Of a stretch of 64,000 nucleotides of DNA, positions 1 through 64,000 are shown in pieces (within the stretch, counting starts at the first letter, position 1; each line of letters begins with the position of its first letter). Both the position numbers and the translations under genes were made by a program. The stretch lies in the IMG/VR virus record IMGVR_UViG_3300042566_001359. One strand, given 5' to 3'. Under the pieces are notes generated by a model. That model did no database searches, had not been told where the DNA came from, and saw only the letters and a program-made list of their open reading frames with translations. The DNA is from a virus. Taxonomy: Duplodnaviria > Heunggongvirae > Uroviricota > Caudoviricetes > Demerecviridae.

Positions 1-3000
1 GCTAACATTAGCTGTTGTAGCAATAGCTACTTATGTTGCAGGCCCTGGTGGGGGTGCCAAAGCACTTAGCGCAGCAACAGGGTTTTCTACTGCAGTATCT
101 ACAGCTCTAATAGTAACTAGCGTTAACATGGCCGGCATGGCATTAGTAAACGCTATTGCGCCTGTGCGTATGCCGGGTCAAGCACCTGACCCTGGCAGCG
201 CAGCAGGCCTAAACTTGTTTACGGGTGCTAGCAATCAGGCAAGTCGTTTTGGCGCAATTCCCGTGGTGCTGGGAAAAATGCGCGTTACAGGCGTACTTGG
301 TGCCACTCCTTATGTGGATACTCTAACTGACACAAGCTTGTTAAACTTGTTAATTGTGTGGGGCTACGGTCCACTAAAAGTAGACGATATTTGTGTGGGC
401 ACAAACCCAATCAGCAACTACTACAACAAAAAAGATGATGCTGACCTAGAATTTGCACAAGATATTCCACTGCCTGTTACATTATACGGTAACGCAACCG
501 ATCCAGGTAGCGCTGCAGAAATTGCATTCAACAAATTGTACGGCCGTGATGTTGAACAGCAGCAAGTTAATATTCAGCTTGTAAACAACTCTGAAGATGG
601 TAATCCTTGGCAAGAAGTAGCTTTTGCACAAGACAATACCACAGCAGTTGACTTAGCTTTTACTTTTCCAGAAGGCATGCGTCAACTGGTAATCAGCGGA
701 GATGCCGCAGGTGCTATACAGCAAGCCACAGCAGCAGTTGAAATTCAACTACGTAAGAAAAAATCTGATGGAACTTGGCCAGCCTGGGCTCCTAGACCAA
801 GCTATGCTTTTGGTGACTATAGTGCACAAACACCCAACTCTGTGGCCTATAGTGACATATTACTTCCTATTCCTGATAGATTTAGTACTCAAGAAGGCAT
901 CTACAAAACTTTAACTCAACGACACGTGTATGCACTAAGCGACACCGGTACAATAGTTAAGTTTAGTGGTGCGGTAGCCGATGACTATACTAGTATAAGC
1001 GCCGAACTATTAGCAGAATATAAATCTGGCAGCTATGCTGGATTAGCTGGCAATGATGCTGATCAAACAACTTATACCATAAATCCAGTATTACCCTTAA
1101 ACGGATATAAAAAAATATGTACTGTAATACAGCAAGGCGGTAGTTTATTTAGTATAGAAAACCACCTGTCTTCGTATACCGGTTACTACGGGCTTGAAGC
1201 TACCGCTACTCAACTAAATATATTTAATAGCTATAGTGGAGGAGACGAAGGAGGTAATTTTTATCTCGTAAATAACGGTATAAAAGTAGAAATTAAAAGT
1301 GGTGCAATATACGCACTAACTAGTAATCAACCTGTAGCAGGTCAGTCTGTTGTTGTGTTTAATCGCAGCAATCTTACAACTTATGGAGCAGTTGCAGCCA
1401 ACAGTGACAGAGCTTGGTCTAAATTCTTGCAAGAAAACGCAGTATGGTCACCAGGGTCTAGCCCTACATTTGATATGACTGTAAATGTAGAGTTTCCATA
1501 TACTGGATACTACCATGTTGAAGCCAGTGCAGACGATGAAGGCACTGTGTACGTAGACAACCGCCAAGTTGTTGGAATACCAATTCCTGGATTTGCAAGC
1601 ACCGTTAGTAACTTAGTGTATTTAGAGGCAGGTACTTATCCTGTTAGAGTTTTTGCAAAAAATAGTGGTGGTCCGGCCGGAATAGCTTGTACTATTACTT
1701 TTAATGAAAACGGTGGCCTAAATAATCTACCAACGCCAGACACTATTTTGGTATTTGGTACTCCTGGATTTTATCACAAACGCAAAGATGCTTTTAACTT
1801 TGTTTACAAGATCAAAAACTTGCCACAAGGATTTTACGAAGCACGAGTACGTCGTGTAAATGACGATGTAACAGAGCCCGAAAGTTCTCTGAGAAATTAT
1901 AATAAGGTTGCACTACTAAGTGCTACAGCCTATGGTAATGCAATTGACCCGATTACTAACCTGCCGCAGGGGCCAATTAATAAAATACCAAACACTAACT
2001 TAGCAAAAACGGCTATACGTATACAAAGTACCAGCAAAGCCAACGGTAGTATTGATGGTGTAAATGCCTTAGTACAAACCATATGCCCAGACTGGGATCA
2101 GTATATGGGGTGGACTCCCAAAGCTACAAGTAATCCTGCTAGTTTATTTGTTTATGTACTAACACATCCTGGCAATGCTTACCGCATTAAAGCACAGGAT
2201 GTTGAGTCTCAAATAGACTTACCAACAATACAAAATTGGCATGGGTACTGTAAAAATCACAAGTTTGAGTTTAATAGCGTAATTACGCAAACTCAAAGCG
2301 TAATGGACGTATTACGAGATATTTGTGCAGCAGGTAAAGCTAGTCCAAGTTATGTTGATGGTAAGTGGACTGTTGTGGTTGACCAAGCTCGTCCATATGT
2401 TACACAGCATTTTACACCTCACAATAGTTGGGGCTTTGAATCTACCAAATTACTACCAAGGCTGCCGGACGCGTTCCGCGTTACTTTTGCTAACAGCGAC
2501 AAAGCCTATCAAGCAGATGAAATTTTAGTATTTAATTTTGGCAAAACCAAAGCCACAGCAGAAGTATTCGAAGAACTTAGTTTGCCTGGTGTAACCAACG
2601 CCAAGCAAGCAAAACACCTAGCCCGTTGGCATCTAGCACAAACAAAGTTACGTCCTGAAGTCTATACTCTTAACGTAGATTTTGAGTACTTGGTGTGTAA
2701 CCGCGGAGACCTAGTGCGTGTAGCTCATGATGTACCTCTTTGGGGTACCGGCACAGGACGTATTGTAAGTGTTAGTGGAAGCACTATAACACTAAGTGAG
2801 CCAGTTTATCTAACTACCGGCACACAGTATCAGATACGTATTCGTACTAATTCACCGTCAACTCTGCCTGGTTCAGAAAATAGTGAAACATATTTTCTAA
2901 ATCCAATCAGTGCTTCCGGAACATACACTACTCTTACAGCTAGCCAGGCTTTTGGCGATGCTGTGGAATCGGATAACCTGTATATGTTAGGTGAAATAGG

Positions 3001-3868
3001 AAAAGAATCTCAAGAACTTGTGGTACTATCCATAGAGCCCAGCGATAATACCAGCGCACGTTTAACACTAACAGACTACAGTCCAGAAATTTATACCATA
3101 AACATGAATTCGGACGACGATCTTCCAAGCTTTGATCCTAACATTAGTGGTGGCAGCAATCAATCTGTGCTGAATACTATCACACAGGCGCCCGTTATTG
3201 TTGGAGCCAGCAGCGGCAGTAGCCTAGCCGAAGAAATTGCCACTGGAACGTTTCAAAACGTATTGTTAATAAGTTTTGGTAATGTACCAGCATTAAGCGA
3301 AGCAGCGCAAAAAATTCAAGTTCAAGTTGTACTAGGCGACAGCGACTTTAGTTCTGGAAGCTTATTTGGTACTTACCTGCTGGATAAATCCACAGGCAGC
3401 TTAAGTTTAACAGGCCTAAAGACTCTTACTATTTACAAAATTCGTGCACGTTATATAAATGCAACAGGCTCTATAAGTGGACCTTGGAGTCCTATCTTCT
3501 ACACTACTTCCACAGGTAAGGTAGACAACGACTATATTGTGGACTCGCTGATAGTTGAGCTAGAAGATATATTTATTACTGCAATACCTGCTACCACACT
3601 GGATAAACCAGCAGACTTTAAAACTTTTGAGTACAGGCTGTACAAAGACACTGGTAACGAAGACTTCTGGGAACTGGATCCAGCTACTAATGGAATCCTT
3701 GTAGTACAAACAACCGATGTTGCAAGATTTAACTTGTTAAACGTACCACAACCAAGAATTTCTACTGCGGGTATAACATATCGAGTAGCATGCAGAGCCT
3801 TGGATAACAACAACAACTATAGCGCACAAAGTGCTTTGGGTACAATAGTTATTGCAACTATTAAATGA
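1..3868 (+). CDS. Tail tip / host-specificity (J-like) structural protein, 5' end outside window (annotated Met at 128 but frame open from nt 2)
   Basis: 1246-aa ORF; frame has no stop upstream to window edge; N-terminal IPVVLGKMRVTG-type motif resembling lambda J-family tail tip proteins; large beta-rich protein at start of fibre module. Confidence 0.6.
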   Translation, partial: LTLAVVAIATYVAGPGGGAKALSAATGFSTAVSTALIVTSVNMAGMALVNAIAPVRMPGQAPDPGSAAGLNLFTGASNQASRFGAIPVVLGKMRVTGVLGATPYVDTLTDTSLLNLLIVWGYGPLKVDDICVGTNPISNYYNKKDDADLEFAQDIPLPVTLYGNATDPGSAAEIAFNKLYGRDVEQQQVNIQLVNNSEDGNPWQEVAFAQDNTTAVDLAFTFPEGMRQLVISGDAAGAIQQATAAVEIQLRKKKSDGTWPAWAPRPSYAFGDYSAQTPNSVAYSDILLPIPDRFSTQEGIYKTLTQRHVYALSDTGTIVKFSGAVADDYTSISAELLAEYKSGSYAGLAGNDADQTTYTINPVLPLNGYKKICTVIQQGGSLFSIENHLSSYTGYYGLEATATQLNIFNSYSGGDEGGNFYLVNNGIKVEIKSGAIYALTSNQPVAGQSVVVFNRSNLTTYGAVAANSDRAWSKFLQENAVWSPGSSPTFDMTVNVEFPYTGYYHVEASADDEGTVYVDNRQVVGIPIPGFASTVSNLVYLEAGTYPVRVFAKNSGGPAGIACTITFNENGGLNNLPTPDTILVFGTPGFYHKRKDAFNFVYKIKNLPQGFYEARVRRVNDDVTEPESSLRNYNKVALLSATAYGNAIDPITNLPQGPINKIPNTNLAKTAIRIQSTSKANGSIDGVNALVQTICPDWDQYMGWTPKATSNPASLFVYVLTHPGNAYRIKAQDVESQIDLPTIQNWHGYCKNHKFEFNSVITQTQSVMDVLRDICAAGKASPSYVDGKWTVVVDQARPYVTQHFTPHNSWGFESTKLLPRLPDAFRVTFANSDKAYQADEILVFNFGKTKATAEVFEELSLPGVTNAKQAKHLARWHLAQTKLRPEVYTLNVDFEYLVCNRGDLVRVAHDVPLWGTGTGRIVSVSGSTITLSEPVYLTTGTQYQIRIRTNSPSTLPGSENSETYFLNPISASGTYTTLTASQAFGDAVESDNLYMLGEIGKESQELVVLSIEPSDNTSARLTLTDYSPEIYTINMNSDDDLPSFDPNISGGSNQSVLNTITQAPVIVGASSGSSLAEEIATGTFQNVLLISFGNVPALSEAAQKIQVQVVLGDSDFSSGSLFGTYLLDKSTGSLSLTGLKTLTIYKIRARYINATGSISGPWSPIFYTTSTGKVDNDYIVDSLIVELEDIFITAIPATTLDKPADFKTFEYRLYKDTGNEDFWELDPATNGILVVQTTDVARFNLLNVPQPRISTAGITYRVACRALDNNNNYSAQSALGTIVIATIK

Positions 3869-6800
3869 AAGAGATAATATGACAACATCAGCTGTGCTAT
3901 CACCAGGGATTAAATCCCTGCACCTTAGCTTAGATACTCCTGTTGACCTCGTTACCGGAAAGGTCCGTCGTGACCTTTCTGGTATTCGTGTTTGGTATTC
4001 TACACAAAGCGGATTCAATCCCAATAATAGTGAAGGAACCCAAGCTTTCAACGGTCTCAGTTCAGATATCACTATCAGTAACTTATTGGAAAGTACTCAG
4101 TACTTTGTTAGATACGCATTTATTAGTGCTATAGACCCTACTGTTTACACAATCTCACCACAGCTATCAGCATTAACTTATGACGAGAACGTCAGCGTTT
4201 ACGGAAACCTAACTAATCCAAGTAGTATAATTCAAACAAATAATGCTGGAACTAATGGTGATTATAGTGTAGCAGGTGGTGTATTCAAAGTATACAAGTA
4301 CAGCACTGAAGTTACCGGTCAAGGAGTTGTGTATGCGCTAGAGAGTAGCACTATAGTAGGCGGCCTGGCAGTAAGCATTAATCCAAATACTGGAGCATAC
4401 GCTGTAACTGGCTTAACTGATGACTATGGTTCAGTTATCTTGTCTGCTACATATGACGGCGTTACTATTCAAACCACACTGGTAGTAATTAAAGCTCGTG
4501 CTGGTGTGGACGGTACTAATGCGCAGCTATTAACAATTAATGCTGAAGGCACAGCCTTTGTGTTTAAAGATGCAGCAGCTAGCGCCAGCGACACTGCTAA
4601 ACTAACGCTAATTGCCAACCTTAAAAATGTAACTGGCACAGTAACCTGGACAGCAACCGCTTTTAATGTTAATAATGTAAGTTTAGGTCCTATTACTTTT
4701 ACCCAAACAGGTAACGCAATTGATATTAGTGCCGCACAATTTAATCCACCCGCTTATGCTAACACAGTTGCTTATGTTACGGTAACTGCTAGTCGTGTAC
4801 TTCTATCAGACACAGTTACACTATATCGTATTAACAACGGCACAGATCAGATAATTCTTGAGCTTACCAACGAGTCGCATACTATTCCTGCTTATTATGA
4901 CGGAACTACCGTACCTGCTAGCTATATTGGTAGTGGTACAGAAATACGTGTAAAACAAGGCAATCAATATTTAACTGTTGATAACACAGTACCATACGCG
5001 CCAGGAACTTGGACAGTTACTGCTGCCAACGGTGTAAATATTACACCAGACACAACACCTGGTATTTTTAGCAGCTACATTAACTATGACACTCATAGTA
5101 ACATGACAGCTGATCGTGCATACATTGACTATACTGTAACAGGTACCAGCCTAACTGGTGCGCCGTTTTCAATCTCACGCCGCCAAAGTTTTGCAAAGTC
5201 AGTGGCAGGTGAGCCAGGTGCAACAGCTACCCTAGTTAGATTAACTACTACTGAACTGGTCTTTATTAAGTTCAAAGACGGTACTTATAGTTCAAATAGC
5301 GTTACCATATACGCTAACACTCAAAATATTCCTACACCAGTGTTTGTGTGGAATAATGGTATTAACCCACCAGTTACAAAAGACAGCACTATAGACCCTG
5401 CAGCTAATCAGTTTGTATTTAACCGTCCTGCTGAGCTGGGCGTTTACACAATCACAGTAAGCGTAACAGATAAAAATAATCCCACACTGGGTACCGCTGT
5501 GGATTCTATGTCCATTGCTTTTATTGAAGAGGGCAGTGATGCCTACACGTTTCTTTTCAAAGATCCTGTAGCACAATTGAGTGCCAATAGTCTTGGAATC
5601 GTCGAAGGCGGCGTTACCAGTGTTGTAAACCACATTATTGGAGCACAAGGTATCGCACTGCTAGTGCCTGGTGCAGATATCGTATACAGCATAGACAGCA
5701 CAGAAAACTGTACAGCTACATTGGGTAGCGTAACTGGAACGTGGAACCAGCAATTTACAGTTAGTGGGGCATTTTTTACAAATGCCAGCATTACATCAGC
5801 CAGCGTAACCATCAAGTGCCAAGTTCCTGGCGGAATCTACTACTTGATGAAAACTTCCTATACAAAAGTACGCAAAGGTGAAACCGGTGCTGCCGGAGCT
5901 GCTGGAGCCAATGCCGTTTTTGCAGACTTGTTAAGTGAAGCAGATGTTGTCACCACACTAACAGACGGTACTGGATACACACTGCCTAGTGGTAATGCCC
6001 TGCAATTATACAGCGGGGGTACACTGGTTACTACGGGCGTTACTTATGGTGGCGGTGCTACTAAGAATGGTCTAACACTTGCTATTAATGCAACTGGTGC
6101 GATCACACTAAGTGGTGCTGCTTGGACCAGCAATCAAGAAACTTTTAACGTAACAGCAACACTTGCTGGCACAGCTTATACTGCAATCTATACAATTGCA
6201 AAATCAAAAGCCGGTAGCGATGCCGTGTTTGTAGACTTGTTAAGTGAAGCAGAAGTGGTTAACAGCGCAGCTGATGGTACTGGATACACCCTACCAACGG
6301 GCAATAGCATGCGCCTATTCAAAGGCGGTGTGCAAGTAACTAGTGGAGTCACCTACAGTGGCGGTGCCTCACAGAATGGCTTAACACTGGCAATTAATAG
6401 CAGCACTGGAGCAATCACACTGAGTGGTGCAGCCTGGACTAGCACCAAAGAAACATTTACATTAACTGCTACTTACAGTGGTGTAGCGTATACCTATACC
6501 TACAAGATTACCAAAGCTCGTCAAGGAACCACAGGTACACCAGGTACACCTGGAACTAATGGAACCAACGGTACAAATGGAACTAATGGAACCAATGGCG
6601 TAAACGCAGTAAAGTCCACAAGCGGATATATCTACTATACTAGTTCAACTGGCAGCAACCCAGGTACCCCAAGTGCCAGTAGTTTTAACTTTACCAACGG
6701 TAGTTTTACAGGTCTAACTGCTGGCTGGAGCACTACCATTACCATGACAGGTAACGGAACTTACTGGGCAACACGCTATGTGGTAACAGAATCAGCTTTT

Positions 6801-8030
6801 GGTAGCAATACCGGAACACCTAGCTTTGGTACGCCTTTTAATCACCAAAACTTTGAGGGATTGGTGACTTTTACCAACTTAAATAGTTATGCTACTCAAA
6901 CATATGCCGGTCAAGTAGCAAATACTGCAGTAGCTAATGCTGCAGGTAATTACGCAACAAATAGCCTATCCAACGTCACAACAATTGATGGTGGAAAAAT
7001 TAGTACAGGCACACTAAGCGTTGGATCAATACAAAGCAGTACTGTTAATGCATCATACGGCGTAAATTGGGGTATTAATACCTTTGCATTTGGAACCGGA
7101 TCAGTTTTAGCAGGTATATCAACTGTAGGTTATTTTAAAACAACTGACTCAGGTACACTTGGCCTAGGTGTTCTGTCGTCAAATAACATTGCTTTTGCAG
7201 CATCAACTGTATGGTCAAGTTGGGCAGGTGGTTTTGGCAATCGTTGGGGTGTTGGTATTGATGACCTTGCATCAGGCAATAATCGTACGCTGGCAGAATT
7301 TTGTTCTAATACTGTGGCTGGACGGTTTTTCCACCGTGATACTGGTTACACTGTAAACATGGCCACCGACAGTTATGCACTGATCACTAATGGTCCTGCG
7401 TATATGGGTGGTTCAGTAACAGTTCAGGCTGGTGGACTTATTTCAACTAATTACAACGGTTTTACTTGTACACTGGGAAATGTTAATTGTTCTATACAGG
7501 CGACACAATCTGGTATAACTACTTATATTAATAATGGAAGTGGGCTGGATACTACTGGTAATATTATTGTTGGTGGTAGAATATTTGGTGCAACTGTTAA
7601 CGTGGGTGGATATACTGGCGCAATTAATGCTGGCGATATTACTTGCAAGAAAGACTTTAAGGCTGAAGGAGACTTAAGAATTAATGGTGGAGTTTATAGT
7701 GGTGGTAGCTACCTAGGAAGCTCAAGACGTATCAAAGATAATATTAATCCAATCGATATTGGTCTAAACTTTATATTATCCCTAGAACCTGTTAAGTATA
7801 CACTAAAATCTACCCAAGACCCTAAGGTGGGGTTTATCGCGGAAGACTTTCCAGACACAAGATTTGTTCATGAAGGATTCGTTGATCCTGCTGATGAATC
7901 CAAAGGCAAGGAAATAGACGGACTAGACTACACTTCCTTGGTAGCCCCGCTGGTAAAAGCCGTACAAGAACTAAACGCAAAAATCATGTCACTTACTAGT
8001 GAAATAGAAACCTTAAAAGCATCCAAGTAA
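3852..8030 (+). CDS. Long tail fibre protein with collagen-like GT(P/N)G repeat and C-terminal intramolecular chaperone (peptidase S74) domain
   Basis: 1392 aa; GTTGTPGTPGTNGTNGTNGTNGTNG tract; internal ~105-aa tandem duplication; C-terminus SSRRIKDNI...DGLDYTSLVAPLVKAVQELNAKI matches S-D/S-x-R-x-K autoproteolytic chaperone motif of T5 pb1 / endosialidase-type fibres. Confidence 0.85.
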   Translation: MQLLNERDNMTTSAVLSPGIKSLHLSLDTPVDLVTGKVRRDLSGIRVWYSTQSGFNPNNSEGTQAFNGLSSDITISNLLESTQYFVRYAFISAIDPTVYTISPQLSALTYDENVSVYGNLTNPSSIIQTNNAGTNGDYSVAGGVFKVYKYSTEVTGQGVVYALESSTIVGGLAVSINPNTGAYAVTGLTDDYGSVILSATYDGVTIQTTLVVIKARAGVDGTNAQLLTINAEGTAFVFKDAAASASDTAKLTLIANLKNVTGTVTWTATAFNVNNVSLGPITFTQTGNAIDISAAQFNPPAYANTVAYVTVTASRVLLSDTVTLYRINNGTDQIILELTNESHTIPAYYDGTTVPASYIGSGTEIRVKQGNQYLTVDNTVPYAPGTWTVTAANGVNITPDTTPGIFSSYINYDTHSNMTADRAYIDYTVTGTSLTGAPFSISRRQSFAKSVAGEPGATATLVRLTTTELVFIKFKDGTYSSNSVTIYANTQNIPTPVFVWNNGINPPVTKDSTIDPAANQFVFNRPAELGVYTITVSVTDKNNPTLGTAVDSMSIAFIEEGSDAYTFLFKDPVAQLSANSLGIVEGGVTSVVNHIIGAQGIALLVPGADIVYSIDSTENCTATLGSVTGTWNQQFTVSGAFFTNASITSASVTIKCQVPGGIYYLMKTSYTKVRKGETGAAGAAGANAVFADLLSEADVVTTLTDGTGYTLPSGNALQLYSGGTLVTTGVTYGGGATKNGLTLAINATGAITLSGAAWTSNQETFNVTATLAGTAYTAIYTIAKSKAGSDAVFVDLLSEAEVVNSAADGTGYTLPTGNSMRLFKGGVQVTSGVTYSGGASQNGLTLAINSSTGAITLSGAAWTSTKETFTLTATYSGVAYTYTYKITKARQGTTGTPGTPGTNGTNGTNGTNGTNGVNAVKSTSGYIYYTSSTGSNPGTPSASSFNFTNGSFTGLTAGWSTTITMTGNGTYWATRYVVTESAFGSNTGTPSFGTPFNHQNFEGLVTFTNLNSYATQTYAGQVANTAVANAAGNYATNSLSNVTTIDGGKISTGTLSVGSIQSSTVNASYGVNWGINTFAFGTGSVLAGISTVGYFKTTDSGTLGLGVLSSNNIAFAASTVWSSWAGGFGNRWGVGIDDLASGNNRTLAEFCSNTVAGRFFHRDTGYTVNMATDSYALITNGPAYMGGSVTVQAGGLISTNYNGFTCTLGNVNCSIQATQSGITTYINNGSGLDTTGNIIVGGRIFGATVNVGGYTGAINAGDITCKKDFKAEGDLRINGGVYSGGSYLGSSRRIKDNINPIDIGLNFILSLEPVKYTLKSTQDPKVGFIAEDFPDTRFVHEGFVDPADESKGKEIDGLDYTSLVAPLVKAVQELNAKIMSLTSEIETLKASK
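5913..6543 (+). repeat. Diverged tandem duplication (~315 bp x2) inside tail-fibre gene
   Basis: protein-level repeat AVF(A/V)DLLSEA(D/E)VV...GAITLSGAAWTS...ETF(N/T)(V/L)TAT. Confidence 0.8.
6526..6599 (+). repeat. Collagen-like GGNACN triplet repeat (GT-P/N-G x ~8)
   Basis: GGAACCACAGGTACACCAGGTACACCTGGAACTAATGGAACCAACGGTACAAATGG... Confidence 0.9.
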
Positions 8031-8043
8031 TGCCTTAAAGCCG

Positions 8044-8079
8044 TAATACCTCCCCAGAAGTGGGGAGGTATTTTTTTGT
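8044..8079 (+). terminator. Rho-independent terminator after long tail-fibre gene
   Basis: ACCTCCCCAGAAGTGGGGAGGTATTTTTTT. Confidence 0.85.
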
Positions 8080-8080
8080 G

Positions 8081-8109
8081 TTGACAGTTATATGCCTCTG
8101 TGCTATAAT
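8081..8109 (+). promoter_or_regulatory. Consensus sigma70 promoter TTGACA-N17-TATAAT
   Basis: TTGACA 8081-8086, TATAAT 8104-8109, directly after terminator. Confidence 0.7.
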
Positions 8110-8231
8110 ATACCAAAATGTCCGCGAGCTCCCAATTTTTAGGTTAAATCAGAGTTACGTTGAATAAAATCAGTTAAATATACTAAGTGGCGGTAAGTAT
8201 TACAGCCAGTAATAATAGGGAGTACTAACTT

Positions 8232-8594
8232 ATGTTGGAGTCTAATTTTGAGCAAACCTTACAAGCCGTCAGCCTGGTAGCATTAGCAGTAATGGGGGTT
8301 TTTATTGGTGTGCAAAAAATCTTAAAGAATTGGCGAAGTACTGAAGCAGAGACTTCGCTTATAACACTTATGCACACAGAGCTAGAGCGCATTAACGAGC
8401 AGAACACTAAGCTTAGCGTAGAACTAGGCAGGTTGCATATAGAAATAATTGCTTTAAATAAAGAGTTGCAGAAACTAACAGTTGAAAATCAACACCTACG
8501 AAACGAGGTTTGCGCCCTTACTCAAGAAGTAAGCAACTTCAAACAATTGTCGGTGGCACAGAAAGGCAAAATATATGCAGCCAGCAAAACTTAA
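8232..8594 (+). CDS. Hypothetical coiled-coil protein with N-terminal TM helix
   Basis: 120-aa ORF after sigma70-like promoter and RBS-like AGGGAG; heptad-rich sequence. Confidence 0.5.
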   Translation: MLESNFEQTLQAVSLVALAVMGVFIGVQKILKNWRSTEAETSLITLMHTELERINEQNTKLSVELGRLHIEIIALNKELQKLTVENQHLRNEVCALTQEVSNFKQLSVAQKGKIYAASKT

Positions 8595-9171
8595 TTATAA
8601 AATTTACCAAGGCAGCACCTTTGAAGAAATGTATCGCTGGGAATCTGAAACAAAAGTTTATGTACCCATTCAAGCAGTTTCAAAAAGCGCACCTTGTGTA
8701 ATAACTACCACGCAACCACATGCACTACCACAAGGTTGGAGGTTTCGTGTGATAGGTGCAGGCGGTATAAAAGAACTTAATAGTATTGGGGACAGTTTTT
8801 ACTTAGCCACAAGTGTAACCGCAAGCACCGTTACCATTAATCAAACAAACAGCCTACAGTATACCGCATATACCAGCGGCGGTGTCATAGAATACAATCA
8901 ACCTGTTCCACTAGGCAGCTATAGTGCACGTATGCAAATTCGTGAAACAGTAGACAGCCCCACAGTAATATACTCTGGCACCAGCGGCACGGGCGGACAC
9001 ATTAGCTTAGACTTGGTTTCAAATACAATTAATATTCGTATACCTGCTGCAGTAACTCAAAATTTTGATTTTACCACAGCAGTGTACAGTGTTGAGCTGT
9101 ATGAGGCAGGTGGGTTAGTGATTCCGTTTTTAGCTGGTAACCTAACACTAGTGCCGGAGGTTACAAGATGA
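8575..9171 (+). CDS. Hypothetical structural protein
   Basis: 198-aa ORF in fibre module, Ser/Thr-rich beta-like composition. Confidence 0.5.
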   Translation: MQPAKLNYKIYQGSTFEEMYRWESETKVYVPIQAVSKSAPCVITTTQPHALPQGWRFRVIGAGGIKELNSIGDSFYLATSVTASTVTINQTNSLQYTAYTSGGVIEYNQPVPLGSYSARMQIRETVDSPTVIYSGTSGTGGHISLDLVSNTINIRIPAAVTQNFDFTTAVYSVELYEAGGLVIPFLAGNLTLVPEVTR

Positions 9172-9404
9172 ATCGAATTGTTGTAGTAGACGAAAACCAA
9201 ACAGTAGTCGTACAAGCAAACGTACCCAAAACTATTGTAACAGGTATGATGGGACCCAGAGGTGCTGCTAGTTTTGCAGAGTTGCAAGACATTGATTTAG
9301 CACAACTAGGGCCCGGATCATTATTAGTATATAATAACCAAACGCAGAGATGGACTGCAACCACACTCCTAGACCAGCAAACGGTTGAGTCTGGACAATT
9401 TTAA
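9168..9404 (+). CDS. Hypothetical protein
   Basis: 78-aa ORF, start overlaps upstream stop (ATGA). Confidence 0.4.
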   Translation: MNRIVVVDENQTVVVQANVPKTIVTGMMGPRGAASFAELQDIDLAQLGPGSLLVYNNQTQRWTATTLLDQQTVESGQF

Positions 9405-9416
9405 AGGAAAAAGAAC

Positions 9417-10739
9417 ATGGCTTCTATTTTAAGAATAAAACGCAGTGAGGTTAGTGGCAACCCAGCTGTATTAGGTGCAGGTGAACTTGCATACTCAGCA
9501 CTAGCGGATAATGGTTCCAATGGTGGTGATCGCTTATACATTGGTATGGGCACCGAAACCGCAGGAAACGCCGTTAATCGTATAGTAATTGGCGGTAAAT
9601 ATTTTACTGACTTAGTTACTGCCGCAACTCCGCTGAACACTGCTTCAACTCTTGTTCGTCGTGATGCTACCGGCAGCATTGTGGTTAACGTAACAGGTGC
9701 ACTAACAGGCAACGCAAGCACTGCCACTGCGTGGCAGAATCCGCGATCAATTAGCTTAACTGGCGACGCAACTGCCAGCTTTGCGAGTGTTGACGGCACA
9801 CAAAATTTGTCAACAGGTATTACACTGGCCACTGTTAACGCAGATGTTGGTACCTATGGCGGAGCAACCTCCATTCCAGTATTTACTGTTAATGCAAAAG
9901 GTTTAATTACTGCGGTAACCACAGCAGCTGTAGCAAGTAGCTTAAGCATCTCAGGTGGAACTGGCAGCGATACTGTTGCACTATTAACAGACACACTAGT
10001 GTTTGAAGGCGGAACTGGCGTAGCCACAACAGTAACCAACAACAAAGTAAGTTTTGCAATCGGTCAACCAGTTGCAACAACAGACAACGTTACATTTAAT
10101 AACTTAACAGTTAACGGTGTTTTCTCAAGCAACGACATTACTGCCACAAACGTTACCGTTGATGGTAATGCGATTATTGTAGGTAACTTAACTGTTCAAG
10201 GTACAACAACCACAGTTAACTCAACAACTGTGGCAATTGGCGACGCTAATATTACACTAGCCAAAGACGCTACCACAAGCGCACAAGCAGATGGTGCCGG
10301 CTTAACCGTTGGTGGCAGTGGTGCTACATTAACTTATACCAGTGTTAACGATCGCTGGAACCTAAACAAAGACTTGGTTGTAGCCAATGTGTATGCAGCA
10401 CTGCAAGGCAATGCCACAACTGCTACTGCGCTGCAAACAGCACGCACAATTGCAATCACTGGTGATATTAGTTACAACAGCGGTAATTTTGATGGTAGCA
10501 CAAACGTAACTGCAGCTGCTACGCTAGCCACAGTTAATGCAAACGTGGGTAGTTTTGGTGATGCGGTAACAGTACCCAACTTTACAGTCAACGCCAAAGG
10601 CTTGATTACTGCCGCTGGCAGCACAGTTATTCCCACAGCTACTGCACTAATCAATGGTTTAGCTAGTTTTAGCAGCACTAACTTTAGTGTTACAGGCGGA
10701 TTGGTAGCCATCGCACAAGTGGACGGCGGAACATATTAA
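9417..10739 (+). CDS. Tail fibre-like protein with internal sequence repeats
   Basis: 440 aa; repeated ATVNA(D/N)VG(T/S)xGxAT(S/V)xPxFTVNAKGLITA modules; Thr/Asn/Gly-rich. Confidence 0.7.
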   Translation: MASILRIKRSEVSGNPAVLGAGELAYSALADNGSNGGDRLYIGMGTETAGNAVNRIVIGGKYFTDLVTAATPLNTASTLVRRDATGSIVVNVTGALTGNASTATAWQNPRSISLTGDATASFASVDGTQNLSTGITLATVNADVGTYGGATSIPVFTVNAKGLITAVTTAAVASSLSISGGTGSDTVALLTDTLVFEGGTGVATTVTNNKVSFAIGQPVATTDNVTFNNLTVNGVFSSNDITATNVTVDGNAIIVGNLTVQGTTTTVNSTTVAIGDANITLAKDATTSAQADGAGLTVGGSGATLTYTSVNDRWNLNKDLVVANVYAALQGNATTATALQTARTIAITGDISYNSGNFDGSTNVTAAATLATVNANVGSFGDAVTVPNFTVNAKGLITAAGSTVIPTATALINGLASFSSTNFSVTGGLVAIAQVDGGTY

Positions 10740-10783
10740 TATTGGAGGCTCTATAGCCTCCACACTCCTTTTTAGGGCCAAAA

Positions 10784-13700
10784 ATGTCGAAAATTATACT
10801 TAAAAAATCTTCGGTAGTGGACAAGGTTCCACTACCAGGTGATCTAGATTATGGTGAACTAGCACTTAACTACGCAGACAGCAAACTGTTTTTTAAAAAA
10901 TCCGATAATACCATTGGCACTATTGGTGGCGGTGGTGCTGGCGGGGTTGGCCCATCATTGCAAAACCGTTATAGTTATACAGCTACTGCAGCACAAACTA
11001 CATTTTTGGCAAACTATACAGCACCCTATGTTGATGTATATCTAAACGGATTGCGACTAAGTTCTGGAGTTGATTATACGGCTACTAACGGTAGTTCAAT
11101 TGTGCTAACGCTTAGTGCTACTGTAAACGACTTGGTGGAAATTGTTGCCACTACTACTTACACAGTCCAAGACAGCACTAAACTACCACTAAGTGGTGGC
11201 ACAATGACCGGGGTGATTGCTTTTGCAGCAGGCCAAACGTTTCCGGGCACACAAACCACACTGGTAAGTGGCACAAGCATTAAAACCATTAATGGTACTA
11301 GTGTGCTGGGTAGCGGCAACATACAAATTGACGGCGGAGTAACCAGCTTTAATACCCGCACAGGTGCGGTTACACTAGCTAGCAGTGATGTTACAACTGC
11401 GCTTGGGTTTACTCCTGTTTCACAATCGGCTGTAAATGCTAGTATAAGTGCGCTTGTTGATAGCTCGCCTGCGGCACTAGATACACTAAACGAACTGGCT
11501 GCAGCCCTAGGTGACGATCCTAATTTTGCAACAACTGTTACTAGTAATATCGCCAGTAAGCTTTCACTGACTGGCGGCACATTAACTGGTGCTTCAACCG
11601 TTAGTGTTGCATCTTGGGCAAAATGGACTCTTGAAACAACCGGTACAACCGCCAAAGCTCGCCAAGGTTCCGACGCCAACGGACTAAACTTTACATCAAA
11701 CGCACTTTGGAATGGCAGCTGGACCGAAGATGATTCTACCAAAAAGAAGTTTGCTTATATCCAGCATCTTGGTAATGGTCGTCACGAGTTCAGAACTGCT
11801 GCTAGTGGTACTGGCATTTCTTGGGTAACCAGCCTTACAGTTGATGAAACCGCAGTAAACTCACTTGTTGCGCTCCAGCAATCAGGCAATCAAGTATTAC
11901 ATGCAGGAAACTATACCGGCTATGCACTACCAATAACCGGTGGTACAATGACCGGTGCGATTGCTTTTGTGGCCGGACAAACATGGCCTACGTTTAATCA
12001 AAGCACCACAGGTAATGCAGCAACAGCCACTGCGCTACAAACTGCTCGCACAATCAACGGTGTAAGTTTCAACGGATCGGCAAACATCACAGTTGCTGAC
12101 AGCACCAAGCTGCCATTAGCTGGCGGTACACTAACTGGCGGCTTAAGTGGCACAACAGCCACATTTAGCGGACTGATTAAAGCAGATGGTGGAACTATTC
12201 AAGTAGGCTCATCTGCTGGAGTTTACAGACAGCTGCGATACGATGGTACAATTTCTGCTGACGGTTCAACATTTAACACACTACTGCATGCAGGCAACTA
12301 CTCCAGCTACAGCCCTACACTAACTGGCGGTAGCGCCAGCGGCACCTGGGGTATTAATGTAACTGGAAGTGCAGGTTCCACCTCCAGCACAGTAGGTACA
12401 ACAGCTACTGCAATATTATCTGGGTATCAAGCGGCAATAAATACTACTACTCCTGGTACAGGTAACTTTGGTATACATTTTAACGGGCAATTAACTCCTG
12501 ATTATGCTTCTGGTATAACTTGGAATGGCGGAACTAGTACAACAAGCGCGCAAGCTGGTATTTATGTTCAAGGATCTGGTTCGTATGGAACCAAAATGTA
12601 CTTAGCTACCACAGATAGCTATGCTACCGGAGCAAGAACAGCTGTATCAATTGACCACTCTGGAAATGTTAACATTGTTCGTGGTGCTTTACAGCAAGCT
12701 GGTAATCAGGTATTACACGCAGGAAACTACAACAGTTATTCACCAACACTAACCGGCACTGGAGCCTCCGGCACTTGGGGCATCAGTATTAGCGGTACTG
12801 CTGCAAATGCCACAAACATTAACTCAACACAGGGTTTGTTGGGTTATGCAGGCTCCGCCTTAAATATTGATACTGGCGGACAGGGGGGCCCCCAAGTACA
12901 AAGTCAAGGCAGCGGAGCGGCAATGATTTCATTTCATCGTCCAGGCGCATATGCTATAAACTTTGGTCTTGGGACGGATAATCAACTGCGAACGGGTGGT
13001 TGGAGCCGTGGTGGAAACCACGTTATTTTAGACTCAGGAAACTACACTAGCTATGCACTTGCTCGTGTAAGCGCCAATCGCCCTGGTGTTACAAAACTAT
13101 ACAGAACCGACGATGACAGTGGCTATAATATACAAACCCACTGGAGTGCGGATGTAAGCGGGTACTGGTCGCTTCGTGGTTTCTTAAATGACAGCTACCA
13201 TGCACCAGCTTATGTGGCACTTTCGGGTCGTTCAAACCGAGCCAATGGTAACTTCTATATTGACGATAATTACGGCAATACTGTTGTTGGTGTGTATACG
13301 TCTACACGTTATCAAGGTGTGTATGCTATGGGCGATGCATACAAGATGTCTGCTGATGGGGCTAGTCTTGCTAACATGTATGGTATAGCATGGTCACATC
13401 CTAATGCTGGTGGTGCGGCAGGTAACCTAACTGATCACGGAATGTTGATTATCAACAATGGAGGTTTCCGTTGCGCTATTTCTAACAGCATTGTTGCCAG
13501 TGGTAACATTACAGCATATTCTGACGAGCGACTGAAAACCAACTGGCGTGATATGCCAGAAAATTTTGTAGCACGTCTTGCCAAAGTTAAAGTTGGTATT
13601 TACGATCGTATAGACACAGAAAACGGTACTCAAGTTGGTGTAAGTGCACAGTCTTTCCAAGAACTACTGCCACAAGCAATTACAACAGCTACAGACGACA

Positions 13701-13834
13701 TGCAGACCTTATCAGTCAACTATGGTGGTGCAGCACTTGCAAGTGCTGTTGAACTTGCCAAAGACAATTGCGAACTTCGTGCGCGTATCGAGCGCCTTGA
13801 AGCCTTAATCAACACCATCCTCAACAAGGATTAA
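10784..13834 (+). CDS. Tail fibre protein with C-terminal intramolecular chaperone (peptidase S74) domain
   Basis: 1016 aa; repeated ...HAGNY(S/T)(G/S)Y modules; C-terminus SDERLKTNWRDMP...ELRARIERLEALINTIL typical of self-cleaving chaperone domain. Confidence 0.85.
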   Translation: MSKIILKKSSVVDKVPLPGDLDYGELALNYADSKLFFKKSDNTIGTIGGGGAGGVGPSLQNRYSYTATAAQTTFLANYTAPYVDVYLNGLRLSSGVDYTATNGSSIVLTLSATVNDLVEIVATTTYTVQDSTKLPLSGGTMTGVIAFAAGQTFPGTQTTLVSGTSIKTINGTSVLGSGNIQIDGGVTSFNTRTGAVTLASSDVTTALGFTPVSQSAVNASISALVDSSPAALDTLNELAAALGDDPNFATTVTSNIASKLSLTGGTLTGASTVSVASWAKWTLETTGTTAKARQGSDANGLNFTSNALWNGSWTEDDSTKKKFAYIQHLGNGRHEFRTAASGTGISWVTSLTVDETAVNSLVALQQSGNQVLHAGNYTGYALPITGGTMTGAIAFVAGQTWPTFNQSTTGNAATATALQTARTINGVSFNGSANITVADSTKLPLAGGTLTGGLSGTTATFSGLIKADGGTIQVGSSAGVYRQLRYDGTISADGSTFNTLLHAGNYSSYSPTLTGGSASGTWGINVTGSAGSTSSTVGTTATAILSGYQAAINTTTPGTGNFGIHFNGQLTPDYASGITWNGGTSTTSAQAGIYVQGSGSYGTKMYLATTDSYATGARTAVSIDHSGNVNIVRGALQQAGNQVLHAGNYNSYSPTLTGTGASGTWGISISGTAANATNINSTQGLLGYAGSALNIDTGGQGGPQVQSQGSGAAMISFHRPGAYAINFGLGTDNQLRTGGWSRGGNHVILDSGNYTSYALARVSANRPGVTKLYRTDDDSGYNIQTHWSADVSGYWSLRGFLNDSYHAPAYVALSGRSNRANGNFYIDDNYGNTVVGVYTSTRYQGVYAMGDAYKMSADGASLANMYGIAWSHPNAGGAAGNLTDHGMLIINNGGFRCAISNSIVASGNITAYSDERLKTNWRDMPENFVARLAKVKVGIYDRIDTENGTQVGVSAQSFQELLPQAITTATDDMQTLSVNYGGAALASAVELAKDNCELRARIERLEALINTILNKD

Positions 13835-13835
13835 T

Positions 13836-14213
13836 ATGACAGAACCAACAACTATTCCAGCAGCTGAGCAGCCACAAAACTTTACTGCTGATTTCGCAAT
13901 CCGTATCACAGGATTGCGAACCCAAACCGTAGCCGGTGTGCCAGGTGTAGTAAAGCAAGTAGCCTGGACAATCACAGGCACAGAGGCTAATCAAACATTC
14001 GAGCTAACACAAACCACCACAGTGCCAGACCCTGATACTACAGAGTTCGTTCCGCTAGCAGAACTAACCGAGCCTCAAGTAGTTGCTTGGATTGAAGCAC
14101 ACGACATTCGACTGCCCAGCATCAAGCACCACATTCAACTTGTGCTAGATCGTCAAGTTGAGCAGGCTGCACTACAATCAACACCAATGCCTTGGGCAAC
14201 CACTGTGGAGTAA
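13836..14213 (+). CDS. Hypothetical protein
   Basis: 125-aa ORF directly abutting fibre gene stop. Confidence 0.5.
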   Translation: MTEPTTIPAAEQPQNFTADFAIRITGLRTQTVAGVPGVVKQVAWTITGTEANQTFELTQTTTVPDPDTTEFVPLAELTEPQVVAWIEAHDIRLPSIKHHIQLVLDRQVEQAALQSTPMPWATTVE

Positions 14214-14216
14214 TCA

Positions 14217-15158
14217 ATGCCATTACCAAGTAGTGGAGCGATTTCGCTAAGCCAAGTCAACACGGAACTTGGCTTAGCCTCAACCACAACAATTTCGTTA
14301 AACCAAGCTAACGTTCGTGGTCTTTTTGGCGTAGCCAGCGGTGCTATCAGCATGAGCAATGGTTATGGCAAGGCCAACACCTACGCCATTGAGTATTTGG
14401 TTGTGGCCGGTGGCGGTGGCGGCGGTACTTCGCAAAACTTTAGTTATGGAGGAGGTGGTGGTGCGGGAGGATATCGGACCGGTTCTGCAAACGTCGGTTC
14501 TGGTGTTACTATTACAGCTACTGTTGGTGCAGGCGGTTCAGGGGACAACAGCGGAAGTTCGAGCTCGTTCAACTCACTTGTGTCTACAGGCGGCGGTTAT
14601 GGGGCCAGGGGTGGATTTAGCGTATACGAGTATCCCTACCCACCGCGAGCGGGTGCAGCAGGAGGTTCGGGAGGTGGTGGTACACCTTACCAAACATACG
14701 GCAACGGCACGTCTGGCCAAGGAAATAGGGGTGGACAAGGTTATGGTAACCAATACAACTTCTGCGGATACTTTGGGTCCCGTTCGGCTTCTGGAGGTGG
14801 TGGTGGCGCCGGTGCTGTAGGTGGAAACGCATATGGCGACTATATGTGCTATTACGCGGTTGCTGGTCCTGGAGGTGCAGGTAGCACATGGTCAAACGGT
14901 ACGACGTATGCCGGTGGCGGCGGTGGATACGGCGATAACGGAGGTGCCCAACCCGGGGGCAGCGGTGGAGGCGGCAATGGAAATGCCGCCGGAACGGCTA
15001 ACACCGGCGGCGGTGGAGGTGGAAACGTACGGGCGGGAGGCTCTGGCGTTGTCATCGTTCGGTACGCAGGTGCACAACGCGGCACGGGAGGTACTGTTAC
15101 TTCTGCTGGGGGCTATACATATCACACATTTACTTCTTCTGGGACGTTTACATCATGA
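14217..15158 (+). CDS. Glycine-rich tail fibre-like protein
   Basis: 313 aa, long GGGGG/GxGG tracts; the GC-rich repeats generate overlapping alternative-frame ORFs that I treat as spurious. Confidence 0.6.
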   Translation: MPLPSSGAISLSQVNTELGLASTTTISLNQANVRGLFGVASGAISMSNGYGKANTYAIEYLVVAGGGGGGTSQNFSYGGGGGAGGYRTGSANVGSGVTITATVGAGGSGDNSGSSSSFNSLVSTGGGYGARGGFSVYEYPYPPRAGAAGGSGGGGTPYQTYGNGTSGQGNRGGQGYGNQYNFCGYFGSRSASGGGGGAGAVGGNAYGDYMCYYAVAGPGGAGSTWSNGTTYAGGGGGYGDNGGAQPGGSGGGGNGNAAGTANTGGGGGGNVRAGGSGVVIVRYAGAQRGTGGTVTSAGGYTYHTFTSSGTFTS

Positions 15159-15595
15159 GCCACTTTGCGCAAATAGACGAAAACAATGTTGTACAACAAG
15201 TGCTGGTCATTGACCAGGCCGAGATTGACACAGGCAACTGGGGCAATCCCGAAACTTGGATTAAAACCAGCTACAATACACGTGGCGGTGTGTACTACTC
15301 CCCAGACACAAACGATCCGGACCCGGATCAGTCCAAGGCGTTTCGAAAAAACTATGCAAGTATTGGATTTTCTTGGGATGGGGTTGGATTTATTCCACCA
15401 AAGTCACCGTTTCCATCATGGGTGCTGAACAGTTTTTCCTATCTGTGGGAAGCGCCGGTTCCTATGCCAGTGCCAAATAGCCCGCCATACTACGGTTGGA
15501 ATGAGGCTACGCTATCTTGGGTTATGTTACCCAATCAGCCAGAGCAAATGCCAAGTACAGACAACCCTGGAGCTGCACCAAATGTTATCGGTTAA
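15155..15595 (+). CDS. Hypothetical protein
   Basis: 146-aa ORF, start overlaps upstream stop. Confidence 0.45.
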   Translation: MSHFAQIDENNVVQQVLVIDQAEIDTGNWGNPETWIKTSYNTRGGVYYSPDTNDPDPDQSKAFRKNYASIGFSWDGVGFIPPKSPFPSWVLNSFSYLWEAPVPMPVPNSPPYYGWNEATLSWVMLPNQPEQMPSTDNPGAAPNVIG

Positions 15596-15905
15596 ACCTC
15601 TTGAAAACCTTGGATCTATCCGTGGGGCTATGTACGACTTTGAGAAAGCTGGCGACATCCTTCCGAAGCACAATCATACTGAAAGTAACATACATATTAC
15701 CATTGTAGCGCGTGGCAAAATCAAGGCGTATTCTCACGACTGGGAGTTGGAGGCGGTGGCTGGACAGATTCTGGATTTCAGGCCAGGAGAGCCGCACGAG
15801 TTCATGGCCCTTGAAGACAACACGCGGATCTTCAACATCATCAAGAATCCTGACTTGAGTGTACCTATCGCGTCAATGGATTACCAACAGGAGACGACAC
15901 CATGA
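15582..15905 (+). CDS. Cupin-fold-like small protein (start placed at internal Met)
   Basis: HNHTESNIHITIV ... GEPHEFMA spacing resembles cupin two-motif signature. Confidence 0.35.
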   Translation: MLSVKPLENLGSIRGAMYDFEKAGDILPKHNHTESNIHITIVARGKIKAYSHDWELEAVAGQILDFRPGEPHEFMALEDNTRIFNIIKNPDLSVPIASMDYQQETTP

Positions 15906-15993
15906 GCTTATATACAATACAACAACTTGTATCTCAAACTGTTTCTCCGGTACCGCAGCAATCTGCTATATCTTAAAACTATAAAGGACACTT

Positions 15994-16254
15994 ATGTCAA
16001 AATCAAGAACGTTAAGCGGCTTAGTGTCCGATGGTGGTGCGCTGGCCGATGGGCAACTAAATGCCCAAGATATTGGTGCACAGCCTGCGTTGGTGTCGGG
16101 CACCACGATCAAAACAGTAAATGGAGCTTCACTGCTGGGCTCAGGCAATATTACAGTTGAAGGCGGAGGAGGCGGTGGTGGTGGTGGCAGCGCACTGGAT
16201 TTTGGTACTTTTACCGCACCACCAAGATTTACGCTTGACATGGGAGCCTTTTAA
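15994..16254 (+). CDS. Small glycine-rich fibre-related protein
   Basis: 86 aa; GTTIKTVNGASLLGSGNITVEGG motif near-identical to motif in 10784..13834 product; poly-Gly run. Confidence 0.45.
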   Translation: MSKSRTLSGLVSDGGALADGQLNAQDIGAQPALVSGTTIKTVNGASLLGSGNITVEGGGGGGGGGSALDFGTFTAPPRFTLDMGAF

Positions 16255-16271
16255 AGGTTTAGGAGAACACA

Positions 16272-16487
16272 ATGACATTACAAATTAGAAGAGGTCTACA
16301 AATAGACCTGCCCTCAGACCCAGCAGAAGGTGAATTGCTGTATACCACCAACACTAAAAAACTATTTATTGGCATTGGCGGAGCACCCCAAGAACTCTCA
16401 GGAGTTAACAGTGCTCCAAACATAGACGGAGGTTTTCCAGACAGTAGCTACGCCGGCATATCGCCCATAGACGGAGGTAGTGCTTAA
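16272..16487 (+). CDS. Truncated paralogue carrying only the conserved N-terminal motif of the downstream receptor-binding proteins
   Basis: 71 aa; MTLQIRRGLQIDL...GELLYTTNTKKLFIG matches N-termini of the three following genes. Confidence 0.4.
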   Translation: MTLQIRRGLQIDLPSDPAEGELLYTTNTKKLFIGIGGAPQELSGVNSAPNIDGGFPDSSYAGISPIDGGSA

Positions 16488-17410
16488 TGTCCACAGTAAT
16501 ACAATTTAGAAGAGGTTCAATCTCACAGTGGAAGCAAGCTAACCCTGTGTTGCTTAACGGCGAACCCGGCATTGAGTTAGACACAGGTAGATTTAAGCTG
16601 GGTACAGGTACCTCTAACTGGAAAAACTTACCGTATGCTGGAGATCAGGGCCCCACCGGCACAGCTTCTACTGTTCCAGAAACCACTGGTGCAATAACTT
16701 ATGCACCAACAGCCACAGCTCCTGCTGGATGGTTGTCTTGTAACGGAAGTTTCGTATCAGCAGCAACATTTCCCGCACTACAGCCAGTGTTGCCTCCCAA
16801 ACCTGGATTTAGTGGAGGCGTAGGGGCACAATATGGCCCGGGTACCTTGCAAGGTATCGTGGTTTCTGCAAGCAGTGTAATCAGCACAGATAGTTGGGCT
16901 AGTGTAACAAACGTTGACGATGGTTTATCTGTGGGCACTACTTATCCCCGTAATGGTTGGCGAAGCCAGTACAACCCGTTTAACAATGATGGGCACTGGT
17001 TAAAGTTCGCTTTTCCAATACCAACAGTTATCAATACTTACTGGTTAGCAGATAATTCAGACGGTGACTGGAGCCCTACCGTTTGGACATTTCAAGGGTC
17101 TAATGATAACACCAATTGGACGGTATTGCACACAGTTGATAATGGTACTACAAGAACTATAAACAACACAATTTATGGTGGAGCTATAACTACCAGCGGT
17201 ATGGCTAACTATTCTTTTACCAATACTACCACATACCTGTACTATAGATGGGTTTTTACTCAATCTAATTACGGTTATGAAAGTGTTGAATTAACGGAAG
17301 CAGCCATGGGCGGTACCGTTATTGGCCCAGATAATACACTGCTAGTTTTGCCTGCTTTAAGTCCAATTAGTTCCAATAATACAACGTTTTACCCATATAT
17401 AAAGAGCTAA
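16487..17410 (+). CDS. Receptor-binding / tail-collar-domain protein, paralogue 1
   Basis: 307 aa; N-terminal IQFRRGS...W..NPVL..GE motif; phage tail-collar-like YAPTATAPAGWLSCNGS...FPAL; C-terminal FYPYIKS. Confidence 0.75.
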   Translation: MSTVIQFRRGSISQWKQANPVLLNGEPGIELDTGRFKLGTGTSNWKNLPYAGDQGPTGTASTVPETTGAITYAPTATAPAGWLSCNGSFVSAATFPALQPVLPPKPGFSGGVGAQYGPGTLQGIVVSASSVISTDSWASVTNVDDGLSVGTTYPRNGWRSQYNPFNNDGHWLKFAFPIPTVINTYWLADNSDGDWSPTVWTFQGSNDNTNWTVLHTVDNGTTRTINNTIYGGAITTSGMANYSFTNTTTYLYYRWVFTQSNYGYESVELTEAAMGGTVIGPDNTLLVLPALSPISSNNTTFYPYIKS

Positions 17411-17413
17411 ATT

Positions 17414-18280
17414 ATGCCAATCAATATACAACTAAGACGAGACACTGCCAGCGGCTGGACTGCAGAAAATCCTGTGTTAAAATCCAGTGAACTAGCAGCA
17501 GAAACAAACACTCGTAGAATAAAAATTGGTGATGGTAGTACTCCATGGAACTTACTACCCTACTCAGGCACTATTGGACCTGCAGGACGTAATGGTGCGC
17601 CTAATAGTATTGCAGGAACACTGGCATATTTTCCAACAGCCACAGCCCCCGCCGGATGGTTACGCACAGATGGTAGCACTATTTCTTCTACAGCATACCC
17701 AGAATTGTCCGCTCTACTTGCAAGTAGTAGCAACTTATTAGTAGCTCCTACAAGTATAAATACAGAGGGTGCTTATGGGTTTAGCTGGGCACCCGGCCTT
17801 ACACTATTCGATCCGTATGTGGATAGCGACGTATTTGGAACAGGAGAGTATTTAAGTAATCAGACTATGTCCGGAGAGCAAATTACCGCATTTAATTTTA
17901 GTTTTGCTCAACCTGTTGTACTGTCAGACTTAACAATATTGAACTTAGGTTACGGGATTGCACCAACTTATTGGAAGCTAGTGAGCGGCACGGATATAAT
18001 TGCAGAAACTGCACCAAATAGCTTGTTTTTGGCAGTGGGCGGAGTAACTACGTATAGCGGCAATGCTTTTATCCCTAACTGGTATAGTTTAAATAATACA
18101 CTGGCAAGACAAACTTACACATTAATTGTTGCACACACACAAGGTTATCCTGTAGACATTGGTATCACACGAATACTTTTTAAACAAACTGTAACTGCTC
18201 CTGTGGGGTCCAAGATACTACCCACACTTCCTACACAGCCCGCTGGCTTAACCAGCCTATACCCATACATAAAGACTTAA
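17414..18280 (+). CDS. Receptor-binding / tail-collar-domain protein, paralogue 2
   Basis: 288 aa; same N-terminal motif, YFPTATAPAGWLRTDGS...YPEL collar motif, C-terminal LYPYIKT; central region divergent. Confidence 0.75.
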   Translation: MPINIQLRRDTASGWTAENPVLKSSELAAETNTRRIKIGDGSTPWNLLPYSGTIGPAGRNGAPNSIAGTLAYFPTATAPAGWLRTDGSTISSTAYPELSALLASSSNLLVAPTSINTEGAYGFSWAPGLTLFDPYVDSDVFGTGEYLSNQTMSGEQITAFNFSFAQPVVLSDLTILNLGYGIAPTYWKLVSGTDIIAETAPNSLFLAVGGVTTYSGNAFIPNWYSLNNTLARQTYTLIVAHTQGYPVDIGITRILFKQTVTAPVGSKILPTLPTQPAGLTSLYPYIKT

Positions 18281-18281
18281 A

Positions 18282-19184
18282 ATGGCTACATCTGTATACT
18301 TAAAAAGAGGTACGACTACACAGTGGGCAGCTCAAAATCCTGTGCTAGCGTCTGGAGAAATTGCCTATGATACTACCACACGAAATCTAAAATTAGGCCA
18401 CCAAGGTTTGCCTTGGTCTGAATTATCTTCAGCATTTGTTGGTATAAAAGGACTTCCTGGAAGCTCACTGGGCTTAGCTAACAGAGTACAGTGGCTAGTT
18501 CAACCAACTGCACCCGATGGTTGGGTGGCATGTAATGGAAACATTTTATCAACAGAACAGTATCCTGAGTTACAAAACTTACCTGAATTTCCTGGATTTG
18601 CTGGCGGTATTGGAAATTTTTCAATTATGCAAGGTGGTGGAACAAATTATGGATATGGTCCGGGACAATCTTTTGCTTCCACTGATGTTACTGGATTATT
18701 CCCTAATACTATAAACTCAGTGTTCTATCCCGCAGGTAGTGGTTTGCTACTAGATGGTCCTAGTTATTACTGGCAGGGTGCACAAAATTATGCAACATCT
18801 ATTTGGGGGTACAAGTTTCACAGACCTGTTGTAATTAACAAGTTTGCAGTATCTTCTCAAAATTCGTCGTATGATTTTGGTAATATTCAGTTTCAAGGCT
18901 CCAATGATGGTCTTGCCTATGCAACTATTTGGAACCGTCCTGAAACTACATTTTTGCCACAACAAGGTACAGCAACCCCTATTACTGTTACTAATACAAC
19001 AGCATACTTATATTACAGGTTTATTGTTGGATTTAATACGTTTTATTTTAATGGTACCGTAGCTGCGGCAAAAATAGCTTTAGAAGGCGTACCTATTTTA
19101 ACAGACCCGGAATTACGGCAAGTCCCTAATTTAGTGCCTATTGCTGCTGGTGCCAGCACATTTTATCCATACCTCAAACTCTAA
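18282..19184 (+). CDS. Receptor-binding / tail-collar-domain protein, paralogue 3
   Basis: 300 aa; QPTAPDGWVACNGNILSTEQYPEL collar motif; FQGSNDG...TAYLYYRF shared with paralogue 1; C-terminal FYPYLKL. Confidence 0.75.
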   Translation: MATSVYLKRGTTTQWAAQNPVLASGEIAYDTTTRNLKLGHQGLPWSELSSAFVGIKGLPGSSLGLANRVQWLVQPTAPDGWVACNGNILSTEQYPELQNLPEFPGFAGGIGNFSIMQGGGTNYGYGPGQSFASTDVTGLFPNTINSVFYPAGSGLLLDGPSYYWQGAQNYATSIWGYKFHRPVVINKFAVSSQNSSYDFGNIQFQGSNDGLAYATIWNRPETTFLPQQGTATPITVTNTTAYLYYRFIVGFNTFYFNGTVAAAKIALEGVPILTDPELRQVPNLVPIAAGASTFYPYLKL

Positions 19185-19193
19185 GGAATTCCT

Positions 19194-19445
19194 ATGCAAA
19201 TCACAAAACCAGAACAAGCAGAAATACGTAAGGTCCTAGAAATGGGGCAAGCTACTACACTATCTCTTGCAGATATGTTAAAGATTGTTAGAAACTATAG
19301 ATTAAAAGAATCTGACTGGACACAGCTACCTGACGTAAACTTACCTAACTTACAAGAGTGGGTTACTTATCGACAAGCACTGCGTGATATAACCAAGCAG
19401 TCAACTTTTCCACAAACAGTGGTGTGGCCCGTGCAACCACAATAA
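19194..19445 (+). CDS. Hypothetical protein
   Basis: 83-aa ORF with RBS-like AAGGAA upstream. Confidence 0.45.
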   Translation: MQITKPEQAEIRKVLEMGQATTLSLADMLKIVRNYRLKESDWTQLPDVNLPNLQEWVTYRQALRDITKQSTFPQTVVWPVQPQ

Positions 19446-19456
19446 TTTAAAAACAC

Positions 19457-19876
19457 ATGTTTTGGATACTAGAAATTTTTCCAAATTGGATCTGGTGGGT
19501 GTTATTAACAGCTGGTTTATTCAGCTATTTTTTATCACACTTAATTCCACTAAAAACTTACCAATTGCCAATTAAAATTGCAGGCGGTACGACGGTAGCT
19601 GTAGTAATTTTTATACTAGGACTCTTATACGCCAATGGCGTATGGCAGCAGGCGGCTCAAGAATTACAAGCCAAAGTTGCCATAGCCGAAGCAAAGTCGC
19701 AGGTGGTAAATGAAGTTATAAAAGAACGCGTAGTTACCAAAACTCAAGTTGTCAAGCAACGAGGCGAAGCCACTGTGGAATACATCACACGCGAAGTCGT
19801 CAAACACAACGCCGGTTGCACAATACCACCAGAATTTATTAATGCACACAATCGTGCAGCAGAAACACCGCCATGA
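19457..19876 (+). CDS. Putative i-spanin (Rz-like) inner-membrane lysis protein
   Basis: 139 aa; N-terminal hydrophobic segments followed by Ala/Gln/Lys-rich coiled coil; stop overlaps start of lipoprotein gene (ATGA). Confidence 0.5.
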   Translation: MFWILEIFPNWIWWVLLTAGLFSYFLSHLIPLKTYQLPIKIAGGTTVAVVIFILGLLYANGVWQQAAQELQAKVAIAEAKSQVVNEVIKERVVTKTQVVKQRGEATVEYITREVVKHNAGCTIPPEFINAHNRAAETPP

Positions 19877-20139
19877 AATTAGGTTTACTACTAACTACCA
19901 TATTACTAGCAGGGTGTACAACTGTGGTGCCTGTTACACAATCATGGCCAGAACCACCAGGTGTGTTAGCACAACAACCTTGCCCGCTGCTGGAAAAATT
20001 ACAGCCTGATGCCAAGCTGTCTGATGTTGCCAACACTGTGGTAAAAAATTACACAGAGTACTATACGTGTGCTATTAAACTAGAAGCTTGGCAGCGTTGG
20101 TACACCGAGCAGCAAGTTATACACAAAGGATTGAAATGA
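19873..20139 (+). CDS. Putative o-spanin (Rz1-like) outer-membrane lipoprotein
   Basis: 88 aa; lipobox LLAGC after signal peptide; Pro-rich; Cys residues; embedded/overlapping arrangement with upstream gene. Confidence 0.6.
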   Translation: MKLGLLLTTILLAGCTTVVPVTQSWPEPPGVLAQQPCPLLEKLQPDAKLSDVANTVVKNYTEYYTCAIKLEAWQRWYTEQQVIHKGLK

Positions 20140-20762
20140 CTGAACTAACGCTACAGCAACTGCAGCAACTTATTCCACGTAATCCGTATGTCAAACAATG
20201 GCACGGTGCCCTTGCACAGCTACTACCAGACTACGAGATCAATACGCCACAACGTATTGCTGCTTTTGTTGCACAGTGTGCACACGAGTCCGGGAACTTT
20301 ACCGCACTGCGCGAAAATTTAAACTATCGTTGGCAAACACTGCGTAAGATTTTCCCCAAGTATTTTCCCACAGATGAACTAGCACAGCAGTATGCCGCAA
20401 TGCCCAACAAGCAGCAGGCAATTGCTAACCTGGTATATGCAAACCGCATGGGCAATGGACCACCAGAATCTGGTGACGGATATCGCTTTGCAGGCAAGGG
20501 CTTAATTCAGCTAACCGGCAAAGACAACTACACTTGGTTTGCAGCATCGCTGGAAATTAGTGTAGAGGAAGCGGCCGAGTACTTGGAAACATTTGAAGGT
20601 GCTGCGCAAAGTGCTTGCTGGTTTTGGGAAACAAACAAACTCAATCAGTGGGCCGACAAAGGCGATATCCTTACACTAACCAAGCGTATCAACGGCGGCA
20701 CTATTGGCCTAGACGACCGCATCAAACACTATAACCATGCACTACATGTGCTAGGAGCCTAA
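20136..20762 (+). CDS. Endolysin, glycoside hydrolase family 19 (chitinase-like lysozyme)
   Basis: AAFVAQCAHESGNF and GKGLIQLTGKDNY motifs characteristic of GH19; start chosen at Met overlapping o-spanin stop (ORF track start 20088). Confidence 0.85.
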   Translation: MTELTLQQLQQLIPRNPYVKQWHGALAQLLPDYEINTPQRIAAFVAQCAHESGNFTALRENLNYRWQTLRKIFPKYFPTDELAQQYAAMPNKQQAIANLVYANRMGNGPPESGDGYRFAGKGLIQLTGKDNYTWFAASLEISVEEAAEYLETFEGAAQSACWFWETNKLNQWADKGDILTLTKRINGGTIGLDDRIKHYNHALHVLGA

Positions 20763-20763
20763 G

Positions 20764-21336
20764 TTGCAGCTTTCTAAATATTTGTTACCACTTGTGCTCG
20801 CATTACAAGTTGGTTTAACTAATGCACAGCAGTTGGTAACACAACCAACTACTGAAACCAATAATCAACTAGTTACTAATAGTTTAGTAACTACTAAATC
20901 TGATGCTACCACAACAGTTAAGTCACCACCAGCGTCGGCAATATCACCTACAATAAATACCTCTAACACGGACTTGTGTACAGTGGGCGTTGCTGGTGCT
21001 GTACAAACTCAGATCCTGGGTATTAGTGCTGGCAGTACTGTTCGTGACATGAACTGTGAACGACTAAAGCTATCCAAAACACTATACGACATGGGTATGA
21101 AAGTAGCTGCTGTTAGCGCACTGTGTCAAGATCGACGTGTGTTTGATGCCATGATGCAAGCCGGCACACCTTGTCCATATGACGGAACAATCGGTGCCGA
21201 GGCTAAGGCGGCTTGGAAAGCCAATGAGTCGGAACAACCTGATCGTACCAAAAAATCCAAGGAACTAAGCAGTGAAACTAAAACACTTTTTGGCGGCGGT
21301 GCTATTCTTAGTTTGCTGCTCTTACTCTTACTCTGA
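20764..21336 (+). CDS. Secreted Thr/Ser-rich protein with C-terminal hydrophobic tail
   Basis: 190 aa; signal peptide MQLSKYLLPLVLALQVGLTNAQQ; ends ...GGGAILSLLLLLLL. Confidence 0.5.
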   Translation: MQLSKYLLPLVLALQVGLTNAQQLVTQPTTETNNQLVTNSLVTTKSDATTTVKSPPASAISPTINTSNTDLCTVGVAGAVQTQILGISAGSTVRDMNCERLKLSKTLYDMGMKVAAVSALCQDRRVFDAMMQAGTPCPYDGTIGAEAKAAWKANESEQPDRTKKSKELSSETKTLFGGGAILSLLLLLLL

Positions 21337-22123
21337 AGTAGTACGAGGCCAAACCCCAAATGCTGCAGCCAGTGGGCTGGCCTGGACCATGAACAACATA
21401 CTTCCAAAGTACACAGGCCTGTCCGTTAATGCAGTTAACTATCAGTATACTGCACAAAAACAAACCCAAGACAGTTTTGTGGTAGGTGTGCAAAACTTGT
21501 CTGCAACCGGCACTGGCTATGTTTTCAGAAGTCAAGATGATTGGACAGGCTTGCCAGGCAATACTATAACAAAAACTGTGCCGGTAGCTAACATACCTGG
21601 AAAACAGTGGGGTCCTGGTGAGATTGCCACCAGTGGAACAGGCAGGGTTGTTGACTACAGCGTATTCTACAGCTATACTTACGATACTTGCAGTGCTCAA
21701 GTTGTCACAGACCCAGCTTGTCCCAACTACAAGTCACCTAGCACATTTGGCTACAGTGAAGACGAGTTTGTTGTGCAAGGCTACCAAACCAAACAGTATG
21801 TACCAGATCCACAACAACAAGAAAACTCAGAAAAGTTTATGTTGGCCAATGCCAACACAGGCTTAACTGCAAAATCAACCAACACAGCTCGTAATGCGCT
21901 GTTAACAGCACAAGCTACAGGATTGGCTCAGTCCTTGTTAGCTTTAAATAACATACCAGGTATTAGGGCGTATAGCCAGCAAATACCTGGAGGCGTGTAC
22001 AAAGACGTACTCGAGTACGCAGATAAAAAGTTACCAGATAGCAGTAATAGTCGTAGACTTAACCTGAGCCAACAACGTCTGCACAATCAACTAGTTGATT
22101 TGCAGTATATGATTAAAAAGTAA
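21272..22123 (+). CDS. Secreted protein
   Basis: 283 aa; signal peptide MKLKHFLAAVLFLVCCSYSYSEV; 65-bp out-of-frame overlap with upstream gene. Confidence 0.5.
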   Translation: MKLKHFLAAVLFLVCCSYSYSEVVRGQTPNAAASGLAWTMNNILPKYTGLSVNAVNYQYTAQKQTQDSFVVGVQNLSATGTGYVFRSQDDWTGLPGNTITKTVPVANIPGKQWGPGEIATSGTGRVVDYSVFYSYTYDTCSAQVVTDPACPNYKSPSTFGYSEDEFVVQGYQTKQYVPDPQQQENSEKFMLANANTGLTAKSTNTARNALLTAQATGLAQSLLALNNIPGIRAYSQQIPGGVYKDVLEYADKKLPDSSNSRRLNLSQQRLHNQLVDLQYMIKK

Positions 22124-22132
22124 GGAATTAAC

Positions 22133-22633
22133 ATGATTAAAAAACTTATCCTGGCAGCTGCACTAACACTGGGTTTTACTGCTGGTGCAACTGAAGTACC
22201 TATTCGTGGAGTGGTTACCTCAAAATGTATTATTAACGTAGATACTCCAGGTATTTACGGTAACCCAACACCAGAAGTACTTAGTACATTTGCCGCTGAC
22301 GGCGGCCGACCTGCTGTTGTACGTTATGACGTAATTCAAGCAGGCTACTACAAAGCAGTTATTACTACACCAGATAACTTTACTACTTCTCCTACGTTAG
22401 CAGACTCAGTAACCTGGTCTAGCAATGTTGATGTAAGTAAAGTTACAAATGCTGCTATGTCTGCTTATACAACATCCAAACGTGTGTACAACGGTAACAT
22501 GACTGAGATTAACTTAACAGTACAAGGCACTGTTTGGTTTTCTGCTACTTCAAAAGCTGAATATGGTTTTGGCAAATCATTTCCAATGGGCGAATACAAA
22601 TCAGTTGTGTTAGCACAATGTATTGCACTATAA
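22133..22633 (+). CDS. Secreted beta-rich protein, fimbrial-subunit-like
   Basis: 166 aa; signal peptide; Cys near N-terminus and in C-terminal AQCIAL; size/composition reminiscent of pilus/SCPU-type subunits (weak). Confidence 0.5.
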   Translation: MIKKLILAAALTLGFTAGATEVPIRGVVTSKCIINVDTPGIYGNPTPEVLSTFAADGGRPAVVRYDVIQAGYYKAVITTPDNFTTSPTLADSVTWSSNVDVSKVTNAAMSAYTTSKRVYNGNMTEINLTVQGTVWFSATSKAEYGFGKSFPMGEYKSVVLAQCIAL

Positions 22634-22636
22634 CCT

Positions 22637-23020
22637 ATGCACAAACTAGTAAAGAGCCTAGTATTTAGCCTATGCTTGCTTGGTGTGCCTGTTATGGCAC
22701 ACCAATTTACACCTACCTACCCTAAGTTTGGTGTTTCTTTTGTAGACGGAGTACTTAGTACTCGAATGGAACTTTTTAACAAACGCCAAGACGTTGAGTA
22801 CTATGAACTAGATGTTTATGACGCAGATTGGAAACCATTGCCTTTTGCTACTGAAAACAAGTTGATAGGCATCCGGTATCTTGAAACAAAACCTGTGAAC
22901 GTGTACATTAAAGCCCAAGATTTATCTCGCATAGTCTATATCTGCACTGAGTCTAGAATGCGTAAACAAGACGCAAAGGACACAGTGATTTCATCAAAAA
23001 TATGTTCTAAGGTTAAATAA
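22637..23020 (+). CDS. Secreted small protein
   Basis: 127 aa, signal peptide MHKLVKSLVFSLCLLGVPVMAHQ. Confidence 0.5.
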   Translation: MHKLVKSLVFSLCLLGVPVMAHQFTPTYPKFGVSFVDGVLSTRMELFNKRQDVEYYELDVYDADWKPLPFATENKLIGIRYLETKPVNVYIKAQDLSRIVYICTESRMRKQDAKDTVISSKICSKVK

Positions 23021-23436
23021 TGCTTAGATTAGTATGTTGTGCACTACTCTTTGGTTTGTGGGTGCCTGCGTTTGCTCAAAACAACTCACTTAACCTAGCA
23101 CTACCAGGTGCAACAGGCAGCTATCAATCCGATAGTTTTCGTGCTGACGGCCTGGACTGTTCTATGGCAATAGGCAGTGCCACAAACTTGGAATTTGGTG
23201 TAATAGGTGTTATTAACCGAGCGCCTACAACAGTAACAACCGATTTAAATATGCAACAACGTGATGTTGGTGTATATGGTAGAATTACAATACCAATAGG
23301 TGCACCCAAAACTCGCCTAGACTGTAACGAACTATATCAGTTAGAGTTAAAAAAGAAGCGTATGGAAGTTCAAAAGTTAGAACGCGAGTTGCAAAACTTG
23401 CGAGCACTAAAGTTTGAGAACGTGGTTAACAAATAA
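23020..23436 (+). CDS. Secreted small protein with C-terminal coiled coil
   Basis: 138 aa, signal peptide ...VPAFAQNN. Confidence 0.5.
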   Translation: MLRLVCCALLFGLWVPAFAQNNSLNLALPGATGSYQSDSFRADGLDCSMAIGSATNLEFGVIGVINRAPTTVTTDLNMQQRDVGVYGRITIPIGAPKTRLDCNELYQLELKKKRMEVQKLERELQNLRALKFENVVNK

Positions 23437-23444
23437 AGGATATT

Positions 23445-24023
23445 ATGTCCACAGATATAAACAAAAAAGTAGATGAGCTAGAATCTGCTACCAAAAAATA
23501 CGCCAGCAAAGACACTGTTATTAGTATTGGTGGCTATGAGTTTACGCCAGCTAAACTAATGGTAGCCTTTACACTGGTAAGCTCGCTGCTGGGCGGTCTT
23601 TATGGAGCTTTTGAAGTCTACAAAGACTACCAAGGCATGAAAAAGAAAATAGCCGAATATGTTAGTCCTGACTTGTCACAGTTTGACAAGCGCCTGGCTG
23701 TTATTGAAGAAAACTCCTCAAAAACAACAGACTATACTCGTGATATAAAAACTGACCTAAAACAAGATATTCGCCGCAATGAGTCAGTAACTGAACAAGT
23801 TGAGCGCAGTGTAAAGCAAGCACAGCGTGAAACCGAGTCCGAAATGCGTCAAGCACGCAAAGATGTTCGCGAAGACTTGGACAAGGCAAAAAGTGAAGTT
23901 GATGCAATTCGTCGTGAAATGGCAACTGCTCGCCGTGAAATTTCACGTGAAGTTGAAACACTGAAAAAAGAAGTGGACAGCAAAATACAAAAAGCCATTG
24001 ATAACCCGCTAGCAGGAAAATAA
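23445..24023 (+). CDS. Membrane-anchored coiled-coil protein
   Basis: 192 aa; one TM segment then charged heptad repeats (REMATARREISREVETLKKE). Confidence 0.55.
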   Translation: MSTDINKKVDELESATKKYASKDTVISIGGYEFTPAKLMVAFTLVSSLLGGLYGAFEVYKDYQGMKKKIAEYVSPDLSQFDKRLAVIEENSSKTTDYTRDIKTDLKQDIRRNESVTEQVERSVKQAQRETESEMRQARKDVREDLDKAKSEVDAIRREMATARREISREVETLKKEVDSKIQKAIDNPLAGK

Positions 24024-24024
24024 A

Positions 24025-24294
24025 ATGAACACAGACCTTAAATTATTTAAGTGGCTGGGAATACTTGTACTACTACCAGTTACACTGGCATTTTTTGGTG
24101 GCGATCGTTTTCGTTATCCTTGCCAGAATCCTGCAAATTGGGAAACAGCTCAATGCAAGCGACCACTCTGTGATGTAACACGTACTTGTCCAGACCATGT
24201 ATTTAAAGGCCAGCGCGATCCGCGCATTGACCCACAAGCCACTGGTACGCCCGCAGCACCAACCCCAACCTCAGGAGCCACTTGTGCAAAGTAA
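24025..24294 (+). CDS. Small secreted Cys-containing protein
   Basis: 89 aa, signal-like N-terminus, four Cys. Confidence 0.4.
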   Translation: MNTDLKLFKWLGILVLLPVTLAFFGGDRFRYPCQNPANWETAQCKRPLCDVTRTCPDHVFKGQRDPRIDPQATGTPAAPTPTSGATCAK

Positions 24295-24322
24295 TCAATT
24301 TTTATACAGTGACGAGCAGCTA

Positions 24323-24736
24323 ATGGCTCGTTTAAAATTCTTTATTGGGGTATGTCTAGCACTTACCCTAACAGGAATTGTGTTTGTTGTGTTATACAGC
24401 TTAATCTTTGTAACACAGCCACTAAATGCTATCAGCCCAATTGATCAGAAGTTTTTTGAACTAATTGTGCCAATTGCTACGTTTTTAACTGGTACACTAA
24501 GTGGTATTATGCTAGCAGGTGGATCAAAAGAAGAAGTAGATGCCAGTTTAGCACTAATGAAGCAAGCGCAAGAAAACGCAGCTGCAGCAGCCAAAACCAG
24601 TTACGTACCAAAACAAGAACCAACATTTAGTCCAGGTTTAAGTACCACGCAAGGATTCAACGGCACAGCCACAGCCGAGATCAGATTTATAAACGGCAAG
24701 CCAGCTCCACAGCTTGCACCTCAACCGGAGATTTAA
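24323..24736 (+). CDS. Membrane protein (start placed at internal Met after upstream stop)
   Basis: TM segments FFIGVCLALTLTGIVFVVLYSLIFV and LIVPIATFLTGTLSGIMLAG. Confidence 0.45.
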   Translation: MARLKFFIGVCLALTLTGIVFVVLYSLIFVTQPLNAISPIDQKFFELIVPIATFLTGTLSGIMLAGGSKEEVDASLALMKQAQENAAAAAKTSYVPKQEPTFSPGLSTTQGFNGTATAEIRFINGKPAPQLAPQPEI

Positions 24737-24934
24737 ATGAAACAACCACTGATTACACTTGCATTAGTTTTAAGCTTATTGGCGCCAGCAGCAGTTTTTG
24801 CCACCGCTGAAACCAAGCGGGTATGTGTTGAGCAGGTCGATGCCAAAACCAAAAAGCCCAAAGAAGTGTGCAAAGAAGTAAAAGTTCATAAAAAGCTAGA
24901 AGGTACAAAAGTGCCAGAAAAGCAGGGTAAATAA
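24737..24934 (+). CDS. Small secreted Lys-rich protein
   Basis: 65 aa, signal peptide LLAPAAVFATAE. Confidence 0.4.
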   Translation: MKQPLITLALVLSLLAPAAVFATAETKRVCVEQVDAKTKKPKEVCKEVKVHKKLEGTKVPEKQGK

Positions 24935-24942
24935 TTTTTTAA

Positions 24943-24971
24943 TTGACACAGTACAAATCCTGTGGTAAAAT
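24943..24971 (+). promoter_or_regulatory. Sigma70-type promoter (TTGACA-N17-TAAAAT) upstream of phoH
   Basis: -35 TTGACA 24943-24948, 17-nt spacer, -10 TAAAAT 24966-24971; RBS AAGGAAG before ATG at 25013. Confidence 0.6.
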
Positions 24972-25012
24972 AATGCGTTACCCAGGATTTTTATCAACCA
25001 ACAAGGAAGTAC

Positions 25013-25771
25013 ATGGCAAGAAATAGTGGTAAATCCCATCGCACCTTTCCAGCAAAAAAGTCTAGTGAGCGCCCCACACAGGCAGAAAAGTCTAGACTGC
25101 GTCAAAGTAAGCACGAAGGCTTTGAAGAGCCTCAGCCTCAACGCAACTACACCTTTAAAGAAGTTCAACCACTAAACTTTGTACAAGGTGAATACTTAGA
25201 TGCAATTGAGAACAATGACGTTATATTTGGAATAGGTAGTGCAGGCACTGGTAAAACTTTTATTGCAGCCAACTATGCTGCTAGAGAGTTGTACTATAAA
25301 CGCGTAGACAAGGTTATCTTAACCCGTCCAAATATTGAAACCGGCAGGGGCCTAGGCTTCCTACCCGGTACACTAGAAGAAAAATACGCACCATACTTGC
25401 TGCCTTTTGACGCAATCTTTACTCGTGCCCTAGGCAAAGGCTTTTATGAGTATTGTTTAAAGGCCAAAAACATTGACCCTACTCCACTAGGATTCTTACG
25501 CGGCACTACATTTGACAACTGCATTGTGCTTGTAGATGAGGCACAAAATTGCACTCGTGAAGAAATGAAAATGTTGCTTTCACGCATTGGCAAGAACTGC
25601 AAAATGATCTTTTCAGGCGACGAATGTCAAAGCGACATAGGCGACGCTTCTGGTTTAATTGATGCCGTAGAGCGCCTAGATGGTATTGAAGGTATCGAAG
25701 TGGTAGAATTTCTTGACGAAGACATTGTTCGTTCAAAGATGTGTAAACAAATTATTATGGCTTATAGATAA
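25013..25771 (+). CDS. phoH: PhoH-like ATPase
   Basis: Walker A GSAGTGKTF, LTRPNIETGRGLGFLPGTLEEKYAPY and VLVDEAQN motifs typical of PhoH family. Confidence 0.9.
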   Translation: MARNSGKSHRTFPAKKSSERPTQAEKSRLRQSKHEGFEEPQPQRNYTFKEVQPLNFVQGEYLDAIENNDVIFGIGSAGTGKTFIAANYAARELYYKRVDKVILTRPNIETGRGLGFLPGTLEEKYAPYLLPFDAIFTRALGKGFYEYCLKAKNIDPTPLGFLRGTTFDNCIVLVDEAQNCTREEMKMLLSRIGKNCKMIFSGDECQSDIGDASGLIDAVERLDGIEGIEVVEFLDEDIVRSKMCKQIIMAYR

Positions 25772-25773
25772 AT

Positions 25774-26409
25774 ATGGCAAAAACATACAAACCAACAACC
25801 GGCATGGCAACTGCCGCTAAACGTGCCTTAAAGTGGAAAGCAGACGGCGAGCCTGGCGGTACGCTAGTTGGTTTGGCCAGAGCTAATCAACTCAAAGATC
25901 GTGAACCACTTTCGGAAAGTGTTGTCTTACGCATGTACAGCTTTTTTAGCCGTCATGAACCTGATAAAAAAGCAACAGGATTTCGCAGTGGTGAAGAAGG
26001 TTTTCCAAGCAAAGGTCGAGTAGCCTGGGACTTGTGGGGTGGTGATGGTGGATACTCGTGGAGTACTAGCAAGCGTAATCAAATTATGCGTGCACGTGAA
26101 GCCAAAGCATTGCGCTTGGTAACAGTTACAAAATCGCAGATTCCACACATGATGCTAATGGCAGCAGCACAAACCATAGAAAACTACGCTAACGAAAATA
26201 TTTCCGAAAGCTTAGATGCTTTCGGTCAGTTTATGTATCATGCACAACTGCTACGCAACAATCACTTAGACACTTACTTGTTAGACTTACATTTGGTCGA
26301 ACAACCTTATCGTGATATATTAGTACTGGTATTTAGTGAGCTAGCACCTGAAGGTATAATTGACTATGATGACGTTGACGACGAAGATAGTCTAGAGGAC
26401 ACACAATAA
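25774..26409 (+). CDS. Hypothetical protein
   Basis: 211-aa ORF, acidic C-terminus; followed by bidirectional terminator. Confidence 0.5.
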   Translation: MAKTYKPTTGMATAAKRALKWKADGEPGGTLVGLARANQLKDREPLSESVVLRMYSFFSRHEPDKKATGFRSGEEGFPSKGRVAWDLWGGDGGYSWSTSKRNQIMRAREAKALRLVTVTKSQIPHMMLMAAAQTIENYANENISESLDAFGQFMYHAQLLRNNHLDTYLLDLHLVEQPYRDILVLVFSELAPEGIIDYDDVDDEDSLEDTQ

Positions 26410-26446
26410 AAAAGCCCGCAACTAGCAATAGTTGCGGGCTTTTGTT
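26408..26446. terminator. Bidirectional rho-independent terminator between convergent genes
   Basis: AAAAAGCCCGCAACTAGCAATAGTTGCGGGCTTTTG hairpin with flanking A/T runs. Confidence 0.75.
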
Positions 26447-26904
26447 TAAACAGCCATGCTTGAGTAAAGCATCCAGCCATGTTTGCGATGTGCATCAATA
26501 CGCTCACTTAAAAAAGCACTTAATCCATGCTCACCATACTGCTCAGCTAGCGCATAAGCCTTTATGAGTTCTTCGTGTACTTTTCCGTTGTCAACGTATA
26601 GCGTGCGCAACATTTCATTTTTTGGTAGCACTTCCAAAGTGTCAGCAATCGTTGAGTGTTCTGCAAGTTGTGAAAAGCTAGCAGGCACCCAGCAGCGCAA
26701 AGCGCGAACACGCTCAGCAAAATCGTCAAGCTCATCATCTACCTCATCATAAATTTTTCCAAACAGTTCATGATACTGCAAAAAGTCGGGGCCTGTTACG
26801 TTCCAGTGAAAGTTTTCAGCTTTGACTAAGAACGCATAAGTTGTTGCAAAAGCACTTTTAAGTGCCAGTTTTAGGTCTTCCATATTATTCCTTATATTGT
26901 CCAC
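26446..26904 (-). CDS. dps: Dps-like ferritin-superfamily protein
   Basis: [34 protein letters not shown] matches Dps ferroxidase-centre signature (H-W-x-V-x-G...H...E...D...AER). Confidence 0.8.
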
Positions 26905-27491
26905 CAGTTGTTGTTGTTGTAAATTACATTAAGTGACTCATAAGGAGTCGTCATTGTAATTGCGGTAACACCATTTATTAGTGCTGGTGCTTCTGGCTGT
27001 ACCGTTAATTTTCGATTACCAACAGGTGCTCCAAATTCTAATTTGATTGTGTGTTTGGTACCTGGAGGTACTGAGTTGAGCAGTGTAACCGTTGCTTTAT
27101 CTTTTAGCTGTGCACCAATATAGCAATCGGTTTCACTAGCACAATAGTCTTCGGTAATAGTCACAGTATTGCACACACAGCCTTTGCCAGGTCCAGGTGG
27201 TCCAGGTGGTCCAGGTGGTCCAGGTGGTCCAGGTGGCCCTATTACAGGGCCTGCATTCACTATTGTACCATCAGTTAGCAGTAATAGTAAGTCCCCTGGA
27301 TTATCAGTTACTTCTGCTCCGGCAACTCCTACACCTGCCGGCCCTGGCGGACCTGCGGGCCCTTCTGGTCCAGGCGTACCTGGGCCGCCGTTTACCACAC
27401 TGTTTATAAACAAGTCACGGTCATCAATTGTTGGAGGAAGCGGCAAGTACGGTGGCATACTCCAGCCAAATGGCATTGTTTGATATTGCAT
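26892..27491 (-). CDS. Collagen-like (Gly-Pro-Pro repeat) protein with C-terminal Cys-containing globular domain
   Basis: [18 protein letters not shown] and [18 protein letters not shown] triplet repeats; 9-bp CCAGGTGGT x5 at nucleotide level. Confidence 0.7.
27190..27240. repeat. Tandem 9-bp repeat (GGTCCAGGT x5) encoding GPP collagen triplets
   Basis: direct reading of sequence. Confidence 0.9.
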
Positions 27492-27496
27492 GTTAG

Positions 27497-27541
27497 TTCC
27501 TTAACAAAAAAGCCCCCACGGCTTGTGGCTGCGGGGGCTAG
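27497..27541 (-). terminator. Rho-independent terminator
   Basis: AGCCCCCACGGCTTGTGGCTGCGGGGGCT hairpin preceded by A-run (U-run on minus strand). Confidence 0.7.
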
Positions 27542-27546
27542 CAATA

Positions 27547-28461
27547 TTAACGAATGTTAGTATTTGTGTTGCTTGGGTTAGCAGTTTGTGTTCCGCTTCC
27601 AACGTTGATTGCAGCATTTTCGCTGCGAATGCTCTGACCTAAGCTCCAGATCAAGTTGGCCAATTGGCCATACTGAGCTTGAGTTTGTTGCTGTTGTTGC
27701 ATCTGGTTGATGTTGTTGGTTGTTGTAACCTCAACACCACGTGCAGCAGCGCCACTAAACTCACGGCTACGTAGCTCAATAATAGCTGCATTAGCATCAG
27801 CTAGTTGACGCTGTAGGTTTAATTCGTATTGCTGAGTAATCAGTGCACGAGTCTTTTCACCATCAGCACTAATATCCTTGCTTAGTTCATAACGGTTTTC
27901 CATTACGTTCTGGTTAATAGCTGCCTGACCTTGCATTAGTGCAACTGCGTTTGTGTTAACTACGTCTTTTACGTTGTCAATACGTAGAGACAATCCTTGA
28001 GTAACTGCATTTAGTGCTGCATTAATACCAATAGTTTGGTTAGCTTGTGAGGCTTCCATTGCTGCTGTTGATACAGCTACTGCTTTGTCAACAGCGCCAA
28101 TGCTTTGCATTAGGCTCATGTTAGCCATGTCTTGTTCTGGTGGATTACGTAGTGTAGCGCCTAGGGCTGCACCACTACCGTCTCCACCTAGTAAGTTACC
28201 GTTGTTGCGTAGTAGGCTTCCTAGGATAAGACCGCCGATTAAACCGCCTCCGCCGAAACCACCATCATTGCTACCGCCCATACCCATAATCATACCGGGT
28301 GTCATTACTTCTGCCATTTTAGGCTCCTTTAAAGTTTCTTTTGCTTGAGATACTAGTTGCTTGTAATATTGGTCAGCAAAACTAGCCTGTTTTTTAAGCG
28401 CTTCCATAGCTTCCTCGGTTGCAGCCGGGGAAACAGGTACGCCAGTTGTGTTATCATCCAT
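27547..28461 (-). CDS. Hypothetical Gly/Gln/Asn-rich protein
   Basis: 304 aa; N-terminal Gly-rich low-complexity stretch, Q-run near C-terminus. Confidence 0.55.
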   Translation of the reverse strand: MDDNTTGVPVSPAATEEAMEALKKQASFADQYYKQLVSQAKETLKEPKMAEVMTPGMIMGMGGSNDGGFGGGGLIGGLILGSLLRNNGNLLGGDGSGAALGATLRNPPEQDMANMSLMQSIGAVDKAVAVSTAAMEASQANQTIGINAALNAVTQGLSLRIDNVKDVVNTNAVALMQGQAAINQNVMENRYELSKDISADGEKTRALITQQYELNLQRQLADANAAIIELRSREFSGAAARGVEVTTTNNINQMQQQQQTQAQYGQLANLIWSLGQSIRSENAAINVGSGTQTANPSNTNTNIR

Positions 28462-28671
28462 ATAAATAAATTTCTGTGTTGTGGATAGATATGATACTGC
28501 GTATCACTGCGCAGTTCCTAAAATTTAAGAACTGATATAATTATACAACAAAATGGTATGTAGTGCAACACAACTTTTAGGGTTCCAGGAGCAAAAATGC
28601 ACGGTAATAAGAAATTATGCAGGATATTTTTGGGCAAGTGCACTGGCGCACCCTACAAAAATTTGACGACA

Positions 28672-28708
28672 AAAAAGCCCCCGAATCTTCTGATGCGGGG
28701 GCTTTTTC
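28672..28708. terminator. Bidirectional rho-independent terminator
   Basis: AAAAAAGCCCCCGAATCTTCTGATGCGGGGGCTTTTT. Confidence 0.75.
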
Positions 28709-28717
28709 TTTGCCTAT

Positions 28718-28888
28718 TTATTCGGCTGCTGGCTGTGGTGCTGGTTGTGGCAACTGGGCTTCTGCTTGTGCGCGAACTTTTTGAGATAGCGGATTGCAGA
28801 TTTTAGCAGGCAGTTCTTGCAGTCCGGCTAGGATAGCATTAACTTCGTCAACAGACAGGTCAGAAAGGTTGATTTTAATATCGTTCAT
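28718..28888 (-). CDS. Small hypothetical protein (56 aa, below ORF-track threshold)
   Basis: my own minus-strand translation MNDIKINLSDLSVDEVNAILAGLQELPAKICNPLSQKVRAQAEAQLPQPAPQPAAE, ending just before the terminator. Confidence 0.3.
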   Translation of the reverse strand: MNDIKINLSDLSVDEVNAILAGLQELPAKICNPLSQKVRAQAEAQLPQPAPQPAAE

Positions 28889-28909
28889 GTTTATGGTTGG
28901 TTAGTTGGT

Positions 28910-29602
28910 TTAGGCTAGTTTCCAGCCTTTATGGGTTTTTCTTACCTTATTTAAGACTCCACATAAGTGGCTCTTATTAAGATCATGCTGTCTAGCAAAT
29001 TCGCTAAGATTACTTATAGTGTATGCAGTGTTATTTGGTGATAGTATAATAGGGTACTTTATATTTTTATGTTTAGCGGTATTAATTGACCTATTATGTT
29101 TCAGACTAAGTAAACATTCATAGTCTTCTGAGTATAGTGAAGCTAACCATTTATGTGATTTACCTTTTGATATATCGCGAATAGTAGAAATTTCTACTCC
29201 AGTAGTTTTTGCAATATCCTTAAACGGAATGTCCAGTAAAAGATTTTTAAAAACTGTAAGTATTGTTTCTTTTGAGTACTTGGAATTAGGGTGTGCGTCT
29301 CCCTGTAGTCCAGTACCTCCGCCGCCCGCCTTTGAGTTAATATTAAATCCATTATTAACAGAATTAAAAATCTCAATAGCCTCATTTTCAAGCATATCTA
29401 AATTATCTTCTAAAGTACACTCTAGTAATACTTCTAAGTAAGGTACACCATATAATAAATAAGCTTGCTGCAATTTAATTGAGGCAATATTATTTGCTAG
29501 GTTGTATTTATGTTTAGTCAATCTTTCTTCTATTCTCAGAGATTGACCCACATAAACTTTATTAGTTCCATTAAATTTTAGTAAATAAATGCCTATAGTC
29601 AT
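28910..29602 (-). CDS. GIY-YIG homing endonuclease (start placed at MTIGIYLLKF; ORF track gives a TTG-extended start at 29620)
   Basis: GIYLLKF...NKVYVGQS...RL motif; C-terminal HKGWKLA DNA-binding tail paralogous to ORF 46825..47505. Confidence 0.8.
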   Translation of the reverse strand: MTIGIYLLKFNGTNKVYVGQSLRIEERLTKHKYNLANNIASIKLQQAYLLYGVPYLEVLLECTLEDNLDMLENEAIEIFNSVNNGFNINSKAGGGGTGLQGDAHPNSKYSKETILTVFKNLLLDIPFKDIAKTTGVEISTIRDISKGKSHKWLASLYSEDYECLLSLKHNRSINTAKHKNIKYPIILSPNNTAYTISNLSEFARQHDLNKSHLCGVLNKVRKTHKGWKLA

Positions 29603-29628
29603 AATATTGTGTCCTAACAAATATTTTA

Positions 29629-29658
29629 TATTATACTATTTTGGACACAATATTTCAA
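29629..29658 (-). promoter_or_regulatory. Sigma70-type promoter (TTGAAA-N18-TATAATATA) for homing endonuclease gene
   Basis: minus-strand reading TTGAAATATTGTGTCCAAAATAGTATAATATAAAAT followed by AGGA RBS and ATG. Confidence 0.55.
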
Positions 29659-29676
29659 GTACAAATTTTTACTACG

Positions 29677-31644
29677 TCATTTTATAGGACAGGCTCCCGT
29701 GGCGCACTCTGCATCGGTAATTTCGTCAAAACTGTTGGTGTTATTTAAGTCTACTGTTAAAAGTGTTTTAACGTACTCGTGGTAAGTTTCTTCTGTTACT
29801 ACTTCTTGTGGAAGATATAAGTATCCAAGGTCTTTGGCAGTTTTAGTAGGGTCTGTGCGATAGATAAAACTCACACCCACATAACAATCCCAGTTTAGTA
29901 ACAACCAGTCAATGATCGCAGGAATTTCGCCGGGATCATAACTAATAGTTACTGATGTGTTCTGTTGGTTCCAACTAGTTTGCAATAGTTTGTAACGCTC
30001 CAACTGTACCACAGCTGATTCGATATTAACTTCTTTGCCGTCAACTTTATCAAATGGAACTCCATCCCACATTACTGGAAACGTAACAAGAACTCCAGAA
30101 TCATCAACAGGATGATTAATAACACGGTAACCCGCTTGACGTAGTTTTTCAACCACCGGGTCATGTTTGCTAAACTGAACATTGTTGAAAATGTACTTTC
30201 CTAGTGGTTTGTGTACTCCTTCTGGGCAATCCATGATTTTGCTGAGAGTGCCTGAAGGCTTGATACAAGTTACGTTCTTGGGAGCAGGTAAACCCAGTTC
30301 TAAACTCATACCCACAGCAGCCGATGTGGCAGTACGCTTTAAGTATTCATAGTCATAGCTGCCCATGTCAGGACGCATTGCAATACCAGTTAAGCCTACA
30401 CCGCAAAGTCGTAAGAAATAGTTGTTAAGGTGCCAAGACTCTTGAAGAATGCCGTCCTGAAGGTTAACACACGTTTGTCGGTAGTTGGCACGAGCTGCCA
30501 GTCGTATAGCGTTGTGCAAACCGGCAGTGTCGCCTTTGAACTTGGCAATGTCAGTTTCGGTAAGGTTACAGAAAGCCTTATTACCGAGTAAGATTTCAAC
30601 GCATGGATTGGCTCCCTTAAACCACGGAGCGCGTCTGAGTGCTTCAACTTCATTGATAAATCCTGGTTCACTACCACCGGCTTCAGTCATCATCCCAAAG
30701 ATGCGTTCTAAGTCGGTTTTTAGTGGTTTCTTTTTAAATACTAAACTGTTGTTTGATTGTGTGCGGTGCTGGTTATTATGCAACCACCAGTCTTTTTTGG
30801 CTACTGCGAATTCTTCCCATTCTGGCTGGTCATAGTCAAATAAAGCGATCTCGGCACTACGACGACTAGATAGAATAGTACCCAGGTGGTTAACAATATC
30901 GAGGATATCCATCCGAGTAAGTAAACTATCAGCACGGCCGTTGAGGATATTTGCAATAGCCACGTATGCAGTGGATATAGCACTGTCGCCACTTGAAATC
31001 CATCCATAGCCTTTTAGTCTTTCACCTGCTGGTCGTAGTTGCGAAAAGTCGAGTACGAGCGTATCAGCGGAATATTTTCCAGCCAGTAGTTTGCCAATTG
31101 ACTTTGCCCAGGCTTCTGCACTGTCTCCGATTTGAATTGTCCAGGTTTTGGTGTCTGGTTCCCAGTACTCAACGTTGTGCTCATTGCCACCTTTGGCAGT
31201 GCGTGTGCTTCTAACCACTCGAATGTTCTTGATTGGCTTTGAAAATCCATTTAGCGTTCCTACAATTGGTTTAAATCCAACGCCGCAACCTTGTAGCAAC
31301 AACCATAAGACGTCTACTACGTCATAGATTGTTTCAACGTGTGTAAAGCTGCAATTGAACTGAGATGCTTCACGTGTTTTGGCTACGTTAGTGCCGCCAA
31401 GCCACAGTGTGCGACCACTCATTAGCACTTTGCGATCTAGCATTAGTTGCTCAAGATCATAAAGTTCCGAGTATTCTAGGTCGTTTAAGTCACGACCAAC
31501 TGCCCGCTCCCACAACCACTGTTGGTGGTCAATAACACGTGCAACTGTTTCTGCCCATGTTTCAAATTGTTTTCCGTCGTCTGAGGTAGGGCGGTTGTAT
31601 GTACGACGTGTAATTACTTGTGCTCGTGTTGATGGTAGGTTCAT
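29677..31644 (-). CDS. Ribonucleotide reductase catalytic subunit (class I NrdA-like or class II NrdJ-like; class not resolvable by eye)
   Basis: 655 aa; GANPCVEIL (N-x-C-x-E active site), N-terminal RTYNRP...ETWAETVARV, C-terminal Cys pair CATGACPIK; no nrdB-like ORF within window. Confidence 0.8.
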   Translation of the reverse strand: MNLPSTRAQVITRRTYNRPTSDDGKQFETWAETVARVIDHQQWLWERAVGRDLNDLEYSELYDLEQLMLDRKVLMSGRTLWLGGTNVAKTREASQFNCSFTHVETIYDVVDVLWLLLQGCGVGFKPIVGTLNGFSKPIKNIRVVRSTRTAKGGNEHNVEYWEPDTKTWTIQIGDSAEAWAKSIGKLLAGKYSADTLVLDFSQLRPAGERLKGYGWISSGDSAISTAYVAIANILNGRADSLLTRMDILDIVNHLGTILSSRRSAEIALFDYDQPEWEEFAVAKKDWWLHNNQHRTQSNNSLVFKKKPLKTDLERIFGMMTEAGGSEPGFINEVEALRRAPWFKGANPCVEILLGNKAFCNLTETDIAKFKGDTAGLHNAIRLAARANYRQTCVNLQDGILQESWHLNNYFLRLCGVGLTGIAMRPDMGSYDYEYLKRTATSAAVGMSLELGLPAPKNVTCIKPSGTLSKIMDCPEGVHKPLGKYIFNNVQFSKHDPVVEKLRQAGYRVINHPVDDSGVLVTFPVMWDGVPFDKVDGKEVNIESAVVQLERYKLLQTSWNQQNTSVTISYDPGEIPAIIDWLLLNWDCYVGVSFIYRTDPTKTAKDLGYLYLPQEVVTEETYHEYVKTLLTVDLNNTNSFDEITDAECATGACPIK

Positions 31645-31657
31645 TTATTTCCTTGAT

Positions 31658-32047
31658 TTATTGAGTACAGGGACCTGCTACGAATCCACTCGCATCTGGC
31701 TTGCAGGTAGAATCTAATTTTACACAAGGTCCAACTACAAATCCGTCTGTGCAGTAGTTAATTGTGGGTTGGATAACTGGACTAGGCCCAATTACCACCG
31801 TAGGTGTTAGTGTAACCTGTGGGCCTTTTACCGGACCAATTACAAAAGGCAGTTGAGCTGCTGGACCTGGACCTACTACAGGGATTTCAGGTACTGCAAC
31901 AGTTCCTGATGGACCTAACACAAAAGGTGTGGGCAACTCAGCAATGGCTTTGTCAGACAGCTTTACTGCTTTTGGCAATTCTGGGGTGTTGCCACCGCCA
32001 CAAGCTGTTAGTGTGGCCACTAACAGCATTAATACAAAATGTTTCAT
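31658..32047 (-). CDS. Pro-rich lipoprotein
   Basis: 129 aa; signal peptide with lipobox LTACGG; repeated VxGP motifs. Confidence 0.5.
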   Translation of the reverse strand: MKHFVLMLLVATLTACGGGNTPELPKAVKLSDKAIAELPTPFVLGPSGTVAVPEIPVVGPGPAAQLPFVIGPVKGPQVTLTPTVVIGPSPVIQPTINYCTDGFVVGPCVKLDSTCKPDASGFVAGPCTQ

Positions 32048-32060
32048 AATATTTTCTCAG

Positions 32061-32534
32061 TTATTGTCCGGTACTACCAAAACCGCCAGTACCGCGTTGT
32101 GTGTCATTCCATGCATCACGGAATGTGGGAAGTTCTACTCGCTGCACTACCAGTTGTGCAATTCGGTCTCCAGCCTCAATCGCATAAGGGTCTTCCGAAA
32201 TATTTTTTAGCAAAACTTTTAAATTTCCACGATAGTCAGCATCTATTACGCCAACACTATGTGGGATTGTAATCCCACGTTTCCCTTGCGAGCTCCTGTT
32301 ATAAATAAAGCCTGCGAACCCTTGTGGAATTTTGACCGCTACTCCTGTATCCACAAGTTTTTGTTCGCCGGGATAAATTTCATGTGCTTCAAGTGCAAAC
32401 AAATCTGCACCAGCGTCATTGGGATGTGCACGTTGTGGTAGTTTTGCGCCTGGCTGTAGTTGGCAGTCAATTGTGGGTTCTGTGATGCAGTTGCTGCTGC
32501 TGCTGCCGCTGCTAATATAAAATTGGTTACTCAT
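32061..32534 (-). CDS. dut: dUTP pyrophosphatase
   Basis: AGADL, GVIDADYRG, GDRIAQL and RGTGGFGSTG motifs (dUTPase motifs I-V). Confidence 0.9.
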   Translation of the reverse strand: MSNQFYISSGSSSSNCITEPTIDCQLQPGAKLPQRAHPNDAGADLFALEAHEIYPGEQKLVDTGVAVKIPQGFAGFIYNRSSQGKRGITIPHSVGVIDADYRGNLKVLLKNISEDPYAIEAGDRIAQLVVQRVELPTFRDAWNDTQRGTGGFGSTGQ

Positions 32535-33376
32535 TGTAGGTAAAGTTCTAAGATTTGGTCGATTTGTTTGATGTTGGGGTCACCAATGGCTTCACGGCAG
32601 TGTGTTACCAAGTCCATTAGCTGGTAGTTAAGCATTAGTGTGTCTTTGCACTTGTTTAGCTCTTGAATATACTTGTACTTGCCTGGTAGTGGAATACTTG
32701 CGATAATGTCGTAAGTGCTGCCATACTCAGCCACAAGTGAAACTGCTCGTTTAGGCCCAATACCAGGGACACCAGCAACATTGTCGCCGCTGTCACCTGT
32801 AAGGCACTTAATACTAATGTAATCTTCAGGATTGAATTCATAGTGGTCATTCCAGTTGTCAAGGGTAACTTCTTTGCGTGTAACGTAACTGAATCGACTG
32901 ACGCCGGGTTGTACTAGCAAATCCCAGTCACGGTCTGAACTGATAAGCCAGATATCGTCTGTGCTAAGCTTAGACTTTTGTGATACAATATAAGCAGCAA
33001 TGTCGTCGGCTTCTACGCCTTGAAACTTTAGCACTGGATAGCTGGTTGTGGTTTCGATAGTGGCAATAGTTGCTAAAAAGTCTTCAAAGAACAGTTCAAA
33101 AGCTGCACGTTCTGCATCTGTTTGCTGTTCTTGTTTGTCTTTGCGGTTTTGCTTGTACTCAGGACTAAGTGCTTTGCGATAACTAGAACTACCTTGGTCA
33201 CATGTAATGATAACGTGCGATGCTTTATAGGACTTTTTTAAGCTGTCTACTGTGCGAATGTAATCAGTGGCAAAATCTGTGGCTCCACTATGCTTGTAGC
33301 GAAATGCCAAGTTTAAGGCATCAACAACCAGCAGCGTGTTGTTTGATTCTGTGGCTTTTTTAAATGTAATACTCAT
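32531..33376 (-). CDS. Flap endonuclease / 5'-3' exonuclease (RNase H-like)
   Basis: N-terminal LLVVDALNLAFRY PIN-like motif; H3TH motif GDSGDNVAGVPGIGPKRAVSLV. Confidence 0.9.
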   Translation of the reverse strand: MSITFKKATESNNTLLVVDALNLAFRYKHSGATDFATDYIRTVDSLKKSYKASHVIITCDQGSSSYRKALSPEYKQNRKDKQEQQTDAERAAFELFFEDFLATIATIETTTSYPVLKFQGVEADDIAAYIVSQKSKLSTDDIWLISSDRDWDLLVQPGVSRFSYVTRKEVTLDNWNDHYEFNPEDYISIKCLTGDSGDNVAGVPGIGPKRAVSLVAEYGSTYDIIASIPLPGKYKYIQELNKCKDTLMLNYQLMDLVTHCREAIGDPNIKQIDQILELYLQ

Positions 33377-33427
33377 GGTGTATTCTTTGTGGTTAAGTGT
33401 ATATTATACACTAAAAACCAAAGTATT

Positions 33428-33886
33428 TCAAGTTACAAATTCTGGATGCTCATGCTGCAACCAATCTTCTAGGAGTGCTATATAGAACTCATGGCTTTCA
33501 TGATTGTAGTAAATGCAGCGATAAGCATCGCTGTTTGGCATATCTTCAAAAGCCACAAAAATCTTTGAGCGATTAAACTTAAATATTAACAGTGGCTTTT
33601 TACTAACTTGCTGGCCTTGACGTATGGTTTGCTGCCAAAATTCCACTAGTTGCGGAGTTTTTGAGGTAAGCAGCTGTGAAGTAAGATGGTCTTCGGCATA
33701 GCCTTTTACTTCCACGCACCATAAGTTAGTGCGTCCTGGAACGTATAAGTCGCCTTTTAGCAAATGCTTGGGGTCTAGGGCACCACTTCCAGGTATTCGC
33801 TCCCACCCTAAACCGGTGTGTTTACGCAAGAGGTCACGCGCCACAGTTTCTGTGCGCGCACCTTTTGCTCGGGCATCAACGACCAT
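33428..33886 (-). CDS. Putative PD-(D/E)XK-type nuclease (possible junction-resolving enzyme)
   Basis: GDLYVPGRTNLWCVEVKGY resembles D...E-x-K core; basic N-terminus; placement beside recombination genes. Confidence 0.4.
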   Translation of the reverse strand: MVVDARAKGARTETVARDLLRKHTGLGWERIPGSGALDPKHLLKGDLYVPGRTNLWCVEVKGYAEDHLTSQLLTSKTPQLVEFWQQTIRQGQQVSKKPLLIFKFNRSKIFVAFEDMPNSDAYRCIYYNHESHEFYIALLEDWLQHEHPEFVT

Positions 33887-34185
33887 TACGCTTGCGTCGC
33901 ACTGGCAGTTTTACGTGCAGGTTGTACGATGGGCTTGGCAACCTTGGCGGCAGCCACAGGTTCAGCGGCTGGGGCTGTGTCAACCATTGGCTCAGGGGCG
34001 GGGACTGATCGAAAGTCAACAGTCTTAACCTCCAGTTCGTCTACGCTGTAGGTAACTGTGCCACTTTCAGCAGTTAAGCTGGCCAGTTCCTCTGCGGTAA
34101 CCGTCATGTTTAGTGTTACTGGTTGGCGCACACCATTTCGCATAATGGTTGGTTTAACCGCAGTGCTTCGTTCAATTTTAATCAT
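33886..34185 (-). CDS. Hypothetical protein (start moved to internal Met to avoid overlap with sbcC)
   Basis: ORF 33886..34227 in track. Confidence 0.4.
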   Translation of the reverse strand: MIKIERSTAVKPTIMRNGVRQPVTLNMTVTAEELASLTAESGTVTYSVDELEVKTVDFRSVPAPEPMVDTAPAAEPVAAAKVAKPIVQPARKTASATQA

Positions 34186-34186
34186 A

Positions 34187-36025
34187 TTATACCTCGATTT
34201 GTGATATGTTGTTGTGTTTGACAACATTTACCTTTTCTAGTAAGGGATGTGTAAATCCATGCGATACCAAAAAGGTGTTTAGGTGTTCTTCGCCTAGTAG
34301 AACTTCTACTAGTCGTTCTTTGCCATCCACATCCAGTGCCTCAACTGTTTCGTCCAAGATCAACAAGTTAATTCTGCTTGAACTTAGGGTCTGCATTAGT
34401 TTGCGAATAGCTAACAATGTGGCTACGTTAACTCTGGCACGTTCACCACCGCTTAGTGCCAGTATTTCAATATCACGACCATTGTCTGTGATAACCACAT
34501 TTAGTTTATCACTAGCCGAAATTTTAAAACCAATTTGAAAACGACCGTCTGACAAGTCAACCAAGTAGCTGTTTGTGATTTCTTCTAGGTCTTTGACCAA
34601 GCACTCAATTTTGTAAGCCACTAAGCCAGTGGTTGAAAACGTTTTTGTTAGCACGTTAACAGTACTCATGCGCTCTGATAGCTCGTGTAAGTTTGTGCTG
34701 TAGGTTTCCAACTCACTATTCATTTCAGTGATCTGAGTGCTCAATGACTCCACACGCGCATTGTGTGCACTAGCAGCCAAGTTGTGCTTTTCGGCTTGTG
34801 CAATCGCAGTTTTTAAGTTGCTGATTGCAGTTTGCAGTGCTTGAAACTTTGAATCCAGTTCGTTTTTGTCTAACAAGTCTGTGCTGATTTCTGGGTCAAT
34901 AAGTGCATGGTACTTTTCCCATTCTTCACTGGACTTGTTTGCGTTTTCCCAGGTTTGAGTACGTTTGACGATATCTGCACGTAGTGCGTCTAGTTCACGA
35001 ATACGTGCTGTTAGTGCCATATTGCTGGTTTGTGCAAAGTCTTGAATTTTTTCTTGCTCAGCTACTAGTTCAGCAATCTTGGCTTCATCAATCTCTTGTA
35101 AACAAGTCGGGCACGTTCCGTGCAGTGCAGCAATCTTTTTAACAAATGCTTGCGAATCACGAATTGTTTTTGAATGCTCAACTACTTGTTTGTCTAGCTG
35201 AGTGCTTTCGGTAACCAATGGACGCACATCTTCACTGGGCTTTTCAGGAATTGGAAACAGCTTGATTTTTGACTGTAGCTGGCGATAAGTGTTGTTTTGC
35301 GTGATACGTTTATTAATAGCTTCTAAGCTACCAATTTGCGTTTCAAGCTCAGCACTACCAGTTACCAGTTCATCTGGAACTGTGGGAACTGCTTGCAGCG
35401 GTTTAGGTAACAGGTTTGTGTTGGCATACTTGGTTAACCAAGCATTAACAGTGTCTACTTGAGCCTGCACTTTGGCAATATCACGGCTTAGCTCTTGAGC
35501 AGTTTCCTTAAAAACTTCTTGTGCTTGAGTATACTTGCCCAAGTTCAAGATTTCAATTAAGAACTTTTTACGTGCTGTGTCAGGTGCAGTTAAAAACTCT
35601 AGACTACCAGCATTTGACTGATACACAATCTGACTAAAGCTCTTGTGATCAAATCCCAAGATTTCTTCAATGGCTTTGTAAGTTTGTGTGCTGGTGTGTG
35701 CACTAATGTCTGTGCTACCACGAAACAGCTTAACGGTTTGAGTACTACCACGACGTGTGTTGATTGTGTACTCTGTGCCGTCTTTTTCAAACACCAGCGA
35801 GATTTCGTAGTGTTTGCTGTCAACATAGCGATTGATAATATCGGCTTTTTTAATTGACTTTGAATTCTTGTTGAACAGGACTTCTTCTAGGATAAGTGCA
35901 ATAGAACTTTTACCGTGGCCGTTTTTGCCTACCAGCTGCGTTAGCTGTGCATTGGAAAAATCAATAGAATTGTCCGCGCCGTAACTGAAAGCATTAGACC
36001 ATGCTAGTGTTTTTATTGTTATCAT
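34187..36025 (-). CDS. sbcC: SbcC/Rad50-like recombination ATPase
   Basis: Walker A GKNGHGKSS, central coiled coil with CPTC zinc-hook, C-terminal LSGGERARVNVATLLAI signature and LLILDE Walker B. Confidence 0.85.
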   Translation of the reverse strand: MITIKTLAWSNAFSYGADNSIDFSNAQLTQLVGKNGHGKSSIALILEEVLFNKNSKSIKKADIINRYVDSKHYEISLVFEKDGTEYTINTRRGSTQTVKLFRGSTDISAHTSTQTYKAIEEILGFDHKSFSQIVYQSNAGSLEFLTAPDTARKKFLIEILNLGKYTQAQEVFKETAQELSRDIAKVQAQVDTVNAWLTKYANTNLLPKPLQAVPTVPDELVTGSAELETQIGSLEAINKRITQNNTYRQLQSKIKLFPIPEKPSEDVRPLVTESTQLDKQVVEHSKTIRDSQAFVKKIAALHGTCPTCLQEIDEAKIAELVAEQEKIQDFAQTSNMALTARIRELDALRADIVKRTQTWENANKSSEEWEKYHALIDPEISTDLLDKNELDSKFQALQTAISNLKTAIAQAEKHNLAASAHNARVESLSTQITEMNSELETYSTNLHELSERMSTVNVLTKTFSTTGLVAYKIECLVKDLEEITNSYLVDLSDGRFQIGFKISASDKLNVVITDNGRDIEILALSGGERARVNVATLLAIRKLMQTLSSSRINLLILDETVEALDVDGKERLVEVLLGEEHLNTFLVSHGFTHPLLEKVNVVKHNNISQIEV

Positions 36026-36269
36026 GTGCGAGTTTTCGTTTTAGTTCTTGTAAGCCACCAACATACACACCATCTACAAAAATTTGTGGAACACTGCGTG
36101 CTTGTGGAACTAGCTCAATTAAGTCTTTTTTAGTGTAGCCGTTAATACCCAACATACGTTCTTCGATTGCAATACCATGTAAGTCCAGCAGTCGCTTGGC
36201 TTCGGTGCAGGCAGGGCAGTTTGTTTGTGACCATACTTGCGCTGATTTAGGTGAGTTTTTCTGCATGAT
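35994..36269 (-). CDS. Glutaredoxin / NrdH-like redoxin
   Basis: CPAC active-site motif, VPQIFVDGVYVGG glutaredoxin fold motif. Confidence 0.7.
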   Translation of the reverse strand: MMQKNSPKSAQVWSQTNCPACTEAKRLLDLHGIAIEERMLGINGYTKKDLIELVPQARSVPQIFVDGVYVGGLQELKRKLAHDNNKNTSMV

Positions 36270-37203
36270 TTTGCATCTCCTTGAGAACCTTGTCAATTGT
36301 GGGTTCTGGTAATTCTAAGATATAAGTTAAGTATTCGCGAACTTCTGCATCCAGCGACATTTCAGGGTCTAGGATTAGTGCACTATCAGTATCACGTTTG
36401 AGAACTTTTGAAGAAATAAGCTCACTATCGGCTAATTCTCCAAGCTCTTGCATGTCGCCTTGGACTTCGTACATGGTATGATCAAAGTCTGTGGGAACTG
36501 GCGTTTCGTCTGCGGCAATTGTTCGCTTAATGAGTTGCGGCAAGTTGAATTTAAGCCACTGATGTTCCAAGCTACTAGCATCAAGCAGAATAGCACCGGT
36601 ATCAACCCTGGAACGATGAAAGCTAGTAGTATAAGGGCTACCAGGGTAAAGAATATTTCTTTGAGAGTTTTCATAACTGTGTAGGTCACCGGCTAAGACA
36701 ACCTGCCAGCTGGCAAATATGTCCAAGTCTACTTCTGGTTTAACGTGTGGTGGAATCTCGCCACGAACGTGTGTGCAAAGAATACGGCCCACAAAAGCTC
36801 TGCCATTCTTTTCGTAATCTTTTAGCTTGTTGTAGGGAATAATGTCAATGTCAAAGCCGCAATTTTGGTAGTAATCGTCAATTACACTTACCAGTGGGTT
36901 TAAGCGATGTGTGGACCTTTTTAGGTTTGTTAAAAATGTTGTGTCTTTTTTCAACATTTCGTGGTTGCCTGGATAGATCAGTGTGGGCTTTGTAAATGAC
37001 TCCACAAAGTCAAAGTAGAGTTCTACTTCGTCCATGGTTGGTAGTCTGTCAAACACGTCACCACCTATGATTACCAAGTCTGCTGATTCTTGCATTTCTG
37101 CAAACTGCTCAACAAACATTTTGAAGCGATTTTTAGCCCAGGCAACTGGAACATTCTTTTGACCCAGCTTGATGTGTACGTCTGCTGTAAAGAGTATTTT
37201 CAT
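36247..37203 (-). CDS. sbcD: SbcD/Mre11-like nuclease
   Basis: DVHIK, GGDVFDR, GNHE calcineurin-like phosphoesterase motifs. Confidence 0.85.
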   Translation of the reverse strand: MKILFTADVHIKLGQKNVPVAWAKNRFKMFVEQFAEMQESADLVIIGGDVFDRLPTMDEVELYFDFVESFTKPTLIYPGNHEMLKKDTTFLTNLKRSTHRLNPLVSVIDDYYQNCGFDIDIIPYNKLKDYEKNGRAFVGRILCTHVRGEIPPHVKPEVDLDIFASWQVVLAGDLHSYENSQRNILYPGSPYTTSFHRSRVDTGAILLDASSLEHQWLKFNLPQLIKRTIAADETPVPTDFDHTMYEVQGDMQELGELADSELISSKVLKRDTDSALILDPEMSLDAEVREYLTYILELPEPTIDKVLKEMQNHAEKLT

Positions 37204-37209
37204 ATTATA

Positions 37210-37252
37210 CGAGACAAAATAGCCCGCTAAGCTTTTAAGTTTAGCGGGCTAT
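37210..37252 (-). terminator. Rho-independent terminator
   Basis: TAGCCCGCTAAGCTTTTAAGTTTAGCGGGCTA hairpin followed by U-run on minus strand. Confidence 0.7.
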
Positions 37253-37259
37253 GTGTTGT

Positions 37260-37901
37260 TTAACCTAGTTCTTTAACAGCTTCTTGAGCAGCGTCATCGC
37301 CTGCGTCGCCGTCGTCAGTGTTTGTGGTAATTTTTATCAGGGTTGCTAGTACTTCGGCTTCAGTTGGACGTGGGTACTTTTCGTCAATGGACTTGGCTTC
37401 GTCAGCCACAGCACGTTCAGCATCAGTTAGCTTGCGTGGCTTGCAACGTAACACACTTAGATCATAGCTGATGTTAAAAGCCAGTGGGCCTGTTTTGGTA
37501 CGCTTGAACACAACATCCCAGCCGGTGTCTGGATCGGTTGGGTCACCCAAGTCTTCGGCTGCACTTACAATTTGCTCAAACAGTTTCTTTTTCAAGTTAA
37601 GTGCTTTGACTTTGCCGTCTTTGGGGTCAATACAGTTAACTGTGTACGACCATGAGCACTTCAAGTCTGGAAAGTAGGTAGGAACGTGATCGACTTCCAG
37701 ATTGTCGAATTTTTCTTTGTCACGGCTAAAAGCCAAGCATTCAACTGGAATGTCTTTGTTGTTTGCACCCTTCAACCAGTAAATATAACGGGGCAATACG
37801 CCACCAATCAATCTGACTGTGTTTTCGCCGTCTTTGTACTCAAAAGCCTCAACTTTGTTGGAAATTGCTTTGCCTTTGGTGTTTTTAAATGAAATTGCCA
37901 T
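37260..37901 (-). CDS. Hypothetical protein with acidic C-terminal tail (possible ssDNA-binding protein)
   Basis: 213 aa; C-terminus TDDGDAGDDAAQEAV; position between recombination and helicase genes. Confidence 0.5.
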   Translation of the reverse strand: MAISFKNTKGKAISNKVEAFEYKDGENTVRLIGGVLPRYIYWLKGANNKDIPVECLAFSRDKEKFDNLEVDHVPTYFPDLKCSWSYTVNCIDPKDGKVKALNLKKKLFEQIVSAAEDLGDPTDPDTGWDVVFKRTKTGPLAFNISYDLSVLRCKPRKLTDAERAVADEAKSIDEKYPRPTEAEVLATLIKITTNTDDGDAGDDAAQEAVKELG

Positions 37902-37904
37902 TGT

Positions 37905-38279
37905 TTAATTCTCGTATTTGAAATATATTTTGTTTTGTGTTATTTTGAGCAGGGGATTGTGTGCAAGTGTATCTAAGTCTAGGTCTTTGAAATAACTCAA
38001 GTCTAAATGGGTAACTTTGTACAATTTGTACAAGCTATAATCGCGTCTTCCTGCTAGTCGAATATATTGTGCTTTAAAAGCTATATCCGTGGTGTCATCA
38101 AAAAGTGAAGCGGCGTCTAGTAAAAAACTGTGTCCGACAAGGTTGCGGTAATTATTTGTGTCGCGATGGTTTTTCGGTATTAGTTTTTTGCCAGAATGCC
38201 GTTCCAACATTTGTAGCATTAATTTAGGGTCACAGTTGGTTTCAGACTCCAGTAGTTCTAAGTTGAAGAATAAGGCCAT
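37905..38279 (-). CDS. Hypothetical protein
   Basis: 124-aa ORF preceded by conserved promoter. Confidence 0.5.
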   Translation of the reverse strand: MALFFNLELLESETNCDPKLMLQMLERHSGKKLIPKNHRDTNNYRNLVGHSFLLDAASLFDDTTDIAFKAQYIRLAGRRDYSLYKLYKVTHLDLSYFKDLDLDTLAHNPLLKITQNKIYFKYEN

Positions 38280-38298
38280 AATGTGTTGCTAAGACTAT

Positions 38299-38327
38299 AT
38301 TATACTACATTGACCAACGTTTGACAA
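38299..38327 (-). promoter_or_regulatory. Sigma70-type promoter (TTGTCA-N17-TATAATATAGTCT)
   Basis: minus-strand reading TACACTTGTCAAACGTTGGTCAATGTAGTATAATATAGTCT; same architecture and near-identical flanks at 46779..46807. Confidence 0.6.
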
Positions 38328-38338
38328 GTGTAAATTTA

Positions 38339-39649
38339 TCATACCGTTATTACCTGCCAGCCTTTACGTAAGTAAAGCGCAAGTCTGTCATTGTTTTGTT
38401 TTTTATCAGCATAGCCAGCAAAGTTAATGTCCACTACTAGTGGATTTAGTTTACCGTCATGCATACGCTGTACCCTGCCCACAATTTGCTCTAGCAAACT
38501 ATCGTTGCTCATTGGGGCGGCAAGAATCACACAGCTAAGCGAGTTAATAGATATGCCTTCTGAGAAGATTTGCCTACTACCCGCAATGGCACGCTTTTCT
38601 CCACTAAGCACTTGCTGCTTAACAAGTTGTCGTTCTTCGTATTCGGTATCGCCTGTAACAACCGCGCAATCTTCACCAATGTATTCCTTTACTTTGTGTA
38701 GAAATTCTACTCTGTCTGCAATAACCAACACACTGTGGCCTTCTTGAATATGCATGAGTGCTAGTGCAGCTATAAACTCACGATACTTTTCTGACTCCAA
38801 CAGTTCCGATACTTTCTCCACCCAGGTTACTCCTGGCTTGAGTGTAATGCCACTTTTAACAATGTGTACTGTGGGTGTTAGCGTATGTGATTGTGGCGGC
38901 TTATAGACTAGTGGTCCAAAGTAATCGCCGAATAAAATGTGCTTGCCGTCTTTGCGAATCATTGTGCCCGATAGGGCGATTCTGTAACGTGCATGGAAAG
39001 CGTCCACTGTTTGTGCAAATGTAGTGGCAGGACAGTGGTGCGCTTCGTCCAAGATAATACACCCAAACTCCTTAGCCAAATCACCAGCATGCTTAACAAG
39101 GGTTTGTATGTTGGCGACCGTGATAAAGTGGTCGGCGTAGTCCACTCGTCCACCACCAATAACGCCGGGTTCTTGCCCAAATAACACGGCGATTTCTTCA
39201 CACCACTGGTCTCGGAGTGCGGCAGTGTGGGTAATAACAAGAGTTTTTTGGGCAAACTTGTGTGCAAGGTGTAAGGCTGTAAAAGTCTTTCCCCATCCCA
39301 CAAGGGCATTGATAAAACAGGTGTCGTCGATTGGGTCATAAACCACTTGCTGCTCGGGTCGTAAACCAAATTTAGGCGTTGGAAAAGGTACTGCCTCAAG
39401 CACTCGTTTATCAATGATTTCATAATCTTCGGGCACTAAGTCTAAGCGGCCTTGTGGGATACTTAGAATACCTTTGGGCAATACTTTGTAGTTTTTGATA
39501 GTTTCTATGGGACTAAACTTTTTAGCACCAGTGTCTTTTTTGATTTTGTAGGTAAGTGCACTAATAACCCGCTTGGTATGTTCTACACCAGGGTTATCCA
39601 TGTAAATACGGTTTGATATTACTGCTTTAGGCATTAGACCATTCTCCAA
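38339..39649 (-). CDS. Superfamily-2 DNA helicase (DEAH box)
   Basis: Walker A GWGKTFTA, DEAH ILDEAHH, C-terminal helicase domain motifs. Confidence 0.8.
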   Translation of the reverse strand: MENGLMPKAVISNRIYMDNPGVEHTKRVISALTYKIKKDTGAKKFSPIETIKNYKVLPKGILSIPQGRLDLVPEDYEIIDKRVLEAVPFPTPKFGLRPEQQVVYDPIDDTCFINALVGWGKTFTALHLAHKFAQKTLVITHTAALRDQWCEEIAVLFGQEPGVIGGGRVDYADHFITVANIQTLVKHAGDLAKEFGCIILDEAHHCPATTFAQTVDAFHARYRIALSGTMIRKDGKHILFGDYFGPLVYKPPQSHTLTPTVHIVKSGITLKPGVTWVEKVSELLESEKYREFIAALALMHIQEGHSVLVIADRVEFLHKVKEYIGEDCAVVTGDTEYEERQLVKQQVLSGEKRAIAGSRQIFSEGISINSLSCVILAAPMSNDSLLEQIVGRVQRMHDGKLNPLVVDINFAGYADKKQNNDRLALYLRKGWQVITV

Positions 39650-40164
39650 CTATCTGGCTCTGATTTTTCACAAAAGCCATAAAAAATAAAGCCCATGCCG
39701 TGTTGTAAGACTCTGGCATAACTTTCAAACTCCGTGGGGTGTCGCATACATTTAAAACGGCTGCTAATGCCCACAAGTTCAACCACACACCCTAGACCAC
39801 TTGCAGGTAAAACTTGTTTGATCCGCTTTGTGGTCAGTTTGGCGCGTATGGTTTTACGGTACTGAAATGTGTGACCACTACTATCCACAAACCAAGTCTT
39901 TGATTTTGCAAGTTTAACCAAGTCTGCTAAAAAGTAAACCGCAGTGCGAATTGCAAACAGCTTTTCGCCCTGCGATTTTAGGTGTAGTCTGCGCAAGCCC
40001 AGTGTGCTACCAGGCACGGTTTTATCGTCTATGACTTTAAAGCTCACAGCAGCTTGATTTTGTTCATCAACATAGTTAACCATGTAGTATGTGACACCAT
40101 CACGCTGCTGTGGCTCACGCTCACCTAGCCGGAACACGGGCCAGGTTATTTCCGTTAAATTCAT
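39634..40164 (-). CDS. Hypothetical protein (start uncertain; overlaps 3' end of polymerase gene)
   Basis: ORF 39634..40242 in track. Confidence 0.4.
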   Translation of the reverse strand: MNLTEITWPVFRLGEREPQQRDGVTYYMVNYVDEQNQAAVSFKVIDDKTVPGSTLGLRRLHLKSQGEKLFAIRTAVYFLADLVKLAKSKTWFVDSSGHTFQYRKTIRAKLTTKRIKQVLPASGLGCVVELVGISSRFKCMRHPTEFESYARVLQHGMGFIFYGFCEKSEPDSWRMV

Positions 40165-42418
40165 AGAACTTTTCCCAGTCTCCAAAGCTATAGTCATCAC
40201 CCACGTCTTGGTCAACACCAATGGGTGCGCCAGGGATTTCACAACCCCAACTGTGCTGAGTGTTACGCTTTAGGATCTCGCAGTATTCCACCACATCTTC
40301 GTCTTTTACAAGCGCAACAATCGAGTCATGAACCAACATAAAGATTTTAGCGTCTAAGCCCTTTGCCGAAATCTCATTTGCTGTTCGCATAGCTCCAAGT
40401 AAGTTAACATCACTGGCAAGACTTTGTACTTCGGCATTAATGCCGCTACGGACTTCGTGAGCGGCAATGCCTTTATCTGAGCTAAACACATTAGGTAGTC
40501 TGCGTTTGCGTCCGAAGAATGAGTAAGTGTAACCGTTTTGCTCAATGAATCGTTTTCTGTCATTTAACCACTGTTTTAGTTTGCTGAACTTTGTAAAGTA
40601 TTGTTTGATATCGTCACGGGCTTGTTCTACTGGATAGCTTTCGCCTTCTGGTAAACCCTTGGTAACGGTTTCAGCAACTTTGTTAGCACCCGAACCGTAC
40701 AAGATACCAAAGCTAATAGCTTTAGCACTTTGACGCATACTTCCATACAGCTTTTTAACATCTTCAACTGGACAAGGCAGCGAGAATACCATTTTGGCAA
40801 TTGTTGAGTGGAAGTCGCCGCCACTAGAGAACACTTGTTGCAAGTTCTTGTCACCCGACAACACAGCGGCATAGTACATTTCAGCTGTTGTCAAGTCTTG
40901 CGATACAATCTTATATCCTGCTGGAGCCTGTAAACAACCTTTGATAATAGGGTTGTCCCGAGGAATTTGCTGAGCATTGAACTTCCCACTACTACTAAGA
41001 CGACCACTAGTAGTAAAGATAAGATTAAAATTCGTGCGGATACGACCATCACGGTCAATCTCCGGTAGAATCTTGGAAATGTAGGTATTTTGAATTTTAC
41101 CAAGTTGACGTACCTTTAAAATCGCCGCTGGCAGTGGGTGTTCTTCTGACAACTCACCAAGCACTTCTGCGTCGGTTGAGACTGCTCCTGTAGCAGTCTT
41201 TTTACCAGTAGGGTTAAGTCCCAAATAGTCAAATAACACAACACGAAGTTGCATTACGCTATTGGGATTAAATATCTTACCAGTATCTTGTTCAAATTGT
41301 TTGACTGCTGGGAATGCATACACTAACTTTTTGGCTTCATCAATTTCGTAATCCAAGTACTTTTCAGCAGCAGCCATGCGTTCACGACTAACAGGAATGC
41401 CTACTTCTTCCATGTCCATCAAGAACAATGTGCCTGGAATTAAGATTTCACTATAAACCTTGAGTAGCTTGGGGTTCGCTTGAACAATAGGCCAGAATTT
41501 ATGGAACAAGTCAAATGTAACCGCAGTGTCAATACTAGCGTATTGAGCGATTGTTTCAAACGGAATAAGGTCATAGGTAAAATCTTCTTGCAGCATACCG
41601 TGCTGGGCACAGTAGGACTTTTTGAACTCGTCCAGCGGTGTGTCGTAGTCGCCGTAATCGGTGTACTTTAGGGCCAGTGGTTTCAAACCATGACTATCAG
41701 TTTCGTCAAGCACATAGTGCATAACCATTGTGTCGTGTACACGGTCGCGTGGAAAGTCGATTGCAAGGTGATATTTAATCATCTTGAAGTCGAACTTCAT
41801 GTTGTGAAACACTGGATGGAATGTATTGGCAATTTTTTGTAGCAATGCAATACAAAGTTCGTCTAAACAATCAGTTTCAATATAACGACCCTGATGTGTT
41901 TTGTATGACAGCGACAGCCCTAGCACATAACCGTCACGTGGGTAAAGTGCAGTTGTTTCCGTGTCCCAGGCAACATAGCCTTGGGCATTGTCTAAGATTT
42001 CACGCAAGTACCGCTTGGCTTCAGCAGTATCTTGAATACCTGCATAATCGCCAACTACTTTGGTGGCACGTAGTTCACCACGAACATACTTGTGAATTTT
42101 GTCACAAGCACGTTGAAAGTCTGGTTTGCCTTCTGGCTTAAAAGCAAGCATAGCCGGGTTACTAATGGCAATAAACTTATCGTCCACTAGCTGACCGGCC
42201 ATGTTTGTTACTGACGTAATCTTGGCGTATTCTTTGGCGGCTTCTGCACCTACCAGGATAACGAAATCATAAGGCTCTAGGTCAACCACCAAGTCCACGT
42301 CTTTTTTAAGCAGTTTGGTGATTGGCACCGAACTCATGTGGTAGTGATCAAACTCAAAGTCAAAATAGTCGGTATACCGTGTACGGTTAGGTGCTTTGTC
42401 AATCAACGCAATTTTCAT
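40121..42418 (-). CDS. Family A DNA polymerase with 3'-5' exonuclease domain
   Basis: Exo I VAWDTETTAL; motif B RQSAKAISFGILYGSG; motif C LVHDSIV. Confidence 0.9.
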   Translation of the reverse strand: MKIALIDKAPNRTRYTDYFDFEFDHYHMSSVPITKLLKKDVDLVVDLEPYDFVILVGAEAAKEYAKITSVTNMAGQLVDDKFIAISNPAMLAFKPEGKPDFQRACDKIHKYVRGELRATKVVGDYAGIQDTAEAKRYLREILDNAQGYVAWDTETTALYPRDGYVLGLSLSYKTHQGRYIETDCLDELCIALLQKIANTFHPVFHNMKFDFKMIKYHLAIDFPRDRVHDTMVMHYVLDETDSHGLKPLALKYTDYGDYDTPLDEFKKSYCAQHGMLQEDFTYDLIPFETIAQYASIDTAVTFDLFHKFWPIVQANPKLLKVYSEILIPGTLFLMDMEEVGIPVSRERMAAAEKYLDYEIDEAKKLVYAFPAVKQFEQDTGKIFNPNSVMQLRVVLFDYLGLNPTGKKTATGAVSTDAEVLGELSEEHPLPAAILKVRQLGKIQNTYISKILPEIDRDGRIRTNFNLIFTTSGRLSSSGKFNAQQIPRDNPIIKGCLQAPAGYKIVSQDLTTAEMYYAAVLSGDKNLQQVFSSGGDFHSTIAKMVFSLPCPVEDVKKLYGSMRQSAKAISFGILYGSGANKVAETVTKGLPEGESYPVEQARDDIKQYFTKFSKLKQWLNDRKRFIEQNGYTYSFFGRKRRLPNVFSSDKGIAAHEVRSGINAEVQSLASDVNLLGAMRTANEISAKGLDAKIFMLVHDSIVALVKDEDVVEYCEILKRNTQHSWGCEIPGAPIGVDQDVGDDYSFGDWEKFYEFNGNNLARVPAR

Positions 42419-42629
42419 GTAATAATCCTTGTGATACTTTATTATAGCGTATCTGGGCTAATAGTTCAAGTTTGTTTGTGCTCTCGGGCACGGATAATTG
42501 TGTCCAGCAATTTGTATTCTGTTTCAGCTATCCAGTAGTTGGGACGCTTTAGCCATATGTCTTTCCACTGGTCTCGGAGTATTTTAAGACGATAGGTTGG
42601 CAGGCTATCTAGGTATTCTTCTTTTTGCA

Positions 42630-43496
42630 TTATTTGTTTACATACTCTGCAATCGACCTGACATTTTCACGATCTAAATCGCCGGGGTCTGTGCCGTCTG
42701 GTAAGTCGATGATTTCAACAACAAAGCCCTCTGCTTCAAGCACTGGCTTGAGTGCTTTTGCAGCACTGTTACCTGCCTCGTCCCCGTCAAAAAGCAAGTA
42801 GATGTGCGTGATGCCTTGAGCTCGGAATGGTAACAGTTTTTGTTTTGTGTCATTTTGAAGAGTTTTAGTACCAAAAGCGCATACTGCGTTTTCGCAGCCA
42901 TTGTCGTATAAGTTAAGCATATCAAATATGCCTTCCACCAATACCATTGACGAATAACCACTGGGTAGGTGTGCTGGAAACAGTGGCATTGTTACACCTT
43001 GTGGGTAGTTAACATATCTGGGATTGCCAGCACTCATTGTGTGACGGCCAACAAATACCACTGTTTTTTGCGTAATATCACGAATGGGAAATACAATACG
43101 ATCTTGTAGCTTTTCTACTTGATTGGTATAAAAAGCACCAAAGTGCTTGAGTGTTGCCGGGCTAATACCGCGAAACATTTTAGTCCAAGGTGTGTACCCT
43201 TGTGGCAAGTCCAGTTCACGTCCAAATGATTTTAGTGTGGCTAGCTTTTCTTTGAGTGCCGCAATCTTTACTGGAACCGGATTGGTAAAGACTCCGTAAA
43301 ACTTGAAAAGGTTGGTTTTAAAACCACAAGCAAAACAGTGTGCAACTCCACTTACACGATCAACGCGAAAGCTGGGATTTGAGTCAGGATGTTCTGGGTT
43401 CAAGCACTTGATCAAGTAGTCGCGACCACTGGATTGATAGCCTAGGCCATTCTTTTGAATTAGTTCTAGTACTGGGTCGCTCATTATGCATTCCAA
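42630..43496 (-). CDS. DNA primase (zinc-ribbon + TOPRIM, DnaG/T7-like)
   Basis: CLNPEHPDSNPSF...CFACG zinc finger; LVEGIFD and LFDGDEAG TOPRIM motifs. Confidence 0.85.
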   Translation of the reverse strand: MECIMSDPVLELIQKNGLGYQSSGRDYLIKCLNPEHPDSNPSFRVDRVSGVAHCFACGFKTNLFKFYGVFTNPVPVKIAALKEKLATLKSFGRELDLPQGYTPWTKMFRGISPATLKHFGAFYTNQVEKLQDRIVFPIRDITQKTVVFVGRHTMSAGNPRYVNYPQGVTMPLFPAHLPSGYSSMVLVEGIFDMLNLYDNGCENAVCAFGTKTLQNDTKQKLLPFRAQGITHIYLLFDGDEAGNSAAKALKPVLEAEGFVVEIIDLPDGTDPGDLDRENVRSIAEYVNK

Positions 43497-44872
43497 GGTA
43501 AATCTGCGCCACTGTCATTAACTGCAACTGTTTCTTCTTGCGACTTTTTCACTCGCTTAACCGATTCTTTAGCAGCAGGCTTGTCCACACTCTGTGGCGA
43601 GATGCGTAGTGTGTCCCAGTCAATTGGGCATGTGAAAGCCATCTCCTTGCCACCACGAATCTTAGTTGTTTCGAAAGAAACCGCATTCGTTTCTTTATCA
43701 TGCGCTTCCATTGTAAGCGCGATATCCGCTGCGTCCAAGATGCCTTTGGCAAATCTCGCCTCGCCGTCTTTGTCAATTTGATAAGGAGATACCATGACAA
43801 TTTCGTATTTCCGGGCCAGGTTTTTGAGCTTCTTTGAGACTTCAATCTGTGGCTTCCAATCATACTGGTCGTTTCCTTCTAAGACAATTTGGTTCAAGTA
43901 GTCAACCACAGCAACTTTTAGCTTGTCACCAAACTTTGCTTTGGCTTTGCCGATGTGCAAGTCGATGCTGCTTAGGGTCAGGTCACGGTCATCAACAATA
44001 ATCATTTGATTATCTGCTTTTAACTGAAAGTTTCGTACTAGTGTTTCTTCAAACTTGAATCTGTCACGATGACGTAGGAACTCACTGATAGTTTCGTCAG
44101 CGCCTTCAAACATACCAGCACGAGCTTTTACAACTGCCAGAACTTCAGTGTCAGTTAACTTGTGTTGCTTGAGATTTTGAAGATTAACATTGGCTAGAAT
44201 AGCCAAGTTACGCTCCATAGTCTCTTTGGCAGTCATTTCAATACTGAAATAAATGCAACTGTTACCAGACTCATATTGATTAATAAAAAGATTGCTACAA
44301 CTAATAGATTTGCCGGAGCCTCGTTTACCCCCAATGAGAATGAGTTCTTGGCGAGCAACGCCACCAAGCACACTGTCAAAACTGTTATTAAGGCCAAGAT
44401 AAACACGTTCGCGCTCCAAGTCTTCGGGGTGGCTAAACATCATCATGTCAGCCATTGTAAACACCTTTTCAGATGTATGGGTTTTTTCTTCGATTGTTAG
44501 CGCAATTGTGGCTAAGTTTTCTTTTATTTCGTTTGTGTCGTAGAGTGGCAGTTTATCTACGAACTTATCTAGTAATTTTACCGTTTCACTCTGAGTGTAC
44601 TGGTCGATTAGTGCGTCCAGTGCAACTTCGGCTGAAACGTCTGGTATCTCGGTTAACCGGAGAGTCGCCAGTGTTTTTGACGCCGGACCCTCCCTTAAGG
44701 TTAGTTCGAGTTCATCGAACGACGGAATAGCGCTGTACTTTTCATAGTACTTGTTAACCACGCTATACAAGGAAGAATACGCAGGATCTAAAAACACTAA
44801 CTTGAGCTTGGCCCAGATATCTAGGTTACGTTCTGTTAATAATTTGTTTAAGACTACTGCTGATGTATCCAA
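43484..44872 (-). CDS. Replicative DnaB-like helicase
   Basis: Walker A GGKRGSGKS, RecA-like helicase motifs; start overlaps primase gene. Confidence 0.85.
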   Translation of the reverse strand: MDTSAVVLNKLLTERNLDIWAKLKLVFLDPAYSSLYSVVNKYYEKYSAIPSFDELELTLREGPASKTLATLRLTEIPDVSAEVALDALIDQYTQSETVKLLDKFVDKLPLYDTNEIKENLATIALTIEEKTHTSEKVFTMADMMMFSHPEDLERERVYLGLNNSFDSVLGGVARQELILIGGKRGSGKSISCSNLFINQYESGNSCIYFSIEMTAKETMERNLAILANVNLQNLKQHKLTDTEVLAVVKARAGMFEGADETISEFLRHRDRFKFEETLVRNFQLKADNQMIIVDDRDLTLSSIDLHIGKAKAKFGDKLKVAVVDYLNQIVLEGNDQYDWKPQIEVSKKLKNLARKYEIVMVSPYQIDKDGEARFAKGILDAADIALTMEAHDKETNAVSFETTKIRGGKEMAFTCPIDWDTLRISPQSVDKPAAKESVKRVKKSQEETVAVNDSGADLPWNA

Positions 44873-44873
44873 G

Positions 44874-45173
44874 TTACCCTACTTTCGCTTCATTGTCAAT
44901 AATAACTTGATCTACGATTTCGGTAACTTTGTACATTATCTGATCTCGTAATTTTTTAATATCTTGCTGATACGTTGCACCACTGTCATACAACAAACTC
45001 AATTGCTCGTGAGTTAGTAGCTGTTGTAGCCCAAAATAAATGTGGTCATAAGCCATTGTAGATTCTGGAGTGATTTCTATCTGAGCAGCTTTACCGTAAT
45101 TTTTAACTGCAAAAGAAACTACTTCCTCTACTGTTAAAGATTCATTGTCGTGGTATGTGATTGTAACACGCAT
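44874..45173 (-). CDS. Hypothetical protein
   Basis: 99-aa ORF. Confidence 0.5.
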   Translation of the reverse strand: MRVTITYHDNESLTVEEVVSFAVKNYGKAAQIEITPESTMAYDHIYFGLQQLLTHEQLSLLYDSGATYQQDIKKLRDQIMYKVTEIVDQVIIDNEAKVG

Positions 45174-45190
45174 ACTTTGACCTCCTAAAA

Positions 45191-45227
45191 CAGAAAAAGC
45201 CCGGGAGCTTTATGGGACTCCCGGGCT
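45191..45227 (-). terminator. Rho-independent terminator
   Basis: GCCCGGGAGCTTTATGGGACTCCCGGGC hairpin followed by U-run on minus strand. Confidence 0.7.
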
Positions 45228-45243
45228 ATTGGTTTAAACCAGA

Positions 45244-45993
45244 TTAAGCTGCTGCTTTAGCTTCGGCTTTGGCTTTTTTAGCTGCACCATCATAGTCAGC
45301 AACTTTGATACCACGGCGAGTCAGCAATGTACGCAGACCACGTTCTGTTTTGTCAACAGCAGCTGCAATTTCTGCAACTGTCATGGTGTGAATACGATCA
45401 CCAAGGGCAACCACCGGATCAACGGATTCTTTGGCATGAGATTCGCGCTGTGCTGGAATCTTGCTAATCTGACCTTTGCGTGTCAAGCTCAGGGCTTTAC
45501 CACGAACACTGGCAACAGTCTTGTTGAGCTTGGCAGCGATATCTTCAATAAAGTTACCGGCATCAGCCATTTTCACAAAAGTGGCTTCTTCGGCTTCGGT
45601 ATAAGTACGAGCCACTTCCACTTTTTCAGCTGGCTTTACACTGCCAGTTAGTTCCAGGGCCAGCAATTTGCCTTGGATTTGTTTTGCAGTGAACTTGCCG
45701 TCAGCAAAGTTTTCAGCAATTTCTTTGTAAGTCAAGTTACCTGCATTAGCACTCACGAAATCGGCAAGATCAGCGCCTTCGTCGGGTGTAAATGCACTGG
45801 TTTTTTCTTTTGCAAGACTAGCAACTTCACGGTCAAGTTGACGCAGTTTAGATGCAATACTGCGAGTAGTTTTACCCAGTTGTTCAGCAGCACGCTCAAC
45901 GCTATCAACGCTAACGGGGCTTTCGCTTCCAACGATTTGCATCAGTTGGTCAACAGCTTCGTCAGACCAGTTTTTAGTAGCTTTTTCAGTCAT
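45244..45993 (-). CDS. Hypothetical protein with duplicated helical domain
   Basis: 249 aa; two related ~100-aa repeats; domain also resembles ORF 51641..52006. Confidence 0.5.
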   Translation of the reverse strand: MTEKATKNWSDEAVDQLMQIVGSESPVSVDSVERAAEQLGKTTRSIASKLRQLDREVASLAKEKTSAFTPDEGADLADFVSANAGNLTYKEIAENFADGKFTAKQIQGKLLALELTGSVKPAEKVEVARTYTEAEEATFVKMADAGNFIEDIAAKLNKTVASVRGKALSLTRKGQISKIPAQRESHAKESVDPVVALGDRIHTMTVAEIAAAVDKTERGLRTLLTRRGIKVADYDGAAKKAKAEAKAAA

Positions 45994-46753
45994 TTGTATT
46001 TTCTTTCAAGAAAGTATTTAGGTTTGTTATAATTGGGATGCCAAGTGATTCGGCTTTTTTGCGTTTTGTACTAGCCTTATCTTCTTCATCAACCAAATAG
46101 TCAGTGGTTTTAGTCACAGACTCTACTGCTCTGTATCCGGCAGCTTCCAGTGCTTGATAAGCATCTGCTTTGGTTTTGTAAGAAGATAGTTTTCCAGTGA
46201 TACAAACAGTTTTAGAATTGTTGTTACTGATTGTATTGGAATTTCTATTAGACTTAAAAGAGAACGGCAAAAACTCTCGTAAGTCAGGGAAATCTGTTTG
46301 TAACCAACCAACTAGGTTTTCGGTTACTTTGTCGCCTAAACCGGCTTGTTTGCAGGTTTCGTATGTGATTTGATCAATATGCTCAACCACTTCACAAATC
46401 TTTTTTGATGCTGTGCTGCCAACTAGGGTAATCGAGAAACTTGCTAATACTGTGGCTAAGTCAACAGCTTTGGCACGTTCAATTTCATCAAGTAGTTTTG
46501 CGGCAGTTTTTTCACTGCCCAAGGCTTCTGTTACAGCGTCTAGATCAAGATAGAACAGCTCAGTTAAATCTTGTAAGTCAAGCTTTTCTACTGTCTTTGG
46601 GCCCATGCCTTTGATGCCAAGGGTCTTACAAAAGTGCTCTAGTTTTTTACCCAGCTGTGCACCGCAAGCTGTGTTGCGGCAAAAGAGTTGGTCATTGACC
46701 AATTCAAGTGTGTAGCTACAGCAGGGGCAAACGGTTGGGATTTCGATCTTCAT
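45986..46753 (-). CDS. ligA-C: NAD-dependent DNA ligase, C-terminal fragment (Zn-finger, HhH, BRCT-like)
   Basis: begins MKIEIPTVCPCCSYTLEL...C.N..C (LigA zinc finger), then HhH region LGIKGMGPKTVEKL; own promoter and RBS. Confidence 0.85.
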   Translation of the reverse strand: MKIEIPTVCPCCSYTLELVNDQLFCRNTACGAQLGKKLEHFCKTLGIKGMGPKTVEKLDLQDLTELFYLDLDAVTEALGSEKTAAKLLDEIERAKAVDLATVLASFSITLVGSTASKKICEVVEHIDQITYETCKQAGLGDKVTENLVGWLQTDFPDLREFLPFSFKSNRNSNTISNNNSKTVCITGKLSSYKTKADAYQALEAAGYRAVESVTKTTDYLVDEEDKASTKRKKAESLGIPIITNLNTFLKENTND

Positions 46754-46778
46754 AGTGGTTTATTGCTTTGTAGACTAT

Positions 46779-46807
46779 ATTATAACTGATTGGGACGGCT
46801 TTGACAA
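46779..46807 (-). promoter_or_regulatory. Sigma70-type promoter (TTGTCA-N17-TATAATATAGTCT) driving ligase C-fragment gene
   Basis: minus-strand TACACTTGTCAAAGCCGTCCCAATCAGTTATAATATAGTCT. Confidence 0.6.
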
Positions 46808-46824
46808 GTGTAAATTTTTAGTGC

Positions 46825-47505
46825 TTAAGCTAATGTCCAGCCTTTGTGATGGTTTCTAGTACCTTTTAAAACTTCCGTGAGTTTTGGTTGTAGTAGTCCG
46901 TGTTCTTTGGCAAAATTTGTAACGTGAGTAACTTCATAGACTTTGCCTTCTGGTGATTTTATGGAAGGGTATTGCTTGCCGTAATAGTAAGGTAACTCTT
47001 GTTTTATTCGTATCAGCTCTGCATATTCGTTAGGACATACTTCTGATAGCCAGCAGTGGCTTTCTAAGGCAGCTATGTGCCTTATTGTATATATAGATAT
47101 ACCTGTTATTTCCTCTATTTCACGCTTACTTAATGTAGGAGCTTTCTGTATTAATAATCGTAATACTGAAATATACTGCTCATTAGTATACTTTGCAGTA
47201 CCTGATCTTTCTCCAAACATAATGGGATTACCAGACTCACTAAGAGTATTAAATCCGTTATTTACGGAGTCAAATATTTCTATAGCTTCTTTTTCAGTAC
47301 TATTTAGAGCAGCTATGTTAGCTTCTACCAATAGCTCTAGATTAGGCATTCCGTAGGTATTAAATGCTTGCTGTAATTTAGGTGCAGCTGCATTTCTATT
47401 AAAAGCACTTTTGTGCTTAATAAATCTATCCTCTATATCCAAGGACTGACCTATATAAACCTTATTTGTATAATTAAATCTTAACACATAAATTCCAGTA
47501 GTCAT
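46825..47505 (-). CDS. GIY-YIG homing endonuclease inserted between the two ligase fragments
   Basis: MTTGIYVLRFNYTNKVYIGQS...R..KH motif; C-terminal HKGWTLA; paralogue of 28910..29602. Confidence 0.8.
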   Translation of the reverse strand: MTTGIYVLRFNYTNKVYIGQSLDIEDRFIKHKSAFNRNAAAPKLQQAFNTYGMPNLELLVEANIAALNSTEKEAIEIFDSVNNGFNTLSESGNPIMFGERSGTAKYTNEQYISVLRLLIQKAPTLSKREIEEITGISIYTIRHIAALESHCWLSEVCPNEYAELIRIKQELPYYYGKQYPSIKSPEGKVYEVTHVTNFAKEHGLLQPKLTEVLKGTRNHHKGWTLA

Positions 47506-47524
47506 ATTTACCTCACTTGCTTAT

Positions 47525-47554
47525 ATTATAGCACATGAGGTATAATTTGTCCAA
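47525..47554 (-). promoter_or_regulatory. Sigma70-type promoter (TTGGAC-N18-TATAATATA) for the ligase-interrupting endonuclease
   Basis: minus-strand TTGGACAAATTATACCTCATGTGCTATAATATAAG then ATG. Confidence 0.5.
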
Positions 47555-47564
47555 CCAAAATTTT

Positions 47565-48515
47565 TTATGCATCAACTTTATGTAAAATACACGGAATAAT
47601 CATGCCTGCGCGAATAACGGCCACGGTGTCGCCAATACGCAAGTCTAGCATTTGAATAAAACCAGGATTATTAAGAGTAGCACGACTGACGAGAGCATCG
47701 CCAATAAGCACAGGTTCAAGAATTGCCACTGGGCTAACTTTGCCACTCTTGCCGACTTGCCACTCAACTGCAACAAGTTTGGTTTCAACGTGGGCTGCTC
47801 GTTCTTTTTTAGCATACGCACCGCGCGGATGCTTGGCCGTATACCCCATCTCGTAGAACTGACTATTGTTATTGACTCGGAAGACAACACCATCGCACGG
47901 GAATATTTTGTCGAGATCTGGTTCATTGATTACTCCAAAACCTGCCAGTTGCAGTGCTGCCAAGTCTGCGTTAAATGTTTCGTGTAGGCTAGGCTGAACG
48001 CCATAGGCAAAGAAACTCAGTGCTCGTGATTGAAATTCCGACACATCTTTTAAGTTAAGTGCGCCTGCTGCATAGTTGCGAGCATTTTCAATATTGAGTG
48101 GAGCCACAATCTCGCCAGTGATCTGGTAAACGCCTGGCCACGGCACAGTTTGTGGCACAATAGGATTGCCCAAGAACTTGTCAGTTACAATCTGACCTTC
48201 TACACCATCCCCACGGGTAAGAACTCGAACAAGATTACCGTCAACATAAAGTAAGCTAAGAGCTGCCCCATCAAGCTTAATGCTTGTAGCAACCGATCTA
48301 ATACCTTGGAGTGGTTGGGTACCTTCATCTTCGTAATACTTTTGCAGTGAATACATTTGATACAAGTGACGCTCAGTTTTTGAGTTCTGCTTAGCGCCCA
48401 CAGCATTATAGCCTACTGACGCAGCAAGCGCATCAAACTGTGCGTCAGTGATAAATGGGCTACCTGCGTAATACGCGGCTGAAGCTGAGTCGAGATATTG
48501 TGTGATTTTGTTCAT
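47565..48515 (-). CDS. ligA-N: NAD-dependent DNA ligase, N-terminal fragment (adenylation + OB domains)
   Basis: KLDGAA (K-x-DG adenylation motif), LTRGDGVEG, OB-fold motif VAVEWQVGKSGKVSPVAILEPVLIGDALVSRATLNN...GDTVAVIRAGMIIP; stops exactly at OB/Zn-finger boundary. Confidence 0.85.
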   Translation of the reverse strand: MNKITQYLDSASAAYYAGSPFITDAQFDALAASVGYNAVGAKQNSKTERHLYQMYSLQKYYEDEGTQPLQGIRSVATSIKLDGAALSLLYVDGNLVRVLTRGDGVEGQIVTDKFLGNPIVPQTVPWPGVYQITGEIVAPLNIENARNYAAGALNLKDVSEFQSRALSFFAYGVQPSLHETFNADLAALQLAGFGVINEPDLDKIFPCDGVVFRVNNNSQFYEMGYTAKHPRGAYAKKERAAHVETKLVAVEWQVGKSGKVSPVAILEPVLIGDALVSRATLNNPGFIQMLDLRIGDTVAVIRAGMIIPCILHKVDA

Positions 48516-48695
48516 AGCAACTATTATAGCAGTTTAGGGTCGCGGCTTCAAGTGTATTTTTAAAAGTGCTTGCCAAATGCACAGTAAATAGCAAACCACT
48601 TATTAGTGGGATTGCCTTCGTGTGCAGGGTTATAGTGCCAAGCAATATAAGGCATATTTCTACTAATTTGAAAATGCCTACAACCAAAACGTATA

Positions 48696-49076
48696 TTAAA
48701 GAGTAGGTTGCTCATGCTTTTCCTTGATTTTGTTGTAGTAGTGCGTGATAATTTCTTCACCTTCGGCACGGGCACAGATATCCAACATACCATCAATAAT
48801 GCCGCGCATGTTTTCCAGCGAGGCTGGAATGCTTACACCTTCACGGCTAGGAACCCACTCACCTTCATACGACAAAAAGTACTTGCGTAGTTGGATGTAA
48901 GTGGTTTCGCGAAAGTCGTTTACCACTAGTCGAACCTGAAAACCTTTGTCCATGTTTTCTTCGATTAGTTTTTCGTATTGTATATTAGCGTCCATAATTA
49001 TTCCGGTTTTGGCGCCTGTATAATTTTCTGCAGGCTTTTGTGATCTGCTGGCCAAGCCCAGTGTGTGGCAGCCCAA
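48696..49076 (-). CDS. Hypothetical protein
   Basis: 126-aa ORF. Confidence 0.45.
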   Translation of the reverse strand: MGCHTLGLASRSQKPAENYTGAKTGIIMDANIQYEKLIEENMDKGFQVRLVVNDFRETTYIQLRKYFLSYEGEWVPSREGVSIPASLENMRGIIDGMLDICARAEGEEIITHYYNKIKEKHEQPTL

Positions 49077-49243
49077 TCAGTAATACAATTATTTTCTGAG
49101 ATTTGCGACTCCCGACCTACTGCACGCATGGTACTAGACCAATAGTCCCAGTAGGTATCGAGTATTGCACGATCTGAGTAAATCTGGTATACTGCTTCGC
49201 TGGAAGTTTCTGATGCGGGTTCGCAATAAATCCAGTATCTCAT
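48998..49243 (-). CDS. Hypothetical protein (overlaps neighbour; weak)
   Basis: 81-aa ORF, Trp-rich. Confidence 0.3.
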   Translation of the reverse strand: MRYWIYCEPASETSSEAVYQIYSDRAILDTYWDYWSSTMRAVGRESQISENNCITDWAATHWAWPADHKSLQKIIQAPKPE

Positions 49244-49629
49244 TTCTTGGCCTTTTCTACAGCTTTTTCAATGCCTTCGTCAATATAGCCGTCTAGTTTT
49301 TGATTAATAATGGTAAGTACTTTGGAACCCATTTGCTCCACCTTAGGGTCTTGAGCAATTTTTTGTGCAGCATAAGCACCTACCATAGTGTATGCTGTCT
49401 TCTGACTAGGAAGAATCACTACTAAGAATACTGCCGCTAGACCAATACCAAACCACATTTTGACTCGTTTCCAAGCCCAGAGCTTGTTCTTATTATCGTC
49501 GCCATACTGATCGCCCATATAGAGGAATAAGCCTAATACAATCAGTGCAGATAGTCCAACTAAGGCACCAAGAATGCCACGGATACCTGATAATGTATTA
49601 ATTGCGTAAACAAGTAGTGCTAAATCCAT
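49240..49629 (-). CDS. Membrane protein (3 predicted TM helices)
   Basis: 129 aa; hydrophobic segments; immediately upstream partner of SPFH gene. Confidence 0.5.
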   Translation of the reverse strand: MDLALLVYAINTLSGIRGILGALVGLSALIVLGLFLYMGDQYGDDNKNKLWAWKRVKMWFGIGLAAVFLVVILPSQKTAYTMVGAYAAQKIAQDPKVEQMGSKVLTIINQKLDGYIDEGIEKAVEKAKK

Positions 49630-49630
49630 A

Positions 49631-50428
49631 TTACTTGTTCATCATCAGTGCTGTGAAGTTGCTGGGCACAACAATAGTCTGTACTTTGCCGTTCTTGATA
49701 CCTTCTGAGATATTCAACATGGCTTGTGCTTCCATAAACTTGATAGAACTACCACTGTTGTTGGCCAGTGCTGCCATACGGCGGCTTTCAGCTTCAGCAG
49801 TTTTAACTTCAACTTCTTTTTGCTTCAATTCGTTCTTGCTTCGAACCAGAGCATTAGCACTTTCAACAACTGTGTCACTTGGAACCACGTTACGAATCAT
49901 AACTTGACTAATCATGATTGCGCCGTCCAACTTTTCTTCGGCAAGGTTGCGAACGATTTCTTCTTGGATGAATCGTTCCATTTCATTACGCTTGTCTGCC
50001 ATATCCAGTGCTTCGTACTTGCGAGCTGCCTTGTAGATAGCGTTACGAGCATTTTGAACAATGTAGTTGTACATCACATAAGTATCACCTTTGAACTCAG
50101 CGTGGAAGCTTTTGTTCTTGGTTGAGTACAGTTCAGAAACTTGTTGGGGATTGATGTTGTAGACAACCACAGCATCCAAGTCTTTCATGGTAGAATTGTC
50201 AGCAGCCACTGGAGTCATGTTATCCATAGTAACATTAACATCTTTGATGGGAAAGGTCAATACCGTGCCAACAAGAGTTTGGTTAAAACTGCCGGGCAAC
50301 AGTTCACCACTTTGCACTTGTTTGTCAAAACCAACGCGCACGCCGACTTCGCCGGTTTCGATACGAGTACAGCCAGTAGCAGCAACAATAACAGCAGAAA
50401 GAGCAAGAAGTTTAAAAGTATTTTTCAT
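49631..50428 (-). CDS. SPFH/band-7 (prohibitin/HflC-like) lipoprotein
   Basis: lipobox VAATGC; SPFH-like core with C-terminal coiled coil (EAESRRMAALANN). Confidence 0.7.
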   Translation of the reverse strand: MKNTFKLLALSAVIVAATGCTRIETGEVGVRVGFDKQVQSGELLPGSFNQTLVGTVLTFPIKDVNVTMDNMTPVAADNSTMKDLDAVVVYNINPQQVSELYSTKNKSFHAEFKGDTYVMYNYIVQNARNAIYKAARKYEALDMADKRNEMERFIQEEIVRNLAEEKLDGAIMISQVMIRNVVPSDTVVESANALVRSKNELKQKEVEVKTAEAESRRMAALANNSGSSIKFMEAQAMLNISEGIKNGKVQTIVVPSNFTALMMNK

Positions 50429-50589
50429 TTAAAATAGTTGTGTGATAACAAAAAGAATTATTAGAGAAGCTGTAGCAAATGCTCCAACCTTAAACGCAAG
50501 TTTATACTCGCGTAGTGTAAATTTGCTAACAGCGTTATAAACAAAAGCTACTAGTAGAGTTACTAGTACAAATGCTATGAATATTTGAA

Positions 50590-51216
50590 TCAAATTCGTA
50601 CTCCTAGTTCACGAAGATGTTGAAGGCTGGCAAGCTCGTAAGCTTCTTGGTTTGCAGATTGCAACCACTTATCCGCTAGCAGCCACACACGGTAGATATA
50701 ACCGTATTTTTCGGTTTTGGTTTCAGTGTCAATACGAGCCAAGCTGTCGTAACGGGCACTGTAAACAATCTCGCCTACTTGGAATCGGTCACGCACTGCA
50801 CCGTCTGGAATAAGTTCTGGACTAAAGTAAGTATGGCCGGGCACACGGATTGGAACCGCGTGTGTTTCTAGAATATTTTTAATAAACGTGGGACTACGAT
50901 AAGTCATCTTGCTGATAGCGTCCACTGTTTCGCCGTTCAAGTACTCCGAAATAATGTACACAATGTCCTCGCGACTGGCAGGCTTACCACGTAGTTCAGC
51001 ACGCCGCTGTGCGTTACGAGCCTGAGTCTTTTTAAATTCTTCAATGATCGTACCAAGACGCGTGGTGTTGTATGCCATGCCTAGAATCTGGCAGGCATCT
51101 TTTTTGGTAATAGGTTTTACACCCTGTTCGATTGGCTCAAGCAATCGAATAACTCTGCTAATGTTAGCATCAGTCATCAATTCTGCTTCCAAGTCGCTTC
51201 GTTTTTTGGTTGCCAT
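50590..51216 (-). CDS. Hypothetical protein with HTH-like segment
   Basis: 208-aa ORF. Confidence 0.5.
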   Translation of the reverse strand: MATKKRSDLEAELMTDANISRVIRLLEPIEQGVKPITKKDACQILGMAYNTTRLGTIIEEFKKTQARNAQRRAELRGKPASREDIVYIISEYLNGETVDAISKMTYRSPTFIKNILETHAVPIRVPGHTYFSPELIPDGAVRDRFQVGEIVYSARYDSLARIDTETKTEKYGYIYRVWLLADKWLQSANQEAYELASLQHLRELGVRI

Positions 51217-51395
51217 TATTTAGCCTTTATAATAGATTTACATATAGGACACACAATACCTTGCACTACGTCAAAATCACCTAAGTAATCATGATTTATT
51301 CTGTGCTCTTGTATTTCCTCGTAGCTGTAGGCTAGCTCAGAATTACATTTTGGGCAAGTACAAGTAAAATTATTGCGCCTAACTACGTGTACCAT
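51216..51395 (-). CDS. Small zinc-ribbon protein (start at internal Met; abuts next ORF)
   Basis: CTCPKC...CPICK pattern. Confidence 0.4.
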   Translation of the reverse strand: MVHVVRRNNFTCTCPKCNSELAYSYEEIQEHRINHDYLGDFDVVQGIVCPICKSIIKAK

Positions 51396-51396
51396 A

Positions 51397-51609
51397 TTAA
51401 TACTTGCCTTTGGTTTTAATGCCGTACTTTTCCAGGTGGTTTGACTTTTGCTTTGCAGTATGCACTGCGATAGCTGTGCGTACTTCTTGCAGCAGCGCTT
51501 CGTCATCCCACACTAGCTCTGTACTACCATCTTGGTGTGTGGTAACTGTTAAGTGGCTGCCACGTACTACACGGGGCCACTTTTCTTTGGATTTTTTAAG
51601 TGTTGCCAT
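51397..51609 (-). CDS. Hypothetical small protein
   Basis: 70-aa ORF. Confidence 0.4.
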   Translation of the reverse strand: MATLKKSKEKWPRVVRGSHLTVTTHQDGSTELVWDDEALLQEVRTAIAVHTAKQKSNHLEKYGIKTKGKY

Positions 51610-51640
51610 AATAACAAAGGCGGCACGGAGCCGCCTGAGA

Positions 51641-52006
51641 TTAGCCTTTGATAACGCCCAAGAAGTAAACAGCGGCTTTGCCAGTCAATTTACTCAAGAT
51701 ATCAGCATCAACTGTTTTGCCTGCATCTTCGATAGCAGCAGTTAGGTCAGCAATAGCCGACTCTTTTGAAACGCGAGCAGGCTTGTCGCCAGTGCCAGCA
51801 GTTTTGGTTTTGCCTGGAGCAGCACCAGGGTCTTTTTTCACATACACGCCAGCTTGCACCAGCACCATACGCACGCCGTTAGCAGACATTTCGATTTCTT
51901 CGGCAATGTCTTTGATAATTTCGGTTGAGTTTTCAGGAGTTGGGCCAGCACCTTCGTACTTGGCAATAACTTCCGCTTTCAATTCATCAGTCCATGTAGC
52001 AGCCAT
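51641..52006 (-). CDS. Hypothetical protein sharing a domain with 45244..45993
   Basis: 121 aa. Confidence 0.5.
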   Translation of the reverse strand: MAATWTDELKAEVIAKYEGAGPTPENSTEIIKDIAEEIEMSANGVRMVLVQAGVYVKKDPGAAPGKTKTAGTGDKPARVSKESAIADLTAAIEDAGKTVDADILSKLTGKAAVYFLGVIKG

Positions 52007-52027
52007 TTTGTTTTCTTTCAGTTTTGT

Positions 52028-52321
52028 TTAAATGTGGTTTGTAGTTACGTCGGTCATTTTTTCTGGAAGGAATCGACGATAGTTATGCTTTAAGTCATAC
52101 TTTTGCATAATACTAATTTTAGCATTATACTGCTGGGCAAGCAAGTCACGATATTCGCTGGTGAATTCGGCAAACACTTCTTCTGGCATATCAGAAACGT
52201 CAATGCCTTCAAAGTGCTTGCAAGGTTGCAGGACTTCGATTACTGCACGATCACTGGTTGTGCCATCTGCTTTTGTGTATTTGAATTCTACGAGTTTCAT
52301 GTGGTTTGCCTTTTGTATCAA
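52028..52321 (-). CDS. Hypothetical protein
   Basis: 97 aa. Confidence 0.5.
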   Translation of the reverse strand: MIQKANHMKLVEFKYTKADGTTSDRAVIEVLQPCKHFEGIDVSDMPEEVFAEFTSEYRDLLAQQYNAKISIMQKYDLKHNYRRFLPEKMTDVTTNHI

Positions 52322-52372
52322 TCTAAGTATATATTATACAGCGATTGACATTGTGACTCAAGATAGAAATTC

Positions 52373-52633
52373 TTAATCTTGTTTGAATATTTCACGATGC
52401 AGCCCAGCTTGAAATCGCTGGGCCATAGTCTCGCTGAGCATGGGCGGTAGCAGCAGTGGAGCAACCACAGCACTAACCAAGATGTACACTATGGTACTAA
52501 TCTTGGGATATTGTGTAAAACTGTTTTGGATGCCAGCAGTTTTAGCCTGTTGCACCATTGGCCAAAACCACAAATAACACGCGGCAATTGCAATACTAAG
52601 TGCAAAAAGCAAATAGTACCCAATCAATTCCAT
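52373..52633 (-). CDS. Small membrane protein (2 TM)
   Basis: 86 aa, hydrophobic. Confidence 0.45.
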   Translation of the reverse strand: MELIGYYLLFALSIAIAACYLWFWPMVQQAKTAGIQNSFTQYPKISTIVYILVSAVVAPLLLPPMLSETMAQRFQAGLHREIFKQD

Positions 52634-53010
52634 GTGCTGGCCTTACGCATAAAAGCACGAGCGCCTAGTGAGAAGTCAACTTTGCCTTGTGGCAGGTTGA
52701 CAAACTGTTTGGTACCTGGCGTGCTTAGTGCCGCTTGCTGCACCTTAGGGTTGCTTGAGAACAGCTCTTTGGGAGCACAGCCACGAAACAGTTTAAACAG
52801 CTTGGCCAGGCGAATAGCGGTATGTGACCACTGTGGGTTGTTGGGCTTCTTACGCACCTGGCCAGACTCCAACACAGCATTTTGCAACTGCTTGTTATTA
52901 GGCTGAGACTTCAGCAAACGGGTAAGTCTACGCTTGCGATTGGCTTGAGTACGCAGTACTGCCTGAGAAGGGCCAGTGCTTGCTGCGGCTTTTTGAGGTT
53001 TTGTTGCCAT
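52624..53010 (-). CDS. Basic hypothetical protein
   Basis: 128 aa, Lys/Arg-rich. Confidence 0.5.
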   Translation of the reverse strand: MATKPQKAAASTGPSQAVLRTQANRKRRLTRLLKSQPNNKQLQNAVLESGQVRKKPNNPQWSHTAIRLAKLFKLFRGCAPKELFSSNPKVQQAALSTPGTKQFVNLPQGKVDFSLGARAFMRKASTWN

Positions 53011-53011
53011 T

Positions 53012-53266
53012 TTATAACTTTCGGATTTTGAATTGAGTTTTGTTGCTGTCTAGTGGCATAAGCTCTACTGCACCAGCGTTGGCTAAGAATTGCAGTGTTA
53101 AAAAGGCTTCGCCATAAGTTTGTATGGTTTCACCAGGCTCGTTTACTATACGGGTTACACCGTCTAACATTTGCAGTGTAACCGGCTGGAATTCACCAGT
53201 AACAAGCTCGCTGAGCAACTTCTTGAACGGATTTGGGGTCGTGTCGGACTTGGTCATTTTCCACAT
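53012..53266 (-). CDS. Hypothetical protein (start uncertain; overlaps next ORF out of frame)
   Basis: ORF 53012..53356 in track. Confidence 0.35.
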   Translation of the reverse strand: MWKMTKSDTTPNPFKKLLSELVTGEFQPVTLQMLDGVTRIVNEPGETIQTYGEAFLTLQFLANAGAVELMPLDSNKTQFKIRKL

Positions 53267-53558
53267 AGGCTTCTGAGGTACTTTCTGCATACATTTCAAG
53301 TTGTCGGGCAAGGGTAAGGGTATCGCTGATACGTGCAACTTCTGTGAGTGCAGCAATCAGGTCTGGAATGTTGTTAACCGCAATAGGCATATAGCGACCA
53401 CAACCGTCTGTGATAGCTACTTCATCAGTGCCGCCTGGATTGGTACCAAACTCAACATAGTTGTAGTAAAAGTTGCCGGATTTATCGGGGCCAAAAAGGT
53501 TGTCATCACCAAAGGTGTCAACGTCTTGGGCTGGAACTTGTGCGAAATTAATTTTCAT
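53193..53558 (-). CDS. Hypothetical protein
   Basis: 121 aa. Confidence 0.45.
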   Translation of the reverse strand: MKINFAQVPAQDVDTFGDDNLFGPDKSGNFYYNYVEFGTNPGGTDEVAITDGCGRYMPIAVNNIPDLIAALTEVARISDTLTLARQLEMYAESTSEAYVENDQVRHDPKSVQEVAQRACYW

Positions 53559-53640
53559 GTGATTTTCTAGTAGAGTTGCGTTGTTAAAGAATAATTATAT
53601 CAAAAAGTAACACACACTTCAAGTGAATATTTCTGCAAAC

Positions 53641-53668
53641 AAAAAACCCACCTGGATGGTGGGTTTGG
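53641..53668. terminator. Bidirectional rho-independent terminator
   Basis: AAAAAACCCACCTGGATGGTGGGTTT. Confidence 0.7.
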
Positions 53669-53676
53669 TGTGGTTG

Positions 53677-53753
53677 TGGTACGCCGAACAGGACTTGAAC
53701 CTGTGACCAACGGCTTATGAGGCCGCTGCTCTGACCAACTGAGCTATCAGCGC
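53677..53753 (-). tRNA. tRNA-Met/Ile2 (anticodon CAT)
   Basis: manual cloverleaf: acceptor GCGCUGA/UCGGCGU, loop CUCAUAA, T-loop UUCAAGU, encoded CCA. Confidence 0.8.
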
Positions 53754-54271
53754 ACTTTAGATTTAACTTCTTCTAGTGAAACGGGTGTATAATTGATTCG
53801 TTCCATACAAACGCTAAAATAGCGTTTATCAGGTATTTGTGATAGTGGCAAGCGCACTACATTGTGGTGTAAATGCCCGTGTACATTTAATCCCCAGCGA
53901 GCTAGTGACTCACTATGAATGGGGATGTGTGTCATGATCAAGCCTTCAAACTGGTGGCTACCACGAATGTCTTTGAAGTACTTGAGGTAATCTGATGCTT
54001 TGCACTGATCGTGATTGCCCTTGACTAGTATCTTTTCGCCATTCATGCGTGCAAGAATCTCTAGCCCACGACCTTTGCGATCCATGCAAACATCACCTAA
54101 AAAGTAAACCTTGTCGCCTGATTTAACCACACTGTTGTGCGAATTAACCATGTGTTCATTCATGTGACTTACACTTTCAAACTCACGCAGTGCTGTGCCG
54201 TTATCACGTTTGAAGGTAAGAATGTTGGCATGATGAAAGTGATGGTCTGATGCAAAAAAGATATTAGCCAT
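53747..54271 (-). CDS. Calcineurin-like metallophosphoesterase
   Basis: DHHFHH, GDVCMD, GNHD motifs. Confidence 0.8.
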   Translation of the reverse strand: MANIFFASDHHFHHANILTFKRDNGTALREFESVSHMNEHMVNSHNSVVKSGDKVYFLGDVCMDRKGRGLEILARMNGEKILVKGNHDQCKASDYLKYFKDIRGSHQFEGLIMTHIPIHSESLARWGLNVHGHLHHNVVRLPLSQIPDKRYFSVCMERINYTPVSLEEVKSKVR

Positions 54272-54567
54272 TAGTATTGCTGCCAGCTAGTATCGCCACC
54301 AACACGATAACCATCGTGCTTGTCTGGGTCGTAGTCCTGGAAACTACCTTCAATGTCGTCGCTATAAGACTCCGAATCTTCATCAAAGTCTGGTTCGTCA
54401 CAGTATTCTGAATATGGGTAAATGCCGTATGCCTCTGCATTTTCTTTGGCACGCTCCCAGCACAACTCATTGAGTTCATCATCAGTTGCATCAGGTGACA
54501 CTTCCCAGAACTCGTGACTATCCATGCCGCAATAGCCAGTATGTAAAAACAATACAATTTTACGCAT
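54271..54567 (-). CDS. Acidic hypothetical protein
   Basis: 98 aa. Confidence 0.45.
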   Translation of the reverse strand: MRKIVLFLHTGYCGMDSHEFWEVSPDATDDELNELCWERAKENAEAYGIYPYSEYCDEPDFDEDSESYSDDIEGSFQDYDPDKHDGYRVGGDTSWQQY

Positions 54568-54575
54568 ATGATTCC

Positions 54576-54932
54576 TTAGATACTAACAGTTTGTGGTTGT
54601 GGCACAGTCAATTCTGCGCCTTCCAAGCACGCAAACAAAAATGTCTTGCCTGGGTTTAGTTTTGCCAAACGACGGCACTCACTACGAGCATCTGCACGGT
54701 AATTGTGTACAACAGGTACAGCACTAAAACTAAGGCCTACATTTGGTTGGTAGCTGCCAACAATATATCGTTTGTTGCGAACAGCTTCGTGTGCGGAATT
54801 TTGATTGTCAATTGTTTTTGGTGTCATATTAATTTGATTTAGTTCATTTATTTCGTTAAGTTTCATAATATCGTTTCTCATGTTACCTAGTATGCTGGAT
54901 AACACGATAGCTTCATCGCTGTCTGAATTCAT
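54576..54932 (-). CDS. Hypothetical protein
   Basis: 118 aa. Confidence 0.5.
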   Translation of the reverse strand: MNSDSDEAIVLSSILGNMRNDIMKLNEINELNQINMTPKTIDNQNSAHEAVRNKRYIVGSYQPNVGLSFSAVPVVHNYRADARSECRRLAKLNPGKTFLFACLEGAELTVPQPQTVSI

Positions 54933-55002
54933 AATGAAAAATCCCCTAAAGAAGTATATATTATACTCAATTTAGGGGATTTGTTCAAGACTAAATTTTC
55001 AG
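54933..55002. promoter_or_regulatory. Hairpin AAATCCCCTAAA...TTTAGGGGATTT enclosing the conserved TATATTATAC promoter core
   Basis: 11-bp inverted repeat flanking the GTATATATTATAC motif upstream of ORF 54576..54932. Confidence 0.45.
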
Positions 55003-55006
55003 TGTT

Positions 55007-55081
55007 TGGTACATCCTGACAGTTTCGAACTGCCGACCCTCTCGGTGTAAACGAGACGCTCTACCACTGAGCTAAGGATGC
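55007..55081 (-). tRNA. tRNA-Val (TAC)
   Basis: loop UUUACAC, T-loop UUCGAAA, encoded CCA. Confidence 0.85.
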
Positions 55082-55086
55082 AATAT

Positions 55087-55160
55087 TGGAGCGAGGTACC
55101 GGGATCGAACCGGTCTCACCAACTTGGAAGGATGGGGCACAACCACTATACCAACCCCGC
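55087..55160 (-). tRNA. tRNA-Gly (TCC)
   Basis: loop CUUCCAA, one stem mismatch, encoded CCA. Confidence 0.75.
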
Positions 55161-55164
55161 ATTA

Positions 55165-55392
55165 TTATTTTCGTTTTTCAGCACCAATTCGTGATGCTTT
55201 GTTCCAGTCATAGGCAACACCGTCTGGGCATGTTCCATTTTCTATGGCATCTACGCCAAATATGCCTACAATTTCTATTGTGCCGTTTGTGATTGTCACA
55301 AACTCGTCCACATACTTGGCCATTTCTAGGGCCAGAGCTAAGTCTTCTGTTCGACCTCTTAGCAGGCCTTCGTTGTCTATTACTTTATACAT
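55165..55392 (-). CDS. Hypothetical small protein
   Basis: 75 aa between tRNA genes. Confidence 0.4.
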   Translation of the reverse strand: MYKVIDNEGLLRGRTEDLALALEMAKYVDEFVTITNGTIEIVGIFGVDAIENGTCPDGVAYDWNKASRIGAEKRK

Positions 55393-55398
55393 ATAAGT

Positions 55399-55474
55399 TG
55401 GTGCGGGCTACAGGGTTCGAACCTGCGACATCCTCGTTGGCAACGAGGTGCTCTACCAACTGAGCTAAGCACGC
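55399..55474 (-). tRNA. tRNA-Gly (GCC)
   Basis: loop UUGCCAA, T-loop UUCGAAC, encoded CCA. Confidence 0.85.
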
Positions 55475-55475
55475 A

Positions 55476-55799
55476 TTAAAATGGGATATCGTCATCAAAA
55501 CTGGTATCGTAATCTTGACGACTGGCAATTTCTGCCAAGTATTCATATTTTTGGCCGTCCATGTAGGGGGCAACTTCTTCAGCTTGGTGAATTGTCCAAC
55601 GAGCAAAACTAGCTTGTTCTTGTATTAATTCAATGGCTTCTGGCTGAAATTTAACATAACCGGACTTTTCTGCCCATATTAAGTATTCGTAGTGATCTTG
55701 GGCTACATCACAGATTCTGCATCCGGCTAGCTTACCAAATGTAATTGTGTCTGTAATACCCAGTTTAGGGTTCTTGAGCTTACTAAAACCAATAGCCAT
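55476..55799 (-). CDS. Hypothetical protein (start at internal Met to clear tRNA)
   Basis: ORF 55476..55835. Confidence 0.4.
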   Translation of the reverse strand: MAIGFSKLKNPKLGITDTITFGKLAGCRICDVAQDHYEYLIWAEKSGYVKFQPEAIELIQEQASFARWTIHQAEEVAPYMDGQKYEYLAEIASRQDYDTSFDDDIPF

Positions 55800-55963
55800 T
55801 ACCAGTGCCTCCACACACCTGCTACAATAAAGCAATTTGTGCCTATATAGCTGAGTACAATTATGGTTCGGATTATGGCTACCACGTCAGCCTCACAGTT
55901 ATTTTTTCCGGCTTTGGCGCCGAGGGCATTTGCCCAAAGTGTCCAAACTTTTTTCATGGTTTG

Positions 55964-56055
55964 TGGCGGGTGGCAGAGGAGTCGAACCCCATCCCGTTTC
56001 CGAGAACCTGGTTTTCAAGGCCAGTCGCAGGACCAACCCCGCTGCATTACCACCC
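55964..56055 (-). tRNA. tRNA-Ser (TGA), type II with long variable arm
   Basis: anticodon arm CUGGC-CUUGAAA-ACCAG resembles E. coli tRNA-Ser(UGA); variable hairpin UCUCG-GAAA-CGGGA; encoded CCA. Confidence 0.75.
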
Positions 56056-56060
56056 ACTGT

Positions 56061-56654
56061 TTATTCTTTGGCTGCGTCAGTTTCCTGTGCGCGAGCTGCC
56101 TGCAACTTTTCCAGTCGCTGTGCAACTTCGTCACTGGTCATCCAAATGTCTTTGTTGTGCAACATGCTGGAAATTTCTTCACTGGTTAAAAAGTCTTTGT
56201 ATACCGCACTCATAAAGTTTTCAGACCAACGACGTTCAAATTGCAGTTGATCGTACATTTCACCGCCTTTGCCAAATGTTCCAGCACTATAGTTGTGAAA
56301 CATAAAAAGACTGTGCGGTGTGATTTCGTGTGCATGACCGTGTAAGAAGATCATGGTGGCTGCACTCATGCAAGCGCCTTCAACACTGGTAACAATAGTT
56401 GCTTCTGTGTCCGACATTACTCGCAAGAACTGTAGTGTGGTATACAGGTCACCACCAGGCGAGTTGATATAAATACGAATAGTATCTACTTCGGATGCAT
56501 TGCGAATGCAATCAAACCACTCAATGTATTCTTCAGCATCTAGCACAGGGCCGCTTAGGTAAAACTCATGAAGCTGTGCAACTGGCTTTGAAAAGCTATT
56601 TGTGTACTTTTCAGGTTGAAACAATTTAGGGTCGAGATAATTGTCTTTGTTCAT
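56061..56654 (-). CDS. ClpP-like serine protease
   Basis: INSPGG motif, Ser in GACMSAA, His in FMFHN; 197 aa. Confidence 0.75.
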   Translation of the reverse strand: MNKDNYLDPKLFQPEKYTNSFSKPVAQLHEFYLSGPVLDAEEYIEWFDCIRNASEVDTIRIYINSPGGDLYTTLQFLRVMSDTEATIVTSVEGACMSAATMIFLHGHAHEITPHSLFMFHNYSAGTFGKGGEMYDQLQFERRWSENFMSAVYKDFLTSEEISSMLHNKDIWMTSDEVAQRLEKLQAARAQETDAAKE

Positions 56655-56669
56655 GCGTTCCTTTAATAT

Positions 56670-56742
56670 AATTAAGCACTCTAGCTAGCCGTGGAGCCCT
56701 TGCTGTTATGCGCGGTGGGGTTTTAACCCAAAAGTGCTTAAT
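56670..56742. repeat. Perfect 12-bp inverted repeat TAATTAAGCACT...AGTGCTTAATTA directly upstream of ClpP-like gene
   Basis: direct reading. Confidence 0.8.
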
Positions 56743-57136
56743 TATATTTGCCAGCTTATTCTGTTACGAGGGAAGCCGAGCGAGAAACCCTAAGCAGTTT
56801 TTAAGCTGCTAGTGCGTACGTTTGATCGTTTGCGTTTATTTTTGTTTTGTGTCTGCGGCCAGGTAGAGCGTCTTTTTGTGCTATATGCACAACGACTACA
56901 CTTTGCCCCCAACCCTACGGCTTCTACATTGCCGAGTTGTCTACTTTGCTACTCTTAGCCCGGTCGATCCTGTGTCAGGCCCATCAAAAGCATACTACTA
57001 GCATATAAGCTAAAAGAGCCGATCCTTCCAACCGCTGTCGGCCACCCTTTGGGTAGGGTAATATACTTATGGTGGACCTGGCGGGCACTGCCCCCGCGTG
57101 TCGAACTCTTTTGGGTCTGCTTCATACAACCATATT

Positions 57137-57215
57137 TTAGCACACTAACGGACATGCGTCGTAACCACTTTCTAAGCCTGTGCACAGGCAGTGGGCTTCT
57201 AGTATGCTAAAATAT
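57137..57215. repeat. Inverted-repeat hairpin element A1 (CCATATTTTAGCACACTAAC...50 nt...TAGTATGCTAAAATATGG) abutting tRNA-Thr CCA end; spacer contains palindrome GCCTGTGCACAGGC
   Basis: direct reading; arm sequence ~85% identical to element at 63522..63632. Confidence 0.8.
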
Positions 57216-57290
57216 GGTGCCGGTTGCATGAATCGAACACGCGACCTTCTCGTTACAAGGGAGTTGCTCTACCAACTGAGCTAAACCGGC
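57215..57290 (-). tRNA. tRNA-Thr (TGT), weak anticodon stem
   Basis: perfect acceptor, D and T arms; anticodon loop CUUGUAA closed by only 3 bp. Confidence 0.65.
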
Positions 57291-57327
57291 ATTAATTGAC
57301 TATTTATTCCGCCGCCCGTCAATTAAG

Positions 57328-57404
57328 GGAACTACTGGAGTCGGTGACAGGATTCGAACCTGCATAATACGGATTTGCAATCCGTGGCCTAGCCGTTCAG
57401 CTAC
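57328..57404 (-). tRNA. tRNA-Cys (GCA)
   Basis: ACGGA-UUGCAAA-UCCGU anticodon arm, perfect acceptor, encoded CCA. Confidence 0.8.
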
Positions 57405-57413
57405 ACACCGACA

Positions 57414-57617
57414 TTAAATTTGTTGAGTACTTATACAAGTCTCAAAACCGTTCCACAGTCGCTCAAACTTCATTTGATACATTTGCTTGAGTCCGATCAA
57501 GTAGTTCATACGTTGATCTTCGTCCATGTTGTCATACATATCTAGATACAACTGAATGTCGTCAGTTACATTCCAGCATTGCATGATATTTTGTTCTAGG
57601 TCAAAGCGATCGCTCAT
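57414..57617 (-). CDS. Hypothetical small protein
   Basis: 67 aa. Confidence 0.4.
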   Translation of the reverse strand: MSDRFDLEQNIMQCWNVTDDIQLYLDMYDNMDEDQRMNYLIGLKQMYQMKFERLWNGFETCISTQQI

Positions 57618-57618
57618 T

Positions 57619-58146
57619 TTAAGCCAATATAAATTTTAAACGGTCAGCAGCATAGCTTGCTGCAAAAGCATTTGGTTTTACTTGAGCATCTACGTTACAA
57701 GTGCCCTTGATATAACCAATAGCCTGCTGCACAACACAGCTAGAGCCGTACAGTAGGTTTGGGTTAATATCCAAGTGAACTTCAACGTGACGATCTTGTA
57801 ACACATCACTTAGTTCATGAAATAGGTCCGAAACCTTGTAAACTTCTTGCATTAACCTGAGTGCGGGTTTAGATACACGTTGATCAAAGTCGCGTTCACG
57901 ACTAATGCTACCAAAAATTTTGCAACCGTGATTGCCGTCAATGTGTACTACAACTGCTAAGGTATAGTCAGCGTGCCATACACCATTAACTTTAACACGT
58001 TCGCTATCCGCACCAAGATAAACCTTTGTTTCTGCGCTCTGTGCTTGAATGAAGTCTTTGACTTCTTGTAAGTTAAATTCGTGCATAGTTGTGGTTGTGT
58101 AAAGTATATTATGGTAGGCCCTGAGAGAATCAAACTCCCACTTCAA
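57619..58146 (-). CDS. Hypothetical protein
   Basis: 175 aa. Confidence 0.5.
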   Translation of the reverse strand: MKWEFDSLRAYHNILYTTTTMHEFNLQEVKDFIQAQSAETKVYLGADSERVKVNGVWHADYTLAVVVHIDGNHGCKIFGSISRERDFDQRVSKPALRLMQEVYKVSDLFHELSDVLQDRHVEVHLDINPNLLYGSSCVVQQAIGYIKGTCNVDAQVKPNAFAASYAADRLKFILA

Positions 58147-58168
58147 CGTTCGTAGCGTTGTGTAATAT

Positions 58169-58762
58169 TCATTTTACTAAAGGCCTATTGTCTAGTTCTA
58201 CGGCAATATCTAAAAATATCTTATCACTATTTATTCTGTGAATGTACGCATGGTGTGTAGGACATAAATATACTAAGTTAGATAGGTCATTATTATACCT
58301 ATTCTCATCTATATGATGTACGTCTAGTATTAGGTTTTCTTCACATGAACAGCATTTAATTTTAAGATCGTTGTCTTTATAAAATCTATTTAAATACTCT
58401 ACGTAGCTATAGCTTCCGTCTTTCCTGTTTTTTGCCCCTTGAGTATGAGCAAAAAACTTATTACCACAGTTATAAGAGCATGTAGTCGGCTCTTTACCAG
58501 AAGATAAAAACTCAAATTCATTGTTACACTGTGGGCAAACTTTACTAATTAATTTAGCAGGCTCTTTGCCGTTAGCTGTAAAGTGAGAAGTACTAATATT
58601 GTGTAAAAGACAATAGTCTTTTATCATCTTACCGTACCTGTAGTTTTTGGAATAACCTAATGCTTGTGCAACTATTACGGCAGCGTGAGCGTTAGATATT
58701 AGTTCTAGTAGTTCTCCAGATTTATGGCTATCTTCTAAAACTTTTAAAAATGTTGTTGACAT
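58169..58762 (-). CDS. HNH homing endonuclease
   Basis: DVHHIDENRYNNDLSNLVYLCPTHHAYIH HNH motif plus Cys4 zinc ribbon. Confidence 0.8.
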   Translation of the reverse strand: MSTTFLKVLEDSHKSGELLELISNAHAAVIVAQALGYSKNYRYGKMIKDYCLLHNISTSHFTANGKEPAKLISKVCPQCNNEFEFLSSGKEPTTCSYNCGNKFFAHTQGAKNRKDGSYSYVEYLNRFYKDNDLKIKCCSCEENLILDVHHIDENRYNNDLSNLVYLCPTHHAYIHRINSDKIFLDIAVELDNRPLVK

Positions 58763-58840
58763 AAACTTTCCTATGTATAAGCTATATTATACAATAAAAG
58801 CATTTAAAAGTCAATCGAAAATTTTTTGAACTACCAAAAT

Positions 58841-58914
58841 TGGCAGAGGATAGAAGAATCGAACTTCTGACAACGGAATCAAAATCCGTGGTTATACCAT
58901 TTAACTAATCCCCA
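58841..58914 (-). tRNA. tRNA-Gln (TTG)
   Basis: ACGGA-UUUUGAU-UCCGU; D-stem GUUA/UAAC; U1-U72 terminal mismatch. Confidence 0.7.
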
Positions 58915-58922
58915 ACAAAACT

Positions 58923-58996
58923 GGCTCCACAGGCAGGGATCGAACCTACGACCAATTGATTAACAGTCAACTGCACTACCGCTGTGCTACTGTGGA
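58923..58996 (-). tRNA. tRNA-Asn (GTT)
   Basis: GUUGA-CUGUUAA-UCAAU, T-loop UUCGAUC, encoded CCA. Confidence 0.85.
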
Positions 58997-59000
58997 ATAC

Positions 59001-59092
59001 TTAATACTAGCGCCCGGTACGCCATCCCCGAGTGAGCTTCAGTGGCAGAGAAGGATGCCACTTACACACTATAGCGCATTCTCGCTAGTATT
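59001..59092. repeat. Perfect 12-bp inverted repeat TTAATACTAGCG...CGCTAGTATTAA enclosing 68 nt, between tRNA-Asn and tRNA-Asp
   Basis: direct reading. Confidence 0.8.
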
Positions 59093-59188
59093 AAATATGC
59101 TGCTTACGATATACAGCGTGACATTGTCGTAGTCACCGATTGGATTACGGACGCTCTAACCGGAACGGCACGGACCTAAGGCAGGTTT

Positions 59189-59263
59189 TGGCGGTCTAGA
59201 GGGGTAACGATCCCCTTCTACAGCAGTGACAGTGCTGTGTGCGTCCATGAACACTTCTAAACC
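59189..59263 (-). tRNA. tRNA-Asp (GTC)
   Basis: CAGCA-CUGUCAC-UGCUG, T-arm AGGGG-AUCGUUA-CCCCU, acceptor GGUUUAG/CUAGACC, encoded CCA. Confidence 0.8.
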
Positions 59264-59268
59264 ATATT

Positions 59269-59353
59269 TGGTACCCCCACCCGGACTCGAACCGGGAAGC
59301 CGAAGCGAGGCATTTTAAGTGCCTTGTGTTTACCAGGATTTCACCATAGGGGC
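59269..59353 (-). tRNA. tRNA-Leu (TAA), type II
   Basis: AGGCA-CUUAAAA-UGCCU; variable hairpin GC-UUCG-GC; encoded CCA. Confidence 0.8.
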
Positions 59354-59358
59354 ATATT

Positions 59359-59444
59359 TGGTGGAGAAGGAGGGGATCGAACCCACTTGCCTCTTGAGGC
59401 CACGGATTTACAATCCGCTGTCCTACCATTAGAACATCTTCTCC
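59359..59444 (-). tRNA. tRNA-Tyr (GTA), type II
   Basis: GCGGA-UUGUAAA-UCCGU; long variable arm; perfect acceptor GGAGAAG; encoded CCA. Confidence 0.8.
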
Positions 59445-59495
59445 GTTTAAAGAATAATTATACCGCAAATAGCAAATCACGGCAAATCTAAATTT

Positions 59496-59570
59496 TGGCA
59501 CCCCTCCAGGGACTCGAACCCTGACCAACGGTTTTGGAGACCGCGATGCTGCCAATTACACCAAAGAGAT
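59496..59570 (-). tRNA. tRNA-Trp (CCA)
   Basis: GCGGU-CUCCAAA-ACCGU as in E. coli tRNA-Trp; acceptor with three G-U pairs. Confidence 0.75.
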
Positions 59571-59595
59571 AAAATGCTTGGAATTATGCGTTACA

Positions 59596-59700
59596 GAGTT
59601 TTGTCGGGCTTTCACACCCGGTGCCATACCACTTGGCGAATTTCCCAATGGGAGATAAAAGAATCGAACTTTTGATGAAACTGTAACTATCGCCAAAGCA
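59596..59700 (-). ncRNA. tRNA-like module (perfect T-arm AAAAG-UUCGAUU-CUUUU and acceptor-like helix UUGGCGA/UCGCCAA enclosing an extra hairpin); candidate Y-RNA-like / Ro60-associated RNA
   Basis: manual folding; no anticodon arm; lies 250-350 nt 3' of the Ro60 homologue on the same strand. Confidence 0.35.
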
Positions 59701-59943
59701 ATAATAATAAAAAACCTTAGAACAACTATTGCAGCGATTTGGTTAGATTAGAAGTCTAGAAGTAACTGCAAAAAACACTAAAGGCTTAGAATAAGACTAG
59801 AAAAAGCAACGCGGGTATTTGTTTTTCAAACCATATTGAGAAGTAACCGCATCTAGCACTAAGTCCTATTCTAAGCCTTCGCTTAGAGCCCCACTCTCTC
59901 GCTCTGACCGGCTGGCTACGGTTCCTAGCGTGGGTTAGTATTA

Positions 59944-61320
59944 TTAAAGCACTTCTGCTTCGAGGGCTTGAATGTAATCAATCACAGCTTCGGAGAAACC
60001 AGTAATGGTTTCCCACTCAGCACTGTTGATGCCATTCTGATAAGAACCAACGTTCAGGATGTAGTTTTTGTCACGGGACAAACGCTTGGCTTTGTGAGGT
60101 TCGAAACCTCGGCCACCTGTGTCTTGTTCATCTGTAAACACGATTACTCGGTCTACAAAATTATCATGTTCTTGGCTGGCGATATAGTCCATAGCTTGCA
60201 CTAAGAAGATACCGCCACCGCCGATACGACGGCCGACCTCTGCACTGCGGATGTAGTCGCTGAGTGCAAAACCACGTCGATTTGGAATCAACATAGTTGC
60301 ATGTTTGCGAGTACCATCATTACCGGCTGTTGCGTAGATAACTACTTCTTCGCAGATTTCTCGTGCCAAGATAGCCAGTGAACAAGCAGCATCAAGACGA
60401 GAAATCTCGCTTTTAGCGCTTATTGTTTGCCCCATAGAGCCGCTAGTGTCAACCACCAAAACTGTACGTCCTGGTAGTTTAGCTTGTGTTGACAAGCTTG
60501 CTAGCATCATGCGCTCAAGCATACCCTCAAATTGAGGGACTTGACGGGCCGCAGAAATGTACCGGAAAGGCAACACTTTTGAAGCGTCAATGGTTTTTGA
60601 GTAAGCCTCAATCTCGGACTGAGAAATACCTGCTTGAGTCATGTTACGCAAGTTACGTAAGAATGCTAGTGCACCCAATTTGTTTTCACGCATAAGACGT
60701 GAGAATGTTTCAAGCTTATCAGCGCCCGCACTTAGTTGAGTTTCCCAGGTATCTGGAGTTTCCAACTTGTCTTCAGCAATTCGTTTGAATAGCTCGGCTT
60801 GCACAGCCGTTTGCGGTTTAGGGTGGCTCAGGAACATAACATCACGCAAGCGAATCGCTGCTGAGTTTTTGTCCCACTTGGCCAGCTGATACTCGCTGAA
60901 CTTGTTAAAACAAGCAGCAAGACCACGTTTAACCTGATTGCTCAGGGCTGACTTGCCGTCTTTCCAGTAAATGCTCAGGAATTCAGACATTTCGTCTGGA
61001 CGCTGAATAACACTGGTAAGGGCATTTGCTTGTAGTTTACCGTGACGTGCGAGTTCACGAACAAGCAGCAGAGGAACGTGACGAAGTTTGAACTTAGTAC
61101 GAGCCTCTAGTGCTAGTGCGGCAACCCGATCAGGGTTCACACTAGCTACCACGCTTTTAATCAGTTCAGCATGGCTTTTTCCATCAACATAAAACTGGTC
61201 TTCCCACAGCATTGCTGCCAGGGTCAAGCGACGCAGTTGTCGTTCTGGATTAATAGTGCGTACTGGAGTACCAACACTGTTAACAGTCATTGAAGCGGAT
61301 TTGCGATTAATCGCGGACAT
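59944..61320 (-). CDS. rsr: Ro60-like TROVE-domain protein with C-terminal von Willebrand A domain (Rsr homologue)
   Basis: 458 aa; N-terminal region with TROVE-like pattern (R.L...FY.DG...RTKFKLRHVPLLLVRELA); C-terminal MIDAS motif LVVDTSGSM; RBS AAGGA 8 nt upstream. Confidence 0.7.
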   Translation of the reverse strand: MSAINRKSASMTVNSVGTPVRTINPERQLRRLTLAAMLWEDQFYVDGKSHAELIKSVVASVNPDRVAALALEARTKFKLRHVPLLLVRELARHGKLQANALTSVIQRPDEMSEFLSIYWKDGKSALSNQVKRGLAACFNKFSEYQLAKWDKNSAAIRLRDVMFLSHPKPQTAVQAELFKRIAEDKLETPDTWETQLSAGADKLETFSRLMRENKLGALAFLRNLRNMTQAGISQSEIEAYSKTIDASKVLPFRYISAARQVPQFEGMLERMMLASLSTQAKLPGRTVLVVDTSGSMGQTISAKSEISRLDAACSLAILAREICEEVVIYATAGNDGTRKHATMLIPNRRGFALSDYIRSAEVGRRIGGGGIFLVQAMDYIASQEHDNFVDRVIVFTDEQDTGGRGFEPHKAKRLSRDKNYILNVGSYQNGINSAEWETITGFSEAVIDYIQALEAEVL

Positions 61321-61349
61321 GGATTTTTCCTTGTAAATAAGTAAGAACT

Positions 61350-61450
61350 AGGCGAAACAGAGATTTTAGCGCTCTACCAACTGAGCTACTCGACACACTA
61401 AAGTGCCAGAGGATGGACTCGAACCACCGACCTCTCGTTTAACAGACGAA
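61350..61450 (-). ncRNA. Circularly permuted tRNA-like element (T-arm, loop-closed acceptor hairpin, D-arm) flanked by bulged helix; candidate YrlA-type Y RNA immediately 5' of rsr
   Basis: minus-strand order: AAACGAGAGG / GGUGG-UUCGAGU-CCAUC / CUCUGGCAC-UUUAGU-GUGUCGAGU / GCUC-AGUUGGUA-GAGC / CUCU(U)GUUU pairing back to the 5' strand. Confidence 0.5.
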
Positions 61451-61705
61451 GTAACTGTTTCTTTCACTATACCTAAATTAAACACACTGGCTAAGAATCT
61501 GCGAAAGCAGTTCTTGGAATTGTTTAGCGTCTACATCGCCTAAGACGTTTGCACGGTTTAAAGTGTGTGGCTACCACAATTTGTGTGCCACAAGGGCATA
61601 CAGCTTTAGTATGAAGTAACTGACTTCTATCACTATAGCCAAAGTGTTTAATTTAAGTATAAATTATATCAAATATAACTTACACTGGCAAGTTTGTATT
61701 TTTAG

Positions 61706-61780
61706 TGGTGGACATAGCAGGATTCGAACCGGCGACCTAGGCCGTATGAAGACCGTGCACTACCACTGTGCTATATGTCC
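61706..61780 (-). tRNA. tRNA-Met/Ile2 (CAT), second copy
   Basis: acceptor GGACAUA/UAUGUCC perfect; loop UUCAUAC; T-loop UUCGAAU; encoded CCA. Confidence 0.75.
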
Positions 61781-62167
61781 AGGTGCCGGTTACATTCTCC
61801 GGCGGCACATTTCGTTGTGTCTGAAGACATTGACGCTGTTTAAAGTCCGCAAGGGGGCATAGTCTGTAGCCATTAGGTAAACAGATACCTTTACTTGTGT
61901 GTTATTTTTGTGTCAGGAAACATCAAACCCCGTGAGAGCAGCCCATCTTGTTTTCGCTTCAGCGGACGCAGGGTGGTCAATATACTTACCACTGATTACA
62001 AGCCTGCAAATGACAATGTAGCGTGGTGCTTATATCCACACATAGACGGGATACACCGGCGAGTTTCCTCAGATAAGCAATCGTATCTATTGTCAAAAAT
62101 ATGGTGGCGAGCCAATGCCAGGTTTACCAGCTCACTATGCGGCTGCAGAAGTGCTGGAGGGCTAATT

Positions 62168-62238
62168 TGGTTGCGGGGGAAGGACTCGAACCTTCTAAGC
62201 GGAGCTTATGAGACTTGCTTCTACCCTGACTCCCCGCG
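62168..62238 (-). pseudogene. Degenerate tRNA-like gene (intact acceptor and T-arm, no canonical D / anticodon arms; CAU-containing loop)
   Basis: GAAGG-UUCGAGU-CCUUC T-arm and CGCGGGG/CCCCGCA acceptor with CCA, but only 36 nt between acceptor and T-arm. Confidence 0.4.
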
Positions 62239-62244
62239 ATATTT

Positions 62245-62399
62245 TAGTAGTAGCCGTGGAATTCGTTTTTGTAACGAAACCAGGTACGCTCTAGCTCTTT
62301 TAACTGTGACCAAGTTTGTGGATTGTTGTCGGTGACAAAATCTTCAAAGCTATAAGGTTGCAGAGCTTTTTGTAGCTGAGCCAGTAAATCACTTAGCAT
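62245..62399 (-). CDS. Small hypothetical protein (51 aa, below ORF-track threshold)
   Basis: my own translation MLSDLLAQLQKALQPYSFEDFVTDNNPQTWSQLKELERTWFRYKNEFHGYY. Confidence 0.25.
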
Positions 62400-62664
62400 T
62401 CACAAACTCATAGAATTGCTTTGATTTGGCCAGTACTTCTCCAAAGTCAAAAGGCTTGGGCATAAACTTGGCAATCATTTCGGAAGTGTTTTGACCTTTG
62501 CTGGCCAGACTTTCTTGCATTTCGGTAATGAACTCCATGTTGGAGGCGTACTCAGCTTGCATTAGCTCTGCGGTCATTTTCAAGATTTCAAGACGAATCT
62601 CAAAAGGTGATTTATTACTCATTGTAGTTCCTGTGTTGTGATGTGTAAGGTGTAGGCTTTTCAC
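62389..62664 (-). CDS. Hypothetical protein
   Basis: 91-aa ORF. Confidence 0.45.
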   Translation of the reverse strand: MKSLHLTHHNTGTTMSNKSPFEIRLEILKMTAELMQAEYASNMEFITEMQESLASKGQNTSEMIAKFMPKPFDFGEVLAKSKQFYEFVNAK

Positions 62665-62715
62665 CTACTTGGAGCGTTATTTCAGCTCATGTTTGGTACT
62701 GAGGGAGGAAGTGTT

Positions 62716-62789
62716 TGGTACCCAGTAGAGGTATCGATCCTCTGATTAACGCTTATCAAGCGTTTGTTATACCATTTAACTAACCGGGC
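62716..62789 (-). tRNA. tRNA-Ile (GAT)
   Basis: AACGC-UUGAUAA-GCGUU; encoded CCA. Confidence 0.8.
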
Positions 62790-62794
62790 GTATT

Positions 62795-62869
62795 TGGTAC
62801 TCCGAACGGGTTTCGATCCCGCTTCTCCAACTTGAAAGGCTGGCGTCCTAGCCACTAGACGACCGGAGT
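62795..62869 (-). tRNA. tRNA-Glu (TTC)
   Basis: CCAGC-CUUUCAA-GUUGG; T-loop AUCGAAA; encoded CCA. Confidence 0.8.
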
Positions 62870-62918
62870 GTTTGCGTAAAGATTAATTATACAGAGATTA
62901 GGCTGCGTGTTCAAGACA

Positions 62919-63048
62919 ATATTTATAAGTTTAACCCTAACCACGGGCGAGTATGAGTCGAGACGTGGGCCTATAGCAACTACTAGGTGGATTAGTCCGT
63001 TCGTAAAGGATTGGTAATCACTCCAACTTAGGGTCAAACTTATAAATA
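62919..63048. repeat. Inverted-repeat hairpin element B (ATATTTATAAGTTTAACCCTAA...88 nt...TTAGGGTCAAACTTATAAATA) abutting tRNA-Phe CCA end
   Basis: 21-bp arms with one mismatch. Confidence 0.75.
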
Positions 63049-63050
63049 CT

Positions 63051-63126
63051 TGGTGCAACCTACAGGAATCGAACCTGTTTCCATCGCTCTTCAGGCGACC
63101 GCTATGACCACATCAGCTAAAGTTGC
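63051..63126 (-). tRNA. tRNA-Phe (GAA)
   Basis: GUCGC-CUGAAGA-GCGAU; perfect acceptor GCAACUU; encoded CCA. Confidence 0.85.
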
Positions 63127-63129
63127 TTA

Positions 63130-63342
63130 AAATACTGGATTTTGTGCTTGCCATGTTTCTGCTTCATGACCATCACAGTCAATACGCCAAGGGCAAGTAC
63201 TGAGAATTTGTGTTGAGCAATCGTCGTTACCCCAGCATACTGGAGGTTGAGTACCACGCAAGACTTTAATCTGCTTGTGCACTAAGTCACGACGATTTGC
63301 TAGATTGGCTTCTTTGTCTAGCAATACTTGAATTTCAGTCAT
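63130..63342 (-). CDS. Small Cys-rich protein (start at internal Met to clear tRNA-His)
   Basis: CWGNDDCSTQILSTCPWRIDCDGHE. Confidence 0.35.
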
Positions 63343-63351
63343 ATAAACCTT

Positions 63352-63426
63352 TGGGCAGTCGTTACGGATTCGATCCGTTCCTACGAGTTTCACAGACTCG
63401 GGTGCTTCCACTACACTAAACGCTGC
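63352..63426 (-). tRNA. tRNA-His (GTG)
   Basis: CGAGU-CUGUGAA-ACUCG; 5' G pairing with C before CCA (G-1-like); bulged A in acceptor. Confidence 0.75.
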
Positions 63427-63431
63427 ATATT

Positions 63432-63518
63432 TGGCGGGAGATACAGGAATCGAACCTGTCAGCCTATTTCTAAACGAAGGCTTAGCAAGCCTCTGTTGCA
63501 CCTTGCAACACATCTCCC
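63432..63518 (-). tRNA. tRNA-Ser (GCT), type II
   Basis: GAGGC-UUGCUAA-GCCUU; long variable arm; acceptor GGGAGAU; encoded CCA. Confidence 0.8.
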
Positions 63519-63521
63519 AGT

Positions 63522-63632
63522 ACCATATTTGAGCATACTAACATCCACTTTTCGAACTTGTACTTTGTTCGCGAATACGTGTAGTCTTGCAAAACCAGTG
63601 GTTGAACGCCAACTGTTAATATGCTCAAATAT
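63522..63632. repeat. Inverted-repeat hairpin element A2 (CCATATTTGAGCATACTAAC...70 nt...GTTAATATGCTCAAATATGG) between tRNA-Ser(GCT) and tRNA-Lys-like
   Basis: 20-bp arms, 1 mismatch; spacer has TTCGCGAA palindrome. Confidence 0.8.
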
Positions 63633-63635
63633 GGT

Positions 63636-63704
63636 AGGACTGAAGGGTAACGATCCCTTTTCTACTGGTTAAAAGCCAGTTGCTTCACCTTAAAGCTTCA
63701 ATCC
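63636..63704 (-). tRNA. tRNA-Lys (TTT)-like, short and irregular (possible pseudogene)
   Basis: ACUGG-CUUUUAA-CCAGU anticodon arm, AGGG-AUCGUUA-CCCU T-arm, D-stem GCUU/AAGC, acceptor closes only with 1-nt register shift. Confidence 0.5.
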
Positions 63705-63837
63705 CATTAACCGCCCCAACCTTCTCGGTTAAGTTTTCCGCGCAATTGCTTGTGCGATTTTTTATGAGAACCACTGCCGCCACGCTTCATCAAAGCTAAG
63801 GCTACGTGATTCCTAGGTTTTCGTGTTTTCATAATAA

Positions 63838-63915
63838 ACTTTAAATTTGGTGGAGAATATCGGATTCGAACCGATCTGTGTCCTGCTTGCAAAGCAGGTG
63901 TCCACCCCAAGCAGA
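63838..63915 (-). tRNA. tRNA-Ala (TGC)
   Basis: CCUGC-UUUGCAA-GCAGG; T-loop UUCGAAU; acceptor GGGGAAU/AUUCUCC; encoded CCA. Confidence 0.8.
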
Positions 63916-63921
63916 CCCATT

Positions 63922-64000
63922 CCCCAAATTGTGGTGCGTCGAGAGAGACTCGAACTCTCAATCCTTTCGGCACTGGCTTCTAAGACCAGCGTGTATACCA
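63922..64000 (-). tRNA. tRNA-Leu (TAG), type II, 5' part beyond window end
   Basis: CUGGU-CUUAGAA-GCCAG, variable arm, GAGAG-UUCGAGU-CUCUC, ...ACCA end. Confidence 0.7.

What the first reader, a model, noticed from the sequence alone, without database searches (positions are those of the whole stretch)
59571..61705. Ro60 (TROVE-vWA) homologue inside a phage tRNA island, preceded by a circularly permuted tRNA-like RNA, i.e. a candidate phage-encoded Ro60/Y-RNA module
What the sequence shows:
- ORF 59944..61320 (minus) has a TROVE-like N-terminal region and a C-terminal vWA MIDAS motif (VVDTSGSM), the domain pair of Ro60/Rsr.
- Immediately 5' of its start (61350..61450, same strand) the RNA folds as T-arm (GGUGG-UUCGAGU-CCAUC), then an acceptor-like hairpin closed by a loop (CUCUGGCAC-UUUAGU-GUGUCGAGU), then a D-arm (GCUC-AGUUGGUA-GAGC).
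- That unit is flanked by two strands, AAACGAGAG and CUCU(U)GUUU, that pair into a bulged helix where an anticodon stem would be.

This is the architecture described for bacterial YrlA-type Y RNAs: a tRNA mimic whose anticodon stem is replaced by the Ro-binding helix, encoded next to rsr. Ro60/Y-RNA modules are known from a few bacteria and mycobacteriophages. I am not aware of a description in a T5-like phage tRNA island.

A second tRNA-like module (59596..59700), a long imperfect hairpin (59777..59876) and a long-range inverted repeat (61488..61502 with 61643..61657) are further candidate Y-RNA parts.
Basis: partly seen in the sequence, partly recalled or inferred. Interest (0 to 1): 0.85.

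Follow-up and report, generated by a model that had tools for sequence, protein, structure and literature searches.

The report
Phage Ro60 gene with five Y RNAs
A distant T5-like phage carries, inside its tRNA gene cluster, a gene for the ring-shaped RNA-binding protein Ro60 flanked by five small structured "Y RNA" genes, two of which mimic tRNA; this kind of module is already known from bacteria and a few phages, so it is a well-supported new example and not a new kind of system.

Summary
ORF 59944-61320(-) is a Ro60/Rsr homologue: Pfam TROVE is above its cut-off, the AF2 model's top 13 PDB matches are all Ro60, and the MIDAS DTSGS motif is present. The element just upstream (61475-61338) is a YrlA-type, T-before-D tRNA mimic. 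Across 23 relatives 97.9% of cells pair and 17 of 19 pairs show changes on both sides.

Corrections:
The real closing helix is GAAACAG (61461-61455) with CUGUUUC (61360-61354).
- The locus holds five units, not one, all sharing one Ro-binding-type stem module: Y2, Y1, Ro60, Y3, Y4, Y5.
- The module is less novel than claimed. YrlA was reported in 22 phages (Chen 2014), Thermus phage phiLo Ro60 binds two phage Y-like RNAs (NAR 2025), and Bas63 gp130 is Ro60-like next to tRNAs.

What is new: the lineage, a divergent RNA subfamily that the Rfam YrlA model scores below threshold, five-unit arrays, and anticodon-arm-like hairpins that fit the dimeric-tRNA origin model. Expression and binding are untested.

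The parts
61663..61691 (-). Sigma-70-like promoter candidate (TTGCCA-17-TGnTATAAT, 11 of 12) between tRNA-Met and Y2. It could drive the whole Y2-Y1-Ro60-Y3-Y4-Y5 block.
   Evidence: This is a consensus match only. The count in the region (5) is not above shuffles (3.9 +/- 2.1), so its function is inferred.
61468..61661 (-). Y2: a long Y-like unit without a tRNA domain. Outer stem 26-27 bp (61661-61636 with 61493-61468); 5' motif AGUGAUAG (61634-61627); inner helix 61626-61620 with 61510-61504; UUACUUC 61619-61613; 102-nt insert with a conserved hairpin.
   Evidence: Orthologue alignment A6 has 11 of 28 pairs with changes on both sides. R1 gives only 17.1 bits (E=0.48), so support rests on the motif scan and the orthologues.
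61338..61475 (-). Y1: YrlA-type tRNA-mimic Y RNA. Outer helix 61475-61470 with 61343-61338; bulged U 61469; AGUGAAA 61468-61462; inner helix 61461-61455 with 61360-61354; UUACUUC 61454-61448; V (anticodon-arm-like) hairpin 61448-61436, loop CUGUUAA; 2-bp stem 61435-61434 with 61369-61368; variable loop AGGUC 61433-61429; T-arm 61428-61412; acceptor-like hairpin 61411-61389; D-arm 61386-61371; 3' motif GCCUAGUUCU 61353-61344.
59944..61320 (-). Ro60/Rsr homologue, 458 aa: a TROVE (HEAT-repeat ring) domain plus a C-terminal vWA domain with MIDAS DTSGS (aa 291-295).
59780..59880 (-). Y3: short Y-like unit with a 19-bp outer stem (59880-59862 with 59798-59780). Motif AGUGCUA; inner helix GAUGCGG/CCGCGUU; UUACUUC 59846-59840; 25-nt insert (small hairpin plus an A-rich strand).
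   Evidence: R2, built without any window sequence, gives 43.6 bits, E=1.2e-10.
59712..59787 (-). Y4: short Y-like unit. Outer helix AAGCCUU/AAGGUUU; motif AGUGUUU; inner helix UUUGCAG/CUGCAAU; UUACUUC 59765-59759; 24-nt insert. It is followed by a U-run. Its 5' outer strand overlaps the 3' strand of Y3's stem.
Evidence: R2 gives 38.3 bits, E=4.8e-9.
59573..59702 (-). Y5: second tRNA-like unit. Outer helix AUUGCUU/AAGCAUU; motif GGCGAUA; inner helix GUUACAG/CUGUAAC; UUUCAUC in place of UUACUUC; T-arm AAAAG-UUCGAUU-CUUUU; short acceptor-like hairpin; D-arm GCCA-AGUGGUA-UGGC; an extra hairpin after the D-arm (5 bp, 6-nt loop). It ends 3 nt before tRNA-Trp (59570-59496).
   Evidence: R1 31.9 bits, E=1.3e-4; 7 orthologues, 10 of 32 pairs with changes on both sides; R2 E=0.025.

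Best explanation
The block 61691-59573 (minus strand) is a phage-encoded Ro60 ribonucleoprotein module: one Ro60 ring protein gene and five Y RNA genes.

Each Y RNA pairs its 5' and 3' ends into the same conserved stem. The stem consists of a variable outer helix, an invariant bulged U, an R:Y pair, GYG opposite UUC, an asymmetric internal loop, and a 7-bp inner helix followed by UUACUUC.

By analogy with characterised Ro60/Y RNA systems, this stem carries a degenerate form of the GNCGAA motif and is the Ro60-binding site. The variable part beyond it would be the effector module. In Y1 and Y5 that part is a T-before-D tRNA mimic. In Y2-Y4 it is other hairpins.

The effector module would recruit or sequester a partner, such as host PNPase or tRNA-recognising enzymes. 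Ro60 would thereby be directed to remodel, degrade or protect structured RNAs, plausibly tRNAs, during infection.

The RNAs are probably transcribed together with the Ro60 gene and the neighbouring tRNAs, and then cut out by host RNases.

Shown here: the protein is a Ro60 homologue by sequence and predicted fold; the five RNAs are conserved, covarying structures with YrlA architecture; RNA and protein genes are tightly linked across many phages.

Inferred: expression and processing, Ro60 binding, the partner proteins and the biological role.
For: Protein:
- TROVE scores 50.8 bits against a cut-off of 23; PHROG 850 'RNA-binding protein' 2.5e-39 over the full length.
- The only PDB sequence hits are phiLo Ro60 (E=3.6e-19, aa 24-454).
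- The AF2 model has pLDDT 84.4 and pTM 0.77. Its top 13 Foldseek PDB hits are all Ro60/Rsr (TM 0.72 to phiLo, 0.66 to Rsr).
- D291, S293 and S295 are invariant in the 27-sequence alignment.
- 7640 of 8000 scored candidates reach E<=1e-10; all 120 listed hits carry TROVE.

RNA Y1:
- Rfam YrlA gives a full-length match, 27.2 bits, E=0.0046.
- RNAalifold on a plain MAFFT alignment recovers the T, acceptor-like and D helices; 12 of 14 pairs show changes on both sides.
- On the 23-sequence model alignment, 97.9% of cells pair, against 28-47% when the partner is slid; 17 of 19 pairs show changes on both sides; 0 of 500 shuffles reach the observed values.
- U8, A14, G18, A21, G53-A58 and C61 are invariant; the Levitt pair is G:C in 17 and A:U in 2.

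Shared stem:
- Own versus foreign strand test for the inner helix: 60% versus 5.9% near-perfect, with 62 distinct helices.
- R:Y pair: G-C 39, A-U 38, G-U 1, mismatches 2 of 80. The outer helix scores 6.1 of 7 with its own partner against 2.7 with foreign ones.
- 22 short units on a MAFFT alignment: 93.4% paired, 16 of 18 pairs with changes on both sides.
- R2, built without window sequences, finds Y3 (E=1.2e-10) and Y4 (E=4.8e-9) and nothing else significant in the 64 kb.

Linkage:
- Arrays of units flank Ro60 in most of the 38 loci chosen by protein.
- Among loci chosen by the RNA motif alone, 25 of 28 with a full unit have Ro60 on the same strand within 25-1250 nt. The off-register control gave 2 of 48.
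- The cultured Xylella phage Usme has three R1 hits (94.5, 53.6 and 43 bits) upstream of its Ro60, and Rfam YrlA reaches 50 bits there.

Precedent:
- Y RNAs tether Ro60 to PNPase in D. radiodurans, and YrlA is encoded within 4 kb of Ro60 on the same strand (PMC4201824).
- phiLo Ro60 binds two phage Y-like RNAs and host PNPase (PMC12135203).
Against: - There are no expression, processing or binding data.
- The curated Rfam YrlA model is far below its gathering score here (27.2 against 69), and below it in all 38 relatives and in Usme, where the best score is 50.
- The published 5' motif GNCGAAN0-1G is not matched exactly in the window. Y1 has AGUGAAAG and Y5 has GGCGAUAG.
- Pfam vWA_Ro60 and VWA_2 are below their cut-offs on this protein.
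- No individual promoters or terminators were found for the units.
- Y1 ends 17 nt before the Ro60 start codon, so a purely cis role cannot be excluded for that copy.
- No RtcB or other RNA-repair gene is nearby. The bacterial rsr-yrlBA-rtcBA context is therefore absent.
Confidence: 0.8

Rival explanations
1. The five units are cis-acting elements of one polycistronic tRNA/Ro60 transcript, not stable trans-acting Y RNAs. They would be processing sites (for example, RNase III cutting the 19-27-bp stems) and/or Ro60-binding operators through which Ro60 autoregulates its own mRNA.
For: - Y1 ends 17 nt upstream of the Ro60 start codon, and the ribosome-binding site follows its outer helix directly.
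- Y2 and Y3 have long, conserved stems of 26-27 and 19 bp.
- The 3' strand of each long stem overlaps the 5' strand of the next unit, as expected for ordered or alternative folding.
- Only one good promoter-like site precedes the block, and no unit has its own terminator.
Against: - Units occur upstream, downstream, or 1-3 kb away from Ro60 and between tRNAs in different phages. That does not fit a leader or operator role.
- Bacterial Y RNAs are also co-transcribed with rsr and then processed (PMC4201824), so co-transcription does not distinguish the two models.
- The tRNA core is invariant at positions needed only for an L-shaped fold.
- The two roles are not mutually exclusive.
Confidence: 0.1
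2. The tRNA-like units act mainly as tRNA decoys, independently of Ro60. Sitting in a tRNA island, they would soak up host tRNA-targeting defence nucleases or modification enzymes. The Ro60 gene would be a neighbour with a separate role.
For: - About 19 of 23 Y1-type RNAs keep a 7-nt loop of the form C-U-NNN-A-A on a short stem that can stack into a 5-bp anticodon-like arm.
- The full tRNA core is conserved.
- The location is a T5-like tRNA island.
- Bas63 gp130, which is Ro60-like and lies next to tRNAs, was reported to counter a defence system (PMC11482910).
Against: - All five units, including three with no tRNA domain, share the same conserved stem module. That only makes sense as a common protein-binding site.
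- The motif is linked to a Ro60 gene on the same strand in 25 of 28 motif-selected loci.
- The acceptor end is closed by a loop and has no CCA.
Confidence: 0.06
3. The tRNA-like elements are decaying remnants of tandem tRNA genes (pseudo-tRNA dimers) with no function, and their similarity to Y RNAs is superficial.
For: - The T-before-D order is what a tRNA-tRNA junction gives. R1 also produces weak partial hits at real tRNA junctions in the window (58881-58970, 55057-55114, 63392-63479).
- ARAGORN calls no tRNA here, and the Rfam tRNA model scores 23.5 against a cut-off of 29.
Against: - Changes on both sides of pairs occur in every helix, including long-range ones that no tRNA junction has.
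- The structure is conserved across Ro60 proteins only 25-89% identical, and in phages with no tRNA island, such as Usme.
- Real junction hits are partial (model positions 34-117 or 55-108) and weak.
Confidence: 0.02

Closest known systems
Salmonella Typhimurium Rsr with YrlA and YrlB (Rfam RF02553; Chen et al. 2014, PMC4201824; Wang et al. 2018, bioRxiv 10.1101/312249)
   Same: - A Ro60 gene with more than one Y RNA gene on the same strand, close by.
- One RNA type carries a tRNA mimic in the order V, T, acceptor-like hairpin closed by a loop, D. Another type lacks the tRNA domain.
- The 5' and 3' ends pair; there is a GNCGAA-like 5' motif and a conserved YUAY (here UUAC).
- The tRNA tertiary-contact nucleotides are conserved.
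   Different: - The Rfam model scores only 27 bits here and at most 50 in the relatives tested, against a gathering score of 69.
- The 5' motif is degenerate (RGYGNWAG).
- There are five RNAs instead of two.
- The V hairpin has an anticodon-loop-like 7-nt loop, whereas S. Typhimurium YrlA is described as lacking an anticodon loop.
- There are no rtcBA RNA-repair genes.
- The host is a phage and the location is a tRNA island.
Thermus phage phiLo Ro60 with Yrl1 and Yrl2 (PMC12135203; PDB 9KOP, 9L5Y)
   Same: - A phage-encoded Ro60 with phage-encoded Y-like RNAs next to the gene.
- It is the closest solved structure to this protein (TM 0.72; phmmer E=3.6e-19).
- The RNAs have a stem-bulge-stem design with a CGAA-type motif.
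   Different: - Protein identity is only about 22-23%.
- The phiLo study searched for Y RNA-like sequences near the gene using structural considerations and the CGAA motif, and reports two upstream (Yrl1, Yrl2). Here there are five RNAs on both sides of the gene, two of them with full tRNA mimicry.
- The phiLo RNAs have been shown to bind Ro60 and host PNPase in vitro. Nothing has been tested here.
Mycobacteriophage Ro60 with YrlA (Chen et al. 2014: 22 phages)
   Same: Phage Ro60 with YrlA-type RNAs within 4 kb on the same strand, detected with covariance models.
   Different: - Those RNAs were found with the published YrlA covariance models (E<0.00005). These are sub-threshold for the Rfam model.
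- The host range and phage lineage differ. Actinobacteriophage Ro-like proteins are only about 25-28% identical to this one.
- I could not read Chen's supplementary phage table.
Deinococcus radiodurans Rsr/Yrn1/PNPase (RYPER)
   Same: It provides the mechanistic template: the Y RNA stem binds Ro60 and the other end tethers an exoribonuclease. Yrn1 also has a T-loop-like element and an 'anticodon arm' with a 5-bp stem and a 6-nt loop, like the extra hairpin of Y5.
   Different: The order of the arms differs, and Yrn1 has no full D-arm. Whether these phage RNAs bind PNPase is unknown.
E. coli phage Bas63 gp130 (PhageMaP preprint, PMC11482910)
   Same: A Ro60-like phage protein directly adjacent to a run of tRNA genes. 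The authors speculate that some of the annotated 'tRNAs' are Y RNAs. An anti-defence phenotype was reported (it counters ppl).
   Different: The Bas63 protein was called Ro60-like by structure. I did not see it among the rows I examined of the 98 tblastn hits. No Y RNAs were defined there.

Membership tests
Ro60/Rsr protein family (TROVE + vWA) | TROVE domain detected above the curated threshold | tested here: met
   Pfam PF05731 scores 50.8 bits against a cut-off of 23, although only aa 185-279 align. All 120 listed homologues carry PF05731.
Ro60/Rsr protein family (TROVE + vWA) | Full-length fold: an alpha-helical (HEAT-repeat) domain followed by a vWA domain, as in solved Ro60 structures | tested here: met
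   AF2 pLDDT 84.4, pTM 0.77. The top 13 Foldseek PDB hits are all Ro60/Rsr over about 470-560 aligned columns, TM 0.59-0.72. I did not inspect ring closure itself.
Ro60/Rsr protein family (TROVE + vWA) | C-terminal vWA domain with a MIDAS motif (DxSxS) | tested here: met
   D291-T-S293-G-S295 is present and invariant in 27 homologues. A beta-alpha-beta region at 282-440 follows the helical domain. The Pfam vWA models are below cut-off on this sequence (VWA_2 23.5 against 27; vWA_Ro60 16.7 against 27.7) but are recorded for many close homologues.
Ro60/Rsr protein family (TROVE + vWA) | Binds Y RNA and misfolded RNA | not testable with these tools
   Needs RIP/CLIP or gel-shift experiments.
YrlA-type Y RNA (Rfam RF02553; Chen 2014) | Encoded within about 4 kb of a Ro60 gene on the same strand | tested here: met
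   Y1 ends 17 nt upstream of the Ro60 start codon. All five units lie within 0.4 kb of the gene on the minus strand. The same holds in 25 of 25 motif-selected loci that have both a full unit and a Ro60 gene.
YrlA-type Y RNA (Rfam RF02553; Chen 2014) | T stem-loop 5' of D stem-loop, with an acceptor-like stem-loop between them | tested here: met
   for Y1; for Y5. Both sides of pairs change in all three helices.
YrlA-type Y RNA (Rfam RF02553; Chen 2014) | Conserved tRNA tertiary-contact nucleotides, including the 15:48 Levitt pair | tested here: met
   U8, A14, G18, A21, G53, U54, U55, C56, G57, A58 and C61 are present in 23 of 23, and G19 in 22 of 23. The 15:48 pair is G:C in 17, A:U in 2 and A:C in 3.
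YrlA-type Y RNA (Rfam RF02553; Chen 2014) | 5' and 3' ends pair into a stem that carries the Ro-binding motif | tested here: met
   Inner helix. Outer helix and R:Y pair.
YrlA-type Y RNA (Rfam RF02553; Chen 2014) | 5' motif GNCGAAN0-1G | tested here: inconclusive
   Window Y1 has AGUGAAAG (two mismatches) and Y5 has GGCGAUAG (one). The family consensus is RGYGNWAG. Exact matches occur in some relatives, for example GGCGAAG in L024 and GGCGAAUGG in L025.
YrlA-type Y RNA (Rfam RF02553; Chen 2014) | Conserved YUAY preceding or beginning the V region | tested here: met
   In UUAC, the second U, the A and the C are present in 23 of 23 Y1-type RNAs. UUAC is also present in Y2-Y4. Equating it with Chen's YUAY is my inference from its position.
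YrlA-type Y RNA (Rfam RF02553; Chen 2014) | Reaches the Rfam gathering score (69 bits) | tested here: not met
   27.2 bits in the window. There is no gathering-level hit in the 38 relatives. The best score is 50 bits, in phage Usme. I therefore file these RNAs as a divergent YrlA-like subfamily, not as RF02553 members by the curated threshold.
YrlA-type Y RNA (Rfam RF02553; Chen 2014) | Bound by Ro60; carries tRNA modifications (pseudouridine 55, dihydrouridine) in vivo | not testable with these tools
   Experimental.
Canonical tRNA | Acceptor stem formed by free 5' and 3' ends; detected by tRNA finders | tested here: not met
   The acceptor-like stem is closed by a 6-nt loop. ARAGORN makes no call. 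The Rfam tRNA model scores 23.5 against a cut-off of 29 and covers only the 5' part.
Circularly permuted tRNA genes (algal/archaeal type) | The 3' half precedes the 5' half, and processing through a circular intermediate restores normal acceptor ends | tested here: not met
   The order is permuted. However, the ends lie in the anticodon-stem region and continue into a conserved, covarying 15-35-bp stem. The acceptor loop is only 4-6 nt in most relatives. That points to an RNA that stays permuted, not a tRNA precursor. Processing itself was not tested.

The most novel reading that the evidence does not exclude
These Y RNAs, embedded in a tRNA island, are close to the ancestral state of YrlA-type RNAs. 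On this reading they arose from tandem phage tRNA genes. Y1 still carries the anticodon arm of the upstream tRNA, with a C-U-NNN-A-A loop. Y5 carries an arm in the position of the downstream tRNA's anticodon arm. The phage would use the set of five as adaptors or decoys that point one Ro60 ring at different targets, in particular at host enzymes or defence nucleases that recognise the tRNA elbow or anticodon loop. The Ro60/Y-RNA module would then be a general phage counter-defence or tRNA-protection device.
Probability: 0.15. Interest if true: 0.8.

Novelty: new member of a known kind. Interest (0 to 1): 0.5.

Why it matters
Ro60/Y-RNA particles are conserved from bacteria to humans, where Ro60 is a major lupus and Sjögren autoantigen. 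What they do in bacteria, and even more so in phages, is still poorly understood.

This locus and its relatives offer several things:
- A large, diverse set of phage Ro60 genes, each with several co-evolving Y RNAs. There are at least 60 metagenomic loci here, plus isolated Xanthomonas/Xylella phages where the RNAs are not annotated.
- A sharply defined, covariation-supported candidate Ro60-binding module that can be mutated and tested directly.
- RNAs whose architecture fits the proposed origin of YrlA from tRNA dimers.
- Cultured systems in which the function could be tested, notably the Usme-like phages; crAss001 is only a weak candidate.

The locus also shows that the curated Rfam YrlA model scores these phage Y RNAs below threshold, so they are likely to be under-annotated in phage genomes.

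Tried and rejected
Rejected.
- TATAGT in 'GGTATAGTG' as a -10 box giving each unit its own promoter: rejected. The UA-GUG bases are part of the covarying stem module, and the outer helix 5' of them covaries, so it must be in the RNA.
- Extra units suggested by my loose scan (window 8532-8414, 8071-7962, 53610-53522 and others): not supported by R1, R2 with filters off or the strict two-strand scan.
- The second weak Rfam YrlA hit, 61651-61763 (16.1 bits, E=7.1): it overlaps the real tRNA-Met and is noise.
- Megablast of the region and of window 1-20000 against cultured phages: no match. NCBIfam: no hit.
- Rfam at the gathering threshold on the 38 relatives: no YrlA.
- First motif-first scan used the wrong spacing (N7 instead of N6), which was my error. 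I kept it as an off-register control and repeated the scan correctly.
- Literature I could not reach: Chen 2014's supplementary tables are not held, and the Sim et al. 2020 review is not held.
- RNA-repair context (RtcB or an RNA ligase) as in Salmonella: none found among the eight neighbouring ORFs I scanned.
- MAFFT-only alignment of distant Y1-type RNAs lost the long-range helices. I solved this with anchor-based tests and covariance-model alignment.

Full report
OBSERVATION

The ORF 59944..61320 on the minus strand encodes 458 aa and contains VVDTSGSM. It lies inside a run of 20 tRNA genes, all on the minus strand, spanning 53677-63925.

Immediately 5' of the ORF the minus strand reads: T-arm GGUGG-UUCGAGU-CCAUC, then a hairpin CUCUGGCAC-UUUAGU-GUGUCGAG, then UA, then D-arm GCUC-AGUUGGUA-GAGC. 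An MFE fold recovers these helices without any guidance.

THE PROTEIN

Pfam TROVE scores 50.8 bits against a cut-off of 23. The vWA models are just below their cut-offs. PHROG 850 'RNA-binding protein' matches over the full length at 2.5e-39.

A phmmer search of all PDB sequences returns only the Ro60 homologue of Thermus phage phiLo (9KOP/9L5Y, E=3.6e-19, aa 24-454).

An AlphaFold2 model built from a 27-sequence alignment is confident (pLDDT 84.4, pTM 0.77). Its 13 best Foldseek hits in the PDB are all Ro60/Rsr structures aligned over the full length: phiLo TM 0.72, D. radiodurans Rsr 0.66, Xenopus and human Ro60 about 0.6. The MIDAS residues D291, S293 and S295 are invariant among homologues.

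The family is large. 7640 of the 8000 scored candidates reach E<=1e-10. About 98 cultured-phage records encode a homologue, including crAss001, Xanthomonas/Xylella phages, Caulobacter, Brevundimonas, Rhizobium and Ralstonia jumbo phages, and actinophages. None of these is a T5-like phage. The exact protein is found only in metagenome assemblies.

The window's DNA polymerase is about 50% identical to those of the T5-like Vibrio phages pVp-1 and VPT02. Other window ORFs match phage tail, replication and nucleotide-metabolism families. 'Distant T5-like phage' is therefore a fair description.

THE UPSTREAM RNA (Y1)

At the gathering threshold Rfam finds nothing here. In E-value mode the YrlA model (RF02553) gives a full-length match at 61351-61461(-): 27.2 bits against a gathering score of 69, E=0.0046.

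I fetched 38 viral loci encoding relatives of the protein, at 25-89% identity. The same T-then-D arrangement recurs next to the Ro60 gene in about 22 of them.

RNAalifold on a plain MAFFT alignment of 24 such sequences recovers the T-arm, the acceptor-like hairpin and the D-arm. 12 of 14 pairs show changes on both sides.

A covariance model built from 12 of them (R1) finds full-length members in many loci outside the seed, at 50-87 bits. On the resulting 23-sequence alignment:
- 97.9% of cells pair, against 28-47% when the 3' partner is slid by 1-3 columns.
- 17 of 19 pairs show changes on both sides.
- None of 500 shuffles reaches the observed values.

The canonical tRNA core positions are invariant or nearly so: U8, A14, G18, G19, A21, G53, U54, U55, C56, G57, A58 and C61. 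The Levitt pair is G15:C48 in 17 sequences and A15:U48 in 2.

THE CLOSING HELIX

On the same alignment that pairing is 62% paired against a shuffled mean of 60.9%, with no excess covariation.

The conserved helix is GAAACAG (61461-61455) with CUGUUUC (61360-61354). It is 96% paired, and all 7 pairs show changes on both sides.

A 2-bp stem (61435-61434 with 61369-61368) joins the two strands just below the tRNA core. It covaries: A-U in 15 sequences and C-G in 6.

Between the closing helix and that stem lie the invariant strand UUACUUC and a small hairpin. In the window the hairpin is CGU-CUGUUAA-ACG.

FIVE UNITS, ONE STEM MODULE

Exact GUUACUUC occurs four times on the minus strand, and all four lie within 59766-61620.

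Anchoring on that motif shows a common layout: outer helix, bulged U, R, GYG, 3-4 nt, 7-bp inner helix, UUACUUC, variable insert, inner helix complement, 5-6 nt, UUCY, outer helix complement.

I tested the pairings without using pairing to define them:
- Units picked only by the 5' motif find a near-perfect complement of their own inner strand in 60% of 113 cases, against 5.9% for foreign strands. 62 distinct helix sequences are involved. 80 of the 95 units scoring at least 6 of 7 have their best own site followed by the independent UUCY motif.
- The base before GYG pairs with the last base of UUCY: G-C 39, A-U 38, G-U 1, mismatches 2 of 80.
- The preceding U is invariant in 78 of 80.
- The 7-bp outer helix averages 6.1 of 7 pairs with its own partner, against 2.7 with foreign partners and about 3 in shifted registers. 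56 distinct sequences are involved.
- On a MAFFT alignment of 22 short units, 93.4% of cells pair and 16 of 18 pairs show changes on both sides.

A second model, R2, was built from those short units with no window sequence included. Scanning the whole window on both strands with filters off, it finds Y3 (59791-59869, 43.6 bits, E=1.2e-10) and Y4 (59711-59788, 38.3 bits, E=4.8e-9). It then finds Y5 (E=0.025) and Y1 (E=0.85) as local matches across their inserts. No other hit reaches E<0.3.

The strict scan of both strands likewise gives exactly five units. Their coordinates are Y2 61661-61468, Y1 61475-61338, Y3 59880-59780, Y4 59787-59712 and Y5 59702-59573.

Y5 is a second tRNA-like unit (R1 31.9 bits, E=1.3e-4). 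Seven orthologues support its outer and inner helices, T-arm, acceptor-like hairpin, D-arm and an extra 5-bp hairpin after the D-arm.

Y2 has a 102-nt insert that is not tRNA-like, with one conserved, covarying hairpin. Its direct model support is the weakest of the five (R1 E=0.48).

COMPARISON WITH PUBLISHED YrlA FEATURES

Chen et al. 2014 (PMC4201824) define YrlA by these features:
- location within 4 kb of Ro60 on the same strand;
- a 5' GNCGAAN0-1G motif;
- a conserved YUAY at the start of a 'V' stem-loop upstream of T;
- then T, an acceptor-like stem-loop (AS) and D.

All are present here except an exact 5' motif. The window has AGUGAAAG in Y1 and GGCGAUAG in Y5. The family consensus is RGYGNWAG, and some relatives match exactly.

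I read UUAC as the YUAY, and the small hairpin as V. The Rfam model instead aligns its first helix to my inner helix and deletes its second. The motifs suggest a different register, in which Rfam P1 corresponds to GGYG/UUCC and Rfam P2 to my inner helix. This is an inference and remains unresolved.

By the curated threshold these RNAs are not RF02553 members. The best score among those tested is 50 bits, in phage Usme. By architecture they are YrlA-like.

ONE DIFFERENCE WORTH NOTING

In about 19 of 23 Y1-type RNAs the V hairpin has a 7-nt loop of the form C-U-N-N-N-A-A. Its 3-bp stem abuts the 2-bp stem, so the two can stack into a 5-bp arm: the geometry and loop signature of an anticodon arm.

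Wang et al. 2018 (bioRxiv 10.1101/312249) describe S. Typhimurium YrlA as lacking an anticodon loop. They also favour an origin of YrlA from dimeric tRNA transcripts.

Y1 has an arm where the upstream tRNA's anticodon arm would be. Y5 has an arm where the downstream tRNA's would be. Both sit in a tRNA array, which fits that model. This is inference only.

LINKAGE

The first 38 loci were chosen by protein, so I also chose loci by RNA motif. Of the 80 loci fetched, 40 encode a Ro60 homologue. Of the 28 with a complete unit by strict criteria, 25 do, always on the same strand and 25-1250 nt away.

An off-register pattern (N7, my mistake, kept as a control) gave 48 hits, of which 2 had Ro60.

In the cultured Xylella phage Usme, R1 finds three tRNA-like units (94.5, 53.6 and 43 bits) in an unannotated 700-nt gap upstream of its Ro60 gene. 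By eye there are two further units in the same gap. crAss001 shows only a weak hit.

EXPRESSION SIGNALS

The best sigma-70-like site in the region (TTGCCA-17-TGnTATAAT, 11 of 12) lies at 61691-61663(-), between tRNA-Met and Y2. No unit has its own promoter or terminator.

Y2 and Y3 have long outer stems of 26-27 and 19 bp. These are conserved and covary in relatives. The 3' strand of each overlaps the 5' outer strand of the next unit (Y1 and Y4).

I infer co-transcription followed by processing, possibly by RNase III at the long stems and RNase P at the adjacent tRNA-Trp. None of this has been shown.

MECHANISM AND RIVALS

The best-supported reading is a Ro60/Y-RNA ribonucleoprotein module. 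The shared stem is the Ro60-binding site, and the variable modules are effector or adaptor ends. This follows the precedents of D. radiodurans (Ro60-Y RNA-PNPase), S. Typhimurium, and phage phiLo, where Ro60, two phage Y-like RNAs and host PNPase form complexes in vitro (PMC12135203).

The rivals are a purely cis processing or autoregulatory role, Ro60-independent tRNA decoys, and decayed tRNA dimers. Each is weighed in the structured fields. The last is contradicted by the covariation evidence.

NOVELTY

The kind of system is known:
- Chen 2014 reported YrlA next to Ro60 in 254 bacteria and 22 phages.
- Iyer et al. 2021 (PMC7824862) note TROVE proteins in some jumbo phages.
- The phiLo study characterised a phage Ro60 with Y-like RNAs.
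- The PhageMaP preprint (PMC11482910) describes Bas63 gp130 as Ro60-like beside a tRNA run, and reports that it counters a defence system.

New here:
- the phage lineage, since no cultured T5-like phage in the collection carries the gene;
- the five-unit array;
- a precisely defined stem module supported by covariation;
- the anticodon-arm-like V hairpin;
- the fact that this RNA subfamily scores below the Rfam YrlA gathering threshold and is unannotated in the isolated phage records I inspected.

I rate it a new member of a known kind, with moderate interest.

Noticed in passing
window 56801-57131 (-) and 56061-56654 (-): A permuted tmRNA (Rfam RF04321, 91.3 bits) lies in the tRNA island, next to a ClpP-like protease ORF (PF00574, 48.9 bits). 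The same permuted tmRNA (87-116 bits) lies 2-4 kb downstream of Ro60 in many relatives (L001, L004, L007-L010, L012, L013, L015).
   Followed up: partly
L020 and L038, 47-368 (+): A bacterial class A RNase P RNA (148.8 bits, gathering score 100) is encoded on a viral contig of about 109 kb, inside the same tRNA/Y-RNA/Ro60 island.
   Followed up: no
L044 (Xylella phage Usme, LR743523.1) 3304-3927: About five Y-like units, three of them tRNA-like (R1 94.5, 53.6 and 43 bits), fill an unannotated 700-nt gap upstream of the Ro60 homologue of a cultured 43.7-kb phage. No tRNA is annotated, or found by Rfam at gathering level, in the 8.5-kb stretch I examined. The record annotates the protein only as 'hypothetical'.
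   Followed up: partly
L045 (Bacteroides phage crAss001, MH675552.1) 5314-6220: The 900-nt unannotated gap downstream of the TROVE gene gp96 contains a weak R1 hit (5406-5498, 19.8 bits) and a 144-nt match to the Rfam tRNA model (5588-5731, 46.6 bits) that the record does not annotate.
   Followed up: no
window 61493-61468 versus 61475-61468, and 59798-59780 versus 59787-59781: The 3' strand of the long outer stem of Y2 contains the 5' outer strand of Y1, and Y3 and Y4 show the same arrangement. The pairings are therefore mutually exclusive. The arrangement is conserved in relatives.
   Followed up: partly
window 61454-61448, 61367-61361, and the equivalent positions in all units: The invariant strand UUACUUC and an A-rich strand opposite it (AAAAUCU, or GAAAAC in short units) are conserved in both tRNA-like and short units, but they do not form a Watson-Crick helix. 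Their role is unknown.
   Followed up: no
window 63356-63424 (-) and 63935-64000 (-): The Rfam tRNA model finds one more tRNA (37 bits) that ARAGORN did not call, and a tRNA cut off by the end of the window.
   Followed up: no
window 58169-58762 (-) and 57619-58146 (-): An HNH endonuclease-like ORF and an RNaseH_like (PF04308) ORF are interspersed among the tRNA genes.
   Followed up: no
window 49631-50428 (-); L045 7586-8803: An SPFH/Band-7 protein gene lies within about 10 kb of the Ro60 gene in the window, and about 2.3 kb from the TROVE gene in crAss001 (gp91). This may be coincidence.
   Followed up: no
L032 6912-6996 (+): A match to the selenocysteine tRNA model (51.4 bits, gathering score 47) occurs on a viral contig that also carries a Ro60 homologue.
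   Followed up: no

What the first reader, a model, noticed from the sequence alone, without database searches (positions are those of the whole stretch)
59596..59943. Structured non-coding region 3' of rsr: tRNA-like module without anticodon arm plus a ~25-bp imperfect hairpin
The 59596..59700 RNA has a perfect T-arm (AAAAG-UUCGAUU-CUUUU) and a 7-bp acceptor-like helix (UUGGCGA/UCGCCAA), but no D or anticodon arm, and carries an extra hairpin (UCCC-AUU-GGGA). Further 3', GGCUUAGAAUAAGACUAG pairs with CUAGCACUAAGUCCUAUUCUAAGCC around a 40-nt loop. No ORF of 60 aa or longer exists on either strand across 59571..59943. This may be a second Y-RNA-like molecule (YrlB-like), a processing element or a decayed tRNA.
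Basis: seen in the sequence. Interest (0 to 1): 0.6.

Follow-up and report, generated by a model that had tools for sequence, protein, structure and literature searches.

The report
Three tandem phage Y RNA genes
The stretch just after this phage's Ro60-like gene (rsr) is not one odd tRNA remnant: it holds three back-to-back Y RNA genes, small RNAs that dock onto the Ro60 protein, one of which carries a complete rearranged tRNA shape, and before them sits a conserved RNA hairpin motif that has not been described.

Summary
All genes here are on the minus strand. Between the rsr stop codon (59944) and tRNA-Trp (59570) lie four conserved structured RNA units.

- **U0 (59934..59890):** a hairpin motif with no Rfam match.
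- **Y1 (59877..59783):**
- **Y2 (59784..59715):** a small Y RNA.
- **Y3 (59700..59575):** a YrlA-like Y RNA with a tRNA-like module.

All three Y units share one core with more than 100 distinct Y units found next to rsr in related phage contigs: 5' U-RG-YG, a helix, UUAC; then the helix, U-UNUUC-Y at the 3' side. Covariation for this core is strong.

It appears only because the lower boundary 59596 cuts off the 3' strand of Y3's stem. Y3 does have a D arm and an anticodon-like arm.

After in-silico circular permutation, ARAGORN calls all 14 orthologous modules as tRNAs. Shuffled (0 of 500) and native (0 of 14) sequences give none.

Verdict: a known kind (bacterial and phage Y RNAs), with Y3 as a new variant that Rfam's YrlA model does not detect. 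U0 is unexplained.

The parts
59944..61320 (-). rsr, the Ro60 orthologue (TROVE + VWA), 458 aa. The RNAs below lie directly 3' of it.
   Evidence: ORF list. Pfam TROVE E=2e-13, VWA_2 E=9e-5. tblastn hits to phage 'TROVE domain-containing/RNA-binding protein' genes, best Ralstonia phage RsoM2USA at 52%.
59890..59934 (-). U0 motif. Outer helix CCCAC/GUGGG (59934..59930 with 59894..59890), purine-rich internal loops, inner helix ACCG/CGGU (59922..59919 with 59910..59907), and an 8-nt loop UAGCCAGC (59918..59911) closed by an almost invariant G-C pair. Function unknown.
   Evidence: Model R3 scores 57.8 bits, E=7e-10; it is the only hit in the 64-kb window, and all 34 hits in relatives lie on the rsr strand. 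On 32 distinct sequences 10 of 10 pairs have compensatory changes; 90.6% of cells pair against 24-45% when partners are slid. No Rfam match at E<=10.
59881..59887 (-). 'Mimic' segment UCUAAGC. It is complementary to the first bases of Y1 (GCUUAGA, 59876..59870) and is a copy of Y1's 3' end, so it can form a hairpin that competes with Y1's basal stem.
   Evidence: By eye on upstream flanks of 40+ Y1 orthologues, the segment changes together with the Y1 5' strand (CUAAAGCC/GGCUUUAG, CCAAAGUC/GACUUUGG, CUUAAGUC/GACUUAAG, CUUAAAUA/UAUUUAAG and others). The loop in L034 is cUUCGg. A helix of 7 bp or more is found in 12 of 16 sequence types, against 26% for mismatched pairings.
59783..59877 (-). It has an 18-bp basal stem with a bulged U, an internal loop (5' UG..., 3' ...UUUUUC), a 7-bp upper helix, and a loop of about 31 nt that begins UUACUUCU.
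   Evidence: Model R2 scores 77.2 bits, E=2.5e-15, with 48 of 48 hits on the rsr strand. On 42 distinct sequences, 22 of 25 pairs have compensatory changes and 98.7% of cells pair against 33-50% slid. MFE equals the comparative structure, z=-4.86.
59715..59784 (-). Y2, a small Y RNA. P1 is CCUUUAG/CUAAGG, which shares its first two C's with the end of Y1. P2 is UUGCAG/CUGCAA, followed by UUAC. The loop contains a 4-bp hairpin UAGA-CUUCUAA-UCUA (59758..59744).
   Evidence: Model R1 hit at 59712..59786, 33.5 bits, E=1e-4 in the window. MFE reproduces P1, P2 and the inner hairpin. In orthologues the stems covary (CCCUUUG/CAAGGG; UAUCGG/CCGAUA) and the inner hairpin changes from UAGA/UCUA to AAGA/UCUU in L016 (by eye).
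59575..59700 (-). Y3, a YrlA-like Y RNA. P1 UGCUU-GG/CCAAGCA; Ro-type motif GGCGAUAG (59694..59687); P2 UUACAG/CUGUAA (59686..59681 with 59596..59591); T arm 59673..59657; closed 7-bp acceptor analogue AUCUCCC-AUU-GGGAAAU 59656..59640; UC; D arm 59637..59623; A; anticodon-like hairpin 59620..59605. Four U's then lead into tRNA-Trp (59570).
   Evidence: Model R1 scores 140.9 bits, E=7e-26. On 14 orthologues, 19 of 33 pairs have compensatory changes and 96.1% of cells pair against 35-49% slid. MFE of the full unit equals the comparative structure. ARAGORN of 14 permuted modules as tRNA, 0 of 500 shuffles and 0 of 14 native sequences.
59496..59570 (-). tRNA-Trp(CCA), 4 nt after Y3. Its RNase P site would set the 3' end of Y3 (inference).
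   Evidence: ARAGORN. Rfam tRNA 45.2 bits.
61663..61691 (-). Promoter-like site TTGCCA-17-TATAAT with an extended -10 TG, upstream of the whole Ya-Yb-rsr-U0-Y1-Y2-Y3-tRNA-Trp block.
   Evidence: Consensus scan, 11 of 12 matches. The next promoter-like site on this strand lies after tRNA-Trp (59485..59457). No terminator-like site on the minus strand within 59571..59943. This is a consensus match only.

Best explanation
The 370 nt between rsr and tRNA-Trp encode three tandem Y RNAs (Y1, Y2, Y3) on the rsr strand, preceded by a conserved hairpin motif (U0).

**Shown here.**
- Each Y unit is closed by pairing of its own 5' and 3' ends.
- Each carries the same conserved core: a basal helix, an asymmetric internal loop (5' U-RG-YG, 3' U-UNUUC-Y), a 6-7 bp upper helix, then UUAC. 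A unit-specific distal module follows.
- Y1's distal module is a loop of about 31 nt that begins UUACUUCU.
- Y2's is a small 7-nt-loop hairpin.
- Y3's is a complete tRNA-like body in permuted order: T arm, closed 7-bp acceptor analogue, D arm, anticodon-like arm.

**Inferred from characterised Y RNAs** (D. radiodurans, S. Typhimurium, M. smegmatis, Thermus phage phiLo).
- The conserved core is the docking site for the phage Rsr ring.
- The distal modules tether Rsr to different partners, most likely host PNPase for the simple ones and a tRNA-binding factor for Y3.
- Several specialised RNPs for degrading or repairing structured RNA would thus form during infection.
- The units are probably cut out of one transcript that starts at the promoter-like site at 61691 and runs through rsr into tRNA-Trp, with RNase P cleavage at tRNA-Trp trimming Y3's 3' end.

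**How Y3 differs from canonical YrlA.** The Rsr-binding stem leaves the tRNA-like body at the variable-arm position, not in place of the anticodon stem, so a whole L-shape with an anticodon-like arm would be displayed.
For: **Location and strand.**
- All R1, R2 and R3 hits lie on the rsr strand: 130 of 130, 48 of 48 and 34 of 34.

**Common core.**
- On 114 distinct Y units, 97.9% of cells pair, 14 of 14 pairs have compensatory changes, and 546 cells carry double changes. Slid controls give 36-53%.

**Unit-specific covariation.**
- Y3: 19 of 33 pairs.
- Y1: 22 of 25 pairs.

**Motifs.**
- Chen et al. 2014 define a GNCGAAN0-1G motif near the 5' end. Y3 has GGCGAUAG (7 of 8). Orthologues L011, L047 and L054 have GGCGAACG (8 of 8).
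- The conserved YUAY of YrlA corresponds to UUAC after the upper helix.

**tRNA features in Y3.**
- T loop UUCGAUU.
- D loop AGUGGUA, with GG.
- A U after the acceptor analogue (position 8).
- An invariant C before the T stem (position 48).

**Permutation test.**
- ARAGORN of 14 permuted modules, 0 of 500 shuffles and 0 of 14 native sequences.

**Same window.**
- A canonical-looking YrlA sits upstream of rsr at 61351..61461 (Rfam RF02553, 27.2 bits, E=0.003). It shares the same stem consensus.

**Published precedent.**
- Y RNAs lie within 4 kb of rsr on the same strand in 254 bacteria and 22 phages. There are at least two per characterised species, one of them tRNA-like and one a long hairpin. 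In D. radiodurans they are co-transcribed with a tRNA (PMC4201824).
- Phage phiLo Ro60 binds two phage Y RNA-like molecules and forms ternary complexes with them and host PNPase (PMC12135203).
Against: - There is no expression, processing or binding data for this phage. Every functional step rests on analogy.
- Rfam's YrlA model gives no hit on Y3 even at E<=10.
- Y3's T-stem and D-stem sequences (AAAAG/CUUUU, GCCA/UGGC) differ from the near-invariant ones that are thought to mark YrlA's effector site.
- Y1 and Y2 carry RGUG rather than a strict GNCGAA motif.
- The closest relative, L041 (Rsr 98% identical), lacks Y3 altogether, so Y3 is dispensable or recently gained.
- The alignments used for pair counts were fitted to the models, which favours the structures. 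The slid-partner controls offset this only in part.
- MFE z-scores of Y2 (-0.84) and Y3 (-1.32) are unremarkable taken alone.
Confidence: 0.82

Rival explanations
1. One reading: one tRNA-like RNA (59596..59700) closed by a 7-bp acceptor-like helix UUGGCGA/UCGCCAA, with a T arm and an extra hairpin but no D or anticodon arm, plus a separate hairpin.
For: The two heptamers are perfectly complementary in the window. The helix is the MFE of the fragment 59596..59700. 78% of cells pair across orthologues.
Against: - There are no compensatory changes, and 6 of 7 pairs vary only by breaking. L008, L016, L047 and L054 disrupt the helix while the competing P1 and D stems covary.
- The MFE of the complete unit does not contain this helix.
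Confidence: 0.03
2. Y3 is a decaying tRNA pseudogene left behind in a tRNA cluster, with no function.
For: It lies in an array of more than 20 tRNA genes. It has a tRNA-type T arm and D arm. The closest relative, L041, lacks it.
Against: - It is conserved in 14 contigs with compensatory changes in every helix.
- The arm order is permuted in the same way in all of them.
- It is always enclosed in a stem carrying the Y-RNA consensus.
- The T-loop and D-loop identity nucleotides are invariant.
Confidence: 0.03
3. Y3 is a circularly permuted pre-tRNA gene. Like the permuted tRNAs of some algae and archaea, it would be cut at the Y-like stem, ligated and opened at the acceptor loop to give a working or split tRNA, rather than acting as an Rsr-bound Y RNA.
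For: - ARAGORN of 14 permuted constructs, five of them with a CAU anticodon.
- The acceptor analogue is 7 bp long.
- Its loop begins GCCA in L004, L016 and L047, and GC in every loop of 4 nt or more.
- M. smegmatis YrlA is cut by RNase P and receives CCA in vivo.
- The idea was raised for YrlA in bioRxiv 10.1101/312249.
Against: - The anticodon-like loop is 6 to 9 nt long, and its sequence differs freely between close relatives (GUGAAA in the window; ARAGORN gives 'tRNA-???' for 5 of 14).
- The window's acceptor loop is only 3 nt.
- The enclosing stem carries the Rsr-type motif rather than a bulge-helix-bulge.
- No bacterial splicing endonuclease is known.
- The GCCA may come from a CCA-G-CCA slippage in the stem.
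Confidence: 0.07
4. The structures are cis-acting parts of the rsr mRNA 3' end (stabilisers, processing sites or attenuators), not trans-acting RNAs.
For: - They start 10 nt after the stop codon, with no promoter-like site between.
- The mimic segment gives two mutually exclusive pairings of Y1's 5' strand, like an attenuator.
- In L319 and L320, U0 plus mimic plus a plain hairpin with a U-rich tail precede a small ORF, with no rsr detected in the fetched stretches.
Against: - Y1-Y3 share their core with units that lie upstream of rsr, and with Rfam-detectable YrlA RNAs in relatives.
- Unit number and order vary as cassettes.
- Known Y RNAs are likewise processed from polycistronic precursors.
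- For U0 and the mimic, however, this reading is the best available one.
Confidence: 0.05

Closest known systems
YrlA (Rfam RF02553; S. Typhimurium, M. smegmatis and others; Chen et al. 2014, PMC4201824; crystal structure in bioRxiv 10.1101/312249)
   Same: - Encoded next to rsr on the same strand.
- The 5' and 3' ends form a stem with a GNCGAA-type motif, followed by YUAY.
- Internal tRNA-like module with the T arm 5' of a closed acceptor analogue and the D arm 3' of it.
- Conserved T-loop and D-loop nucleotides, U8 and a pyrimidine at position 48.
   Different: - Y3 has no V hairpin before the T arm.
- It has a hairpin after the D arm, so the Rsr stem sits at the variable-arm position and an anticodon-like arm is present. 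YrlA 'lacks the anticodon loop'.
- Its T-stem and D-stem sequences are unrelated to the near-invariant YrlA ones.
- It gets no Rfam hit at E<=10, whereas the unit upstream of rsr scores 27 bits.
[quoted passage not shown]
   Same: Y1 and Y2 are hairpins closed by their 5' and 3' ends, with an internal Ro-type loop and a loop whose 5' side is pyrimidine-rich (UUACUUCU). They sit beside a tRNA-like Y RNA in the same locus.
   Different: There is no sequence homology to Salmonella YrlB, whose homologues Chen et al. found only in S. enterica serovars. Y1's basal stem is unusually long (18 bp) and has an upstream competitor segment. Y2's loop holds a 7-nt-loop hairpin like the V arm of YrlA.
Yrl1/Yrl2 of Thermus phage phiLo (PMC12135203)
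   Same: Phage-encoded Y RNA-like genes beside a phage Ro60. Experiments there showed Ro60 binding and ternary complexes with host PNPase.
   Different: In phiLo there are two units, both upstream of the gene and identified by a CGAA motif. Here there are five units on both sides of rsr, and no tRNA-like module is reported for phiLo in the passages read.
Circularly permuted tRNA genes (Cyanidioschyzon merolae and others; cited)
   Same: The 3' half (T arm, acceptor 3' strand) precedes the 5' half (acceptor 5' strand, D arm, anticodon arm). The acceptor is initially closed, and the termini pair in a stem.
   Different: Those are processed to real tRNAs through a bulge-helix-bulge and a circular intermediate. 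Y3's enclosing stem carries Y-RNA motifs, and its anticodon loop is irregular and not conserved.

Membership tests
Bacterial/phage Y RNA (Chen et al. 2014 criteria) | Encoded within about 4 kb of the Ro60 orthologue, on the same strand | tested here: met
   Y1-Y3 lie 67-370 nt 3' of the rsr stop on the minus strand. All CM hits in relatives are on the rsr strand.
Bacterial/phage Y RNA (Chen et al. 2014 criteria) | Stem formed by the 5' and 3' ends | tested here: met
   P1 and P2 are supported by 14 of 14 covarying pairs on 114 distinct units.
Bacterial/phage Y RNA (Chen et al. 2014 criteria) | GNCGAAN0-1G motif near the 5' end | tested here: inconclusive
   Y3 has GGCGAUAG (7 of 8); orthologues L011, L047 and L054 have GGCGAACG (8 of 8). 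Y1 (AGUGCUAG) and Y2 (AGUGUUUU) match only the clade consensus RGYG.
Bacterial/phage Y RNA (Chen et al. 2014 criteria) | Bound by Rsr/Ro60 in vivo or in vitro | not testable with these tools
   Needs co-immunoprecipitation or EMSA.
YrlA (RF02553) | T arm and D arm with tRNA-type loops, separated by a closed acceptor-like stem-loop | tested here: met
   UUCGAUU T loop, AGUGGUA D loop and a 7-bp AS hairpin. All three helices covary.
YrlA (RF02553) | Rsr-binding stem takes the place of the anticodon stem; no anticodon loop; optional V hairpin 5' of the T arm | tested here: not met
   Y3 has no V hairpin. It has a conserved hairpin between the D arm and the 3' strand of the stem. ARAGORN places that hairpin as the anticodon arm.
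YrlA (RF02553) | Near-invariant T-stem and D-stem sequences (Rfam consensus GCGGG/CCCGC and GCUC/GAGC) | tested here: not met
   Y3 has AAAAG/CUUUU and GCCA/UGGC. The Rfam consensus is shown.
YrlA (RF02553) | Score at or above the Rfam gathering threshold (69 bits) | tested here: not met
   No hit on 59573..59701 at E<=10. As positive controls, relatives L019 (44.3 bits) and L034 (40.9 bits) and window 61351..61461 (27.2 bits) are detected below threshold.
YrlB/Yrn2-type simple Y RNA | [quoted passage not shown] | tested here: inconclusive
   Y1 has the long stem, and its loop starts UUACUUCU. But the loop is about 31 nt, and no sequence model of YrlB exists to score against.
tRNA gene | Cloverleaf in the normal order, detected by ARAGORN or Rfam RF00005 | tested here: not met
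   Not called in the window. 0 of 14 native units are called.
Circularly permuted tRNA gene | All four arms present in the order T - acceptor(3'/5') - D - anticodon | tested here: met
   14 of 14 permuted constructs are called by ARAGORN at default settings, against 0 of 500 shuffles.
Circularly permuted tRNA gene | 7-nt anticodon loop with a conserved anticodon | tested here: not met
   Loop length is 6-9 nt and the sequence is not conserved between orthologues.
Circularly permuted tRNA gene | Processing to a mature tRNA through a circular intermediate | not testable with these tools
   Needs RNA-seq junction reads or Northern blots.

The most novel reading that the evidence does not exclude
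Y3-type RNAs are a distinct class of Y RNA. A complete tRNA is fused in permuted order (T arm, acceptor 3' strand, remnant GCCA plus spacer, acceptor 5' strand, D arm, anticodon arm) into an Rsr-binding stem at the variable-arm position.

This is what the 'dimeric tRNA transcript' model for the origin of YrlA predicts for an early intermediate: the 3' half of tRNA copy 1 joined to the 5' half of copy 2. In relatives with long GCCA-starting acceptor loops, the RNA may be opened by RNase P into a two-piece, CCA-ended tRNA mimic held on Rsr.

Separately, the U0 hairpin with its invariant UAGYCAGY loop, together with the competing 'mimic' segment, may be an undescribed phage RNA switch or processing signal.
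Probability: 0.3. Interest if true: 0.7.

Novelty: new variant of a known kind. Interest (0 to 1): 0.5.

Why it matters
- **Scale of the locus.** Y RNAs next to Ro60 genes are established in bacteria and a few phages, so the presence of Y RNAs here is ordinary. What is new is that one phage rsr gene is surrounded by five Y units inside a tRNA/tmRNA cluster. This suggests a phage-borne RNA quality-control or repair toolkit with several interchangeable adaptor RNAs. Units are gained, lost and recombined as cassettes between close relatives.
- **Y3 extends the known range of tRNA mimicry by Y RNAs.** It keeps an anticodon-like arm and moves the Rsr stem to the variable-arm position. Current Rfam models miss it. 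It gives sequence-level material for testing the dimeric-tRNA origin hypothesis.
- **It offers a handle on YrlA's unknown effector.** Because a full L-shape is displayed, candidate partners include tRNA-binding enzymes that need the anticodon arm.
- **U0 is a well-supported structured RNA with no assigned function.**

Tried and rejected
- **DNA similarity to deposited phages.** The region gives no match by blastn. The 20 kb around it match only tRNA fragments. The phage is not in the collection.
- **Rfam.** Nothing in 59571..59943 at gathering thresholds or at E<=10, apart from chance-level isrK and c4-a1b1 hits.
Rejected by covariation and by folding the complete unit.
- **Coding potential.** Only ORFs of 46 aa or less.
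- **Terminators.** No terminator-like site on the minus strand inside the region. I considered that Y1's basal stem plus the following U's act as a terminator. This looked weak, because those U's belong to Y2's conserved CCUUUAGUG, and L016 and L034 lack them.
- **More Y3 orthologues, by T-arm pattern.** The viral scan returned 78 loci, but no new Y3 among the 68 additional loci searched with R1. The genome scan was flooded with stretches from unrelated genomes that I took to be ordinary tRNA genes and did not inspect. The pattern was too unspecific, and the single genome scan is spent.
- **A parental tRNA for the Y3 module.** Searched among all held loci by blastn-short. Nothing beyond T-arm-length matches.
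- **U0's loop pairing elsewhere.** A 6-bp complement (UGGCUA) exists in the 5' strand of the upstream unit Ya. I did not test it across relatives and treat it as possibly coincidental.
- **Literature on an rsr-associated hairpin motif.** Nothing found. The 2020 Annual Review on bacterial Ro60 is not held.
Full report
**Setting.** All genes in this part of the window are on the minus strand.
- ARAGORN finds 20 tRNA genes, and Rfam adds a permuted tmRNA at 56801..57131.
- The ORF 59944..61320 (minus, 458 aa) matches Pfam TROVE (E=2e-13) and weakly VWA.
- By tblastn its relatives are phage 'TROVE domain-containing/RNA-binding' proteins, best Ralstonia phage RsoM2USA at 52%. It is an Rsr/Ro60 orthologue.
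- The window has no DNA match in the deposited-phage collection.
- Relatives exist among uncultivated viral and metagenomic contigs. I fetched 38 viral and 80 metagenomic loci through the Rsr protein.
- The finding covers the gap between the rsr stop codon (59946..59944) and tRNA-Trp (59570..59496).

**Checking the observation.**
- The T arm, the small hairpin, the two complementary heptamers and the long imperfect hairpin are all in the sequence.
- No ORF of 60 aa or more crosses the region.
- Rfam reports nothing there, even at E<=10.
- The long hairpin is far more stable than chance: z=-4.86, 0 of 200 shuffles.
On the transcribed strand the hairpin lies 5' of the tRNA-like part, not 3'.

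**What relatives show.** When the sequences downstream of rsr in the relatives are lined up, the region resolves into four discrete, conserved units:
- U0 (59934..59890);
- Y1 (59877..59783);
- Y2 (59784..59715);
- Y3 (59700..59575).

Units come and go as cassettes.
- The closest relative (L041, Rsr 98% identical) has U0, Y1 and Y2, and then runs straight into tRNA-Trp with no Y3.
- L001, L042 and L044 carry the tRNA-like module inside a Y2-type stem, giving two units instead of three.
- L048 is a chimera of a Y2 5' half and a Y3 3' half.

**The common core.** A covariance model built from nine Y3 orthologues (R1) finds the true Y3 family at 82-154 bits.
- At 29-56 bits it also finds more than 100 other units around rsr in the relatives. 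All 130 hits are on the rsr strand.
- Their aligned ends show one consensus: a basal helix; U-RG-YG; about 4 nt; a 6-7 bp helix; UUAC; a variable module; the helix again; about 4 nt; U-UNUUC-Y; the basal helix.
- On 114 distinct sequences the two helices pair in 97.9% of cells. All 14 pairs have compensatory changes, in 546 cells. Slid-partner controls give 36-53%.
- This is the architecture described for bacterial Y RNAs: a stem made by the 5' and 3' ends, with a GNCGAAN0-1G motif near the 5' end and a conserved YUAY after it (PMC4201824).
- Y3 reads GGCGAUAG, and three orthologues read GGCGAACG.
- In the window, R1 also hits Y2 (33.5 bits), the inner part of Y1 (25.1 bits) and a unit upstream of rsr (39.1 bits).

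Model R2 scores the window copy at 77.2 bits and finds 48 copies, all on the rsr strand.
- On 42 distinct sequences, 22 of 25 pairs have compensatory changes and 98.7% of cells pair, against 33-50% slid.
- The unit is an 18-bp basal stem with a bulged U, the Ro-type internal loop, a 7-bp helix and a loop of about 31 nt that starts UUACUUCU.
- It fits the 'long hairpin with a pyrimidine-rich loop' type that accompanies the tRNA-like Y RNA in the three characterised bacteria.

**Y3, the tRNA-like unit.** The comparative structure has six helices:
- P1;
- P2;
- T arm AAAAG-UUCGAUU-CUUUU;
- a closed 7-bp acceptor analogue AUCUCCC-AUU-GGGAAAU;
- D arm GCCA-AGUGGUA-UGGC;
- a hairpin CGGGU-GUGAAA-GCCCG.

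On 14 orthologues 96.1% of cells pair and 19 of 33 pairs have compensatory changes, against 35-49% and 2-3 pairs when partners are slid.

- Its 5' strand is part of P1 and the Ro motif.
- Its 3' strand is the U8-N9 linker plus the D stem.
- Folding explains the error. The complete unit 59573..59701 gives the comparative structure as its MFE.

So the claims 'no D arm' and 'no anticodon arm' are wrong, and the 'extra hairpin' is the acceptor analogue.

**How tRNA-like is it?** The arm order is T, acceptor (closed), D, hairpin. That is a tRNA opened at the variable region and closed at the acceptor end.
- I permuted each of the 14 modules in silico: I cut the acceptor loop and replaced the Y stem by a 5-nt variable loop.
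- ARAGORN at default settings then called all 14 as tRNAs spanning the whole construct. It called 0 of 500 shuffles and 0 of 14 native units.
- The hairpin after the D arm is placed as the anticodon arm. Its loop is 6-9 nt and varies freely (GUGAAA in the window; CAU-centred 7-nt loops in five relatives).
- T-loop and D-loop identity nucleotides, U8 and C48 are invariant or nearly so.

Canonical YrlA has the Rsr stem in place of the anticodon stem and 'lacks the anticodon loop'. Many YrlAs also carry a V hairpin 5' of the T arm. Y3 has the hairpin on the other side of the stem, so the Rsr stem occupies the variable-arm position.

Rfam's YrlA model does detect Y RNAs in relatives (44.3 and 40.9 bits) and the unit upstream of rsr in the window (27.2 bits). 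It gives nothing on Y3. Y3's T-stem and D-stem sequences are unrelated to the near-invariant YrlA ones. I therefore class Y3 as a new variant, not as a member of RF02553.

**Origin.** The published model derives YrlA from a dimeric tRNA transcript, with the T arm from the first tRNA and the D arm from the second.
- Y3 looks like an early stage of that. It retains the second tRNA's anticodon arm.
- In L004, L016 and L047 the acceptor loop begins GCCA, which reads as a discriminator plus CCA. Every loop of 4 nt or more begins GC.
- This is suggestive only. The GCCA could also come from CCA-G-CCA slippage.
- I found no parental tRNA among the held loci.

**Expression context.** This rests on consensus scans only.
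- A near-consensus promoter-like site (TTGCCA-17-TATAAT with TG) lies at 61691..61663.
- The next site on this strand lies after tRNA-Trp.
- No terminator-like site lies inside the region.
- I infer one transcript covering Ya-Yb-rsr-U0-Y1-Y2-Y3-tRNA-Trp that is processed into its parts, as in D. radiodurans, where Yrn2, tRNA-Asp and Yrn1 share a precursor.
- Y3 ends 4 nt before tRNA-Trp, so RNase P would trim its 3' side.

**Mechanism.** By analogy with characterised systems, the conserved core docks the RNA on the Rsr ring, and the distal module recruits a partner.
- PNPase is the partner in D. radiodurans and S. Typhimurium.
- For phage phiLo, Ro60 binds two phage Y RNA-like molecules and forms ternary complexes with them and host PNPase.
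- Three different distal modules here, and five in the locus, imply several RNPs.
- None of this was testable with the tools. I give 0.82 to 'these are Y RNA genes', and less to any specific partner.

U0 has an outer helix, an inner helix and an 8-nt loop UAGYCAGY closed by an almost invariant G-C pair.
- R3 scores the window copy at 57.8 bits. It is the only hit in 64 kb, and there are 34 hits in relatives, all just 3' of rsr.
- 10 of 10 pairs have compensatory changes.
- A motif-first scan of IMG/VR also found it in three contigs. In those, the fetched stretch holds no rsr by tblastn with the window's Rsr and no Y RNA.
- In all three it follows a tRNA. In L319 and L320 it also precedes a plain hairpin and a small ORF.
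- So U0 is not obligately tied to rsr.

Immediately after U0, the segment UCUAAGC (59887..59881) is complementary to Y1's first bases and copies Y1's 3' end.
- It changes in step with Y1's stem in more than ten lineages.
- In L034 its loop is cUUCGg.
- The result is two exclusive pairings of Y1's 5' strand, like an attenuator or a processing switch.
- I could not decide what this does.

**Verdict.** The finding is real and conserved, but it is ordinary in kind: Y RNAs next to a phage Ro60 gene. New elements are the Y3 variant, the number and cassette-like turnover of units, and the unexplained U0/mimic elements.

Noticed in passing
window 61337..61475 (-): A canonical-looking YrlA upstream of rsr. 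It has a Y stem with UAUAGUGAAAG...UUAC, a V hairpin, T arm GGUGG-UUCGAGU-CCAUC, a closed acceptor analogue and D arm UAGCUCAGUUGGUAGAGC. Rfam RF02553 scores 27.2 bits (E=0.003, below the gathering score of 69). R1 scores 39.1 bits.
   Followed up: partly
window about 61500..61650 (-): A fifth Y-like unit (Ya). Its 5' side is GGCUAUAGUGAUAGAAGUCAGUUACUUC and its 3' side CUGCUUUCGCAGAUUCUUAGCC, enclosing an unknown internal module of about 105 nt. It was seen by eye only, and R1 did not report it. It starts just after the promoter-like site at 61691..61663.
   Followed up: partly
window 59890..59934 (-); also L318, L319, L320: The U0 motif (invariant UAGYCAGY loop) has strong covariation and no Rfam match. 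It also occurs in three phage contigs where tblastn with the window's Rsr finds no rsr and R1 finds no Y RNA in the fetched stretch.
   Followed up: partly
window 59881..59887 (-) with 59870..59876: A 'mimic' of Y1's 3' end can pair with Y1's 5' end. It covaries across lineages, and one relative has a UUCG tetraloop. This gives mutually exclusive structures.
   Followed up: partly
L001, L005, L007, L010, L012, L013, L042, L044, L048, L049, L319, L320 (downstream of the Y units): A small conserved ORF starting MSDGGKGSKPRP...W..RWDAIFGRD, with an AAGGAAA ribosome-binding site, follows the Y RNAs in many relatives. It follows U0 plus a hairpin in L319 and L320. It is absent from the window.
   Followed up: no
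L041 2875..3130 compared with window 59571..59720: The closest relative (Rsr 98% identical) lacks the Y3 cassette of about 135 nt. Y2 is joined to tRNA-Trp by CUUUU.
   Followed up: yes
window 56801..57131 (-): A permuted (two-piece) tmRNA gene lies inside the phage tRNA cluster (Rfam RF04321, 91.3 bits).
   Followed up: no
window 59189..59263 (-) and 58997..59188: ARAGORN's tRNA-Asp(GUC) at 59189..59263 is not recovered by Rfam's tRNA model, at gathering thresholds or at E<=10. The roughly 190 nt between it and tRNA-Asn are non-coding, G+C-richer and unassigned.
   Followed up: no
window 59457..59485 (-) and the equivalent sites in relatives: A conserved promoter-like block, AAATTTAGATTTGNC...TATAAT TATTCTTTAA, follows tRNA-Trp in the window and in many relatives. 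It may be this phage clade's promoter consensus.
   Followed up: no
window 57619..58146 (-), 58169..58762 (-): An RNase H-like ORF (PF04308, E=3e-17) and an ORF with a weak HNH_3 (HNH endonuclease) match below the Pfam cutoff (E=1.4e-4) are interspersed among the tRNA genes.
   Followed up: no
L007 6778..6894, L005 6813..6929, L012 6381..6497, L049 3998..4115 and others: In several relatives, further Y-like units (30-40 bits with R1) lie 1-1.5 kb downstream of rsr, beyond the first tRNAs. Some loci therefore carry six or more units.
   Followed up: no
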